A DNA stretch of 64,000 bases from Takakia lepidozioides (Eukaryota > Plantae > Bryophyta): assembly GCA_030704615.1 (NCBI GenBank), contig CM060731.1:32178001-32242000 (forward strand), read 5' to 3'. Positions 1 through 64,000 of the stretch are shown piece by piece. The stretch's first letter is position 1. The number at the start of each line of letters is the position of its first letter. The notes below the pieces were generated by a model. It was not told the origin of the DNA. It saw only the letters and a program-made list of their open reading frames with translations, and did not search any database. Made by a program: the position numbers and the translations under genes.

Positions 1-518
1 AAGGGGGGGGGGAGGAACAAGAAACAAGAGAAGAAAACAAAAAGCAAAGTAAACAAAGTAGATTATCAGAAGCCCGACTGCCAGAAAGTGGACACTGAAG
101 GTAAGAGCCAACCCAGGGGCGCCTGTTTCCCTCCGTTCTCCTGCAATTCAACAACGAAATGATGAAATAGAGCGAAAACTTGCGCAGTTAGAAGCAAAGA
201 AGAATTCCAATAACACGGTCCTTAGTACGCCACTCAAGCAATTCAGCAGCGAAATGTAGAGCTAGAATGGAAACATGCGGGGACAATTGGGACTAGAAGT
301 GGACAAATCTTCAAGTCCCGTCCACAGTCAATCACAAAACAAAATCTGAAGAGGCCACTTGCGGAGATAAGGGAGAAGGGAAGTAATGAACATTCGCTTA
401 CAGCACGTCTTCATTATCGATTTCACATGATCCCTTCTTGTAAGTACTGTGTACAAGTAACAGGGCATCAACGGTCTTGACAGTAGAAATACTGAAGAGA
501 CTCTGTCGCCGGCTTGCA

Positions 519-732
519 GGTCTACATCGACATGGTAAAGGAGAAAGTGGCGGATATCGCCAATGGCATCAAGAAGGATTACTCGCAGTTAGCGCTGCGT
601 GTTGCATTTGCACTTTATCGAGACTATGGAGACCGTGCCCAAGATGACGCTGATACCTGCAACTTCACAAGCAGCTTCGAGGATCGAGAAAGTGTCTTCG
701 TCAGAGCTGTTACAAGAGTGCAGACAGGTGGT
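519..732 (+). pseudogene. VWA-domain exon fragment (vwkA/alpha-kinase-associated VWA type)
   Basis: After the acceptor-like cttgcag, it reads VYIDMVKEKVADIANGIKKDYSQLALRVAFALYRDYGDRAQDD...NFTSS...VQTGG, matching the 'YI..vK..i..i....vr.a.v.YRD...dFTs...GGGD' VWA pattern. No other exons recognised. Confidence 0.55.
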
Positions 733-3700
733 CGATTCGTCCATCGCATACCGTTTCCGTTTTCCCTCATTTTGCAACTAACTTTTCTATGGTCTCGTCA
801 GAAGGTCCTACATTTCAAGTGAAGGCATAGCTCGTGATCTCGATCTGCTACAATTTGATCCATGTGCATTACTTCGCAGTACTTGCAAATATTTGGCTAA
901 TGTCTTGATTCCGTGCCACCAGATTTGTGTTATGATTATGGCCTGTTTGCTTTAGTTCTGGTTGAAAATGAAGAGTTGAAGGGCGACTGCAGGTGGGGTC
1001 ATCAGCAACAAAGGTTAAGACTATTTGGTTGGTTCTCTTCTGTAGAAGAGAGACTATGTATCATGTTGAAGTTAATGGAGAAAATGTGGTCAAAAAATCT
1101 TACACAGTGTCAAGGCTCATATGGGTGTGTTGTACTGAGTCATGCCCCTTGGAGTCACCACCCCTTATGTTTTGCCAAAGCAAGGGAGCCCATTGCATTT
1201 GAGGCTAGTTTTATCTGAATACTTTGGGCTTTGCCATCTTTAGGTGGCATCTACTTCCACTGGTGAAATGGGTTAGACTTGGTTTCAAGCCCATTGGTAG
1301 TTTATGGCGCAAGGTCCTAGGCCTCAAAATGAATGAAGTCAAATTGTTCTTAACAAGGGTGACATGTCCTAAACTAGTGAGGACCATGATAACATTGCTA
1401 TGTGGGATGTGTAAATAGTGTAAACCTTTTCTATCAAACCTTTGCTGTGATGTCCTCTCCCATTCTTCATAACTGGACCTTGATCGATGCTCTCTGTGCT
1501 GGCTTCAGTGGCACTGGCTGTGAATTTTTGAGCCCTCCTTCCTCCCCTTCTACCTCTGTCACATCACCTTCCTGTACCTCTCCAACCCTGTCCGCTGTCA
1601 TCTCTTCATTTCTCACTGTCAATTCCGTCGCCCCTCCCCAGAGTCACTTCTGCTAGCCAGCTTGCTGTTCTCAAAATCCCTATCTACAGCTATGTCGCCC
1701 TACTAACGATCCTGAGAGAACAAAAAGAGGTCCAATTCTTTTTTCTTTGCAGGAGCCAGAGCGCCCCCAAGAACCATGGGTCACATGAAGTGTAAATTGT
1801 GCCAACATATGTATTTGGTACTTATGACTACCAAGGGATAATCATACAGCCTCTGTCTGTCTGTCTCTGTCCAGAAAGAGCGCAAGATCCATTGTCTAGA
1901 AGGCTATGGCAAGGGAAGTCATGAGTAGCATCATCCTCCTCCAGTCCTTTTACCTGTTGGAGATGGAACTTTGGACAGTCATAACCTCTCTTGTCCTTCT
2001 CTCTACATCACATCTTTACATGCATGTTTCTAGGCAGGTATATCTTTGCAAACAAATGAGAAACACAACATGCACTATACAGTTTATTTTGATCCTCACT
2101 ATTGAGGAAGGCTGGAGTCCTCTGCACTATGATACAAAAGGTAACAGGCATACAGTAAGACCTGTGTTGAGATTCCCAAAAAACCTTCAGCATGACCTCG
2201 CTGAGTCTATGCACTCAGGAAGTTATAGGATGATGACATAGAAGTCACTTCTGCAAGCTGGTACTAGATCCCCTCAGAATTGGATAACAATCTTCATCCA
2301 GAACGGGGGCCTGAGTTCCACAATGACCTTGTTCATAAGGCCCGTTAAACCCTGCATGGTTGTGGCCTGAAAACTAATGATTTTCAACCATACTAGCTTT
2401 AATCTTTCAACTGGGTGACATTGGATGTAAGACACAAAAATGATTATTTTTGGTCTGCAAGCTCCTCGTCCCCCTCCACAATATAAGGGCTGTTTTCATC
2501 CATTGTCTGGAAAAAATCGTAGTCCGGGCGAGGTTCTTGAATGTCATCCTCTGAGTCGTCAATGGCATGGCTGTCCACTTTGAACTTTTCAATTTGGTCC
2601 ACATAGTTCTCTGCAGCACAGAGTTTCAGAATCAGGATCTTTGCATGTAGTCTGAACATTGTTTCCCTATGAACTTAGGATATGCTAACAGCAAACCCAG
2701 ATAAGTGTGCTTTTGGAAACAAGGCAGTTCCAGAGACAGCCAAAAATAACATTATGTACTGTGTTACGACTTCATCCAAATATCACTCAATGCCATGGAT
2801 TTAAATTCCAGTGACTCCACCTGAAGTGCTTCCATGCATGGCATTCTCTCATCAACCAGCCCAAACGGGCATGCACACACATGAGAAATGGACACACCGA
2901 TGATCTACTCAGAAGCAAAAGCCAAGAACTCGAAGTACTCACAGTTGATGAAATTGAAAAACCTCTTGTGAAGCAGAGATTCTCAAAGAAATTGTTAAAC
3001 CTAAAGGCAGGTCATGTGGCAGAAGCAAAATCCAGGACTAGGGAATACCAAGAGACAGCAGGACCCGTCCTCCACGGAGCATCGTTGTCAAATAATTTCG
3101 TTCTATTGCACTTAGCCTCACAGCTTCACCTGCTCACAAAGTCACACAAACCAACCACCGACCAGTTGAGGGCAAACCGTCAGCACACCAAATGACTATA
3201 ATTCTGTAAGACCCTACAAGACATTTCCCTTAGACGTGGAAGCTGGAACCTCTTAGTTTCAACTTCTGCAGAAGCCGGACTTCAGGTATGGATCTAGCTA
3301 TGGATGTGCTCTGAAACTCCTTTCCAAGGTTTTCATATGGACTAACTCCATGCCGTGACAAAGTTGTGCCCCCTTCAGCATGATGCCATAGACTGGGTGT
3401 TCCTCCCGGGAGAGCTCTCCTCAGGGCTGGGTGTTCCTCCTCCCATGATGTGAGGATCTCAGTGCCACCAAGACCAGCTATCCGGGACTTTCCTGCCTAC
3501 ATTTCCATCATTTTCTCTTTCGCCAGCGTTTCATGTGGCAACGAGAGATGTGAAGTCTTTTGATAGATTAAGATCAAAAGACTAAGATGTGGACCTCCAG
3601 GGCTAATCTACATGTGAGATTATTAACAGATTTTGGTACAATGGGTTCCAAAAAAATTCAGCCCGGCACAATGCTCCTTCCTAGTCGTGGCGAAATCCAA

Positions 3701-4029
3701 AACGTGGCCTCTCCGCAACTGTTGAGAATAGCCCTACATACATGTCACAGGTACCCACTTTTGCACTCTGGCGATTGTCTCAATGGAGGCTTTCATTCCA
3801 CCTTCTGAGGTGCAATTTTGTGCTGCATATGGTGTCTACAAATTAAATGTCCAAGTTTTCAATTCCAATTTGAAGGTCCCGAATCTGAGATCAAAATGCC
3901 CCCTGAGCAAGTAAGTTACAGCTCGAAACCAAATGACTTCTTTTATTTAGTTCCAGGCACTGACTAACGGAAGTGGAACAAAACACTTACCTTTCATTTC
4001 CACAGCAACCATACGACCATAGCCGGATG

Positions 4030-4107
4030 GACAATAAGAACTTGATATAGGACAGGAGAAGACATGGGCTGGACAAAGAGAACTTGATATAGGATAGGAG
4101 AAGACAC
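4030..4107. repeat. Two-copy direct repeat (~37 bp unit)
   Basis: gacaataagaacttgatataggacaggagaagaca / gacaaagagaacttgatataggataggagaagaca. Confidence 0.8.
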
Positions 4108-6672
4108 GGACACGACCGCCTCCCGTGGTCTATATAGAGAGAGAAACCGAAAAACTTACCACTGGGCACTTGAGCCTGTAACAGGAGAAGCAAGAGCAAC
4201 GTAAAGATCATCAAAGCCCATGGTCGCGCTCCCACAAACCACGTCGTCCCTCCATGTCTGACCTTCCTCGTTTGGGCCATCTTTTCTCACCTTCGCCTCA
4301 CCGTCCCCACACCCCGCCTCAACTATCCCACCACGGCCAACACACTACAGAACCAAAGTCCTCTCCTCTCCGCAACCATCCAACAAGCAAGAAGTCACCC
4401 TCTCTCACAGCACACTGCAAAACAATCTTCACAGCACAATGCAATCCCCAGCAAAATTGCTCACCACAATCCAATTCCCTCTTCCTCCTCTTCCTCTGAT
4501 CTCTGCAAAAGCCCAGACCTTGCAACAATCGTTTGCGAGCGCATTGCTCCACAGTCGGCCATACAAGCAGCCTATATTGTGTGCGCAGACGAAGACGAAG
4601 CTGCGCAGGGCTCCTTCCCTCCCACGCATCTGCAGCACGCCACGTTGGTCCCTCGGGCACGTAACGGTGCCGCTCAAAAAAACTCTCTCGTACTTGTACC
4701 CTATATTTGACTGTCTGTATACCACCACCGCTCTCTATTTTCCTTCATTTTTCTAAAATATCCTTCATCCATATATATATATATTTGTTTTTTGGAGAAC
4801 AGGGGACATATTATTATTATCATTATTGTATATTCTTAGTATCTGGGCAGTCCGTCCGAGGAAGTTTTTTTTTTTTTTTTCGGAGTACAAGATTAATATC
4901 GACATTGTCCAATTTTACTATTTTTTCCTTTTTTAAAGGAAGAATGGTGGGTTGGTCACAGCGAGTATTTCTGGAAATTTGGAAAATAGCACGAGTGGTT
5001 ACTGAGTTTTGCAAGAAATAGCCATATATTCTGTTCATCCATTGAAATTTGGATAGAAGCATCCTCCTCTCTACTTTCATCCATTTATATCATCTATATT
5101 TGGCAAATTCATCTATAATATATTTTTTACTTGGGCGATTTCATCCATGAAAAAACAGGGAATTTATGATAGAATATTCTATGTTATTCTTTGAGGTCGA
5201 AATTTGGCGATTATTCGCCACTAAAAAGAATGGTGGTTAGTCAATTTAGGTGAGGGGTGCGATGGCGGCCGGTCATCCATCGACTCGCACTGGGTACCGG
5301 ACATAACCGGGGGCACAGGGATGAAAAACGAATGGATATGTGCTCCTCACGGATGGAAAAAAGGAGCTCATCCATAATGAAGAATGAGTAACCAGGTTTA
5401 TGGCCACTACAGTTTCCTTCGCAGAAGGAAAAATACCCTCCCAATTACAAAAAAAAGCCCTGGTAAGAGAGACGAAAAAGACCAGAGAGTTTTTCACTCA
5501 ACACTAAATGGGTCATTAGTTATTACATATCAGTTGTAATATATATATATATTTAAGGGGACGGAATATTTATATATATTCACTTGATTCTGAACTCGTT
5601 AGTAGTAATAAGTTGAGTATTTGAGAATCCAGCATACATAACTACGCTCCGTTATCCGAAGCTTCAACCGTTCATATTTCATTCATTCTCTGTTCTTAAT
5701 GGGGGTCAGACAAACCGGCCGTAGCCGGTTTCCGGGCAGAACAGGTTGGCCTGCAAGTAGGGAAACCGGACGGACCGGTGGGTGACGGTGATGTGGCACG
5801 ACGCGAGAGCAACAACGTGAGCACGTCGGATGTCATTTTCCGTTGTGCGTTCGCGTTCCTGACGGCGCGGCAGCTACCGGCACCGGGTCCTGTCGGACGT
5901 CTCCCGACATTGCCTGCCCCTGCCAACGGCTAGGTACACTGCCTGTACTATCTGTGGCCGCAGCCGCCACTCTAGGTAGTTCTGACGGATGGAAGTAGTC
6001 CGTCATCCAATGTTCGATTACTTCATCCATCCCAAAAATGATGACCAGTTGACCGTTAGGAACTTGGGACATGAGTCACGAGCAGGAGAAAATAATGTGG
6101 AAAACTTCAAATATAATTGAAATATGGCCCACCAGGAATATACTGTCCTTTTGTATAGGACAACATTTCTTTATCTTTCTACATTTCCTTTTTTTTTTCC
6201 CCCTTACCTAGGTACCGGTAGTACAATTTTAAAAGATACGTGTTTAAGAGATAAAGATAATGTCGAGGAGCGCATTCCGTTACGTGGAAGATGCTGACGA
6301 TGGGAGGGGTACCTGGGGATCGTGGAATGGCCTGCAGGGGTCCGACTTGCGGTATTCCACGTTATCATTGACCTAAAAATGAACTAGGAATTTTGGAGGT
6401 GCTTTGGGTGTGTGAAAGGGATATGCATGGTTTACTTGGGTGGGGTGGGGTGGGCACTACCTACTAGTCGAGGGGGTACATGATTGTGGCCCATGACATG
6501 TATTATTGAGCATGGATCGCGATGGACCTTTAAAGGTTCGTCTCTCCATCTTTGCACGGACGAGAAAGAAAATACGTACTTTTATTTGGATATTCTTCAT
6601 ATTGTGAAAATACGATGGTGGCAGGGAACTTTGCTCTGCAATAGATAGAATTGTTGCAAAAATACATGTCTA

Positions 6673-7280
6673 TTTTTTTTTTTTTTATAGAACAGGGGAA
6701 ACTGGAAACTTTATTTGAAACTTATTGAAGGGAAAAAGATTAAAACTCTTGTATGCCATAAGGCATACTCACGGTAGACCGTGCTGGATAACCAACGAAC
6801 TATGACCATAATGCTGAACGGAATGACGCCCCTGAACCTAAATTGGACCATTACCGGGCTTTGACCCAATCGTGAGGTGAAACGGACCCAGTAACCCTTC
6901 CGAAGGGCTTAGAAGGTCTATTTCTGAAACACCAGGAATGATCGCTCACAAATCAGGCCTCTTAATTACAGTGAGAGGAGCACTAGTGTAGGTAGCCAAG
7001 TGGTTCCGAGTTTGTGCCTTGCCTATGGACAACCAAGGTGATATAGGGACAAAGTGTCCACCTTCCAACAGAAGGCAGTAGTGAGTACTCTTTGGGGATG
7101 AAGAAATACCATAAAGACCTTCCTTCTTCCGGAGGCATCGTCCTTTTCTGTTTAGGATGAAATAACCCCTTTTAAAGTAACCTCGTCGTGAGGCGTCGAG
7201 CACAAGGCTCATGGGACACCTATGTGGCTTTAAACCCACGACCACTTGTAGCCTTGTGGTCTAACCATTGGGCCATCTGT
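6673..7280 (-). mobile_element. Putative tRNA-derived SINE
   Basis: Minus-strand Pol III A-box TGGCCCAATGG (7265-7275) and B-box-like GGTTTAAAGCC (7226-7236), hairpin-rich body, A-rich tail (T-run from ~6673). No TSD established. Confidence 0.45.
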
Positions 7281-7677
7281 TGGATGCTTCAGGGATTACC
7301 ATAAGAATCGGTGCATCGTGACATTGTAAGTTATATTCTATAGTCATAGTTGATTTATCCATGCAAACCCAATTCATATTGCACACACACGGTCTTTTTT
7401 TACTCGCATACTACCACACATGACTTGCCCGAATCTAGACATACGACATATTTGTGAGTGGAAGTTATAGTCACATATGGAGCCTATAAGCATACCGCTA
7501 TTTGCTTGCTCACACCAAAATCCACATAAAAAATGGGACTCAATCCCCAATACTCAACCACAAATTATCAAACTACTTCTCGGTCTCCAAAGCTGCAACG
7601 GACGCCCAAATTTGTCAAACCCTCAAATTCAGACATGCGAAATTTATCGGTAATTAGCACAAAGTTGAATTTCAAAC

Positions 7678-8509
7678 CAGTGTTGGACTGGTATACCTGG
7701 TTGGACCTAGGTATGGAATACAGGTATGAATATATATATTGAAGAACATACCAGTCGGGTATGAACGAACCAGTGTACCAATGTCATACACGTACTGGGG
7801 GGAGTATGTCTTTAGGATTCCCCCCCCCCCCCCGCAACATACCATACCAGTCTGGGTATGTGCAAGTGCAGCGTGGTCACGATACCAGTATTGCAGCAAC
7901 TTTATGGTGGACAGAGCTGGGTATCAATATGGCGATGGCGTTAGATTTTTGTGCCTATGCTGCAGTAGGGTGCGGCTCCTTCAATGAGCAAAGTAGTGGC
8001 TGCGGATTGCAGCAATATTCTAGTCTTTGGCCTTGCAGCAAACAATCTGCCTTCATGAAGGCTCTTAGGGACGTACGTGCTATGTGTATGCAATCTCGAC
8101 AAGTGATTTTCTTCTTCTGGGGCCGGCTTCTTCTAACCTTTGCCTGATCTGAGCACTTCCCTTTGGAGACGAGGACCCTCTTGATGCTGAAGTGGTGCAC
8201 TTCAGGAGCTGAGGTGCGCACTTCAGCTTTAACAAAAAATAAAAAAAAATAAAAAAATGGATATGGATGATATTAATGTGGATGAAATACCATACCAGTG
8301 CTCATATACCCTCAGTATAAAAAGAAAACAAAAAACGATACCAATACCATACTCATATATAGCCCAAAATATAAAAATTCATACCCTATTCATACCCAGG
8401 TTGCTCATGTCTGTATAAATACTTATACCAGCCTGGTATGAAAAAAGGGTGGGACCCTTGATACCAGGACCAGTCTGGTATTAAAATTAGACACACCAGT
8501 CCAACACTC
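7678..8509. mobile_element. hAT-like non-autonomous element (MITE) 1
   Basis: TIRs CAGTGTTGGACTGGT ... ACCAGTCCAACACT(c); many subterminal ATACC/GGTAT motifs. Confidence 0.7.
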
Positions 8510-8513
8510 GTTC

Positions 8514-9133
8514 CAGTGTTGGACCGGTATATGGGGGCGAGGCGGGTATCAGCACGGGTAAGGGTATCAGAGCAGGGTACCAGAGTAGGCGGGAATAAGC
8601 AACCGGCAGTACCCCGGGCAGAACATATTGGGGGGAGTATAGCAAAATCCTAATACCTGGGCTCCTACCAGACCAGCCTGGTATTGCAAAGAACGCAGCT
8701 TTGTCGAGACCAGTACTCCCTCTTCCGCTGTCGCTTGCACCCTAGGTATCAATATGTAGAGCAGTGGGATTAGGGTGCAGCAATCGAGAGTTACGGCTCT
8801 TTGATTGAGGCGATCTAATGGCGATTTAAGATCAGTAAGTGCTTGGGTTTCTCATGTGGTCAAATTGTTAGGTGCTATGGTTTTCAAGCCTTTTCTGTTG
8901 ATTCTGGCTGTATGTATTGATACCAGTCTTAATACACCCCCAATATAAGTTTTGAAAATTGCAATACTGATACCATACCACACCGGGAAAATTAAACAAT
9001 ATACATACAGACTGGTACATTAAAAAGTTGACATCTACTTTGATACCATTACTTGTCACGTATGAAGGAGGCCTCTTTACCAACGATACCAGACCTTGGC
9101 TGGTATGAAGTGTATGATACCGGTCCAACACTG
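8514..9133. mobile_element. hAT-like non-autonomous element (MITE) 2
   Basis: TIRs CAGTGTTGGACCGGTAT ... ATACCGGTCCAACACTG. Outer flanks of the MITE pair are tttcaaac (7670-7677) and gttcaaac (9134-9141). Confidence 0.75.
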
Positions 9134-9509
9134 GTTCAAACACTTTTTTTGGCCACAAATCTACCCATCTCCATATTCTCCCATATGGACACTCTCCCAT
9201 ATGGACACATTCTGTGCTAGCGCAAGACTCATGGCTCCACTTTCTATTAAGCCATTGCACACACCTCATTAGGGTAAATAGATTTCAAATTACCCGACAC
9301 AACCAAATAGTATGAAAAAATTGTAAATAGCTACTGCAACACATAGAAAGCCATTGATTCTCATTCATCCAAGTCCATGCCTTTTTTTTTAAATAAAAAA
9401 TAAAAGGGGATGAAGCCCTGAAAATCATATTAAAATCTAGGAAGTCCCGGAAAAAAAACCAGGACAGGAGGCCATAAGGCTTACATCTGTGAAAGATCGG
9501 GTAATACCC

Positions 9510-9975
9510 GATGCCCTTGCATTTGGCATAAATGTCTAACAAGGAGGTGTTTAGAATAAGATGTGGTACAATTCTTGCTCCGATGATTCACAATGGACCT
9601 CTTTGCCTTTTTCTTTAGTTGTAAAGCTCGTACATGCATTGCAAATACAAATGAATGTGACATGGTTGAGTTTCACCTTTTCCCGCATCATTTGCTCATA
9701 GGTCTCCAAAGGCTGTTGTGCATATCCTACAATCACAGTACTCTATGAAATCACATTTTGCTTAGTCAGATTGTCAAACACTCTCTTTGCAAGCTCCCAC
9801 ATTTGGCATATATGTTCAAAATGACATGATCCAATATACAATTCCCACTTTGATGATTGGTACCATGGACGTCTTTGTCCTTTTTCAGGGCTGCCAGACT
9901 CATACATGCATTGCAAATGGGAAAAAACGTGACGTGGTTGGGCTTCACTCCTTCCACATCGTTTGCTCATTCGTC
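9510..9975 (-). pseudogene. PLS-class PPR protein pseudogene fragment
   Basis: EGVKPNHVTF..ICNAC.SLAAL..KDVH...LNIYAKCGSL, AKRVFDNLTKQNVIS*, IVGYAQQ..ETYEQM, LLDIYAKC, spread over several frames with stops. Confidence 0.85.
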
Positions 9976-10824
9976 TCTAAAGTCTACATGAATTCTAGAC
10001 AACAGAATGGCTTCAATTTGTTCGAAGTATATACTGAGAGTCTTCTAGTCTCCCAAAACTAAATCAAAAGCCGTAGAATAGCAACCCCCGACCCAACAAA
10101 TTAGTACAGGCAGATCAACATCAACAAGTGGACAATTTGTCTATAACAACTTGAATATATTATGGTTGGTCATTATCGCTTATTAAATTAATTGATCAGT
10201 TTATTCTTAGTACACAATGGTACTTATTATTTAATATTATTTTCACTATAAATTGTTTGTTTGTTTGTTTGGTTTTTTTTTAAACAAAGGACAGAGACAT
10301 TGGAAATATGTCAAAGACATTTAATTTTCTTCATACTTTACTAAAGGGAGGGAAAAATATTAGATTTTATAACACACTACACATCTAGAATAAGTTTGAT
10401 ACTATATAGACGTGAATATGATCCATCAACGTCGATCTGATAAAACAAATCATATAGTTTCCTATCGGCATGGACTTGTACTTCATGACATGTATAGTAG
10501 GTGTATGTTGGATATGGCCACCCTAGCTATAAAAATGGGTTACCTGGGTGAACCCGTTACTACTGTGTGGATACATGGGGACTTTCAAGTCGTTAGGGGA
10601 GGGTCGTTGTAAGGTGTCCACTTTCCATACATAAGGCACTCACTGTTGAGCATGCTCGCACAGGGGAGAAAATGAATATAGTGTTGTTCACAACTATCGG
10701 GTTATGAATTTTGGACATGATATGAACCATAGATCAATCATATGGCACTTCATAATTGGTGAGTTATTAAAGAATAGAAATTGAAACAATGCAACATTAC
10801 GAAATTAAATTCCAAATTTGCATG

Positions 10825-11027
10825 CGGAACTCTTTCATGTGGTTTTTTAACACATGGGAATCTCATGCAAAGATTCTGTTACTACTGAAGCTCATCATCA
10901 TCCCATGATACAAAGAATTCAAAGCTATCTAAGTTTATGAATGAGTTTGAACTTTTGTACCGGAAACTCTTGCATGTAACTTTTTTTATGAAAGGGAATC
11001 TCATGCAAAGAAGTCACTATTGAAGCT
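10825..11027. repeat. Imperfect ~65 bp direct repeat pair
   Basis: cgga(a)actctt.catgt...gggaatctcatgcaaaga....acta.tgaagct at ~10825-10891 and ~10961-11027. Confidence 0.7.
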
Positions 11028-11675
11028 ACTTGATCTTGTTGTTTCTACGTGTTAAGAAATATTTTGAAAGTGATTTAGATTCATAGTATTGGATTTCTTT
11101 TGCTATGTGAGCACAGTTTTTGATGGTTTCACAATTTTTCTCGCATGAGCATATTTTCGTTTTGATATAGTATATTCTTTGGATGTTCAGATAATGTGTA
11201 GAAATATTCCCATTTTGCTCGCGTACGTTCAAAAGGCAACCTCTTGGCAGAGTAGGGTATGAATGATCACAACATTTTTTGTTAGTTTGCATCAAACACA
11301 ACAAGAAAATGCATGTTTTGTCACAAAGTCTAGAATGATCCAAAAAATAGCCAAAGCGTCCAAATCCACTTGTTACTCAAACTCAAATTGAGTGACTAAG
11401 ACAAGTGATTTAAGACATGTTATCTCACTATTTTCTCTATATACTTGCCGCATAGTTTTATAAAAAGACCCAATAAATCAAACTATTATAGTATCACCTA
11501 CTCCCTGAAGAAGGTCAAACAATACGAAAGAGGATGGGTATAAAATTGCAGTGAGGTGAGATGAAGCTGCCCCCAGCAACCTCTGTTCAACGTTAAATAA
11601 ATAGAGCTTGAGCCTTTTGTAAAGCAACAGAAACATAGTGTCTAAAGAAAGCTATAAGAACAAAAACATGTAATG

Positions 11676-11933
11676 TCTCTTGCTTCGTAATGAGGTACTT
11701 CTCCAGCTCTTATTTTTCCAATGTTGATGTTCTCCATCTGGAACAAATCCACACATGTCTATAGAAATACTTAAAAAACCAAATGACCATCAAAACTTAG
11801 GCTTGTAAAAGTCGCGATAGTCATTTGGTTATTTAAGGAGGCCGGGTCACATGTGTGGATCTGTTCCAGGTGGAGAACATTGACAGATTGGATAAAGTAG
11901 ACATGGAGAAGCACCGCATTACGAAGTAGGAGA
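11676..11933. repeat. Long imperfect inverted repeat (fold-back)
   Basis: Arm cttcgtaatg..ttctcca..tgttctccatctggaacaaatccacacatgt..aaccaaatgac pairs with gtcatttggtt..acatgtgtggatctgttccaggtggagaaca..tggagaag..cattacgaag. Confidence 0.8.
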
Positions 11934-11989
11934 TACTACAAAAAGAGCTTCAAGGCTACAAACAAATATTTTCCGCTGCGCGATGGGCA

Positions 11990-12545
11990 CATATACAAAG
12001 AAAGTCGTTGAATTGATGATGCAGACAACTGCCAAAGGGAGGAATGTGTCGATGGGGTGACGTTCATACTCCTTTCCTTGTGCAGCTACTAAGGCAACAA
12101 CTCCTTGTGATGAGGGTGTGCGTGGGAGGAGATCTGAGAATCAGCCATGACAACGTCCGCCAATGTATGTAGCCCGTTGTGAAAGAGGACAATGTCAACC
12201 TGTCGTCGAATGGAATGGTGATCGTGGGATAGGAGTACGTGCATTTGCTCTTGAAGGGTATGAACCTCGACATCGCGAGCAACCGCAGTTGTTGCATCTC
12301 AAATGCTGTCATGAGTCGCAGTGCGTTTTCCACCGCAAGGGCAACAAAGAAGATGTACGCTGAGTGAGTCGATAGGATGGTGACAAACACAACATTGTAG
12401 TCTTAATAGAGAGGGATGTGGAAGACCAAGTCTCACTCGAAGGGAGGTGGTAAATACAGCAGAGGATATACGAAAGGGTGCAATGGTTGGTCGTACCGTG
12501 AGGCACGTGCTTGCTCCTAGCCAGCGCAAAGACTATATTCTTATT
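11990..12545 (-). mobile_element. RLE-type (CRE/R2-like) non-LTR retrotransposon, 3' fragment
   Basis: GASTCLTVRPT..PFRISSAVFTTSLRVRLGL, CCHC-type knuckle (CVCHHPID...HLLCC), THD, then RQVDIV...LADVV (PD-(D/E)xK-like); interrupted by stops. Confidence 0.75.
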
Positions 12546-12796
12546 CATCTCTCAATTTGTATTCCTCTAAATGCTCACCCAACCACCTCTTTAGACTTCA
12601 TAAGGTACCCGCCTACATGGCCAAGGATCTTACGTAGTTGTAAGATTAGTACTTTCCCTTTAAAAGAATCTTTCCATCGACCATTTTTTTTGGGAATCCG
12701 GAAAGAAATTCCTTAAATTTCTTTACATTAGAACCCTCCCCCTCTACGCATTAAACGTTCATAGGAAGCAACTTTTGCCGCTTTTTAGGTATCTTA

Positions 12797-13112
12797 CCGT
12801 ACTTACCTAGCTTATTAGGCGCTTCCGCGCCTAATAATTAATAAAAATAGAATATTATTAGGCAGATTCGTTTTTATTATTTAGGCACCTCACCTAGGTA
12901 ATTTCCAAACATTAGGCATGTATTACAGTCGACCCTATTGTTGAGGTAATTTTCTTTAGAAAAAACATAATGGTTTTGAAAATAGATTCCAGCAATTAGG
13001 CACTTCTCAGCACATTTTTCTAAGTTTTAGGCATATTTTTCAAAACTGTTCTAAATTTAATTATGCACTTGATTTTGAATTAATTATTGCCTAATAAGCT
13101 AGGTAAGTACGG
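12797..13112. mobile_element. Tc1/mariner (pogo-like) MITE
   Basis: Perfect 24 bp TIR CCGTACTTACCTAGCTTATTAGGC / GCCTAATAAGCTAGGTAAGTACGG with TA on both sides; AT-rich interior. Confidence 0.85.
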
Positions 13113-13929
13113 TATTGGGCATAAATGTGCGTACAAATCACCACTAACCCATTTTTTGGTACATATAGGGGATCTAATCAGAATTAAGCTAGCTTCTTAT
13201 TTCTCTAGGTAAGTAATAGATTGGAATGGTTAGCATTGCGGACGATTCCCCCTATATGTAGGTAGCCATTCTCTGGAATGCACGTTCAAATCACCTGCCC
13301 GTGTTTTTGCAAGTTCAGAGGGCAAATAGAAACTGCCACCCAAAAATAAATTATGCGGTGGAACAGTCATGGCAGAATGTCATGCACGTGGACCTTCCTC
13401 AGGCTACTAACAACTGCCGTCTAGCTAAGAATATAGATCTAGATAAATAAGAATAAGAATATAAAATCTATGTCGGAAAGAGAGTCGTGAAAGGTGGTTC
13501 GTGATTCGTGCAGGCCACCGTCCCCACCCCTGCTTTTCTCGATCGTGTCATCCAACGTCGCCTTCTCTCGCTACATGCCTCATTCTGCACTGCATCTCAC
13601 CACATTGCATGTCCGATCCCAATTTGAAGCGCTGCTCTACATTCATCTGAAGAACCCATTGCTTCTGAACACCAAAAAAAACCTAATTCAGCGTCACGCA
13701 ACATAGCCAAAGTAAGTTTAACCAATCGAAATGAGATAATTGCTTACATTCCCGGCGAGCCAGTTTGAGGGTGGAATTCAACGCCTCCCAGTAAGTTTTA
13801 GGGACTAAACTCAGCTACTTGAGTCTGAAAACTCAAATGAATATTGTGGAAGCTATGCTGATCTATTCATGGTCCCCCCAAAAGTTGATCTCATGACTCC
13901 AGAACCATCTCTCGTGAGCTCAATCTTCA

Positions 13930-14520
13930 AGTCTGAGCATGACGAGTAATTCTGGAACCCAAGGGATGGAGGTGATTCACACTTGATCAAGGTCGGTCTA
14001 GGTTGATTATAGCAATTTGTTTGAGTATGACCCTGAGCCATGTATGGAGATCAATTCACTCAATCCTAGTTCTTCCCGGTTTAGAGGGTTGAAATTCCAA
14101 AATTCGAGCTTACATGATAATGGTTCCATTGTTACACATGTATACTCTAGGATCCTTGCCTACTAGTACAATAGACTAATACATCAAGATAAACTGACAT
14201 GATTTCCAAACGTTTTGTAGGTACCCCATCTCCAGAGAGACTCGATGAAAGATTATCAGCTGAATTTCAAGAAAGCATGGTGTGCAGTTAACATTGATGC
14301 ATATGGACTCGATTTTTCAGACTATGAGTCAAATTCTGAATTTCAATCTTGTGACTTGGAAGAATTAGGATCTAGTGAATTTCTCTCCATGCGTGATATT
14401 GAGGCCCATACTCAAGGAAATTGCTACAATCAACCTAGACCTAGACCTTGTTCACCTGGGGATCATCTCCATCTGTCGGCACATGTCACGCTCACCCAAC
14501 TGTCATAGAACCATGAAGAG
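13930..14520. repeat. Diverged inverted duplication
   Basis: 13990-14080 (minus) resembles 14360-14445 (plus); both translate to HTQxNCYNQPRP. Confidence 0.65.
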
Positions 14521-15548
14521 TCCTCAAACTGACTGGGCAAGCTCTTTAGAAATTCCCCTCCTCGCTACAGCTGATGGACCACACAATGGGCTTCTTGGCT
14601 GTCATCAAGGGGGCCTACAAGTCTACTTGAAGTGTTGCAAGCCAATACCTTAAAGGAAATATGAGAACTCTAAAGTCACTCCCTCCACCTTCCCATCCCA
14701 TCACCCTACATTACTGGGCCTTGTGAGAAGCTTAAGCACATTCATTTTTTCAGCACTCCACCATTCTAATAGAGCAGTACAGGTGTTGCCATTTACTGCA
14801 ATAACTGGCTCGTTGGGCCGAGTCAGGGTCTGTAGTTCTCCAGGATTTCTGCCAATGTTAGGGTTGGCATGTGCACTTACAACCTGCAAACATCTCAGGT
14901 CGACCACCTTGGTACACATGAAATAGATGGATATCTTGGTTACATTCCTGCAAAGAGGAGGTCTTGCTCCAAGATTTTCAGGAAGGATGGTGATCACAGT
15001 GATCCTTCTTAGCCTAGAGGATGGAGCTACATACACTCCTTACAATTGCAGATTTCTCCACGTTGAAGTAGTTGACGGTCTGGAAGTATCACCAATCGTA
15101 TGGCAGCTAGAGACCCCTTCCTTGTCCAATTTATAAACTTCATTTAATTGATTAGATTACAAATGCAGTAGATTTCACACTACCGGAGAGCCATCCATTC
15201 TTTCTCATGTAACGCTCAGAGAGAATCACTGTCAATCTAGGTCTGAAGCCAAACCAGAAAGTCCTGCATGGTACAAAATAGACAAGTACAAGGCCTAACC
15301 TTTCTCCTGAGAAGCTACTGTCCTTGCCAACCTTCCCATAATTGGCTGTAGCCTGGTTACAGGCTCTCAAATATTTACAGAATCCATAGCCACATCTCCA
15401 AGTGACCATCCCTGCCTAGCAGAGGGATTGAACCCCCGAAGCTGTTTGGCAGACAAATATTGGGACTACATCACAATGGTGTCAACAACAAATTCAACCC
15501 ACTATTCATAAACGACGGGTGCAATATTACATAAAGGAAGCTACACAT

Positions 15549-18500
15549 CTACCTCATCCTGATACTAGTATTTGGGAAGATGACATCTGGGTTGCGGATG
15601 TGAGGATTGAGAGCTGCCACCTCCTGCCACTTTGTTCCTGTGCCATGAACACGAGCGGAGATGCTCCACAAGGACTCCCCTTTCTGCACCTTCGTTTTTG
15701 CTGGTGGAGCCTTAGACTTGAGCACTGGGTGCCTGGCAGCTGACTTGCCCATTCCATTGGCTACAAGCCACCGCGAGCCTGACTGTTGCTGCTTCTGATT
15801 TCCCCATCCCCCTTTCTTCTTCTCAGACGTGTTCTCACTGGCTTTTAATCCTGACATGGTAACCTGCACAATCTTGAATTGTGGGGGCTGGGGGGGAACC
15901 TCAGCTTCTTCAGCTTCTTCACTGTTTCCCTTCATGGAAATTCGTTTCCCTAGCTTGGGACGCGGAGGCATCGAAACCCTCTCTGCCTGAACCAGTGCCA
16001 TCATGGGTGCACCCATTGGCTCATAGTTTCTGAGTGGATCTCTGAGTTGAACCAGCATAGCCAATGTCAGGGTGTCACCCATGAACCCCCCACCCATATC
16101 ACTTGCACCACCTTTCCCGCCTGGTCTTCGCCACCTTACCTTGTCATTGTCACTGGGCTTACCCACAACTACGACATCCTTATGTATGGCATGGTGAGCT
16201 GCCAAAATTGCCATGGTGTTTTCTTTGTCCTGTGTTTCATCATACATCCCGGCATCAAGCCTCATCCATTCATCCAAGGAGATTGCCATCGACATCAACC
16301 CATCATCAGAGCTGCTTGAAGCTTCCTCGTCAGTGCTCCCGCCTTCCAACAAGTGCATAGCTGCAACACCCTCTAACTTTCCAATGCCCACCGACCTCTT
16401 CCTCTTGGACCCACCTTCCAAAGCCATCTCCTGCCAGGAAAGTGCATCCACACTATAAGGGGCTTCATCCTCTGTCATGTCAGCTTGTATCTTCAGTCCC
16501 TCCATCGCCAAAGCTTCAATCTTCTGCATTGCCATTGGTGCTAAGTCCTCTAGAGACATGTACTCATCAGTTGTGTTTGCAAAGCTGCTTTTGCGCCGAT
16601 TATAACCTCTGGAATTGGTGGCCATGCTTGAAGCAGCTCTGTTGACCAAAGAGCCTCCCCAGGAGACGCCATCTCCATGCTCTAGACTCAGCCCTGTTTC
16701 CCCACTACCCGCAGGACCTAATGCCGCATACCTGCATGTCACCCAAGTCTATTAGTTAGCATTGGTCAACACTTCAGGACTCACATCAGGAACCTGTTGG
16801 CAAAGAGTCCCCCAAATGCATGGGATCCAAAAACCAGCTACGAAGCTCGGCAGTATTTTGACCTCAGCCCTAAACTATGGTCTAGGAAATTACCCGTTCC
16901 TGAATTTTCCAAGCTGGTGGTTCCCTCCTTCCAACGCAGCTGTACCCTCACTAGCAATTTGTTCCACACTTTTCCCTGTAATATCCTCCAAGGGCATTGC
17001 CATCATAGCTTGGACAGCCATGCCTTCCATGCCAGCAGCTGCCATATGGCGCAAAATGTCCATGGAGTTTGACCCCATCTCTGCAGGGACAACCAGGGGC
17101 TTTGAAACTTGCATAACCAGTTGCCCACCCACGCTGCTTGCCTGGAAGTGCATGGGACTCATAGACCTCAATGACCCTCCATCGCGGGTTTGGACTAAGG
17201 GTCCCATGCCCTGTCCCAAAGGAGGTACCCTTGGCATGTGAACCAGTGCTGAGCTGTAAGGGCTATCATAGTCTTGGAGTGGGAGAGGCTTGGGGGGCAA
17301 GCCCTCAAAAGCTTCTGCATTCAGACCCCATTCTTGCATGAGAGCCTCAGTCTCAGCATCTTCCAGCAATTTGGCACGATTCTTACTTTGCATGGTCTGT
17401 GTTGCTTTCTGCAGCTCAGATTCAGCAGCCTCCATGATGGAGGCTAGTTCTGTATCCTCTTCACTGCCCCAGCCTGGAAAGTCAGACATACACACATGGT
17501 AAAAGTAAATATGAGAACTAACCAGCTGCAAGATCAATGGTAATAAAAACCCATCACATTGTGTAATAGCATTACCATAACATCAATCTGATAACAAGTA
17601 ATCAACCCAGACTTGACCTCAGTAGCTCATGGCTGTTGGTATATTCCATCGTCTCTCAAACTGAGAGAATAGGAAGGCTGTTCAATTAGTGCATTTTGTC
17701 TGGTAGCCATTTGTGCAACAGAATGCTCAACCTGGGTTGGCCTCACAAATGCTGATAGAAGCAAAAATCAATGTTCTAATACAGCTATAACTGTTGTTCC
17801 TTGTTCATAAATAAAGCAATTACATGGAATGATTAACCTCCAAATATGCATCAAATTTCATATCACACACAAAGCAGAAGCCACATAGTCTTACACCTGG
17901 GTAGAAGTAATAGTAGTAAGTGGGAGAGCATGTAAGGCAGAATTCAAGCAATGCCAATTGGAATCCTTGTCCAATCCAAGCTCCCTGACAATTCTGCTAT
18001 ACATGTTCTATACCGGTGTTTTGTGAACCCCTTAAATGCCACACTTGTCTTTCAGATTGGCCTTCAGCCATGTCAACTGTGTTACAGACTAAGGTTACTT
18101 TCTTATGTGTCCATTCTGGAGCCTATACCTTAAACGTGCCACTGCTTACTTAGTGGATGGTTTAAGATTCTATTTTTTCCTGGGAGGTGATGTCAATTGG
18201 TTAGAAATTACAATTTGTAGCCAAGTATATTGTCCACATTGCCTAGAGACTTCTTCAGAAATGTCTAGAGTACACTGCATGAATAAGTAAATAGAAACGA
18301 CCTGAGGCAGCTGGAATTAGACATCCTTTTTGACAATATCTTCACCCAGTTGAAAGTTGTTGAATTGTCTCCTTAGAGAGTCATCCTTGAGACCAATGTG
18401 CACACTTCACATGGAAGTGTCTGTGGTCCTATGGTGCCCACTTTGAAGGCATCCACAATACGACCTAAGACAGCTAGAACTAGACATCCATTCTTTCCTG

Positions 18501-21500
18501 GAGAGTCGTTGAGGCTCACAACATCACAGAATATGATAGAACTCTGTTCAATAGGACCAAAGGCACAGATCAAAAAGCACTCTCCTTGCTGAGATGCTTA
18601 CCTGTGAGATCAGGGGTTTGTTTCTATTGGCAACTATCAGACCATGACCAGGCGGTGCACAGACATACATCAATTCCAACATGGCCACTGACCTGGAGCA
18701 CTGAAGTCATCAGAAAGAGATGACTTGTGCCTGGACTCGTGATCCTCCATAGGGCCCCCTTCCAGGTGTAGCTCATCCGGCATATCAACGAAGGTGGGTT
18801 CATGGACTTCAGGCAGGGTGAGACCCAGGCCAACCCCACCTTCAATCAGTGCCTCCTGCTCAAATTGCTTTAATAGCAGAGCACGGGGAGAATCTGCCTC
18901 ACTGTCAGAGCTTACACCTGTTGGGCCCCTTTCAGTCTCCAGCAAATTTAAAAACTCCCCTGCCACAAGGTCGATCTCATCATCTGATTCCTCTGTCTTA
19001 CTATTCTCTTGCTCAGCTGCTGGAAGGTCTGTCTCAATTAGATATTCAAAAATTTCTTTGCTTTCCATTGTGCTCTCTCCTGCCAAGTCAGGACCTTCTT
19101 TCTTGTCCTCTTCATCATCACCATTGGAGTCCTTTCGCATAAAGCAGTATGGCGAGTCTGCAGCCCATGACTGGGAGATATCTCCCTCTTCCTCATTCTT
19201 ATCTTCCAGTTTTACACTGCCATCCTCCTTCTCCCCCTGTAGCTGGTCCTCCTGTATATCCATGGCATCCACTACATCCTGCATTTCAGAGTCACCAAAT
19301 GTTGGTACCTCACTTGTCCTTTCCTCCTCTTCATCGTCTAGCTCATGCGCTCCATCCTCTCCTTGTGTTTCTTCTCTCTCTGCCAGAGATTTTGCATTGA
19401 GGTACACATGATCATTGCCCTCCATATGAAGTTTTGTTGAGTCTGTACAGTGCACATGTAAGGACTTGCTAAACTTCTGGAACAACAATAAAATCTGAAA
19501 GCTAGTGGACACACATGCACCCCCTAATTGTAAAACATCCATTCTTCCAGAAAAGTGTACAATAACACATACAAAACAGTTAACATAAGGAGGCCTCATT
19601 AAACTCAAACCACCAAGTAACAAGTAGTATCACTCCATATTATACCAGATGATTACCAGTTGAGTATAGCTTAAGGAGTTCCTGGGCTTTATAGTACCTG
19701 TGGGCCCCACCGAATTTCCAACTCCCGCTCCATTGTGAGGTGAATAAGAATTACAAAATAGTACAATTTCGAATGCTTCAACAAGAGTTAATGCGGCATG
19801 GACCTCTCACCTTCCGCCTGGTCTTCCTCTTGCACGACCATGCCGGCACTCCCATCTACCAGTTCTTCCTGTAATGCTGCCTCATCTCCATAATAAGTGG
19901 ACAAAGTATACATCTCCGTCCCACGATCAACCACTGTGAATTCAGCCTCATCTTCTGAACAAACTTGAGGATCTTCAGCTTGATGCTCATGACTAGACTC
20001 CTTGGTAAGATCAGATGCTTTCTCCTCAGACTGCTGTGGGGTCGGTGGCGCTAATAAGGACTTAACTTGGGGAAACAGGATAATAGTTGGTGCCCCTGTT
20101 GGAAATGCTTTGACCTCTGGCCGCATTCTTTCTTTCTGTGCATACTGTCCCGAAGTGTAAGGGCTCTCTGTGGTTACAGATTCATCTAGGCTTAAGTGTT
20201 CCATACCAAGATACTCAGAGAGGTCTGCTGGAGGCTCTGACAGGGTAGGGGAAAGGTGGGCATCCAAAGGGCGTGCACGAGGAATTCCAGTGGGGGAGTT
20301 GGGCAGGCTGTAGGAGCGAATTTCATTCAGATTTCGCAAATCCCCAAAACTTGGTGCTGAAGAAATTGACGGCTCAAAGTCCTTGTTCACAATCTGATAG
20401 CCAAATGTGACCACAAGGGTGCCACCCTTGGCTTTCCCGGACAGCTTGAAACTTGTAGTCCAACTGTTTTGCTTCTCATCATCACTGTTATCATCAAGAT
20501 TTTCAGGTAGCAATCGGCTGAGGTCCAACCGATGCTTTCCAAGAACAAGCTTATCCACATCCAGGGCAATGACGGAGAGATCAAAATTCTTAGATGTGTA
20601 CTTGACGGCATGCGAGCCATTCTTGGAGCCATACACAGTGCATTTTAAGTTCAACGTTTCTTCAAATTCAGCAGAGCCCTGGAACACCCGGGAGGGCATA
20701 GTCTGAGCTACACTCTCTTTGCGTCGCCAGTGGACAGTGAGACGGAGGCCATTCATAGCAGATGGAAGGCCCTCAATGCCATGAACATGTACCGTGAACA
20801 CACAGTTGAAGCGCTGTTGCCCCATGTGCACAATTGCCCTGAATGGTTTCCAGTTCCAAAAACTCTTCTTTTCCTTTTTAGCCTGAAGCTTCTGGCTGAA
20901 GTTAAGATTGTCTTGCAGCCAGGCAGGGAAATTGGTCACCTCGGGCAAGTTCTTTTCAAAGCCCTGGGAATGCCATGACTGTCGGGGGCCATCATTATTT
21001 GGTACCTGTGGACCTGCCCTCTGAAGATCTAATCTGTAAGTAGCAGTTTTCTTAGCAGAATCAGCAGAAGGAGCAGCTGAAGGCGAAGATGATGGACTTC
21101 GATCTTCTGCTCTCTGAGCATCTAATCTGTATATCCCAGTCTTCTTACCAAAATCAGTAGAGGAAGGTGAAGCTGAAGGCCTGGGAGGAATGGGAGGCCT
21201 TGGTTGTGGAGACTTAAGAGCAGATGAGTAGAGAGAAGGGGGGGTTAAGCTTCCTGGCCTGCCATATGAGTCACTGACGGTGCGAGCAGGCATTGTCTCT
21301 CTCCTCGTAAGGTGAGGTGATGTTGCTTCATTCTTTGGAAGATATGGAATTGTTTCATTCCTCAGGAGATATGGAGATTGTGCTTCCTTCCTTGGGGGAT
21401 ATGGAGATGTGGCATCAGTCCCACCCAGATACAGATGTGGTGGTCCTTCTCTCCTACCAAGATATGGAGATGGTGGTCCTTCTCTCCTACCCATATATGG

Positions 21501-22079
21501 TGAAGGAGGTTCTTCCCTCTTACCGAGATATGGAGATGGTGGTGCTTCTTTCCCATGTAGATATGGAGATGGGGGTGCTTCTTTCCCATGAAGATATGGA
21601 GATGGGGGTGCTTCTTTCCCCCGAAGATACGGAGCAGGCAGTTCGTCTCTCCCACGAAGATATGGGGATGGTGGTTCGTCTCTCCCACGATGATATGGAG
21701 ATGGCGGATCTTCCCTCCCCTGATGATATGGAGATGGGGGATCGTCCTTCCCCTGATGATATGGAGATGGGGGGTCTTCCCTCCCGCGAAGATACGGGGC
21801 TGGCATTTCTTCTCTCCTGCGAAGATAGGATGGCAGATCTTCTCTTCCACGGAGATATGGAGATGGCGGTTCTTCTCTCCCACGAAGATATGGGGACTGG
21901 GGCTCTGCACGGCCAACAGGGTAGGGGGATGATACTTCTTTCCTTGGGGGAGGAGGCTGCTGGCCCGCCTTGTATAGAGCCTGGCTTAGAGCTTCAAGTT
22001 CCTTCAAGAGTTGACCCCCTGAATCTCCCCTGGGCGTGCCCCCCACTACAGACGGGGATGTCGGTGCAGACCTCACCAT
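15549..22079 (-). CDS. PMIR1: PLASTID MOVEMENT IMPAIRED1-related protein, copy A (NT-C2, PMI1/PMIR C-terminal domain, LysM-like tail), ~1593 aa
   Basis: Inferred exons 22079-19811, 19442-18693, 17473-16894, 16731-15549; all GT-AG with consistent phase (4782 nt). Motifs: QLLKELEALSQALY, KKSFWNWKPFRAI.H..QQRFNC.F, LGKHRLDLSRLLP, SDSEADSPRALLLKQFEQEA, LLEDAETEALMQEWGLN, VQLRDPLRNYEPMGAPM, GESLWSIS...NPHIRNPDVIFP. Confidence 0.93.
21300..21940 (-). repeat. Coding 33-bp minisatellite (11-aa EPPSPYLRGRE-type repeat), ~20 units including degenerate ones
   Basis: Repeated agatatggagatgg core on the + strand; repeats visible in the exon 1 translation. Confidence 0.9.
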
Positions 22080-23399
22080 AATGAACCCTCACTGACCCTG
22101 CATTTGCTTTCTCTCACCCACCTCTCAGGCTTATCTCACCTCAAGTGCTGTCTCTTTGTCTCCAACTCCACATCTCCCCCCTTCTGAGCTTCATTTTTTC
22201 GTGACAACCAACCCTGGCCTTGGAGTTGCTCTTTCTGAAGAGACACTGAAAATGCTGTGGAATGCTACATCACACCAGCTTATGTGTATGTGACGATCAT
22301 CTTTCCCACTTGAGCTGCTCCTCATCTCCGGCTATGTACAAGCTCAAAAATGTGCTGAGGACCAAGTAACAGAGAAAGCTGCACAAAATCAATTCAGAGA
22401 TTGGGTCATTGGTCGCTTTCTTTGTTTGCACAATGAGCCAGGAAAGCATGGCAGAACATCCATTCTAAGATCACCCTAGGGTTGGGTGGTTAGGGAAATT
22501 CTATGAGCTTTGAAAGCATAAAATGTGATATTGCACCAAATCAACTTGCAGCCCCTCTGCAAGCTCAGGGAGCATTTGTACTGAAAAGTATATGTTATGT
22601 CTCAGGCAAATGTAGCAGTTGTCACTGAAGAAGCAGCCCGAGAAAGCATCCACCTGCTTAAAGTGTTGCTTGGCACAACAAATTCTGCACAACGTAGCTG
22701 GCAGAAATTGATCCAGGTCAGGTTCAAACGCCTGTGCTCCAACAGGAGCAGATTTTTTTCGACTGCTAGTTTGAGGCTTCTGATAATAGAGAGACAGCAT
22801 CAGAGGGGCCAACAATCTGGTTAAAAAACAGTGACCTTAAACAATAAATCGAAAAGCTTGCATAGAATTGCTCGGAAGAAGTCAACGAACCTCTCAGACA
22901 AGGGACAGAGGTGCGCAACCTAGCAAAGCAAGTCGAGGGCTTACAACAAGCAACCAGATGTTCGAAGATGTCTAACGCTGGAGGAAAAAATCATTGAACT
23001 TGTGACGCAACATTGAAGCAACAACGCAAGGAAGTATAGGAAACTAAGTAAATGGAGTCTGACATTTGGGAGACCGTGCAGTTGTCAACAATACAGTTGT
23101 ACAGCACGAGCTGATGACCGGCAGGCTCCTAGAATAAGAAGCGCAGCTGTTGCAAGAAAGGGCTGAAAGCAGACAGAAACATAAATTGAATTGGAGTCTG
23201 GAACAGAGCTAAGCAATTCTTGCTGGAACTTTGGACTCCTCGCGTGATGTGTGCTTTTCTGCCGAGAACGAGGAGGTTGTTCAAGTCCCACAAATGCGGA
23301 ATCTCTACAGAAAGACTGCAGAAGGGAAGAAGTGAAACAACTTGAGGGATGGGACCAAGGGATTGAAGTACGAAAATACGAGTTGTGAGAAGGTAGTAA

Positions 23400-24320
23400 T
23401 GATGATTGAGAATCATCATCACTTCCTGAAGTAGGGGGGCACCTGCACAGCGTTTGCTGGCTGATGTCTGAGCTGCAGCAGGAGCTTCGTGAAAGGACAC
23501 AAGCAGTCAGATTGCTGAGACCGAGCTGAAGGACCTCTCAAAGGCTGTGGCAAAGGGGGTGACAGGAGAAATCGATGCCGCAGTGTGGGCAAGAAAGAAC
23601 CTTCCCACCATGAGTCTTTAGGTGAGGAGGTTGCAGCGCCAAGTGCTGTAACAGAATGACGATATACGCTCATGTATGGTCCAATTCGCATTCTTGGGAA
23701 GTGGGAGAATGAAACTTTTCCACTGGACTCAGCAAAAAGTAACGAGTTGGGCAATCACCTTTTTCAAAATCGAACCTGGCAACATCACTCCATTTCCCAC
23801 CTTGCAGCAGACTTGAACAGTTTGTGGGGAAGTGTGGAAACTGAGAGGTGAATTGTCAGGTCCATTGGACTGCAACCCAGATATGCGCTCCTGCTGTTGC
23901 CATGAAGAACGTCCCCATGGCTCCCATTGTTGCATTGTGAACTGGGCCTCCCATTTCCTCCACAGACGTGCACCCTTCGTCTCAACGGCCACAGGATATT
24001 GTGGGCATCCAAACAGTGGGAACATCTGTGGGAGCTGCAAAACATCGTGATCGGGAACACTGGGAACTCCAAGTTTCTCCTCATCGATCTCCTCAAAGCC
24101 ACACAAAAAGTTCCAGACATTTGATTGCACATGGACTCCGCAGAAGGAGCGAAGCTTGCAGGAGATTGGTCGAAGGCGCAGATGAGGTTGAGTGTCTGAC
24201 TCAGGCATGGCCCCACCTCATCGAAACATGCGGCCACGGGAGCTTTGCAACAAGTCCATGCCCAATGCAAAATCCCATCTCTTGAGGAACGAAGCCTACA
24301 CACGATTCTGTGGTTCAAGA
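23400..24320 (-). pseudogene. Possible degenerate paralogue of the adjacent DUF688-like gene
   Basis: Short collinear similarities across frames: RKWEAQ ~ FKWEAE, AATSSPKDS ~ PATPSSSEDS, PPLPQPLRGP..CLCPFT ~ PPPPNRPTPQLPQCFFSLT. Confidence 0.3.
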
Positions 24321-27300
24321 GTTTTCAAATGAAAGTATTTCATGTTGATCAAGCTGTCCGACTCCTCATAAAAACGTTCTGTTCCAGACTCTCGAAAGAA
24401 AAAAAAAGTCCAAAGAGCCTTCAACCCCACCAGTACCTACTGTCACATCCCTCGGTCAACTCAAAGCAGTACATCTGTACACCTTTACAAACGTCAAGAT
24501 GAGATCATCAGGTCATCAAGTCAGCCGCATGTATACACAACAAGGCAGTCCTGTCAGTTAAAGATCATTCAAGGGCTTCAAAGTTCACATCGAACGATTA
24601 GTTACTGGTAAGCTTGTGGCCTGACAATTCCAATCTACCTATGATGGTGAGTCGTGATGTACAGGGAAGAAGGCAATCTGGTCATGCGAAATATAAGCGA
24701 CCTCACTGGGCCGCAGCCCTGAGCCCACCCACAGCGAGCCAATATTGTGACTTCTCATATCCACCCAATCTCTTCGCATGGAGGCCGCGTGTAACCAGAG
24801 TTAGATTCCACCAAACAGTGGGCCGGATCTCACGCTCTACTTAATGAGAATTGTGTTGCCATGGGGTGCCACACCACAAGCACAGTTGCAAACTTAACTT
24901 AGTTCAAACTTTAAATCATGGCAGTCCAAGACGAGATCTTTCTGCTGACCACTGACACACACGCATGCGTCGCAGCAAGGAGTATATAATACCTAACATT
25001 GATGTGCGACCTGTACTATCAACTCTGAAGCCTCTTATTTTCCTGCTCAACCTTTACAGTTGCCCAACTTTCAAATATTCATCCCCATATCCTAAGTTAT
25101 CAGCTCCTGGACTCTCCCTCTTCCGATCGTTACTTGTTCCGGGCCTGTACACCAGGGCCTTGGAGATTCGCTTGCTATATATATATATACTCGAGAGGGG
25201 ATGAAAGAATGATCTTCTGCACCCGAAGCGTGCAACATGATGCATCAGAGGTCATGCATCAAGCTGCGAGAACGTTCCTTCTGAAGAATCCAATACGTAT
25301 GAAACTTAAATACATAACGGAGTACTGCAGCGGGTATTAATGGGGGAAGGTCTTTCAAAGTAGGTAATTACTGGGAAAGGTACAAGAGTAGAGAAGCACC
25401 GATGCTTTGTGCTCACTCCTTAAACAACACACGAGCTGCACTAAGCTCTTGAGCTCGAATCTTTGGCCCGAAGTCGAGAAGTTCAAGTGTAATCTGATGT
25501 AGCTTATCAAATGCTCTGCTTCTCAACTTGAGAATCGATCGCGCTCTGCGCAGACTGCGGCTGCCGTGTAGCAGCGTGACTGGGCTCTCCCCTCCTTCCA
25601 AAAAATCGCAGACCAAGACAGACCCATCTTCTTTCTACGTGCAACTACCTCTCCAACTACCCAAGTTCTCATGGCGTTCGCGTGTGATGCGCTTTCTACA
25701 CTGAGCTCTTCGGCGGTAACATAAGTTTCATAAAACTGAAATCATATGTTCTCAATTTCTCATATTTTTATTTGGATGCACAACAAATACAGGAGATGTT
25801 ATCTACATGATTTTGCTATAACATTTTGAGTTTTTTGTCTCAAAATATATTTCAAAAAGAAAATATGGCGGGGACTTAGTTCCAAGCAGACCAACAGTGA
25901 TCAAAGCCAACCCTGCAATATACACAAGAGAATGCTTCAGTATTGTGATCAATGCACTCTTGAGATTAATCAAAAGTTGTGAGGCAAGCATGCTAGAGTG
26001 TGATCCTGTGAATATAGAAAGAGGTGAGTGACAAGTGGGCTCACCTACAACAAAGATTTGTACACCCCTCAACACTCGCTTGATATGGTAGTTGCAGCCT
26101 GTCAGATTGTCGTAAAGCTTTAGTACATTCGGAGCCTGCTATTGCACCCAGAATTTGCAAGGAGACTGATGAGAGATGATGCCTGCAAGCAAGCTTAATA
26201 CTACAAATGTAAACAGTGAAGAGAGACCTAGAGAAGGCTCCATGGAATCTACATCAGGAAGATGCAGCCTCAAGTGAATCAGAATTTCTTCCTAGATGCC
26301 AGAATCATTGTGCATTGTAGACTGGCACAACAGATGGGGGCTTTTTCTCGCTGTCATCATCATGATTCCGTTACTGGCACTGGAAAAGCCATGTACAGTA
26401 ATGCCCATCCATGCTGGGAGAGGTGATTAATCATACCCCCGGATCTCATCAGAGCAGGCCGTGGCTATTACAGCTTATAATTAGTGCGTGGGTGGTCTCA
26501 CTAACCACTACAAAACATGATTGAGAAGTTTTCTTGTCCACATTCCTGTTCCTTCTGTGAGTGAGTTGAAAAGTATAAATAAAACGGAAAAAGTACATGC
26601 ACACATGAGAGGCTGAGACACTATATTGTAGTGACTTAAAAGTCTAAAAGAAGCCATTTCTTTCACACATGTTAAGCTGTACTAGCACAGACCTCCAAGA
26701 AAAACAAAACAATGGAGAGAGACAAACTGTGTAATCAAGCAATCATAAAGACACCAGAAGCTTGCCTGTACATATGGTCGTCGTGATGGAGATAACTCAA
26801 TAAAACTGGAATGGACCTGTGGAGGATTTCTGGTTGAGAGGGCCAAGTCTTGCGACAAAGCTGTCGACTGGTTGTAGACTTGGTCCAGGTGCCGGATGCA
26901 GCCTTGGTACGGCCTTGGAGCTTTTACTTCTATCTAAGAATGGCTGCCAGCCCCACCAAATCAATAGCAAACATATCATCAGATCGCAAGAAACTCCTTT
27001 GCAGAACTAATCCATATTGTAGCAATTCATCCTCACATGACTTGGATTCCCCTTCCCCCATGGAGTCACAAGGAGATTTAGAGAGAAATAAAATGAATGG
27101 TACTTTCTAGAGAGAGAGTGTGTGGGCGCTTATGAAACTTTGCTTAAATCCATAACTCCCACCCTGGAATCAGATGGAGAGGGAAGAGTGAAGGAGGACA
27201 GTCTAAGAGGAGAATTGGGGCTGCAACCGTAGTTAGTTTCAGCCTTCCAGATTTCCTCTTGCTGTAGATTTCGCTGAATTGCTTTACAACCTAGGAAGGG

Positions 27301-27812
27301 TCAGTACTGCTTCGGGTGCAGTATGAGAAGAGATGCAATGCAGTCTGTTTGGTCCTCTTTCTTGTAGAACCACTGATTCAGTAGATTACCCCAAAAAAAT
27401 TCATCACCAATTGTTTGCTATCTTCACCATCAGGTCAACAGATCATACACTTGAATTGCCTCTTTTCCAGCTAGAGGTAGGCAGCCTACTCTTGAGATAG
27501 AAAGAGAAATGGCCTGGAAAGGAGTTGCAAACGAGACCCTGAAACCCAGAACTTAAGCTCTGTATTGTCCAGCTCAAGAGAGAAAGGAATGTGCTCATTC
27601 AGTTCTAGAGACTTGTGGCCATAGACCCCCTGCATGGTTCAGATCAAGCAGAAAACTCCATATATCCACACCCTGCCCAGGTCTGATTACAGTCTCTAAG
27701 GGCACTAAGCTGTATGGCTTCAAGGCTATCCCTAGGCATGCAATTGCTTGTGTGGGTAAGAGAAGGAGAGGGTACATTACAAAATCCAGGGCTCTACCAC
27801 AGGGCTGTCTAG

Positions 27813-29984
27813 TTAACTAGTGGCAGACTGTCCAACACAAAAGACAAACCCAACATTGGAGAGGGTGATGTATACCAGGCAAGGCGAAAGCATAGACCAT
27901 TTGGGATGTGAGCTTGTATGTCGGTAATCTGCATCTGACTTTGATCGCCTGAGATGGGTGTCTGAGCTCTTTGATCCAATTTCCTTAACACTATTGCGTT
28001 CCAATCTGGGACCTGTTTGCAAATCAATGCTGAATCTGGAAGACTGACTTATCTCCAAGTAACTCGTGAGTGCGTGGTCATCGCCAACCTCCGTAATATA
28101 GTGAAAGCTCTTTGTAGGAACCCACTGTGGCTGATCCAATGTGCCAGATGGTCGTCTTTCAAAAGATGATGTGAGGAAATCATCGCTGCCCAAGGATATT
28201 GAGTCAGCATGTACATCAAAATCCGAATCCTCTTCTACCAGGGTACCAACTGCCTGTGGGATTTCTCGGCTTAGTGCCCCAGTACTGTCTGTGGAGAGGC
28301 GGCTGTGCTGGGCATCTCCAAAGACAAATCTGGATGCAATAGGAGACTCGAAGGGGAAATCTTCCTCATCCACAGTCTGCAACACCTGCCATTTCCAATA
28401 TACAAATGCTTATTAATTTCAAGTTAAAGCAAACGACACACAGCATATAGGATCACATCCACAGCAGCGCCTTGCAGAGTGGCATAGAGTGTTCTGTCAA
28501 CCTGAGTCAAAGAGTTTCTAAGGTTGAGACAGGTAAGAATGTCCCGATCACGTGGTTTCGAGGCCCAGAAATGATTAGTTCTTGAGAATTGAGACAGTAA
28601 GGGAAGAACTGTGGAATACCTCTTCACGTGTATCACAGACTTCAGACTCCAAATCGTGCTGCAGGGGTCCTTTCTCCATCTCGTCCTTTTGCCTACAATG
28701 AGCATTACCACTTCTGATATAAGGTAAATCACCTGAGGTAGGAATAATTGACTCTTCCACATATGTCACAGTCTTTTTTGAACGGTCACCTTTCGGTTTG
28801 CTCCCGGATAGTATGCTTGAGACTGTCTTTAATGGTTTCTGCACTCTTGGGAGGGTCCATGAGCTGCTGCTGGAAGGCCAATGCTCCTCACTGGACTGAT
28901 TAGGCTTCCTCCGCGGTGGTCTAGATTGTAGGAGCACTGGCAACCGGGCATAATGTTTTTTCTCTTCAGGTTGGTGCCATGCAACCTCACTGGGGCCCTC
29001 CAGAATGAATTTATCTTCAGTAGAGTCATCCATGTCGGTGAGTGAGAAGAAACACTGTGGCAATTGCGGAGTGGGTCGATTAGGGGGTGGTGGAGGAGCA
29101 ATGTGTTTGCCAATGTAAGAGTCTTCAGAAGACGAGGGAGTGGCAGGGCCGCTCTCTGGAAGATATTCAAGAGTGCTGACTGGGGATTCACTGTCATCAG
29201 AGTCATATAACTTGCCATCATGATCAGATTGTCTGTCTCGATTTTCAGAGGATGTTTCGCCAGTTTTTTCATTTGACATGGACAACCTGGACTGCCCCAC
29301 CAGCTTTCTAAAGATCTTCTCCGTGAGATTTGGGCCCCCAGATTCAGTAGCATCCGGCCCTAGCCCTCCGCGGAAAGTAAAGTAAGCGGCATTCAAGGTG
29401 CCACTGCTATCCCGGTTGCCCGCAGGTGGGTAAGGAAACAACATGCCGCTGTGGGCTTGGCTGCCTCCTTGAGGATATAGCATGCCACTATGGGCCCGGC
29501 TGCCTCCTTGGGGATACAACATGCCACTGTTTGCCCACGCTCCTCCTTGCGGAAACAACATGCCACTATGTGCCCGGCTACCAGGAGGAGGGAGGAGAGG
29601 AGCAAGAGGTGTCTCAGATTTCGGTACAGGTTCAATGGGTTTCCCGGGTTCTGCTTCCCACTTGAAGGGCACGGCCCCAGCAGATCGGTAGTTGTTACCA
29701 GAGACCACAGACGACAACGACGATTGACGGCTGAAAAACACTTCTTCATCATCTAAAACGTGGACCCCCATCAGACTGGCTTTTAGATTGAGCTGCACGA
29801 CTCGAGGTCCGTCGGCTTCGGCCTCATCCTCAGAATCTTCCAGTTTTGACGACGGCAGTTTTTCTTTGGGTTTTCCTGGCTCTTCTTCCCATTTGAAGGG
29901 GATCACCCCCGGCACCCGGCTTGACAGAGGTGCAGCGTCTGAGAAGCCCGACAAGGATCGAGCATTTTTTGAGTTTAATTGCAT
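27813..29984 (-). CDS. DUF688-like protein (two PFKWE.EPGKP motifs); 3' end uncertain
   Basis: Exon 29984-28620 (GAG|gtattc donor) joins in phase 0 to an exon starting at 28385 (ggcag|GTG). Motifs IPFKWEEEPGKPK and GAVPFKWEAEPGKP, plus 13-aa repeats GSRAHSGMLYPQG. Further exons are possible near 27.7 and 26.9 kb. Confidence 0.75.
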
Positions 29985-32900
29985 CTTGCGAACCTCCACG
30001 GTACTGAATGCGTAAGTCCAGAGCGTCCTCTCTAAGCTTGTCCGCTAAACCTGTCTCTCTGTACCTCTCATTGAGCAGAGACTCTCATTTCAACTTGGGA
30101 CGTCTGGGCTACGATGATCTGCAGGCTGCAATATTGCACAATCAGAAGATTTGTCCTAATGTTTCAAAATTTAAAGCACATCTCAGTCGGCAGTTTGAAT
30201 TGCCACCCAAACTTCCATGGCCACCAAAATTGAGGACTCCAACAGGATGAAGAAGTTAAGAATCATTATGCACCCACTTGGGCTTTATACTATCCGCTAG
30301 GAGAACCTGGAGCCAGGAATGAGCTCCCACTCTACAGAGTCTAATTCTTAGCACTCTACTCGGCTTTGGTAGCTTCTCAGAATACAACAAGAAAGAGATT
30401 GTGCATGGTCGGAAACTCGACAAACTAGCAAATTCTATTCAAGACTCGAAAACGCCGTTGACCTGAAAACCGTGAGAGAGACGAAGACTTTACCTTCCCA
30501 ATCAAACGAGATCTGGCGGGGACTCTTCATTTGTCAAATCCAATTGTACGCAATGTTGCAAAAGGAGGGACCGTGCATGTGGGTGATTCGATCACAGGGC
30601 TAGAAAGACAACTATCTGGAAAATTCAAGAGAGCTAGAACTTAATAATAAGATGATATTTTGGCCCCCAGATACAATGAAATGGAAAGGCATATTCGAAA
30701 ACAGATCAGATGCCAAAAGAGATCGTCTTGAAGGAAGATCAGACTTCATCAAGGAGTACCAGTCTCAGAAGTGTCCATCGATATAAACCGTAAGTGTTAT
30801 CACAGAGTCACAGAAGTTATGCAGCAAGAGACTCGCTCGAAGAGCTTTCAAAGAAGGCTTGCACGAGAGGAAGCTACAGACACGTTGAATACGAAACTTC
30901 AGAAACAGCGGTCGAAGCAAAGAAGAAGAGGAAACTGTACAGCTAAAGATGGCTTTGAAAGAGAGTCAAATTTGATATGGAAGACGGCACAGTGCAAGCA
31001 CGATCTGAAACGCGAAGATGAGGAAGTCTGTCGTAAAAAATAAAAACGAAGAGCGGAAGTACATACACAAATACCGAGAGAGAGTTCGGCAGCCAAAGCG
31101 GAAACGACAGAGCGATTGTCAGAGACCAAAAGTTGAACCTCCAGCAAGATCCAGCTACGTACAAGTGCGAGGGCGCTGATCCAGGGAGAGCGAGGTGACG
31201 GCCGCATCCGCCCACGTCGGAACGTGTTAGGCACGATCAACCTTCTTAAAATGCAGGGTATTTTGGCTCTTGGAGTTTTATTGCGCCATTCTCCAGACAC
31301 TGAAAACAGCAAGTGAGTGATCAATGCATGTGCCCACCACCATTCCTTGGGCCAGAAATGCCACCGTACAATAAAAGAAGCCCACCTGAGCTTTCATTAC
31401 TGCATACTAGTAAGGGCCCAGGGCGAATGATGCGAATATGCGAAGAAAGAGAAATACACAAAGAACAAGGATCTGTTTCTGTTTACTTATTATGTATGAC
31501 TCAACAGCCAACTCGTCTCCTCCATCCTGTGGTCTTCACTGAATTGCTATCAAGTCTATACGTCTATACTAACTTTCCCAACACGATTTTTAAAGTAACA
31601 AGCCTTTCAACTTTCGACACAGTGCTTATATATAGCACTTGAATCAAAGGCATTTATGAAGATACATCTACTCCTCCAACGAGGGCCATATTACAAGGTT
31701 GAACATAGATCCCCCCCCCCATTTCTTGTTCCAACTTCCAACTTCCAACTTCCATTGAGCTGCTCTTGTAATCTTTATTAGTAACCCCATGATACCCGGC
31801 TGGTGCCTAATGCCAGCACCTGCTCTTGCATGTGTTGCTGTGAATGATACGTACATAGTGGGAATGTATGACAATGGAGCACAGCAGGCTGAATGCACAG
31901 ATGTTTTGTTGTTGGGAAATGTGTATGAAACCAGTGCTGCATCACTTACAACAACTCCGAGAATGGCGCCTTAATGAGGGGTGGCCATATTCCAACTAAC
32001 AAATGGGAGGCTACAGAAATGGGTAGGGGTCCCAAGATACTTATTATGACCTCCCACTAATGAGGAGACGCACCTGCCCTTCACAAGTACAATTTGAAAT
32101 GGACCACACAGAACAATCTACTTAGATATTTTTGGTAGAGGAACGCTTTTGAATCTATTGTTGGGAGGGGATTTGCAGACTCCCCAGTCCCTGCAGACTC
32201 GGGGCTCTCCAGAATACATGTTTCACTTTAAAGTCGAGACTCATTACACTTCAAAATCACAAGACAACACTGATTTGCAGATTTCTGGAAACCTTTGTTC
32301 GGAGTTTGTGACTGTCGCTCATGAAGCCAAACACTCTTCCAGCTGCAGCAATAGCATAAGTGTGGTTGAAATAGCAGTTTCTACTTTCTACCATTGCCCT
32401 GAAGCTTTGTCTGTTTCAGCTTGCCCCTAACATCTTGCATTGGAAACCTCTTGTACAATTCACCCAAAGCAAACTTTTCAGTTCCTCCGGGATTGACAGC
32501 CTACTGTACAGGTGGCAGCCCATTCTATTGCATTGATGAAAAGTCTTGTAAGGAATGGAACTACAATGCAGACCTTCAAACATCGCTAAGCTCCTAAGAA
32601 TAGACAGGTCATTGCATAACCATCATATTTGGATGGGTGGCATGGTGTGGCGCTGACCGTGCTTCACTGGTGGCCCCTGAATATACAAGCATACAATCTC
32701 CGTACAGCGGGAGAATCCAATATCTCCAGGCTGTGCAGCACAACAAGATATTCAACTTTCAATGTTGAAAGCTCTCCCTTGACTGTTGAATATATTCCCC
32801 ACTATACTGATCCCCCTACTCAAGTCTGGTGAAAATGCCACCTGACTGGCATTACTGCCCCACTTAAAATGGAAGTTTTCTCCTCCTCAAACACTCCAAG

Positions 32901-33009
32901 AGCTACCGATGTCAAATGACATCAGGACAGCGTGGTAGAGAAAGAGTTAAGTGAGCTACTCCATCTACTCTCTTCCAGGCCATAGTGAGCCAATACAGGA
33001 AGCTATCTT

Positions 33010-36000
33010 TTATCTCCTCCTAGAGCTAGTATCTCCAAAGGTAACATCAGGGTTACGGGTGTGATGATTGTGCCATTTTGATCCAGAGCCCCGAGCACTT
33101 CCAGTGATGCTCCACAAGGACTCCCCTTTCTGCGCCTTTGTCTTGACTGGTGGAACCTTAGATTTGAGCACTGGGTGCTTGGCTGACTTGCCCATTCCAT
33201 TGGCGACAAGCCACCTCGAGCCAGACAGTTGCTGCTTCTGATTTCCCCATTCTCCTTTCTTTTCAGACGTGTTCTCATCGGCTTTCAGTCCTGACATGGT
33301 CACCTCCACAATCTTGAACTGTGGGGCCTGTGGGGGAGCCTCCGGTTCGTCAGCTTCTTCACTATTCCCTTTTATTGAAATTCGTTTTCCTAGCTTGGGG
33401 CGGGGAGGCATCAAGACCCTCTCTGCCTGCACCATTGCCATCATGGGAGCACCTACAGGCTCATAGTTTCTGAGTGGGTCACGGAGTTGAACCAGCATAG
33501 CCAAAGTTAGGGTGTCACCCATGAATCCCCCTCCCATATCACTTGCACCACCTTTTCCCCCTGGTCTTCCCCAGCCTGCCTTGTCATTGTTATGTTGCTT
33601 ACCTACAACTACGACATCCTTATGTGTAGCATGATGAGCAGCTAGAATTGCCTTGGTGTTCTCATTGTCTTGTGATTCATCGTACACTCCAGCATCAAGC
33701 CTCATCCATTCATCTAATGAGATGGCCATGGACATCAACCCGTCCTCAGAGCTGCACGAAGCTTCCTCCCCAGTGTTCCTGCCTTCCAATAACTGCAATG
33801 CCGAAACACCCTCTAACTTTCCCAAGCCCCCTCGCTTCTTCCTGGATCCTCCTTCTAAAGCTGCCACCTCTCGCCAGGAAAGTGCATCCACACTGTATGG
33901 GGCTTCATCCTCTGCCATGTCAGCTTGTATCTTCAGTCCCTCCATGGCCAGAGCTTCAATCTTCTGCATTGCCATGGGTGCTAGGTCCTCAAGACACATA
34001 AAATCATCAGCTTTCCTTGCAAAGCTGCCATTGCGCATACTAGAACCTGTCCTAGAATTGACAGCCATGCCTGATGAAGATCTTTTGGCCAAAGGGCCTT
34101 CCGAGTAGACACCATCTCCCTGACTCCACCCTGCTTCCCCACTTCCCCCCGGGCCTAATGCTGCATACCTGCAGGTCACGCGAGTGTAACAGTTTAGTGT
34201 TAGTTCGAATTGGTAGTCTCTGAAGAATCCTCCAGGCAACAGTCCCTTCACTGCATGCACAAATACGCTAGGTACTGAAGTAAAGCTCACCAGTGATTTC
34301 ATTACTGAAAGCAAACTAGTCCAGGAAATTACCCATTCCTAAAATTGCCATGCTGGTGGTTCCCTCCTTCCAGAGCAGCTATACCCTCGCTTGCAATTTG
34401 TTCCACACTCTTTCCCATGATATCCTCCAAAGGCATTGCCATCATAGCCTGAACAGCCATGCCTTCCATGCCAGCAGCCGCCATATGACGCAAAATGTCC
34501 ATGGAGCTAGACCCCATCCCTACAGGTACAACCAAGGGCTTTGAAACTTGCATAACCAGTTGCGCACTCATACTGCTTGCTTGAAAGTGCATTGGACTCA
34601 TAGATCTCAACGAACCACCATCGCGGGTTTGGACTATAGGGCCCACACCCTTCCCCAAAGGGGGTAACTGAGGCATGTGAACCAGTGCTGAGCTGTAAGG
34701 GCTATCATAGTCATGTAGTGGGGGACTCTTTGGGGGTGAGCCCTCAAAAACTTTTGCATTCAGACCCCATTCTTGCATGAGGGCCTCAGTCTCAGCATCT
34801 TCCAGCAATTTGGCACGCGTCTTACTCCGCATGGTCTGTGTTGCCTTCTGCAGCTCAGATTCAGCAGCCTCCATGATGGAGGCGAGTTCTATATCCTCTT
34901 CACTGCCCCAACCTGTAAAAGCCAAAACACACATTTTCCAACTCATGGTAAGAATTAAAAAACTACAAGATGGATAAGTTCAAAGCAATGGCATTGTGTA
35001 ATTCACTACCATCATAGTCTAAGCTAATGAACTAGCTTAACTTGCAAAGTTAACATCCAGATTTCCTGCAGAGAGTATTTCACTAGACCATCAATTGGAT
35101 GCAGATTGATTAGATAGATAATAGCAGTGGGCGTTTTCTGTAGACTCTCCAACTAAATAAGAGAAAGGCTGTTCAAATACTCCATTTGTATGGAAGCCAT
35201 TTGTGCCTTTACCCTTCAGTCAGCACTCCCCTTTACGCAATTCTGGAATAGATTAAGTCATCATTTGGGGTAGCCGGTTGATGAGCTGGCTTCATCATCA
35301 ATTCATAGCAAATTCCCAATCAGCAAAAGCAGTAATTTTGAACAATCTGTCAGACAAGTGCATTTCCCTTTGAGGAATTAAAGATTCAACCACAATTGGC
35401 TGAGTTGCCAGCTACGGTCGGTGGCAGAAAGGTGAGTACTCATCAAGCAGTCCCTTACTCCGAGACATAAACGCACTCCCTTTTTGGCCCCCAACTTGAT
35501 TTGAAACAGAGTCTCCTTAAGTTCTAGCCATACACGCACTCAATTGCAGAGGTTGATCCTTGAGTGGCTTCTCTGTTGTGGAGTACAGATCTGCTATATG
35601 GGTTGATAACTCCAACCAGGCTAAGTCTCTAGAATCCATTCAAGTGGGGGTGCTTAAGGAGTGTATGTCAGCATGCTCCAAAACAGCCAATGTGGCTGTT
35701 CGGGGTGAGTTTGGCATTCCGTCCTTAAGCTCCCAACGAGATGAATTCAAGGTCAGATGGTGGGGTCAGCTGCAACATATGCCCAACACCAGATATCCTA
35801 AATTAATCAACTCTATATCTTGGAAACAGGACCGCCCTGTCAAACAGGCTGAGTCCTGGCAGAAGAGAGTAGAAGAGATCCTCAAGGACCTGGACCTGGA
35901 TCCGCAAGTCTTGACCCTGCTGGATAAATCTGACTTAGAGGCTGTAGTGTCCTCAGCCATGTCTGTTGCCATGAGATTGTCTGATGAAAATGAAGTTAGG

Positions 36001-39000
36001 CAGAAAACTTCCCAGAACTTGTTTCCAGTCTGTGACATGGGGGAGGACATCTTGGATGACCTCAAGGGTCTACCCACTCTCGGCACTAGACTGAAATTTA
36101 AGCTCAGGGCAGGAAGCCTACCTTTGAACAGCAAACAGAAGCAGAGAGGAAAGGGAGAGTGCAATTGCCCGTTGTGTGGGCAATCTGAAGACAGTATTCA
36201 TTTTCTGATACACTGTCCGGGGTTCTCTCACCAAAGAGACGCTCTCTTCAAATCTATTAAGGAAATTGTGCCTGTACCCCTGTTTACCAACTTTGAAAGT
36301 CTCGAGGCTGAGCCAAAAGCCCAGGCCCTCCACAGCAGATTGATGCTTGTGTGAAGGGATTTCTAGAGGATATCTGGAAAACCCAGATTAATTCTTTATA
36401 TGGAGGTAAGTCTTACTACCAACGTCAGCCCCTGACAGAGGTAGGTTCTGTCCCTTTTGTTCCCGCTCAAACTGGGCGCGGGGCCAATGGCCACAAGGCT
36501 ACGGCAAACAACGTCTTATGAGTACAATCTGTTGTTGAGAAATCTTGAATTAAAAGAAGAGGCACTTACCCGGGGTGCTTAAGTCATCAGAGAGAGACGC
36601 TTCGTGCATGGACTCATGATCCTTCATAGGCCCCACTTGCTCATGTGGCTCATCCAGCATATCATGCAAGGTAGGATCATGAAGTTCAGGTAAGTTGAAA
36701 CCTAGGCCGACCCCACCTTCAATCAGAGCCTCCTGCTCAAATTGCTTTAGTAGCAGAGCGCGGGGAGAATCTGCCTCACTGTCAGAGCTGCCACCGATGG
36801 GGTCCCTTTCACTCTCTAGCAAATTCAAAAACTCCCCTGCCACAATGTCAATCTCATCATCTGAATCCCCTGTCTCACTTCTCTTCTCTTCTTGCCTGGC
36901 CGCCAGAAGTTCTGTCTCTATCAGATGTTCAAAAGCTTCTCTGTTTTCAATAAGGCCTTCCTCTGCCAAGTCGAAACTTTCCTTCTCTTCATCATTGCTA
37001 TCCGAATCTTTTCGCATAAAACAGTACGGTGAATCTGCAGCCCACACCTGGCAAATATATCCAGCCTCCTCATTGTTACCTCCATTATTCCCTTCCACTT
37101 GTGCAGTTCCCTCCTCCTCTTGCTCTCCCAGTAACTGACAATCCTGCACATCTATGGCATCCAAGAGATCCTGCATTTCAGATTCACCATCCGACGGTAC
37201 CTCTGTTGACCTTCTCTTCTCTTCATAGCCTAGCTCTACATCCCCTCTGTCTGTCTCTTCTCCTTCTGCCAGAGATTCACCCTCGAGAGACAAATGTTCA
37301 ATGACCTCCAAGTCAAGCGTTGCTGAGTCTGCAAAGTGCACAATGCAAAGGTTCCAAGGTATTACAATACAGATTAAATTGAAGCTTGCAGACATTCACA
37401 AATTATTCACCCCTGTCAATACCCACCAACTATAGTAGTCAACATATGGAGCCTCAACATATCCAAACCACCCACTGACCAAGTGGCATGCAAAGATACA
37501 AACTGCAACAGTAAGACAATTTGGTTTGGGCGAGCATTTTGGATGAGCTCAGACACCTACAGAAGTCATTCCATATTCTACCAAAATGAGAGCCAGTTCA
37601 GGTTGGCTCTGGAGCTCCCCAGACTTAGACAGCATCTGCAGGCGCCAACACTATCCCCAACTCACCAACATCATTGGGTGAAGCAGATGAGAACTACACT
37701 ATCAAGTAAATTAAAATGCTTCAGCATGAGTTAATGTGGCACAGTGATCTGACCTTCCACCTCTTCCTCCTCCTCTTGCATACCCACATCGTCCCTCCCA
37801 TCTAGCTGTTGTTCATCTACTGCTGTCTCCTCCTCATAACCCTGAGTAGACAAAGAGTGAGATAGAGTGCCCATCTCAACCCCCTGATCAATCACTGTGA
37901 ATTCGGCTTCATCTTCTGAACTCGCATGAGCATCTTCTGATTGATGTTCATCACTAGACTCCTTGATAAGGTCAAACGTTTCCTCCTCAGACTGTCGTGG
38001 GGTCGGTGGCGCTAGCATGGAATCATCTTGAGGAAACAAGCTTATCTTTGGCTCCCCTCTTGGAAATGTTCTGAATTCTGACCGCATCAATTCTGTCTGT
38101 GCATTCCGGCCCCAAGTGTTAGGGCCATCTGGGATTACAGAGTCATCAAGGCTTAAATTTTCCATGCCAAGATACTCAGCGAGGTCTGCTGGAGCTGATA
38201 TTGTAGGGGAAAGTTGGACATCTGAAGGCCGTGGAGGAGGGACTCTCTGGGGCGAGTGGGGCAGGCTGTAAGAGCGCAATGATTTCAAATTTGGTGACTC
38301 TCGAAAGCTTGCAACTGCAGTACTTGACTGATCAATTTCTTTGTTCACAATCTGATAGCCGAATGTAACCACAAGAGTGCCACCCTTGGCTTTCCCTGAC
38401 AGTTTGAAACTTGTCCTCCAGCTGCTCTGCTTCTCATTGTCACACTTATCATCGAGGCTTTCTGGTAATAGCCGACTCAGGTCCAACCTATGCTTGCCGA
38501 GAACAAGCTCATTAACATCAGGGGCAACTACTGAGAGATCAAAATTCTTTGTCATGTACTTGACAGCATGTGAGCCACTCTTGGAGCCATACACAGTGCA
38601 TTTTAAGTTCAGTGTTTCTTCAAACTCGGCCGCACCCTGGAACACCCGGGAGGGCATAGTGTGTGCTGAGCTCTCTTTTCGTTGCCAGTGCACAGTAAGA
38701 CGGAGACCATTCATTGCAGATGGAAGGCCCTCAATCCCATGAACATGTACCGTGAACAGGCAGCTGAAGCGCTGTTGCCCTATGTGCGCAATTGCCCTGA
38801 ACGGTTTCCAGTTCCAGAAACTTTTCTTTTCCTCTGGCGCCTCAAGTTTCTGGCTCTGCTTAAGATTGTCTTCCAGCCATGCAGGGAGGTTGGTCACTTC
38901 CGGAAAGTTCTTTTCGAATCCCTGCGAATGCCATGGCTGTAAGGCTCCGTCTACTTTTCGTAGACGTGGACTTAGACTTTCGGCTCTCTGAACATCTAAT

Positions 39001-39593
39001 CTGTAAACTGCAGTTTTCTTACCAGAATCAGTAGGAGGAGACGAAGTCCTCGTAGGACTGAGAGGCCTTGGGTCTCGTGACCTAACGTCAGATGACAAGA
39101 GGGAATGCAGAGTTAAGCTTCCTGGCCTGTCACATGATTCACTGACCGAGCGAGCAGGTATCGTGGCATTCTTTGCAAGACGAGGAGATGTTACCTCATT
39201 CTTGGGGAGATACAGAGATTGAGCTTCTTTCCTTTGGGAATACAGAGATGACGCATCGGTCCTACCCAGATACGAAGATGGCGGTTCCTCATTCCTCCCA
39301 AGATATGGAGAGGGTGATTCTTCCCTCTTACCAAGATGTGGAGATGACGGTTCTTCTCTTCCACGAAGATTTGGAGATGGCGGCTCTTCTCTCCCACGAA
39401 GATATGGAGATGCTGGTTCTGCTCTGCTACCAGTATACGGAGATGGTAATTCTTTTCTTGGGGAGGGATCCTGGTGGCCCGCGTTGTAAAGAGCCTGACT
39501 TAGAGCTTCAAGCTCCTTCAAAAGCTGCCCACCTGAGTCCTGCCTGCGTGCACTTCCCCGTGCCGACGGGGACGTAGGGGCGGAGCTCACCAT
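33010..39593 (-). CDS. PMIR1: PMI1-related protein, copy B, ~1445 aa
   Basis: Inferred exons 39593-37754, 37328-36570, 34912-34333, 34168-33010 (4338 nt); same intron positions and phases as copy A and the same conserved motifs. Confidence 0.92.
35207..36520 (+). mobile_element. 5'-truncated LINE (RTE/RTEX/L2-like) in intron 2 of PMIR copy B
   Basis: ORF 35560-36354: VEYRSAIW...TANVAVRGEFG...RYPKLI, KFKLRAGSLPLN, CPLCGQSEDSIHFLIHCP knuckle. Similarity to the copy A intron ends at gccatttgtgc (~35206). Confidence 0.8.
39180..39460 (-). repeat. Coding 33-bp minisatellite in PMIR copy B (~9 units)
   Basis: EPASPYLRGRE EPPSPNLRGRE EPSSPHLGKRE ESPSPYLGRNE... Confidence 0.85.
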
Positions 39594-40312
39594 ACTGACC
39601 CCTTAACAATCCTGTATTTGCTCCTTATCCAACTCACCTCCCACCTTGATCGACATTCCATTGCCCTCTCTCCCTCCGATTCCGCTCTGCTCCCATATAA
39701 CCTTCCACCGTCTCCACACAACTCCAAGTAGTTCTTTGTCGACAGAACCAACCCCGGTCTTGAAGATGCTCTTTCTGGCCAACGCTGTTGAATGCTACCC
39801 TACTCCACTGTGTCTGAACAGCGATGATCGCATGAGCCTCTCCGCACACCCAGCGAAGTACGAGCTGCTGATTGTTCTGGAACACAACCCTTATTACCGC
39901 CACAGCGCCACATTCAAAGCTCGCCCACCATCGTCTGACCCACCCCCATCTACAGCACAGTACGAGCTGAGATCGTGAGACGGAGCTGCATCAGAGCATT
40001 GGAAGCCATGGCAGAAATTGGGTACCTGCACTGGTGGCTTGCTCGGTGTGCACAGGAGACAACACGGCTTTGAACAAAGGCTCACATGCTCAACGACCCT
40101 GCCTCACGTTCCCCGACTAAAAACAAACCACTCGACCCCAACCCCGCCCTGTTTCTTTGCTTTGTTTATATTTGCTTTGGGGATGTCGAGTGTCGGCAAA
40201 CCCCCGCACTGACTTCCAACACAAGAATGTCGTGACTAGACTTTTATAATCCTATCATCCTTCTCATCCGCGATGACACCCTATTTGGAGATACCTATTT
40301 CGAGGTAAGTAC

Positions 40313-41109
40313 CAGTGTTGGCCGGGTATGGCATCTAGACATGCATACCCGGCGGTTATCTGCCGGTTATGCACATATGCATACCCGGAAAGTGCAGCCC
40401 CCAAGGAACCGGCTATGGAAGGAACCGGCAAAAGCCATCCAGCTTCCTAACCGGCTAGAGAACCGCATTGTGATTATAAGGGTGTTATACCCGGAGGAGC
40501 AGGATCCGGAGCAAATGGGGATGGCGTAGCGGCGGTTCTACATAATATAGGTATAGGGGTTGGTGATGGTAGTTAAGATTATTGCAGATGGACATATCCT
40601 GATTATGTCTTACTAGTAACCATACGCTTACAATGGTTGGGGAGATTAGGTGCACAACATTGAGGATGCCCAAGTAAATAGGAAATTAATTAGTTGGGCT
40701 TTTGGCTAGTTATAAACTTGGTGTATTACAGGGGCAGCCTGAAGGCAATAGATAGATTATAGGGGTTGAACGTTTGAACCCGAGACCCACAGACCAACCC
40801 ACGAGTGGCTTACCACCATGCCACAGCCCCCTTGTGTACTTTCACACATACACAAAAATGCTAGAGAAAGTAAAAATATAAAATGGATGAATCCCATAAC
40901 CGGTACCATGGAACCGGCAATTTTTAAGATGGCATAGCCGGTGGATTGAGAACCGGACAAGAAAAAATTCATGTGTTTAATGAGAACCTGTAACAGATAT
41001 GTTTTTCAAACCTATTGATATACCCTGCCCCGGCCATCCATTTTTTTCAAGGAGTAGGCCATAACCAGGACCGGAAGAGGGCTCAAAACATGGTACCCGG
41101 CCAACACTG
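40313..41109. mobile_element. hAT-family MITE with 8-bp TSD
   Basis: Perfect 16 bp TIR CAGTGTTGGCCGGGTA; TSD GTAAGTAC at 40305-40312 and 41110-41117; subterminal ACCGG/CCGG repeats. Confidence 0.92.
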
Positions 41110-42026
41110 GTAAGTACGTAAGTACCATACGACATTTGCCAAGCATTTGCACAAAGAACCTCCCTACTAGACACAGACCTTTCTCACCTTGCAAATACAT
41201 GCAGTGCTGGTCACCACAATCACAACTTGTCTACCTTGCACCACTAGTAGGTAACACCGTTGACTCCCATGTTCTCTACATTTCCATTCTGCTCTTTTGA
41301 TTGATCACTCTCTCTCGTTGTGCCCTATTACATGAGAGAAATGATGTGCTATGTTCTACCAATGTTGGTCATGTAGAGATTTCTTGGTAGGGGGCAGGTG
41401 TGTACACTAGACAATGACATAGCATGTTGATTGTGGGCTAGGTTTGTACAAGTTCTTGTTGTAGATGTGAGAAATTGCTTCAAAACATATGGAGGGACAT
41501 CATGTGACAAATTTGTGTGAATTTGCACTGATTGAGAAGCATGTTCTGCCGGTGTTTGGAATGTTGTGCGAAGTTCTTGAACTTCCATAAGTAATGGAAA
41601 GCCCTGTAAATGAAGCCTGATGACTTCTTTGCGCAACTTTTTTATCAACTCCATGGCCATTTGCAAATTCAGACATCTTTCTATCGAATTCCCCAATCAA
41701 ATCCTCTACTTGGGTTACCACTTCCACATGAATTGAAGCAAATGCCTAACATCTACAATTTTCTTAGATCTCATCTTGCCAAATCTATCCATCCTTCAGA
41801 CAGGTAGCATAATAGAATCAGATTTACCACTGCAACTTGAATGTCTTGGGTTGACAGCTCATCTGTCTGTTTGTCTAGGGTTATGAGTTCCCCCTATGGA
41901 GCATGCACCTCATCATCTGCTCCACTCACATCCATGTGTGAACCATAGAAGCACTTTCATGTGCATAAGGAAAAGCACTTGTCTCCAAGTCAGTCGTGCA
42001 CCCAATGTACAAATCTCTCCCACCCT

Positions 42027-42112
42027 CTAATAGGGCCCACCCCCGAAAGGGGGCAGTAGCCGTGAGGCGAAGTGGCTCTTAGTTACGCCATCTTCGGCCG
42101 AAGTCTTCTCTC
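42027..42112 (+). mobile_element. 86-bp retroposed insert (LINE/SINE 3' end) with 13-bp TSD
   Basis: tctctcccaccct at 42014-42026 and 42113-42125; (CT)n tail; GNRA-capped hairpins. Confidence 0.7.
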
Positions 42113-42539
42113 TCTCTCCCACCCTAAACCCTTAAACAAAGGTGTTTGCTCATTGAAGAATAAATACATTTCCACTCTGACTCATTCACCATGGTGACAC
42201 CATAGATGTGTTTTGAAATGTATGTAGATAAGATCACAACATTTGAGTTTGTTTTAGTTTGTTTTAGAGGCAGTAAAAGAGAGGTGTATTAGTGAACCAT
42301 GCCCATATGTTGTGCAAGAATCACTAAGCATTCACTGGTCGTCATGTTCACTAAGAACTTCATAAAACGGAGCACACTATCAAAGCCATGGACTCTGACT
42401 CCGTTGCTTGCACAAGTCCTCCAGAACATCGTTAATGCTTGTAACCTTCCTCTTTTCAAGAAGACGACACACTCTAAGGTCCATTTAAACCCAAAATGTT
42501 ATATTCCCTCAAAAAATAGAGTTCCATATCGAGAGACGC

Positions 42540-43720
42540 ACGCTTGTCTTTGTCGCATTCTCTATGGGGACTGAGAAACCCTACAGGACGAACGATATCT
42601 ATGTGCACAAGCACTTGCGGCGCAAATAGTTCACGATAGTCCACGCCAACCTACTCCATCTATCCACATGTGTCTTCGTAGGAGTCTTATGCTAGGCCGG
42701 GGAGGAGAATATTTTCGTGTAGCCCAATCTCTTGCTCCTCACCCCAGCACTGCCTTTGGCTGATACTTATATCAAAGCTTTAATGGAGAGTCTTTACCCC
42801 ACCGCAGTCGACCTGTCGCGAACAACATCCTCCCCTTCTTTGTGGAGGAATTTGAACCTACAGATGGGGACCTTCAATTAGATCGCAATATTTTTATACG
42901 GACATTCACTCGTAGCTCTCATCTTGCAGCAGTCGGTCCATCTGGATCGGTGTATAAACATCTTTGTGACTGTTTCAATCCACAAAACTCACCGATGGCT
43001 TTTCCCAGTTGTTCCAAGTTTGTTCTTTCATTGCGATTGGACAGTTATCTACCCCAGTAGTTCCTAGAATACAGGTGGGATTTGTCCTATAGCAGTGGGG
43101 GGAGGTTCTGTATTGTTTGGTGAGTGGCTCTATTTGCATCCAATTTCGAGATGTATTTTCTTTTCACTTCTCTCCGCATCAATTTAGGGTCACTACCCTA
43201 GGTGGTTGTGAAGTAGTGGTGCATGACATTCAGGCTTCCCTTTAATTTCATCCAGACTAGGTTGTCCTTCAGGTCGTCACAGACTCTACTGCCTTCCTGG
43301 GTAGCTGGACCTTAGTCGCTCTAGCCTTGGCATCTCAGTTTTTGTGTCAGCAACGACATTTCCTCATGGATGTGGTTGCCCACATCGCCGATGGTTCCTT
43401 AATGCCCTTCCAACAAGTTACATCTTCATTCCGCACGGGATCTCCTCCCAATACAAGCACCAACTTGTCTGCCACCTTCCGAATAGTTGGTCACTTGAGG
43501 CCTGAAGCATTTACATGATACCATCATTGGAACGCGCGCGTCGGCACTCGTTTTCTAGCATGCTTTCCGATGCTCCTTCGGATACACATCGGGCCAAACT
43601 TCTCTCTTCAAGCGCTAGGCCTGGAGCAAGCGTGTGGCTTACGGTACGACCAACTATTGCACCCTTCCCTATGTCATCTGCTATATTTACCACATTCTTT
43701 CGAGTTAGATTTGGTCTTAA
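42540..43720 (+). mobile_element. RLE-type (CRE-like) non-LTR retrotransposon remnant
   Basis: RRSLMLGRGGEY, SSHLAAVGPSG, PHQFRVTTLGGCEVVVH (RT region), AFLGSWTLVA, GASVWLTVRPT..FPMSSAIFTTFFRVRFGL; same family as 11990-12545. Confidence 0.75.
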
Positions 43721-45340
43721 GGCAGGGGTTGACTTCAAGGAAACGTTCAGCCCAGTAATCAAATTCTATTCTATAAGAGTGGTGCTTGCCATAGCGGCTG
43801 TTGAAAGACATTATAAATATCACGCAATTTGACGTGTGTACAACCTTCTTGTACGGTGAGATTGAAGAGGAAATATATATGACCCAGCCCATGGGTTTTG
43901 AGAATCTCGAGGAGGCTGGTAAAGCTTGTAAGCTGCACAAAGCACTATATGGCTTGCGGCAATATTTGTCTAGAGTCCGAAATCGAAAGTTTACTTCATT
44001 CCTCACAGAGTACAATCTGGTGGCATAAGTTGTTGATGGGTGTGTGTATTACATCACCTCTCTTCCATGTATAATTATTACCATCTTTGTAGATGATGGA
44101 AGAACGTGCAGCGTTAAGGATGAACAGATTGAGCACATCCTTTCTTACATGGGAAAAACCTTCCACATTACAACAGGGTATCCGGAGGTTTATGTTGGGC
44201 TGCACATCATGCGAGTGAGAGAAGATCATTTAATTCACATTGATTAGTCCAGGTACATCTGGTCGAAGCTGAAGAAGTATGGTTACGACAATTACATCTC
44301 GGTAGCTAGTATTGACTGATCCAACCACACCGCTCTCGGACAGGTCAAACGGGAGTGGAAGGGAACCCCTTGGATAATTGAGTTTGACATTGCAAAATGT
44401 CACGACACCATCTGTCGTGAAAAGTTAGTGGATATCATGTCGACGATTATTGATGACTATAGGTTCTTCGACACATTGCATGGGATGTTCAATGCGGCCA
44501 AGATAGTAGAAATAGATATTAGAAACCTGGGCATTCCACAAGGAAATACGCTTTCACCTTTGCTATGCAAAACGTCTCCAACCTGTCCAAGCACATAGAG
44601 ATGGAAGCCTGGAGGATTCGAGAAAATTTCCATAAAAGTCCATTATCAGGAGCTTGCAGTTCATTCAATTACTTGGGACACGAGCCGACATCTCATACTC
44701 CGTCGCACTGCATACAGGAAAGTTCGCATCCAACCCTCAGATACCCAATGTCTCAACTTTAATTTGAGGCGCATCATGAAATATTTGCGGGGAACGGCCT
44801 CGATGATGAGCAAGTGGGAGCAGTATGAAGCAGGTGTTGCATGCATATTGTGACATATGGATCTTGATGATAGAAAATCGCGATCCGGATTTGTATTAAT
44901 GCTCAATGGGGAACCAGTCTTGTGGGGGTCTCAAAAGCAGGGGTGCAGTACTGCCGAGAGTACGACTGAATCAGATTACGTTGCAGCGCACTTAACAACA
45001 TAGAAAATTATTTGGATGAGGAGATTGCTTGCTGATCTTGGATACCCCTAGCAGGACCAACATCACTGTATAGTGACAATCAAGCGGCCACCAGACTAGT
45101 AAATATCCAAAATTCCACCGTAGACCCAAGCAGTACATTGACATTGATAAGTATCACATCATTCGTGAGGCGCATGAAAACAAGGAAATTTCTCTTTTCT
45201 ACATCAGTATCAACGATCAGGTAGCCAACCTACTCATCATAGCTCTGCCGCGAAATAAGTTTGAGAGGCTTCGAGGACTACTTGGTATGACCGCTGCAAA
45301 CTAGTTGAATAAATCAATCTCTCTGCGAGTGGGATTATAG
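43721..45340 (+). mobile_element. Ty1/copia RT-RNase H remnant
   Basis: GVDFKETFSPVIK..SIRVVLAIAA, QFDVCTTFLYGEIEEEIYMTQPMGF, KLHKALYGLRQ, IFVDD, TRADISYSV, DDRKSRSGFV, STTESDYVAA, YSDNQAA; purine-rich tract ~45326-45335. Confidence 0.9.
44326..44636 (+). pseudogene. Group II intron RT/maturase fragment inserted within the copia RT
   Basis: Manual translation (not in the ORF track): HTALGQVKREWKGTPWIIEFDIAKCHDTICREKLVDIMSTIIDDYRFFDTLHGMFNAAKIVEIDIRNLGIPQGNTLSPLLC. Confidence 0.8.
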
Positions 45341-46036
45341 GTAGTATTTCACTTTGAGTAAATACGGACGCATCGACATTGACTGCAAGTAGCGGGAAAC
45401 ACCCATGTGGCAAGGGCATCATCATGAACCGGACAAGTGGTTAGTTGTGTAGTATGGCACTTTCCATGCAAATGCTACAAAGCTTCTGTAGCAGAGGCTG
45501 GGTAGCGCGTGAGCAGCACAAGGGCATATTCTCCAAATTTCCGTGAAATTTCCACAACGAAACGAAATTGACGAAACTAATAATTATGCGAAACTAACAC
45601 ATAAAGAACAAGTAGCTCCTATACTTGATGAACATGTTACCCTATAGGCGTGGTTTTTTCTCCGTAATGCACTGCCGTGCGCATCACGATGACGTGGCAG
45701 GTTTTGATTGCGTACGAGGAGGTCTGCTATTTCCTGTAGCATGTGTCCTCCTTTTCATCTCGTATTTTGTGTCATTCGTGTGTCCTTTATGATGTGACAA
45801 GGCTGAAAGACCTACTCAGCAAATCACTTTATGATGCACAGCTCCTGCTATGGCCTGTAGCGGCCGCGCTCCAGTGCGCTACCTAGTACATAACAGGCGC
45901 GAGAGTGGGTGGGGAGGCTTCACCTCAAATTTAAGGTCCTCGCCCATGGATAATTTCGCACGGCGAAACTCTGTACCAACCAACCTGAGAAGAAATCACA
46001 CTGTAGCTGAAAGGATGAATATGTCACTTTTAAAGT

Positions 46037-46567
46037 TGTCGTGCGCATACGTATCGCTACACAACTACATCGTTGTCCAAACTACACCACACATATATGC
46101 ACAATAAAGTAGTCTGCCACAATGATTGAAAACTAGAAACACACTGTTGACACAAGAAACATGAAAACCAACACCATCACTCATCACTCTTTAAAATAGA
46201 AGTCGAGCCAGGGGCACCCCAAGCTATGGGGACTCCACCCCACAACAACCTATTCTCCCTACATAGCACACTCAGATTCTAAAGCGTGAAGGAGCTCGGT
46301 CGTGCAGGCTCAACTCGAGAGAGATGACCTGCGCGACTGACGCTCTCGTGAAGATAAGATGGTTCAGGTGTCAAGCTCAAACTTGACACCTGACTTAATA
46401 CTTGAACTAAATCCAAGTGTTAAATACAAATAACTAGTTTTATTCTAGTTAGTTTCACACTGTGTTTATTTAACTTGACAGCTGTCGTGCGCATACGTAT
46501 CGCTACACAACTACATCGCTGTCCAAACTACACCACACATATATGCACAATAAAGTAGTCTGCCACA
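46037..46567 (-). repeat. 3' LTR region of the gypsy element: two 85-bp TG...CA direct repeats (46037-46121, 46483-46567)
   Basis: The copies differ at one base. A PPT (AGGGGGGCG, 46570-46578, minus) lies next to the inner copy. Confidence 0.75.
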
Positions 46568-46834
46568 ATCGCCCCCCTAGCTGGTGGATAGGTCCCTCTA
46601 ACTCCAGATAGTTACAAGATGTAATAGCCACAGCCGTACTAAGTCCTCTATCACTGTCCCTATTGTACTCAAACTCTATAGACCAAGAGGCCGGGTACAA
46701 GAGTAGCCCCATCGTTAGTCGTCGTCTTGCAATCTGTGAACTTGAGCCAAGATCTCGTGTGTTCAAGGTCTCATAGTAGCTTGGCCTTGCATTTCTTGTT
46801 AGCCTTCCATGGTTGTATCCACTCCCACTATCCA

Positions 46835-46985
46835 ATGCAATGTGGACATAACCAATCCCCATCCGGAACCATCTCAAAGAGGTGGAGTCAAGCATCCCAT
46901 ATGCCAACCTCTAGAGCATCGATCACACACCAGCATGGTGGCTGCCCCTCTAGCAGACCCACACAACATGCACTTCAAACTTGCA
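46835..46985 (-). pseudogene. PHD finger at the integrase C-terminus
   Basis: CMLCGSARGAATMLVCDRCSRGWHMGCLTPPL, then a frameshift, then EMVPDGDWLCPHC (C4HC3). Confidence 0.9.
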
Positions 46986-46999
46986 GATACCACTGTCAG

Positions 47000-48135
47000 G
47001 TTTGGGTCAATCCTGCCATCGACATTTGGAAGGTGACATGGCGCACAATTACGCACATGGTCCTTCCAAGTTATGCCATCCCGACCCTCCAAGATCAAGA
47101 CGCCTGAGGGCAAGACCTCTCAAACCCTCAAAATAACACGTCCTGCAGTCACATCCAAGGTCATAAGAGCAGTCTGCTGCAGATAGACATAGTCACCAGG
47201 ATTGAATCTCCGAACCCCAGGACGAAGCCTCCACCACGTATGGTAGCATACCTCAACGTATCACGATGTTGTGCAATGGCAAGGTTCTCGAAAGCCATTG
47301 GCATGACTTTCTTGAACAACTCTGCACGCTGATCACATGCACGTGCCCACACGTCCGGATCGTCGAGATTAAGAACTGTAGCAGCTTCTCTACGAATGGA
47401 TGTAGGCAAATCCGGCTCTCGGCCAAAGAGAAGAAAGTATGGTGAGAAGGAGGCAAGTGATGCTTGCTTGCTGAACCTGTAGCCCATGGCTAACCAGGGT
47501 AATTGAAGTTCCGAATCTCCTAGGTGTCCCTTCTGCAAGCCATACTTGCGCAAACCCTTCTTTATTGTCTGAACAACTCTCTCTGCCAAGCCATCGGCCT
47601 CAGGATGATCCCGAGAAGTGGTACGGTGGTCTATCAAGGCCTTGTCACACAAAGCCTGAAACTCCCCCAAGAACTCTCTCCCTTGGTCCGTGAGTACCTC
47701 AGCTGGAGCACCAAAGCGGCTAAGTACACAATCCAAGAACGCATACTCGATCCACTTGGAGAAGTGCTCCACCATCACCAAAACGTACTTGTTGTGACGC
47801 ATGGTCAGTGGCAATGGCCCTGCGAAGTCAAGACTCCACCTGTAGCCCAATCCCATGATCGGAAGAGGGTGCAATTGTGGAGTAGGGGCGTTGAATGAAG
47901 CACGCACCCTGTCACACACCATGCACCTAGCCACAAATTGTTGCACCTCTGTGTGCATACCACGCCACCAATACTGCCCCTGCAGTAGACTATGAGTGCG
48001 TCGCACCCCAAAATGCCCCAACTCCTCATGGGCATGCCGCACTAACCGTGCCCGCTGTGTTAGGTGAGGCACAATCCTCACTCAACCATCCTCCCACACT
48101 CGGAGCAGGTGTGTCCCCTCCCACTTGAACCTCTT
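47000..48135 (-). pseudogene. Gypsy integrase
   Basis: HEELGHFG...CMVC zinc domain; WSLDFAGPL, VLTDQGREF, HPEADGLAERVVQTIK, FSPYFLLFGR. Confidence 0.93.
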
Positions 48136-48138
48136 GGC

Positions 48139-49830
48139 TCATTGTAGGATCTGATCCCTCTCCTTGGCAGTCACAGTGGCTGCAGTGTCTCCAGTGCGGA
48201 GGTAGTCCAACACAACTGAATCCTCATGTATATCTTTGGCGCCACCTTGCTCATTGCTGGCCTCAGGGTCCTCAAACACTTGATCTATAGTCATCCCTGT
48301 TGCAGGTCCAACCTGGCCTTCCGCTGCCAAGATACACAGAAATACAGATGCATGCCATCCGGGCACCATCTCCTCGTCCGTCTCACCATGCCACCGAGCT
48401 CCAGTGTCATCCTGTTGGCTCGTGCATGGATTGCGACTCAACCCATCTGCATTGCGATTGACCAAACCCGGTCGGTGCACAACCTGAAAGTCATATTCTT
48501 GGAGGATGAGTGCCCACCGTACAAGCTTCCCCGTAAGCTTGTCTGACTCCATCAACCACTTGAGTGGTTGGTGATCCGTGACAAGGGTGAAGAGATTGCC
48601 GTATAGATAGCACCTGAAGTGTGCCACGGCCCACACTGCAGCTAAGCATTCTCCCTCATATGAGCTATATTTAGACTCTGCAGCATTGTTCGAGCGGCTA
48701 GCATAAGCCACTACGAACTCCCTTCCCTCATCATCCACCTGTGTGAGCACCGCTCCAAGCCCCAACATGCTCCAATCCGTATGCAGCTAAAAAGGACGCC
48801 CCCTGATAGGTCGTCTCAAGACGGGCGCCGAGGTCAACCTTGCCTTGAGCTCTTGAAAAGCTTGTTCTTGCTCATCTTCCCACTGCCACTCCTGGTCCAC
48901 CTTGGTCAGTTTGGTTAGAGCCTTTGCAATGGCACTAAATCCCTTAACAAACCGTCTATAATAGTTTGCTAACCCCATGAAAGCTCGAACTCGGCTCACA
49001 TCTGTGGGGCGTGGAATCTGTGCAATGGACTCTACCTTAGTTTGCTGTACCCCCAATCCTCCAGGATATATCATGTGACCCAGATACTCAATCTGGTTGT
49101 GGAAAAACTTGCACTTTCCCGGATGTAACTTCAATCCGTGCGCCCTCAAGCGCTCAAATACCCCCTGAAGGTGTCTCTCATGCTCCTCCACCGTAGCACT
49201 AAAGATGATGATGTCATCTATGTAGCACTGAGCAAACTCCACCCCTGCTAGAATCCTGTCCATGACTCTCTGAAACTCTGCCGGAGCGTTCTTAAGCCCA
49301 AATGGTAAGAACCGCCACTGGTATAGGCAATCCTTCCCGTGTTCATTGATCCCCCAGAATGTCGTCTTCTGCTTATCTGCCTCCTTGATCGGCAACTGGT
49401 GATATCCGGATCGTAAATCCAAAGTGCTAAAGACCTTGGCATGCCCAATGGCATCAAAGATCTCCTCTGGTGTCGGCATGGCATACCTATCGGACTTGGT
49501 CTGACAATTTACAGGCCGGTAATCACCGCACATACGTCTCTCCGTCCAATTGCCATAGACATCCTTCTTGGCTGGCATCACTGTGGCTGAAGCATACTCT
49601 CCCCCAGATAGCTCCACCAAACCAGCCTCCCAAAGGTCTTGAGTTCTTATCTTATGTGAATCAAGAGCTTTTGGTAACTAAGACTAGTTAGTACTTGCGC
49701 CATGTCACTGTATCTATAGGATCTCCAAAAGATTGGCGTGTCAGTAGCCAATTCAATGCAAATCTCTTGACCCTTCAGTGCTCCTAAGTCCTTCAAACTG
49801 AAGGCAAAGCAGTTTTTGTAAGCCCTCAAG
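48139..49830 (-). pseudogene. Gypsy reverse transcriptase and RNase H
   Basis: RMCGDYRPVN, FSTLDLRSGYHQL, LPFGLKNAPAEFQR, YIDD, EYLGH; RPF*LHTDWS..GLGAVL, YSSYEGECLA, TDHQPL, NADGLSR. Confidence 0.95.
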
Positions 49831-50229
49831 AACCGCCGTATACGTCGTCTCTCTCCTCCGGTGACTATAGGTCCAACATCAGGCTCCCAGTTGTCCTCCG
49901 TGACTACAACCTTGAGTCCAGCAGGCTTAGAGGTAGAAGACTCGTCCCGTGGTTGCTATGCTACAACCTCTTGAGCAGTGACCACTGCCCCCTTTGTCAG
50001 TGACAATGTCTCACCCTGCCCCATCATCCCATCCTTGAGGACCTCCTCAACCCGAGAAAAATTCCCAACCTGATCCATCACTGCCGCCTTGGCTGCCAAC
50101 TCCTTCTGAACCTCGAGCAGCTCCCACGTGTGCCATGGATGCGGCCTACACCTTGTGGTCCTCACCTGCTCGCCCCCACTCGCTGCCTGTACCATCTCGG
50201 TAGGAAGGGAGACCATCATGGGAAGTGTA

Positions 50230-51215
50230 CTCCGTACTCTGCGCTGCTCAGCCATAACCAAGCTGATAATCCAGGTCAAGCAATTGAGATCCATTGCTTG
50301 CCCCAACACCTGACGACGTGATGCCTCAGAAAGAGATGGCACCGCAGTGGTACCAGTGGTAAAACCCATCGCCCGCTTGCGCTCGTCAGCATTGGGCTCC
50401 ACTAATTGTTGCAACTGGCTATCCCACAATAGGCCAGGTCCACCATCCCGAAAAGCATGGGATCCTGGAAGTCTGAGCAGTGTAGGTAATGCTGCTCGTG
50501 GTTGACCCACCCTGTTGACCACTGCCAAAGGCAAACGGTCATCGTGTCTCCCACGTTGAGACTGCCTCCCTGTGTCCAAAATGTTATCCACTGTGAGGTG
50601 TGATGGCCGTTGCACCCCATCAAATGCACGCTTGAGCAGTGCGGGTGGCATCAAGTTAGTCCACCATAGCCGTGGACGATGAGCCCGTGACCCCACTGCA
50701 GCTGCATCCAGCAACACTGCTGACCCAAGCCACGACCGGACTTGATGCACACTGGCCATCACCCTGGCCCGAGAATCACCCATCAGTGGCACATTCTCCA
50801 AGATGTATGCTGGAGATACAGCTTGATGAAGCTGCAAGTGGCGCAAAATCCGCACCATCTCCCAAAACAGACCCGTCCTCGAGTCTCGCAATCCATTGTC
50901 ATGCCCGGCTGATGAATGCCCTTGGCAGGGCCAACCTGCCACTACCATATCAATGGAGCCAACTTGCTCCAAATCCTGCGCCCCCAGCAACGAAATGTCT
51001 GCTGGCAAGGCTTGTTGGTATCCACGAACTGCAGACACTGACAACAAATCAGGGTACTGCTATATCAACTGAGCAACATGGCGCAGTGAGACGTGTCGTG
51101 CAGTCTCATCCCTCTCCACATACAGGTAACGTCGAACTCGTACACCTGCCTGCAGTATTGCAGCCAATCCAATGCTGATCCCGCCAAACAAGTCCAGAAG
51201 GCATATGCCTTCATC
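50230..51215 (-). pseudogene. DNMT3-like C5 cytosine DNA methyltransferase domain within Pol
   Basis: Motifs in canonical order: I LLDLFGGISIG, II YLYVERD, IV DMVVAGWPCQGHS, GLRDSRTGLFWEMVRIL, VI YILENV, VIII DAAAVGSRAHRPRLWWTNL, IX ERKRAMGF, X RRQVLGQAMD. One in-frame TAG at 51060-51062. Confidence 0.92.
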
Positions 51216-51569
51216 CGGGCACTGCCACACAAGAGGTGTGGTGTCCAATGGCGACAACTGAGGTTGTCCTCGTGCAATCACCGCACTCTCCTCTTCTCCT
51301 GACGGTACGAAGGCCTCTACCCAGGCTTGTTGTACCCGTCCATCAGCAGCCTACTGCAAATCCTTGCTCGTACCCCACAATGGAGTGTGAGCAACCATGG
51401 CAGACAACTCCGCCGTACCATGCATGTCATCCTGCTTTGCTGGAGGTGGCACATCCTCTGCATGGGCATTGCCTTCCAGCAACTCTCCAGGCCAACTAAC
51501 TGCAGCTGTAAAAGCGGCTAGTGTTGGCATCTTGCCCCACTGCGCAACCGCAATACCCCCAATGAAATG

Positions 51570-52059
51570 TCACATGGAGCTGTGCACGACGACCATCCCC
51601 TGACTGCCATCCAGGCCTGTAGGATGTTGACTCCTCCCAAAAGTCCAGGGTGAAACCCATGGGATATAACACTACCCCACCAACAAGAACATCGTAAGAG
51701 ACCGCGTCTGTCACAATGGCCTTGGCTCGCATCACCGAGCCATCTATAGGATGATCCGGCTGCAGTCTAATGGCCAACTCACGCCGTGTCATGCCCCGAG
51801 CCTACTCTGATCCTCCCAGAGATGTCTGTATCTGGAAATGACAAGGCTCCATATCCGCCTCCATGAGGCCCAAACCTGCAATAGCAGCTCTGCCCAACAT
51901 CAGTGGCTGAGCTCCCGAGTCCAACAAGACCCGCAGTGGCCGGTACTTCTTGCCTGCCGGTCCACTCAAAGAGAAAGTGCCATCCCGGTTGTCTAACAAG
52001 ACAACTCCAGGTGTCACCATGGCGCGCTCAAAGGCTGGCCTAGCTGGCAGCTCCGTCAA
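51570..52059 (-). pseudogene. Retropepsin aspartic protease
   Basis: VLLDSGAQPLML ... YDVLVGG..L..MGFTLDF. Confidence 0.85.
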
Positions 52060-52077
52060 CCTGGCAGCTGCAGCTTG

Positions 52078-54130
52078 TCATGGTGCAGCCGTGGCAGTCT
52101 TGACCCTCAAATCCGAGGATCCCTCTGCCACTACACCTTCCAGTAACTTTGCAGAAGATGAAGTGACCTCCCCACTCTCACAGAGTGTTGCTGCTAGTCT
52201 GAACATTGCAGCTGGTCTTATCCCCGGCGTCGCAATCATGGTTGCCGAGAACAGTGGGGCTTGACACACAGAGGTGGTTGCCCCCAATAACACACCGGCT
52301 GCACTAGCCTTGGTAGCAGGTGTCAGTGATGCACGTGTAGCTCTCCCCAATGGCATAGTAACCTCCGCCTCGGTAACAGTCGGGCGAGAACTAGGTGCCA
52401 TGGATGGCGTCGACACTGTCTCCGCCAATGTGAATGACTGAGGATGCCTCGCCTGATGGCTTGCCTCCCCACGCTGTGGATCCAATTCCACCTCTGCACC
52501 TCGTGGCTCAGGAACTCGTGCTGCTCCTCGAGTCACGGCTGCAGCAGACTCCACCTGCTCTAGTGGTAGTGCTGCTCCGCACATGAATCCCATGCCTCCC
52601 ATATTTCCTCCCTCAAGAGCAGGAGGTGGACCATCCCGCTTGGGAGCCGGTACCACCTGAGCTGTAGCCATGGCAGTGAGCCTCTGCTCTAGCTGCTGAA
52701 GCCGGTTGGCCATGCCTTGGTCAACACCCTGACCTCCGCGTACTTGGCCATGTTGAGCTTGCCCTTGGCCTACACCTCGTGCCCGGCCACCTCGTCCTCT
52801 CTGGGCTGGTCCACCTTGCCCCCGGCCACCATTGTTCTATTGGAACAGGCCTGGGCGCAACTCAGGATGCAAGTCATAACACTGGGCATCTCCATGCCCA
52901 TACTTGCCACAATGCCCACACTGCAACTGTGCAGGCTGTGACGGTGCCGGCCTTTTGCCACTCTCTGGGCAATCTCTCTTGACATGGGGTCCTCCACATG
53001 TCCAACATATCACTCATGGTTACTGTTGGCTTGCAAAGGATGCTACTGGCCTTTGCACCTGAGGTCCTCTGTAAGCTCCATGAAATTTGGGTTGGAAAAC
53101 CTTGCCCCCCTGACCACGTTGTTGGGCAGTCCCTTGTGCCTGTGGGCTGGCAGCTGCACCTCTTGCAGGCATGTCTTTGCCAAATCCAATGGTAACAACT
53201 CGCTCCTCCACCATGTTGAGCTCAATCCGCTCAGCCAGCAGAAACACATCTGCTAATGTGGGTTGGGCTGCTTGTAACAGGGTTGCATCCCGCACCCTTC
53301 TCCTGAGCTCCTTGTCCAAAATTCCATACCATAACTGGATTGCTTGAGCTTCAGTAACCCCTTGGGTCACACTTATCAAGCGCCTCATACGAGTGTACGC
53401 CTCTCGCAGGCTCTCACTGGTTTTGCGCTGGAAGTCTTGCAAACTTCGCAGCTTCTCTGTCCGTACACCTTGGTAGTTCCTCCGTAACTCCTGGAAGAAC
53501 TCCACCACCGGGTTGAATGTAGGCACATGTGTTGTAGTCGTGGCAGGAGGAGTAGTAGCACCTTTTGAACTGTCACCACCTGCAGAAGTACCGGCACTAC
53601 TTGTTGCACTACTAGTGCTGGCAGTAGGAGATATTGGTGCTGATGCAGCTACTGGTCGCGTCGTGCCTCGAGTAATGGAGACGTAGTCAGGTGACCAATA
53701 CATCCTCCACTTCATGTCCTCGCCTGAACTCGTGGTAATCGTCCATAGGCGGGCCTTCCAAATGCTGGAACAGTCCTTTCTACGCCATGAATGGGGTGAA
53801 CAGCTGTGGATTGTGCATCTGTTGCAAATCACACCAGCTGTCGAACTCCTGGATAAAGTCATCCAGCTCAATTGTGCCCACAGCTCCAGAGTACCTACGA
53901 GGCCCCTTGGTAGCTCCATACATCTCCTCCATGTCGTCCCACAACAATGGCGAATGAAACTGCACACCTGTTGATGAAGCCTCCGAGTCTGTGTCTTGAC
54001 TCTGCACTAGTTGAGGGTGGAGGTGAAGGTGGTCTGAACCGAATACCTCGTCTTGTGAACCCACTCTCATTGTTACTGCCTGTAGCCATACTCCCCTCAA
54101 AACCCTTGGGTAACTCCGTGATGACACTCA
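52078..54130 (-). pseudogene. Gag (capsid-like region and CCHC zinc knuckle)
   Basis: ELDDFIQEFDSWC, LRSLQDFQRKTSESLREAYTRMRRL, CGHCGKYGHGDAQC (~52870-52925); frameshifted. Confidence 0.85.
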
Positions 54131-55274
54131 CAATGTGCACCTCCCCCACACTAGAAGCATTCGTGTCACTTACCACTGGGGTAACGACTCATTTTGAGTC
54201 GTAAAAGTCAAAAAACTGGGATCGACTGGAAGTTACAACAGACGTGGTAGTTGCGTTGGACATCCAATGATTGGAGTGGTAAAGGACGCAGACGCGCGAA
54301 CAACTACTCAGCGATTAATGCGATTAATGCTGAAGAACCACGTGGCGTAACCAGGCGGGCCGCCCGTGTGTCTGACCTTTTGGGCTGACTTTGACTTTTC
54401 CCTCCGGATGAGTGGACTGACTCACCCGGGGCGCGGTGACACATGGACGCGGACGTGGATGCGGACGTGGATGCCGATGTGGCGGCGCCGCGACGAGCGG
54501 CAATGCTGCCGCGTGACCACGGGCCCAAGACGCCACATCGCAGTCGGCCACATCACTTGGAGTGCTGCATGTGACGTCGCAACAGCCACTGGCGAAGTCG
54601 ACTGCACAACTTCCGGCAGACGAATCCACGGGGACCACGTGGAGAGTGTGTGGGTCGACGCGTGTCGTCGTCCCCACGCAATGGCAGTGATGGGTACGAC
54701 TGCTAGTGGAAAGACGCAGAGTGCTTGTGCCATCTCGGGACTGCTTTGGCCAACTCCGCTGCCACTATGCTAGTTGGTTGCACTACAGTAGGAAAGCACG
54801 AAAAATGAGCGCTTGTAGTGGTTTGTGTGAGTTTCCAACTGACCTGCATTCTAAGCTGAAAATATGGTTCTGATGCATTCTACTGGTTTTAGTGGTTCAC
54901 CCATATGCAGGGGGAATTGAGAAGCAATGATATTATGCAAGACTCAGAACACAGACCACGATGCATGCACAACATCACGCTAATGAACCAAATAGATGAG
55001 GCAGCACGGAGACCAAAGACCATCACACATACACATAGAAGGTGGACGGACACGACGACAAGTCAGGAAATGTGATATTACATTCAAATTAGAGACCGTC
55101 ACGGCACACCTGCATATGAGCAAGACTAAATGCCAACATACATGGTTGCCGGACATCACTTAAACTGTCATGGCCCAAATGTTCAAAACTGGTAACGTGA
55201 GTATCATACACACTTCTATGAGTATCATTACACACCCAACAGGGACTACAAACATGAAATGTCACTTGATACTT

Positions 55275-58200
55275 TCACCTTTCCTCATACTCTTCTTTGG
55301 CCACAGAGTCACCGTGCCTTTCACGTGCGCTAGTGTGGTCTGGGGGGGGGGCATCGTCCACATTTGGGCAAGGCAATGTAACACTTGGAAGCATGATCTC
55401 GTGGACTTTCACCTTGTACCACCCGGATCGAATGTCCTTGCAGTGGAACTTGTCAACCCCGGCTATTCCCACCACTTCCGCCTTGGCGGCGGCTGTCTTT
55501 GACCGCTTGTCATGGGGGTTCAGGAGAAACACAGGATCTGATATCTGCAGACACCAACATCAGGGTCCACTCAGCAACAAACATAGCAATGACAGGGTGA
55601 AAGTCAAGCGCAGCTGGGCATGGAAACGATCTTGGTTGCCACAATACTGAATCAGCAGCAAATTCACGGATACCAACGTACCTTGAAGCGAAGCTCGTCG
55701 CTGAGGGTGGCAATTGAGGAAAGCTGCCCACGTGTCTTCAACTGCAGCAGCAAAAAGAGGTTTAGTCAGACGGATAAGAATAACATGAACTCTGGTGGTT
55801 GCAATGGTATAAACACACCTCCACGGAGCAAGCTAACAAACACCCTGCTCAGACCCTGCACACTACAACTTCCTGGCAAAAATAACCCTACTAAAAACCA
55901 GCCAGGCAAAGCAAGGAGCCATGAATGCATGCCTGGGGAACCACGTCCTGCTACGATGATGGTGCCGGGGACAGCCCACTCCTCTTGCTCACCTGCAATG
56001 AATACACATTGCAACGCTTCAGGAAGTGTATCCATAAAGGAAACCAACCAAGTAAGTTTGCGGAGAGGGGCTGGGAACAACCATACCTTGGGCGCTGCCT
56101 CCTCATGCCGGGGGGGAAATCCGGAATGCTGCTGCCGTAGCACTATGGTCCTAGGCGCAGGACCCACCTTCTTCACATTCGACCCCACTGCCACTCCCTG
56201 TACATGTGGTCCCTGCAAAACATATAGTGCCAGCCTTGCGTGAGAGGGCATCCGGGGGAACAAAACAAACATGGACTTTGGCTTCGATGTCATGTTGCAA
56301 ACAGTAAGGTTAGTTTCACCTGCATGGGCGCAGAAGTACTTCCCCCAACGACCCCATCCTCTCCCACATTCAAGCTGCCAGTCGGGGTCAGCTTCCGCGT
56401 GCTTGTGAAGACACGCACATCCTTGGAGCAAAACAAATCTTGGCAGTAGGGCCAGACTGTTTCTAAAAGGTAGTCTGAATCGGGCCCCTCACTGACATTG
56501 CCAGTGACATCAAACGACAATGGATGGACCATGTTCAAAGGGGAGTTCCCCTCCCCTTGTGTGGTGAATCATCCACTAGGAGGGTGTTGGATTCGTTAAA
56601 TCCAAAAAATTCCGACCACACCCTCGACAGTCTCTTCTGTAAGTTCTGTACGGCAGGCCCTTTTGTGGGGTGTGGCTCTGTCAAGGGGTCACACTCCTCT
56701 TGTGACCACACAAAGAGGGGAGAACCCTTGACCCCTACATCACCACTTTGAAGATGTCTGCAACATTCCCCTTGGAAGCACAGGACCATATCCCAACGTA
56801 GAAATACCGGAAGAGAAGGTTTAAAACTCGCAACCTGGGGCCTTGGGAAAACATACTTGTTGGTGGTCAACACCCATGGCCAATGACGCCTTGGGTTGGG
56901 CTGAAAGTTAGGAATAGAGTGGCACAGGATCCCGTTCAGGTCTAGAACAATTAGTTTCGACTTTTCTATGAAAGGAGCTTTTGAAGGGGTGTCACGGGGT
57001 CTCACCTCAGTGGGTTGGGAGACAACAGTCACCCGGAGGGCAAAGTTTCGGTCCCCCTGCAGCCTGGACCAGGCAAACTACCACCCTCTCCCCCTACAGC
57101 TTCCCCTTTTCCCCCATCATGAGCAATGACCCCCCCATCGTCCATGTCATCCCCACCAACTTGCTGGACCTCTCCCTCTTCAACGAGTGGACCCTGCCCC
57201 CCACTGTGAATATCATCAACAACAGCCTGGACCTCTGTCACATCCCTACCCACTACAATTACTTCCTCCTTGTCAGGTACAATGGTCGCAGCAGGGGGTC
57301 TTCCATAATGCCACCCGTCACACCCCCTTTTTGCCCCATCATGAGTTCCACTATCTTCTTCAATTGTGCTTCCATTCCCCTCTCCCGCTCCGCAGAGAGA
57401 GCCGCAAGCCTCTCCAGGGCCCCGATGCGGGCTGCCATTGAGTTCCCCGCTCCCTACGCATACAAACACCCACCCGTACTGTTAAAAACCAGAAGAAGAG
57501 GCGAATGTGCAGGATTTCAGGCATTCGGAGATGGCTGGGTTTGGCATAACACCCCTCCTGTACCATGCGTGGGGGCCCCACATACCCCACCAAATCTTAG
57601 TACAACAACAGATTCATGAATGGAAACCGGACTTCAAAACATACCTGGCTCAAAACAGACTCTGATGGGGTGCCAGTCGCAGCGTTCTTGCACTCCGCCC
57701 CGAGCTCGGACAGTGACGGGCTCCGCGCTTTGCGTCTTTTCTGTATTTGCCCATCCACACACTGTCAGTACAAAATGCCAGGAGCATATGGACAAAGCAC
57801 TACCCTGCATATCACATAACAACTAATTTTGCACAAGCAATAAAACCCACTCGTGGGTATCTCTTCCATCAGAACATGCCACAACATAAGAGCAATGAGA
57901 AGGGGGTGAGGAGATTACCAAACGGGCTGCTTGGCCTGCAACTCCTACCCGGCCCCAACGCGAGGGGTTCGTGACACAAGCACGTGCTTGCTTCATCCCT
58001 TCAGCCTTTGCAAGTCCACGAGGGGACTCCCAGTAGGCAACAAGCTTATCCCAATAGGCGGGTTCAATGTTCATTGGCCTCACACCAGTCTTCGCCCATT
58101 TATCTTTCAGTTTTGCTCTTTCTCCTTTCATTATCTTCCCACATTGCTTCACTATAAAATCACGATTGGCAGGGATAGGTGTGTACTCGTACATTCTATT

Positions 58201-58560
58201 TATGCCCTCTATTACTGTTGACATGGCACTCTGGGACTGCTGGTCAATGTCTTGTACGCTTGAGTCAAGGTAACGCAATGCCAGGCCACGCAAATCACGC
58301 TGCCAGTGTTCCTTACCTTCGCAGCCAGCATTGATGACTCCATTTCCATGCACCTCCACCTTGTGGCACTTTAGCCCTGCAGCCACCCTTCCCTCTCCAT
58401 CTCCTTCCCATTGTTTCATGGCATGGTGTTGTTCCTTCCTCAGCTCTGATGTCCGTTTCCTGCCCCCATGCTCTGGAGCAGCGCCGCATACGTTGTGGGG
58501 GGTGACTGATGTGTGCCGGAGGGGGGAGGGCCGTATGGAGATGTGGGAGGCCCCCATTGT
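55275..58560 (-). mobile_element. CACTA/EnSpm TnpA-like gene remnant with an embedded FCP1-like domain
   Basis: 57915-58400: KIMKGERAKLK...RPMNIEPAYWDKLVAYWESPRGLAKAEGMKQARA..NPSRWGRVG (Transposase_24-like); coiled coil ~57330-57450; 55330-55550 KFHCKDIRSGWYKVKVHEIMLPSVTLPCP (TNP1-like). Confidence 0.6.
56390..56965 (-). pseudogene. FCP1/NIF-homology (HAD) phosphatase-like domain
   Basis: KLIVLDLNGILC, VFPRPQVASF, LFVWSQEECD, KRLSRVWSEF..FNESNTLLVDDSPHK, NMVHP; frameshifted. Confidence 0.8.
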
Positions 58561-59344
58561 GACGTGGCAACATCAGGAAGCCAGCGCCACGACCCCGAAG
58601 CAGGGGGGGCTCCCCATGGTGCACTCTGTTGTGGAGACCATCCGGCAGGGGGTGGGTGCCAAGATTGGTGTTGATTGGCATTGTGTGGTGGCTGTGAGTG
58701 CTTTGCTGCAGCTTCACTCCCCTTTCGCTGCCAAAAACATCCCACACACAAGGTGCATCAGCTGTAGTCCTACTGAACACAACATCACCAGAGCACAAAC
58801 CATCCCACAACCACAACTATGGATTGGCTGACCTCAAACCCACTCCCCTGCAGCGCAAGTGCCAAAAACTGAAAAGGAGAGGGACAAAATGTCCTCATAA
58901 CATGTAAGCCCATTCATTGGTGAAGAAACAGAATGTGGGCGGGTTCACATCAGTACCACATGAACGTACCAGGAAACAGAACATCCATCCGGGTTTTGCA
59001 CATATCCGTGGACATCTATTCACACAATCAGCAAATGGCTGTATGGCGGAGCCCAGCAACGGAGCCCAAAAAGGCCTAAAGACTCTCAATGTTGGTAAAT
59101 ACAGGTGCAGACACAATTCAATTGAAAGGATATTGCAGACCTAGCCTCGTTGGAGTTATCAACGCATATAGCAAATGCGTACTCCAACGCAGGTGCAATG
59201 ACGTGACAAAGCAACATTTCCTTGACCTAAAAACTAGTCCCTCTGCACACAGTGGTAGACATGAAGGTTTTTCCACGATGTCCTCCCCCATGTCACAAAT
59301 TGAAAACATGTTCAGGGATGTTTTATGCCAAACTTCATTTTCTG

Positions 59345-59960
59345 CCCAATCAGATCTCCTCTACACTGATGATGTTGCCCTTTTGGCACAATCCCCAGTC
59401 TTTCTGCAACGCCATCTCAAAATTTTGGAACAGTTCTGCAAAGACTATGGGATGCAAGTCAATCTTAGCAAGACCAAGATCATGGTCTTCAATGGCCAAG
59501 CTGATCGTAGATTCATCTTCAACCAGCAGGAAATTGAGATTGTCAAATCATACCGGTACCTAGGTCTGGTTATCCACTCCCCCAAGTTTCACTTTGCAGC
59601 CACTGCCTTGGACAGATTGACTAAAGGTAAGGCGGCCTCCGTCCGCCTTCACGCCAAATGCAAGCAAATACATCTGCGGCATCCCCCGACCAAAAAGTGG
59701 TTGTTTGACACCGTCGTCAGCCCTGCTACCATCAAGGTTGTGAGTTCTGGGCACCTAGTGTCCCTGTCTCCTGGTGGGGAAAAGAATTTGGAACCATTAC
59801 AGTCACTTTTCTCCAAGCAATGCTTGGCGCCAGGAGCACAATTCCATCTCAGATCCTAGGTGCAGAGTTTGCATGTGTCCATTTGCAATCGAGACCACAG
59901 GTCGGCCTACAATCTTTCTCCATAGATTGCAGGCCCTTCCACCCCAACGACGCAATGGAG
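59345..59960 (+). mobile_element. Non-LTR retrotransposon RT fragment (RTE/L2-like)
   Basis: LLYTDDVALLAQSPVFLQRHLKILEQFCKDYGMQVNLSKTKIMVF...VKSYRYLGL. Confidence 0.85.
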
Positions 59961-60559
59961 TGAGCGCGCGAGCGTATGCTCACTCAGAGTGACGTGCGTA
60001 TCCTGCAACACACTCTGACGTGGTGTGAGCGTCATGTCAGCATGCTTATGTGGTGGAAATGATGAGTTGTCACTGTCCGTCAATCTTCCACGCAGCATGA
60101 ACATGCGCCGCCATAACCGTGATGTCCTATACCGTGGCTTAATGCAGGAATCTTGCCTTAATAGAATCAAGAAGGAGCGTTGAGGCCTACAATTGCAGCA
60201 TCCAACATTGGTGGCCATTACAAATGCTTGTTTCACTTTTACAATTACGAGGACGAAAAAATATCCTCACAAAGTGTGCGCCATAAAGGCTGCCATGGGA
60301 AGACCTTCCTCCCTCCTCAAATAACAATGAGAGTTCGGATCATCTTCAAAAGATGATTGTAGTGCATAGCGACAGCAAGACATGTAGACTTCGAACGGTG
60401 CAATGACAAATGTGCACTACCTAAAAGTTGTCACTCAGAGCTCACTCCGTATAGTTGGAGGCCATATCATTGCACCGCCGACGAATTGATGTGAATTACA
60501 CATTTCAAATCATGGTCGTCCACATACCACATTGCATAGTTGATGCTACCCATGTGTTG

Positions 60560-63500
60560 TATCCCGCTGCAAAAGAGTATCGACCTCGTTGAAACTCATA
60601 GTGGCCTGGTGAATGAAGTTGTCACGTTTGGGATCGCAAACCATCCTCTTCAAAATATGAAATACAAATGTTTGCAGGGTATGAATTTACCTCTCTTGCC
60701 CAAACTGGTTGATAGCATATTCACAAATCAGGACATGTGCAATTGGGGAAATTGGAAACCGTGATGTCGTAGGTCCTGTCATGAACAGCAGATGTGGAAG
60801 TGATGATTGGGAATACCCGACCATATCCTGGATCGGGTACTTCCGTGGTGCTTCCAACACGAGCTTGGAGCATTCTTGCGGACTCCACTTTGCCAAAGTG
60901 TTCAGCGGTTGGAGGGAAACGCCGAACGAGCTTTCCATCTCGTTTGGTTGGCCACAAGTCAGGATTTGCCGGGGGGACCCGGGAGGACGCAGAAGTAGTA
61001 GCACATGCATGGAGTTGGGGTTGTCTCGCAAGGGAAAACCTGCCTCCTCCAGCATTTCAATCTCCTGAAAGATGAGATGTGTTCCCACCTTCACGGGCCA
61101 AACGGTTGGAGGAGATGGCTTCATCACTACGGAAGGACGCATAGATCCATGCACACATTTGGCACAATCATCTGCGCAGAACCAGAACTTGTGGTTCTTG
61201 GCTTCTGGTTGACCGTATGGACGCATCAAGCCGTGAAAGTCGGAGCAGGAGTTCGGGCACTGCCTCTGGATATAGATGAAGTGCACTTCTCAAATTAGTT
61301 GCCCTGATCGCTGTACATTTCACACGAGACCCTACACTTGTGCGTTCTATGTGCCAAACGTGGTCGGGGCATGCGGACTCAAGCACATCAAGGGGGTTGT
61401 TTCTCTCTTGCACCATTTCAGTGGCACTGTTTGATGCTGGAGCTTGCCGTCGTGTTGGAGGTTCCTCCACAATGGAGGTTCCGGACATGGAGCTGTCATG
61501 CAGGGGAACACGAGGCTTCGAGAAGTTATCACGGTCTGCCCTGTGGGAATCTGAATCCAAACCAGGTGGAGTGTTCAATTTCCTCTTACAGGAGCCGAAT
61601 CTCTCCTCCCTTCAAGATGTGGAACTCTAGAAACAAGTGGCGTTCCCTGGGCATACATGCTCACCGCCCGTGCTATCTTGATTGGATCCCCAGATCTGTT
61701 TGCAGCACGCAACATCAACTCCCATTTGTCCGGACCCTTGCCACCAACCCCACCTCGTAAGAAATCACGGTATCGGTTTGTTGTTGCAAGGCACGTATCA
61801 AATCATCTGTTGTGCCACATAAAATCCCGACCTCGTTTCCCAGACTGCTGCAACCATGCGTTGTGCACAGTTTCTGCCAAATTGCAAGATGGCATGTCCG
61901 CCATTTCCTCAATGGACATGTTCTGCAAAGTGCAGAACCACACTTCAAAACAGTGAACAGAAAACAACATAAAGAAGCGAGGACACAAAAAATGGAAAGC
62001 AAATGTATGAAAAAGCAATAAATATAAGCCTCGTACCAATGGCATGGCTGCTCCCCACTGTCTATACCGGAAGTGCCAAAACGCCAGCCAATCTTCCAAT
62101 GCTCTCATACTCTCAAGTGATGCAGCTCCAGAAGAGAACCACCAGGCACGAATTGTCTGGAACAAAGTGTCCGCCTCCTTCATTGTTCTAGCATCTTTGT
62201 ACTCTTTGCACAATTTACGGTGCTGAGTCTGCATCTCTGGTTTGATGTCCGACTTTGTATGTTTTTCCAGAGATTGTGTCCAATGGAATAGACATGTACG
62301 CTCTCTTCCTCGCATTGGAACTTTTGGGTCGCCCGATCCGAAGACAATACGAACAGCATTGAAATTTGCTTGAGCACTATCCGCCATGAAACCTGCAAAA
62401 TTTGGAGATGGCAGCCCATGACACGTATCAGGGAATTCCACATGAGCTTCTGGGATTCCGTATCCTCGGATTGCATGTCACAAACTGCAATTGTCATAAC
62501 TCGTTGGTACACTGGATCGTAGACATGACAAGCCATTGTTGTCCAATCCTTCACTCGTTTCACATGATCAAACATAAGAAAACAGTTCTGCAAGTCCCAG
62601 TCTTCTGCATCCGCTTCACGAGGCTAACCCCACTGCCCTCCCCAACAGTCGACATTTTGAAAAGAAAAACTTTGATGGCACCTTGACCTGGGAATACATT
62701 GTCCTGGATGTAATCGTACTTGCTCACTCGTTTCAATTCCAAAATATTGTCTATGTAGCCTCTGATCCCAGAGCCCATTCTCAATGCATTGATCTGATGC
62801 CGAATGTTCGGTGAACTTAAAGTGGAGAAATGATCCATGACCAAGTCCAATGCTGCACCGTCAAGTTTAGTCCCCACAGAATCCCCTTCACTCAAAATAT
62901 GGCTTTCCAAGAAGGACTTGCTTGCGCCAAGAGCAATTGCAGATGTTGTTGCGGATGGGTTTCTCCGAACTCCTGTTTAATCAACCTCGATACTGTCTCA
63001 ACACTCTCCCTGTAATCCCCCTTCGAGACAGGATGGTTATGGAATCCGAAATGCACACAAGCTCTTGTCATTGTTTTCAAACGGTGGACAACATAGTACA
63101 TTCTTGCTCCGCAGAGCGCCAAGCAGGATGGCACAAGTTGCAGAATTTGCAGACGAAAGTGTTTGCCGGTGGAGGGGCAGTCCCAGGCTGAAATGGATTT
63201 TCCGCCAGACCCTCCCATTCGCTTTGATTATGAACCCCAGACTGAAGAAAGTGTCTGCAATTCAAATTATCACACCTAAGGTGTCCATTGCAAACTGTCC
63301 TCCTGAAAACAAGCTTGTCATCATTCTGAATATTGGATGTTTTTGTTCTGCACCACGGGTGTCCCGTCGTGTTTCTTGTCCATTCCATGCATCATGATTG
63401 TTACACCTCCAACGTGGAGGAGGAGGCAGCTCGAATAGGATATCGCCATCAAAAGTCTCCGGCAAGAACTTCACAGGCACCTGCTTCAAAGATTCCCAAT

Positions 63501-64000
63501 CAATTCCCCGCAACTCACTTTTGAATCCAGCCATTCCTCCCATCGCCCGCAATTTTGGAATGACACTACAAATCTCTTCTTCATCAGCTTCTCCAACCAC
63601 AGTAGGAAGGACTGGATTTGGAATTTCACTTATGTCATCATCGGAAGAATCCGAAAGCTCAACGATTGGAGTGGAGGACGTCTGTTCTTTTTTCACCACC
63701 ACCTCCCTCTTGTCTTCAACGACCGAAGCAGCAGTCCCGGGCGTCACATATTGACCCAAGGGACTTTCGCCGAGGCTCTCCAAGTACTCTGTATCGACCA
63801 GGACGCACCTCCCACTGGCTGATATGAGCCGTCTCATCACGGTTTTGGAAAGAGTATTTCAACAACTTCCCTTTAAGATCGTACACCTCTTTCTCCAAAA
63901 AGATGGAGCCATTCTGCAGCTGAAAACGGGTAGCCAAGACATGTTCCAGAACAATTGCAAATCCATTGTCAAGGACTTCCTGGGAGAACGGCACTGGTTT
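60560..64000 (-). mobile_element. MULE/Mutator-type DDE transposase pseudogene with GCM/WRKY-like zinc domain and SWIM finger
   Basis: CNGHLRCDNLNC...CKFC...C...HFGFHNHP; LMFDHVKRV, GFMADSAQANFNAV, CLFHW, CNLAETVHNAW; SWIM CTCPD...CKHLYFI (~60650-60745). Many frameshifts; continues beyond the window. Confidence 0.8.

Follow-up and report, generated by a model that had tools for sequence, protein, structure and literature searches.

What does a DNA methyltransferase do inside a retrotransposon, and is the stop codon that parts it from the reverse transcriptase a mark of decay or the end of a gene? These questions are raised by an element in the window, the whole stretch of 64,000 nucleotides of DNA that was analysed. 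The original prediction read here a Gypsy element in which protease (PR), DNMT, reverse transcriptase (RT), RNase H (RH), integrase (INT) and PHD finger had formed one polyprotein, interrupted by a TAG at 49956 taken for damage within Pol. Six-frame translation and Pfam place a minus-strand element between about 53935 (gag) and 46037 with the domain order gag with zinc knuckle, protease, C5 cytosine methyltransferase (MTase), RT, RNase H, integrase and PHD, which bears out the predicted place of the MTase, with a protease motif upstream of it and RT, RNase H, integrase and PHD downstream. The following features were delimited:

52840..53935, minus strand: gag region with zinc knuckle, broken, with the start of ORF1 (Gag-PR-DNMT); Retrotrans_gag E=0.0018, zf-CCHC E=0.053, tblastn match to residues 1-757 of Marchantia protein P0004
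51574..52077, minus strand: aspartic protease with one internal stop; Asp_protease_2 E=0.018, below the cut-off; motif at about 51917, frame break near 51570 behind it
50202..51212, minus strand: DNMT3-like C5 cytosine methyltransferase domain with a decay stop at 51060-51062; PF00145, PDB profile match, model pLDDT 93.9, Foldseek top match DNMT3A
49950..49958, minus strand: conserved UAG followed by CAA CCA (CAR-YYA), end of ORF1 and predicted readthrough site; reads of four runs, 58/63 loci
49839..49948, minus strand: predicted RNA stem 3' of the stop; arms at about 49924-49948 and 49839-49868, duplex -17 kcal/mol
48790..49955, minus strand: linker and reverse transcriptase; RVT_1 E=5e-33; frame break at about 49650-49700, where other copies are shorter
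48142..48786, minus strand: RNase H; RT_RNaseH E=2e-34
47225..48081, minus strand: DDE integrase with H2C2 zinc finger, deletion near 47745; Integrase_H2C2 E=2e-16, rve E=2e-8; loose read-contig ends at the deletion
46830..46972, minus strand: PHD finger, interrupted near 46877 by a frame break; PF00628 E=1.9e-6
46569..46582, minus strand: polypurine tract (PPT) directly before B1; from the sequence, same tract in relatives
46483..46567, minus strand: repeat B1, TG...CA; 98% identical to B2
46477..46486, no strand: palindrome GACAGCTGTC where B1 meets A2, a predicted internal attachment site; shared by the divergent locus L042
46124..46480, minus strand: segment A2; placed by analogy with L031, L051 and L070
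46037..46121, minus strand: repeat B2, 3' end of the element (...GACA); repeat match and relatives

The element belongs to a high-copy family of Gypsy-type retrotransposons; with 11 decay stops and five frame breaks, counted from the six-frame translation, this copy is decayed and dead. The break near 51570, across which homologues stay in frame in tblastn comparison, had been foreseen, as had the TAG at 49956-49958 and the open frame that continues 3' of it. Further decay marks are a TAG at 51060-51062 inside the MTase, another TAG just upstream of the MTase, the frame break that precedes the RT core, at about 49650-49700, and the integrase deletion near 47745.

The MTase domain is intronless and non-permuted, and as predicted its C5-MTase motifs I, IV (PC), VI (ENV), VIII (RxR), IX and X follow in normal order with the key residues present (about 51212-50250, minus strand); the Pfam search proposed as a check matches it to PF00145 (E=4e-14). 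A profile of 39 sequences compared with the PDB scores highest with DNMT3A (94 bits) and DNMT3B (84), followed by DRM (49-61), HhaI (40) and DNMT2 (28), and DNMT1, MET1 and CMT chains are absent from its 56 PDB matches. The domain model, calculated with an X at the decay stop, reaches a pLDDT of 93.9, and all matches that Foldseek listed for it are DNMT3, the best being DNMT3A (TM 0.72/0.84). Profile and predicted structure thus support the view that the enzyme is DNMT3-like and not MET1-, CMT- or DRM-like. The 62 proteins scanned contained neither DUF3444 nor a host DNMT3, the ESM Atlas returned generic DNA_methylase clusters only, and viral contigs yielded only distant phage MTases (30 loci).

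The codon at 49956 behaves differently from the decay stops. At positions 49950-49958 no alternative letter reaches 5% in four runs (438, 147, 5 and 1 contigs), which include a second organism label and seven differing rows in all; in contrast, four of the 11 decay stops, found among the 40 rows listed of a table with 841 more, are each another base in more than 96% of the depth. Of 80 metagenome loci, 17 end before the RT linker and 63 span it, and 58 of the latter carry a stop followed by CAR-YY (41 TAG, 17 TAA), while the remaining five have tyrosine in its place (two) or differ (three). Most of the 63 loci belong to one Sphagnum-like family, which groups with a Sphagnum protein in the MTase tree, and repeat the same insertions, so the independent support amounts to about five subfamilies. 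Their hexamers after the stop are CAA CCA (window and L012), CAG TTA (L037 and L043), CAA TCA (L042) and CAA CCC (Sphagnum-like), such that the amino acids differ and the nucleotide pattern is shared; UAG-CAR-YYA is exact in the window, L012, L037, L042 and L043, and the Sphagnum-like family has CAR-YYC. In locus L037 a Gag-PR-DNMT frame of 1369 codons, a single TAG and an RT-RH-INT-PHD frame of 1047 codons follow each other in one and the same frame, and the junction of L042 is the same. Database Gag-PR-DNMT proteins stop at the matching place (tblastn), and six Marchantia gene models terminate 98 residues past motif X. Since the stop is conserved in reads, loci and database proteins, the TAG at 49956 is, on these alignments, not decay but the conserved end of an ORF1 that consists of Gag-PR-DNMT. 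The interpretation of this codon as damage is thereby overturned, and of the predicted polyprotein the domain order stands, whereas the single uninterrupted product does not and would be a minor readthrough product.

How the downstream enzymes are made follows less directly. UAG-CAR-YYA is the readthrough consensus of TMV and works in plants, where a stop of this type is read as tyrosine with an efficiency of about 10% or more, according to the accessible text of two articles (PMC2754532, PMC3159437). A stem is predicted to start about 7-11 nt past the stop, with sequences that differ between subfamilies. In the window 1.4% of synonymous recodings form an equally strong stem, and in four of nine sequences the stem beats synonymous recoding at p <=0.014, the result being mixed in relatives; folding of the whole segment 3' of the stop is weak (z +0.9 to -2.4). 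From the conserved stop, the CAR-YY context and the in-frame downstream ORF we infer that RT-RH-INT-PHD is probably made by readthrough of the UAG. An unlikely alternative, though the strongest of those considered, accepts the enzyme and the stop as described and has RT-INT expressed by splicing, reinitiation or an internal promoter. Splicing could explain why the database gene models P0007, P0009, P0013 and P0035 fuse DNMT to RT with shortened linkers, but gene models that omit the stop skip differing lengths. Reinitiation would be possible in the Sphagnum-like family, which has an ATG three codons 3' of the stop, but no ATG lies near the stop in the window, L012, L037 or L042. The gag-pol junction of Tca2 gave no readthrough in a reporter, as far as the accessible part of that article reports (PMC2194720); against all such routes, the frame and CAR-YY are constant in all subfamilies.

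Readthrough has consequences for the amount of enzyme. ORF1, Gag-PR-DNMT, would end at the UAG, and leaky decoding would yield RT, RNase H, integrase and PHD, with the long polyprotein as a minor product. As the MTase lies upstream of the stop and is fused to Gag, it would be present at Gag-like abundance: every Gag would carry an MTase, and RT and integrase would come with only a fraction. The fusion to Gag makes packaging of the MTase likely, together with its release by the adjacent protease, which could free the enzyme beside the new cDNA. Whether the cDNA of the element is its main substrate we rate at even odds; the likely benefit would be that new copies resemble methylated host DNA on arrival or are held down at once. 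The reading as a whole, with a Gag-PR-DNMT ORF1, a leaky conserved UAG, packaging at Gag level and methylation of cDNA, is assigned a probability of roughly 0.55.

The ends of the element are unusual as well. The 3' end in the window holds two repeats that are 98% identical and lie 446 bases apart, and no 5' partner A1 was found in the window by blastn and local alignment. In relatives, segment A stands at the 5' end and the 3' end reads PPT-B-A-B or PPT-B alone; complete split repeats are present in L031, L051, L064 and L069/L070, and the window has the 3' part only. Segments A and B are each bounded by TG...CA, and among nine distinct insertions of relatives with both ends, the 4-bp target duplication is exact in six and has one mismatch in three. 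The layouts A...B-A-B and A...B do not fit a canonical LTR retrotransposon with two complete identical terminal LTRs, and Troyka elements, which require CG...CG termini and a 3-bp duplication, do not fit the TG...CA ends and 4 bp of this family. A tRNA-type primer site after A1 was not seen by eye. In the Sphagnum-like family two bases between PPT and B1 reappear between A2 and B2. Such a pattern would result if the two ends of an ordinary cDNA with B-A LTRs were ligated and the product was then opened at the palindrome inside. In foamy virus, palindromes at circle junctions are reportedly cleaved by integrase. A symmetric two-LTR-circle model predicts A-B-A forms at the 5' end, but this mirror form occurs in none of 17 distinct 5' ends, so that the model needs an asymmetry; integration of a circle through the internal palindrome is put forward as a hypothesis. 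The A...B forms may be products of B1-B2 recombination.

This asymmetry lends something to another proposal, namely that the MTase accompanies the pre-integration complex to the host insertion site and, guided by the PHD, methylates the DNA there, or that it picks which internal palindrome the integrase uses: only A...B(AB) forms are seen. The PHD ends ORF2 here and in chlorophyte-type elements, in which the MTase adjoins the integrase; a chromodomain after the integrase, as in chromoviruses, was not found, ORF2 of L037 having only a PHD in that place. In the present clade, however, the MTase lies on the Gag side, upstream of the stop, and is not tied to the integrase; this proposal is rated slightly below alternative expression of RT-INT. 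Somewhat likelier than either, though still less likely than not, is a joint account of the green-lineage Gypsy group that would add to the Gag-stoichiometric DNMT3-like enzyme, supplied through a leaky stop, and to cDNA methylation an integrase that cleaves the internal palindrome of the end-joined circle instead of using the ends of the cDNA, thereby giving split repeats with 4-bp duplications.

Over the MTase, dN/dS is 0.12 between L037 and L043 (pS 0.22, dS unsaturated), 0.12 between L037 and L042 and about 0.10 between the window and L004, the last near saturation; five further between-family pairs are saturated, with pN/pS of 0.29-0.47. Decayed copies inside one family give 0.57-0.96, and MTase identity among divergent subfamilies falls to 49%. 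By these ratios purifying selection acts on the MTase across the family. The catalytic cysteine is kept in 37/38 relatives and the glutamate of motif VI in 38/38, and we predict with good confidence that the MTase of live copies is catalytically active. CpG depletion is weaker in the element (0.51) than in the host genes around it (0.29), which gives no hint of additional CG self-methylation. That the domain transfers no methyl groups and serves as a DNA-binding or decoy module, or that it modifies RNA, is very improbable: activity of a Klebsormidium relative was not detected in yeast, a result that its authors, in the accessible text, call inconclusive (PMC5890265), but the catalytic residues are near-invariant over 38 relatives and the DNMT2 profile score is just 28 bits.

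The enzyme is also widespread. The stretch is present at least in part in 10 of 12 listed sequencing runs, and in run X1 80,110 contigs match, with a summed depth over the MTase bins of 0.8-1.2 million, comparable in magnitude to that over RT, a depth that stands for presence and not for copy number. Protein searches gave 55 long and 177 short relatives, and those with names (52-72% identity) come from Marchantia polymorpha, M. paleacea, Calypogeia fissa, Riccia sorocarpa and Sphagnum. This supports the MTase as an integral, selected trait of the family, as the original prediction had held against passive cargo; the enzyme is neither confined to the window copy nor neutral. Two intron-containing PMIR1-like genes share the window with the element, and one of their exons finds its best matches in Riccia and Marchantia (61-62%), then in a lycophyte and Sphagnum; since these genes match liverworts best, the host is a land plant outside the seed plants and not an alga, and probably a bryophyte, which disposes of the concern that the contig might be algal. 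Passive cargo, a chance insertion in the window copy or algal contamination, for which one could cite that the window copy is broken within its MTase, is scarcely tenable against comparable MTase and RT read depth, relatives in four named bryophyte genera, a dN/dS of about 0.1 and the liverwort-like PMIR1 genes.

A quickly built RT tree of 31 rows, which includes 16 of 47 RT-RH-DNMT-INT-PHD proteins, puts the elements with the MTase before RT (window, liverwort, Sphagnum-like and L037) on one side, with the stop-free single-ORF elements P0257 and P0336 as their sister, and the RT-RH-DNMT-INT-PHD elements, including a Scenedesmus protein, on the other. The MTase tree, with four phage MTases as outgroup, yields these groups again but is weakly supported at its base. 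One old capture of the MTase with a later shift of its position is plausible from these topologies, which cover retroelement and, for the MTase, phage sequences. A stop-free Gag-PR-DNMT-RT-RH-INT ORF is found only in the sister lineage (P0257), and the stop would be a later addition within the land-plant clade.

The role of DNMTs borne by retrotransposons has been open since 2018. An enzyme that selection keeps upstream of a leaky stop, where the product would be abundant, points to a job that needs many molecules. Activity, packaging and cDNA methylation are directly testable in a tractable model, as the family is present in Marchantia polymorpha and several uninterrupted Gag-PR-DNMT genes are annotated there. 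The split-repeat ends point to an unusual integration route, and because of them surveys based on finding LTRs would miss such elements. Additional DNMT3-like models can moreover distort counts of host methylases in bryophyte genomes.

No account of the land-plant family, its readthrough site or its ends was found in the literature searched, a search that lay outside Repbase, figures, bioRxiv supplements and most subscription journals, any of which may describe the group; an element of this kind has been reported before, from Klebsormidium. Searches for CARYYA with retrotransposons returned nothing, and those for split direct repeats with Gypsy returned nothing that, judged by titles and opening lines of abstracts, concerns this group. 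The words "methyltransferase" and "PHD" are absent from a survey of plant LTR elements (PMC6317226), and later papers, in their accessible parts, cite streptophyte Gypsy-DNMT3 without land-plant detail (PMC12344493; bioRxiv 10.64898/2026.05.21.726589). The text and searchable supplements of PMC5890265 do not mention Marchantia.

Several known systems share single traits with the family. Host plant DNMT3 enzymes have the same non-permuted DNMT3-type catalytic domain, and PpDNMT3a/b carry DUF3444 according to the accessible text of PMC6453930, a domain that none of the scanned proteins has. DIRS, PAT and Ngaro elements, including SymbioDIRS-Dnmt3, which by the available description methylates CG de novo (PMC5890265), share the A...B-A-B layout; they use a tyrosine recombinase, whereas the bryophyte family combines a DDE integrase with TG...CA ends and 4-bp duplications, and its rve integrase and target duplications rule out membership of DIRS/Ngaro. 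The chlorophyte-type RT-RH-DNMT-INT-PHD elements (Scenedesmus P0272, Monoraphidium P0055 and many more) share the PHD and a related MTase (35-45% identity), but place the MTase between RNase H and integrase and form their own clade in the RT and DNMT trees. Type I readthrough of tobamoviruses, as described in the accessible sources, shares the stop and hexamer, the in-frame downstream enzyme ORF and possibly the stem 7-11 nt on; unlike in type I systems, the bryophyte stop lies after protease and MTase and not after Gag alone. Suppression of a stop is also said to precede env in SIRE1.

The closest known system, set beside the family by its published description, is KnitGypsy-Dnmt3 of Klebsormidium nitens, for which the accessible text reports the domains of Gypsy elements with a DNMT3-related domain inside the Pol ORF, Ka/Ks <0.2 and DIRS-like repeats (PMC5890265, de Mendoza et al., 2018). 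Among the relatives retrieved, no sequence bears the name Klebsormidium. Going by that description, both have the Gypsy order PR-RT-RH-INT, an intronless, non-permuted DNMT3-related domain, purifying selection and DIRS-like split repeats. In KnitGypsy-Dnmt3, however, the DNMT shares the Pol ORF with RT and RNase H, whereas in the bryophyte family UAG-CAR-YY parts Gag-PR-DNMT from RT, and the hosts are an alga and a land plant, respectively. Taken together, the family is a relative of the described algal element and not categorically new, and it is a distinct variant by virtue of its Gag-side MTase behind a conserved leaky-type stop, its split ends with 4-bp duplications and its presence in Marchantia.

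Two related metagenome loci, L036 and L039, carry a tyrosine at the position of the conserved UAG stop that ends Gag-PR-DNMT, the same residue that TMV-type readthrough inserts (PMC2754532; PMC3159437); the two may represent one insertion and mere decay. Among the relatives, elements with the terminal repeat segments arranged as A...B and flanked by 4-bp duplications (L023, 2816-11455; L073, 2507-11240; L050; L056) occur alongside A...B-A-B forms, and they would be products either of recombination or of one-LTR circles. In Marchantia, Gag-PR-DNMT frames of the family lie in six gene models currently annotated as hypothetical or CCHC proteins (Mp_4g09160, Mp_5g06330, Mp_5g06860, Mp_Vg00370, Mp_Vg00540 and Mp_8g17980), and several such models are located on the V chromosome.

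The window also contains host genes and further fragments:

15549-22088, minus strand: PMIR1-like gene with introns, one of a tandem pair
33010-39602, minus strand: PMIR1-like gene with introns, the other of the pair
35557-36354: LINE-like RT fragment, sharing inverted matches with 59080-59859
56535-57077, minus strand: weak NIF phosphatase-like fragment (Pfam scan)
59080-59859: LINE-like RT fragment (Pfam RVT_1, E=2e-10)
about 60700-63900, minus strand: broken frames

The PMIR1-like genes are 75-87% alike, and one contains an expanded 33-bp repeat (21355-21836); their C2-NT, PMI1 C-terminal and LysM assignments are taken over from the Pfam annotation of the proteins that they match best. The broken frames are reminiscent of a DNA-transposon-related gene; the one piece scanned gave no Pfam match.

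Other elements also bear methylases. The database protein P0390 combines a Copia-type gag domain (PF14223) with a related C5 MTase, possibly a separate capture. P0040, P0042 and P0053 belong to chlorophyte-type elements, in which the C5 MTase follows RNase H and precedes the integrase; they share a DPWAG motif in a C-terminal part without a Pfam match. This motif recalls adenine methyltransferases, and a candidate second methylase of this kind would parallel the dual-methylase elements described in a 2026 preprint (bioRxiv 10.64898/2026.05.21.726589).
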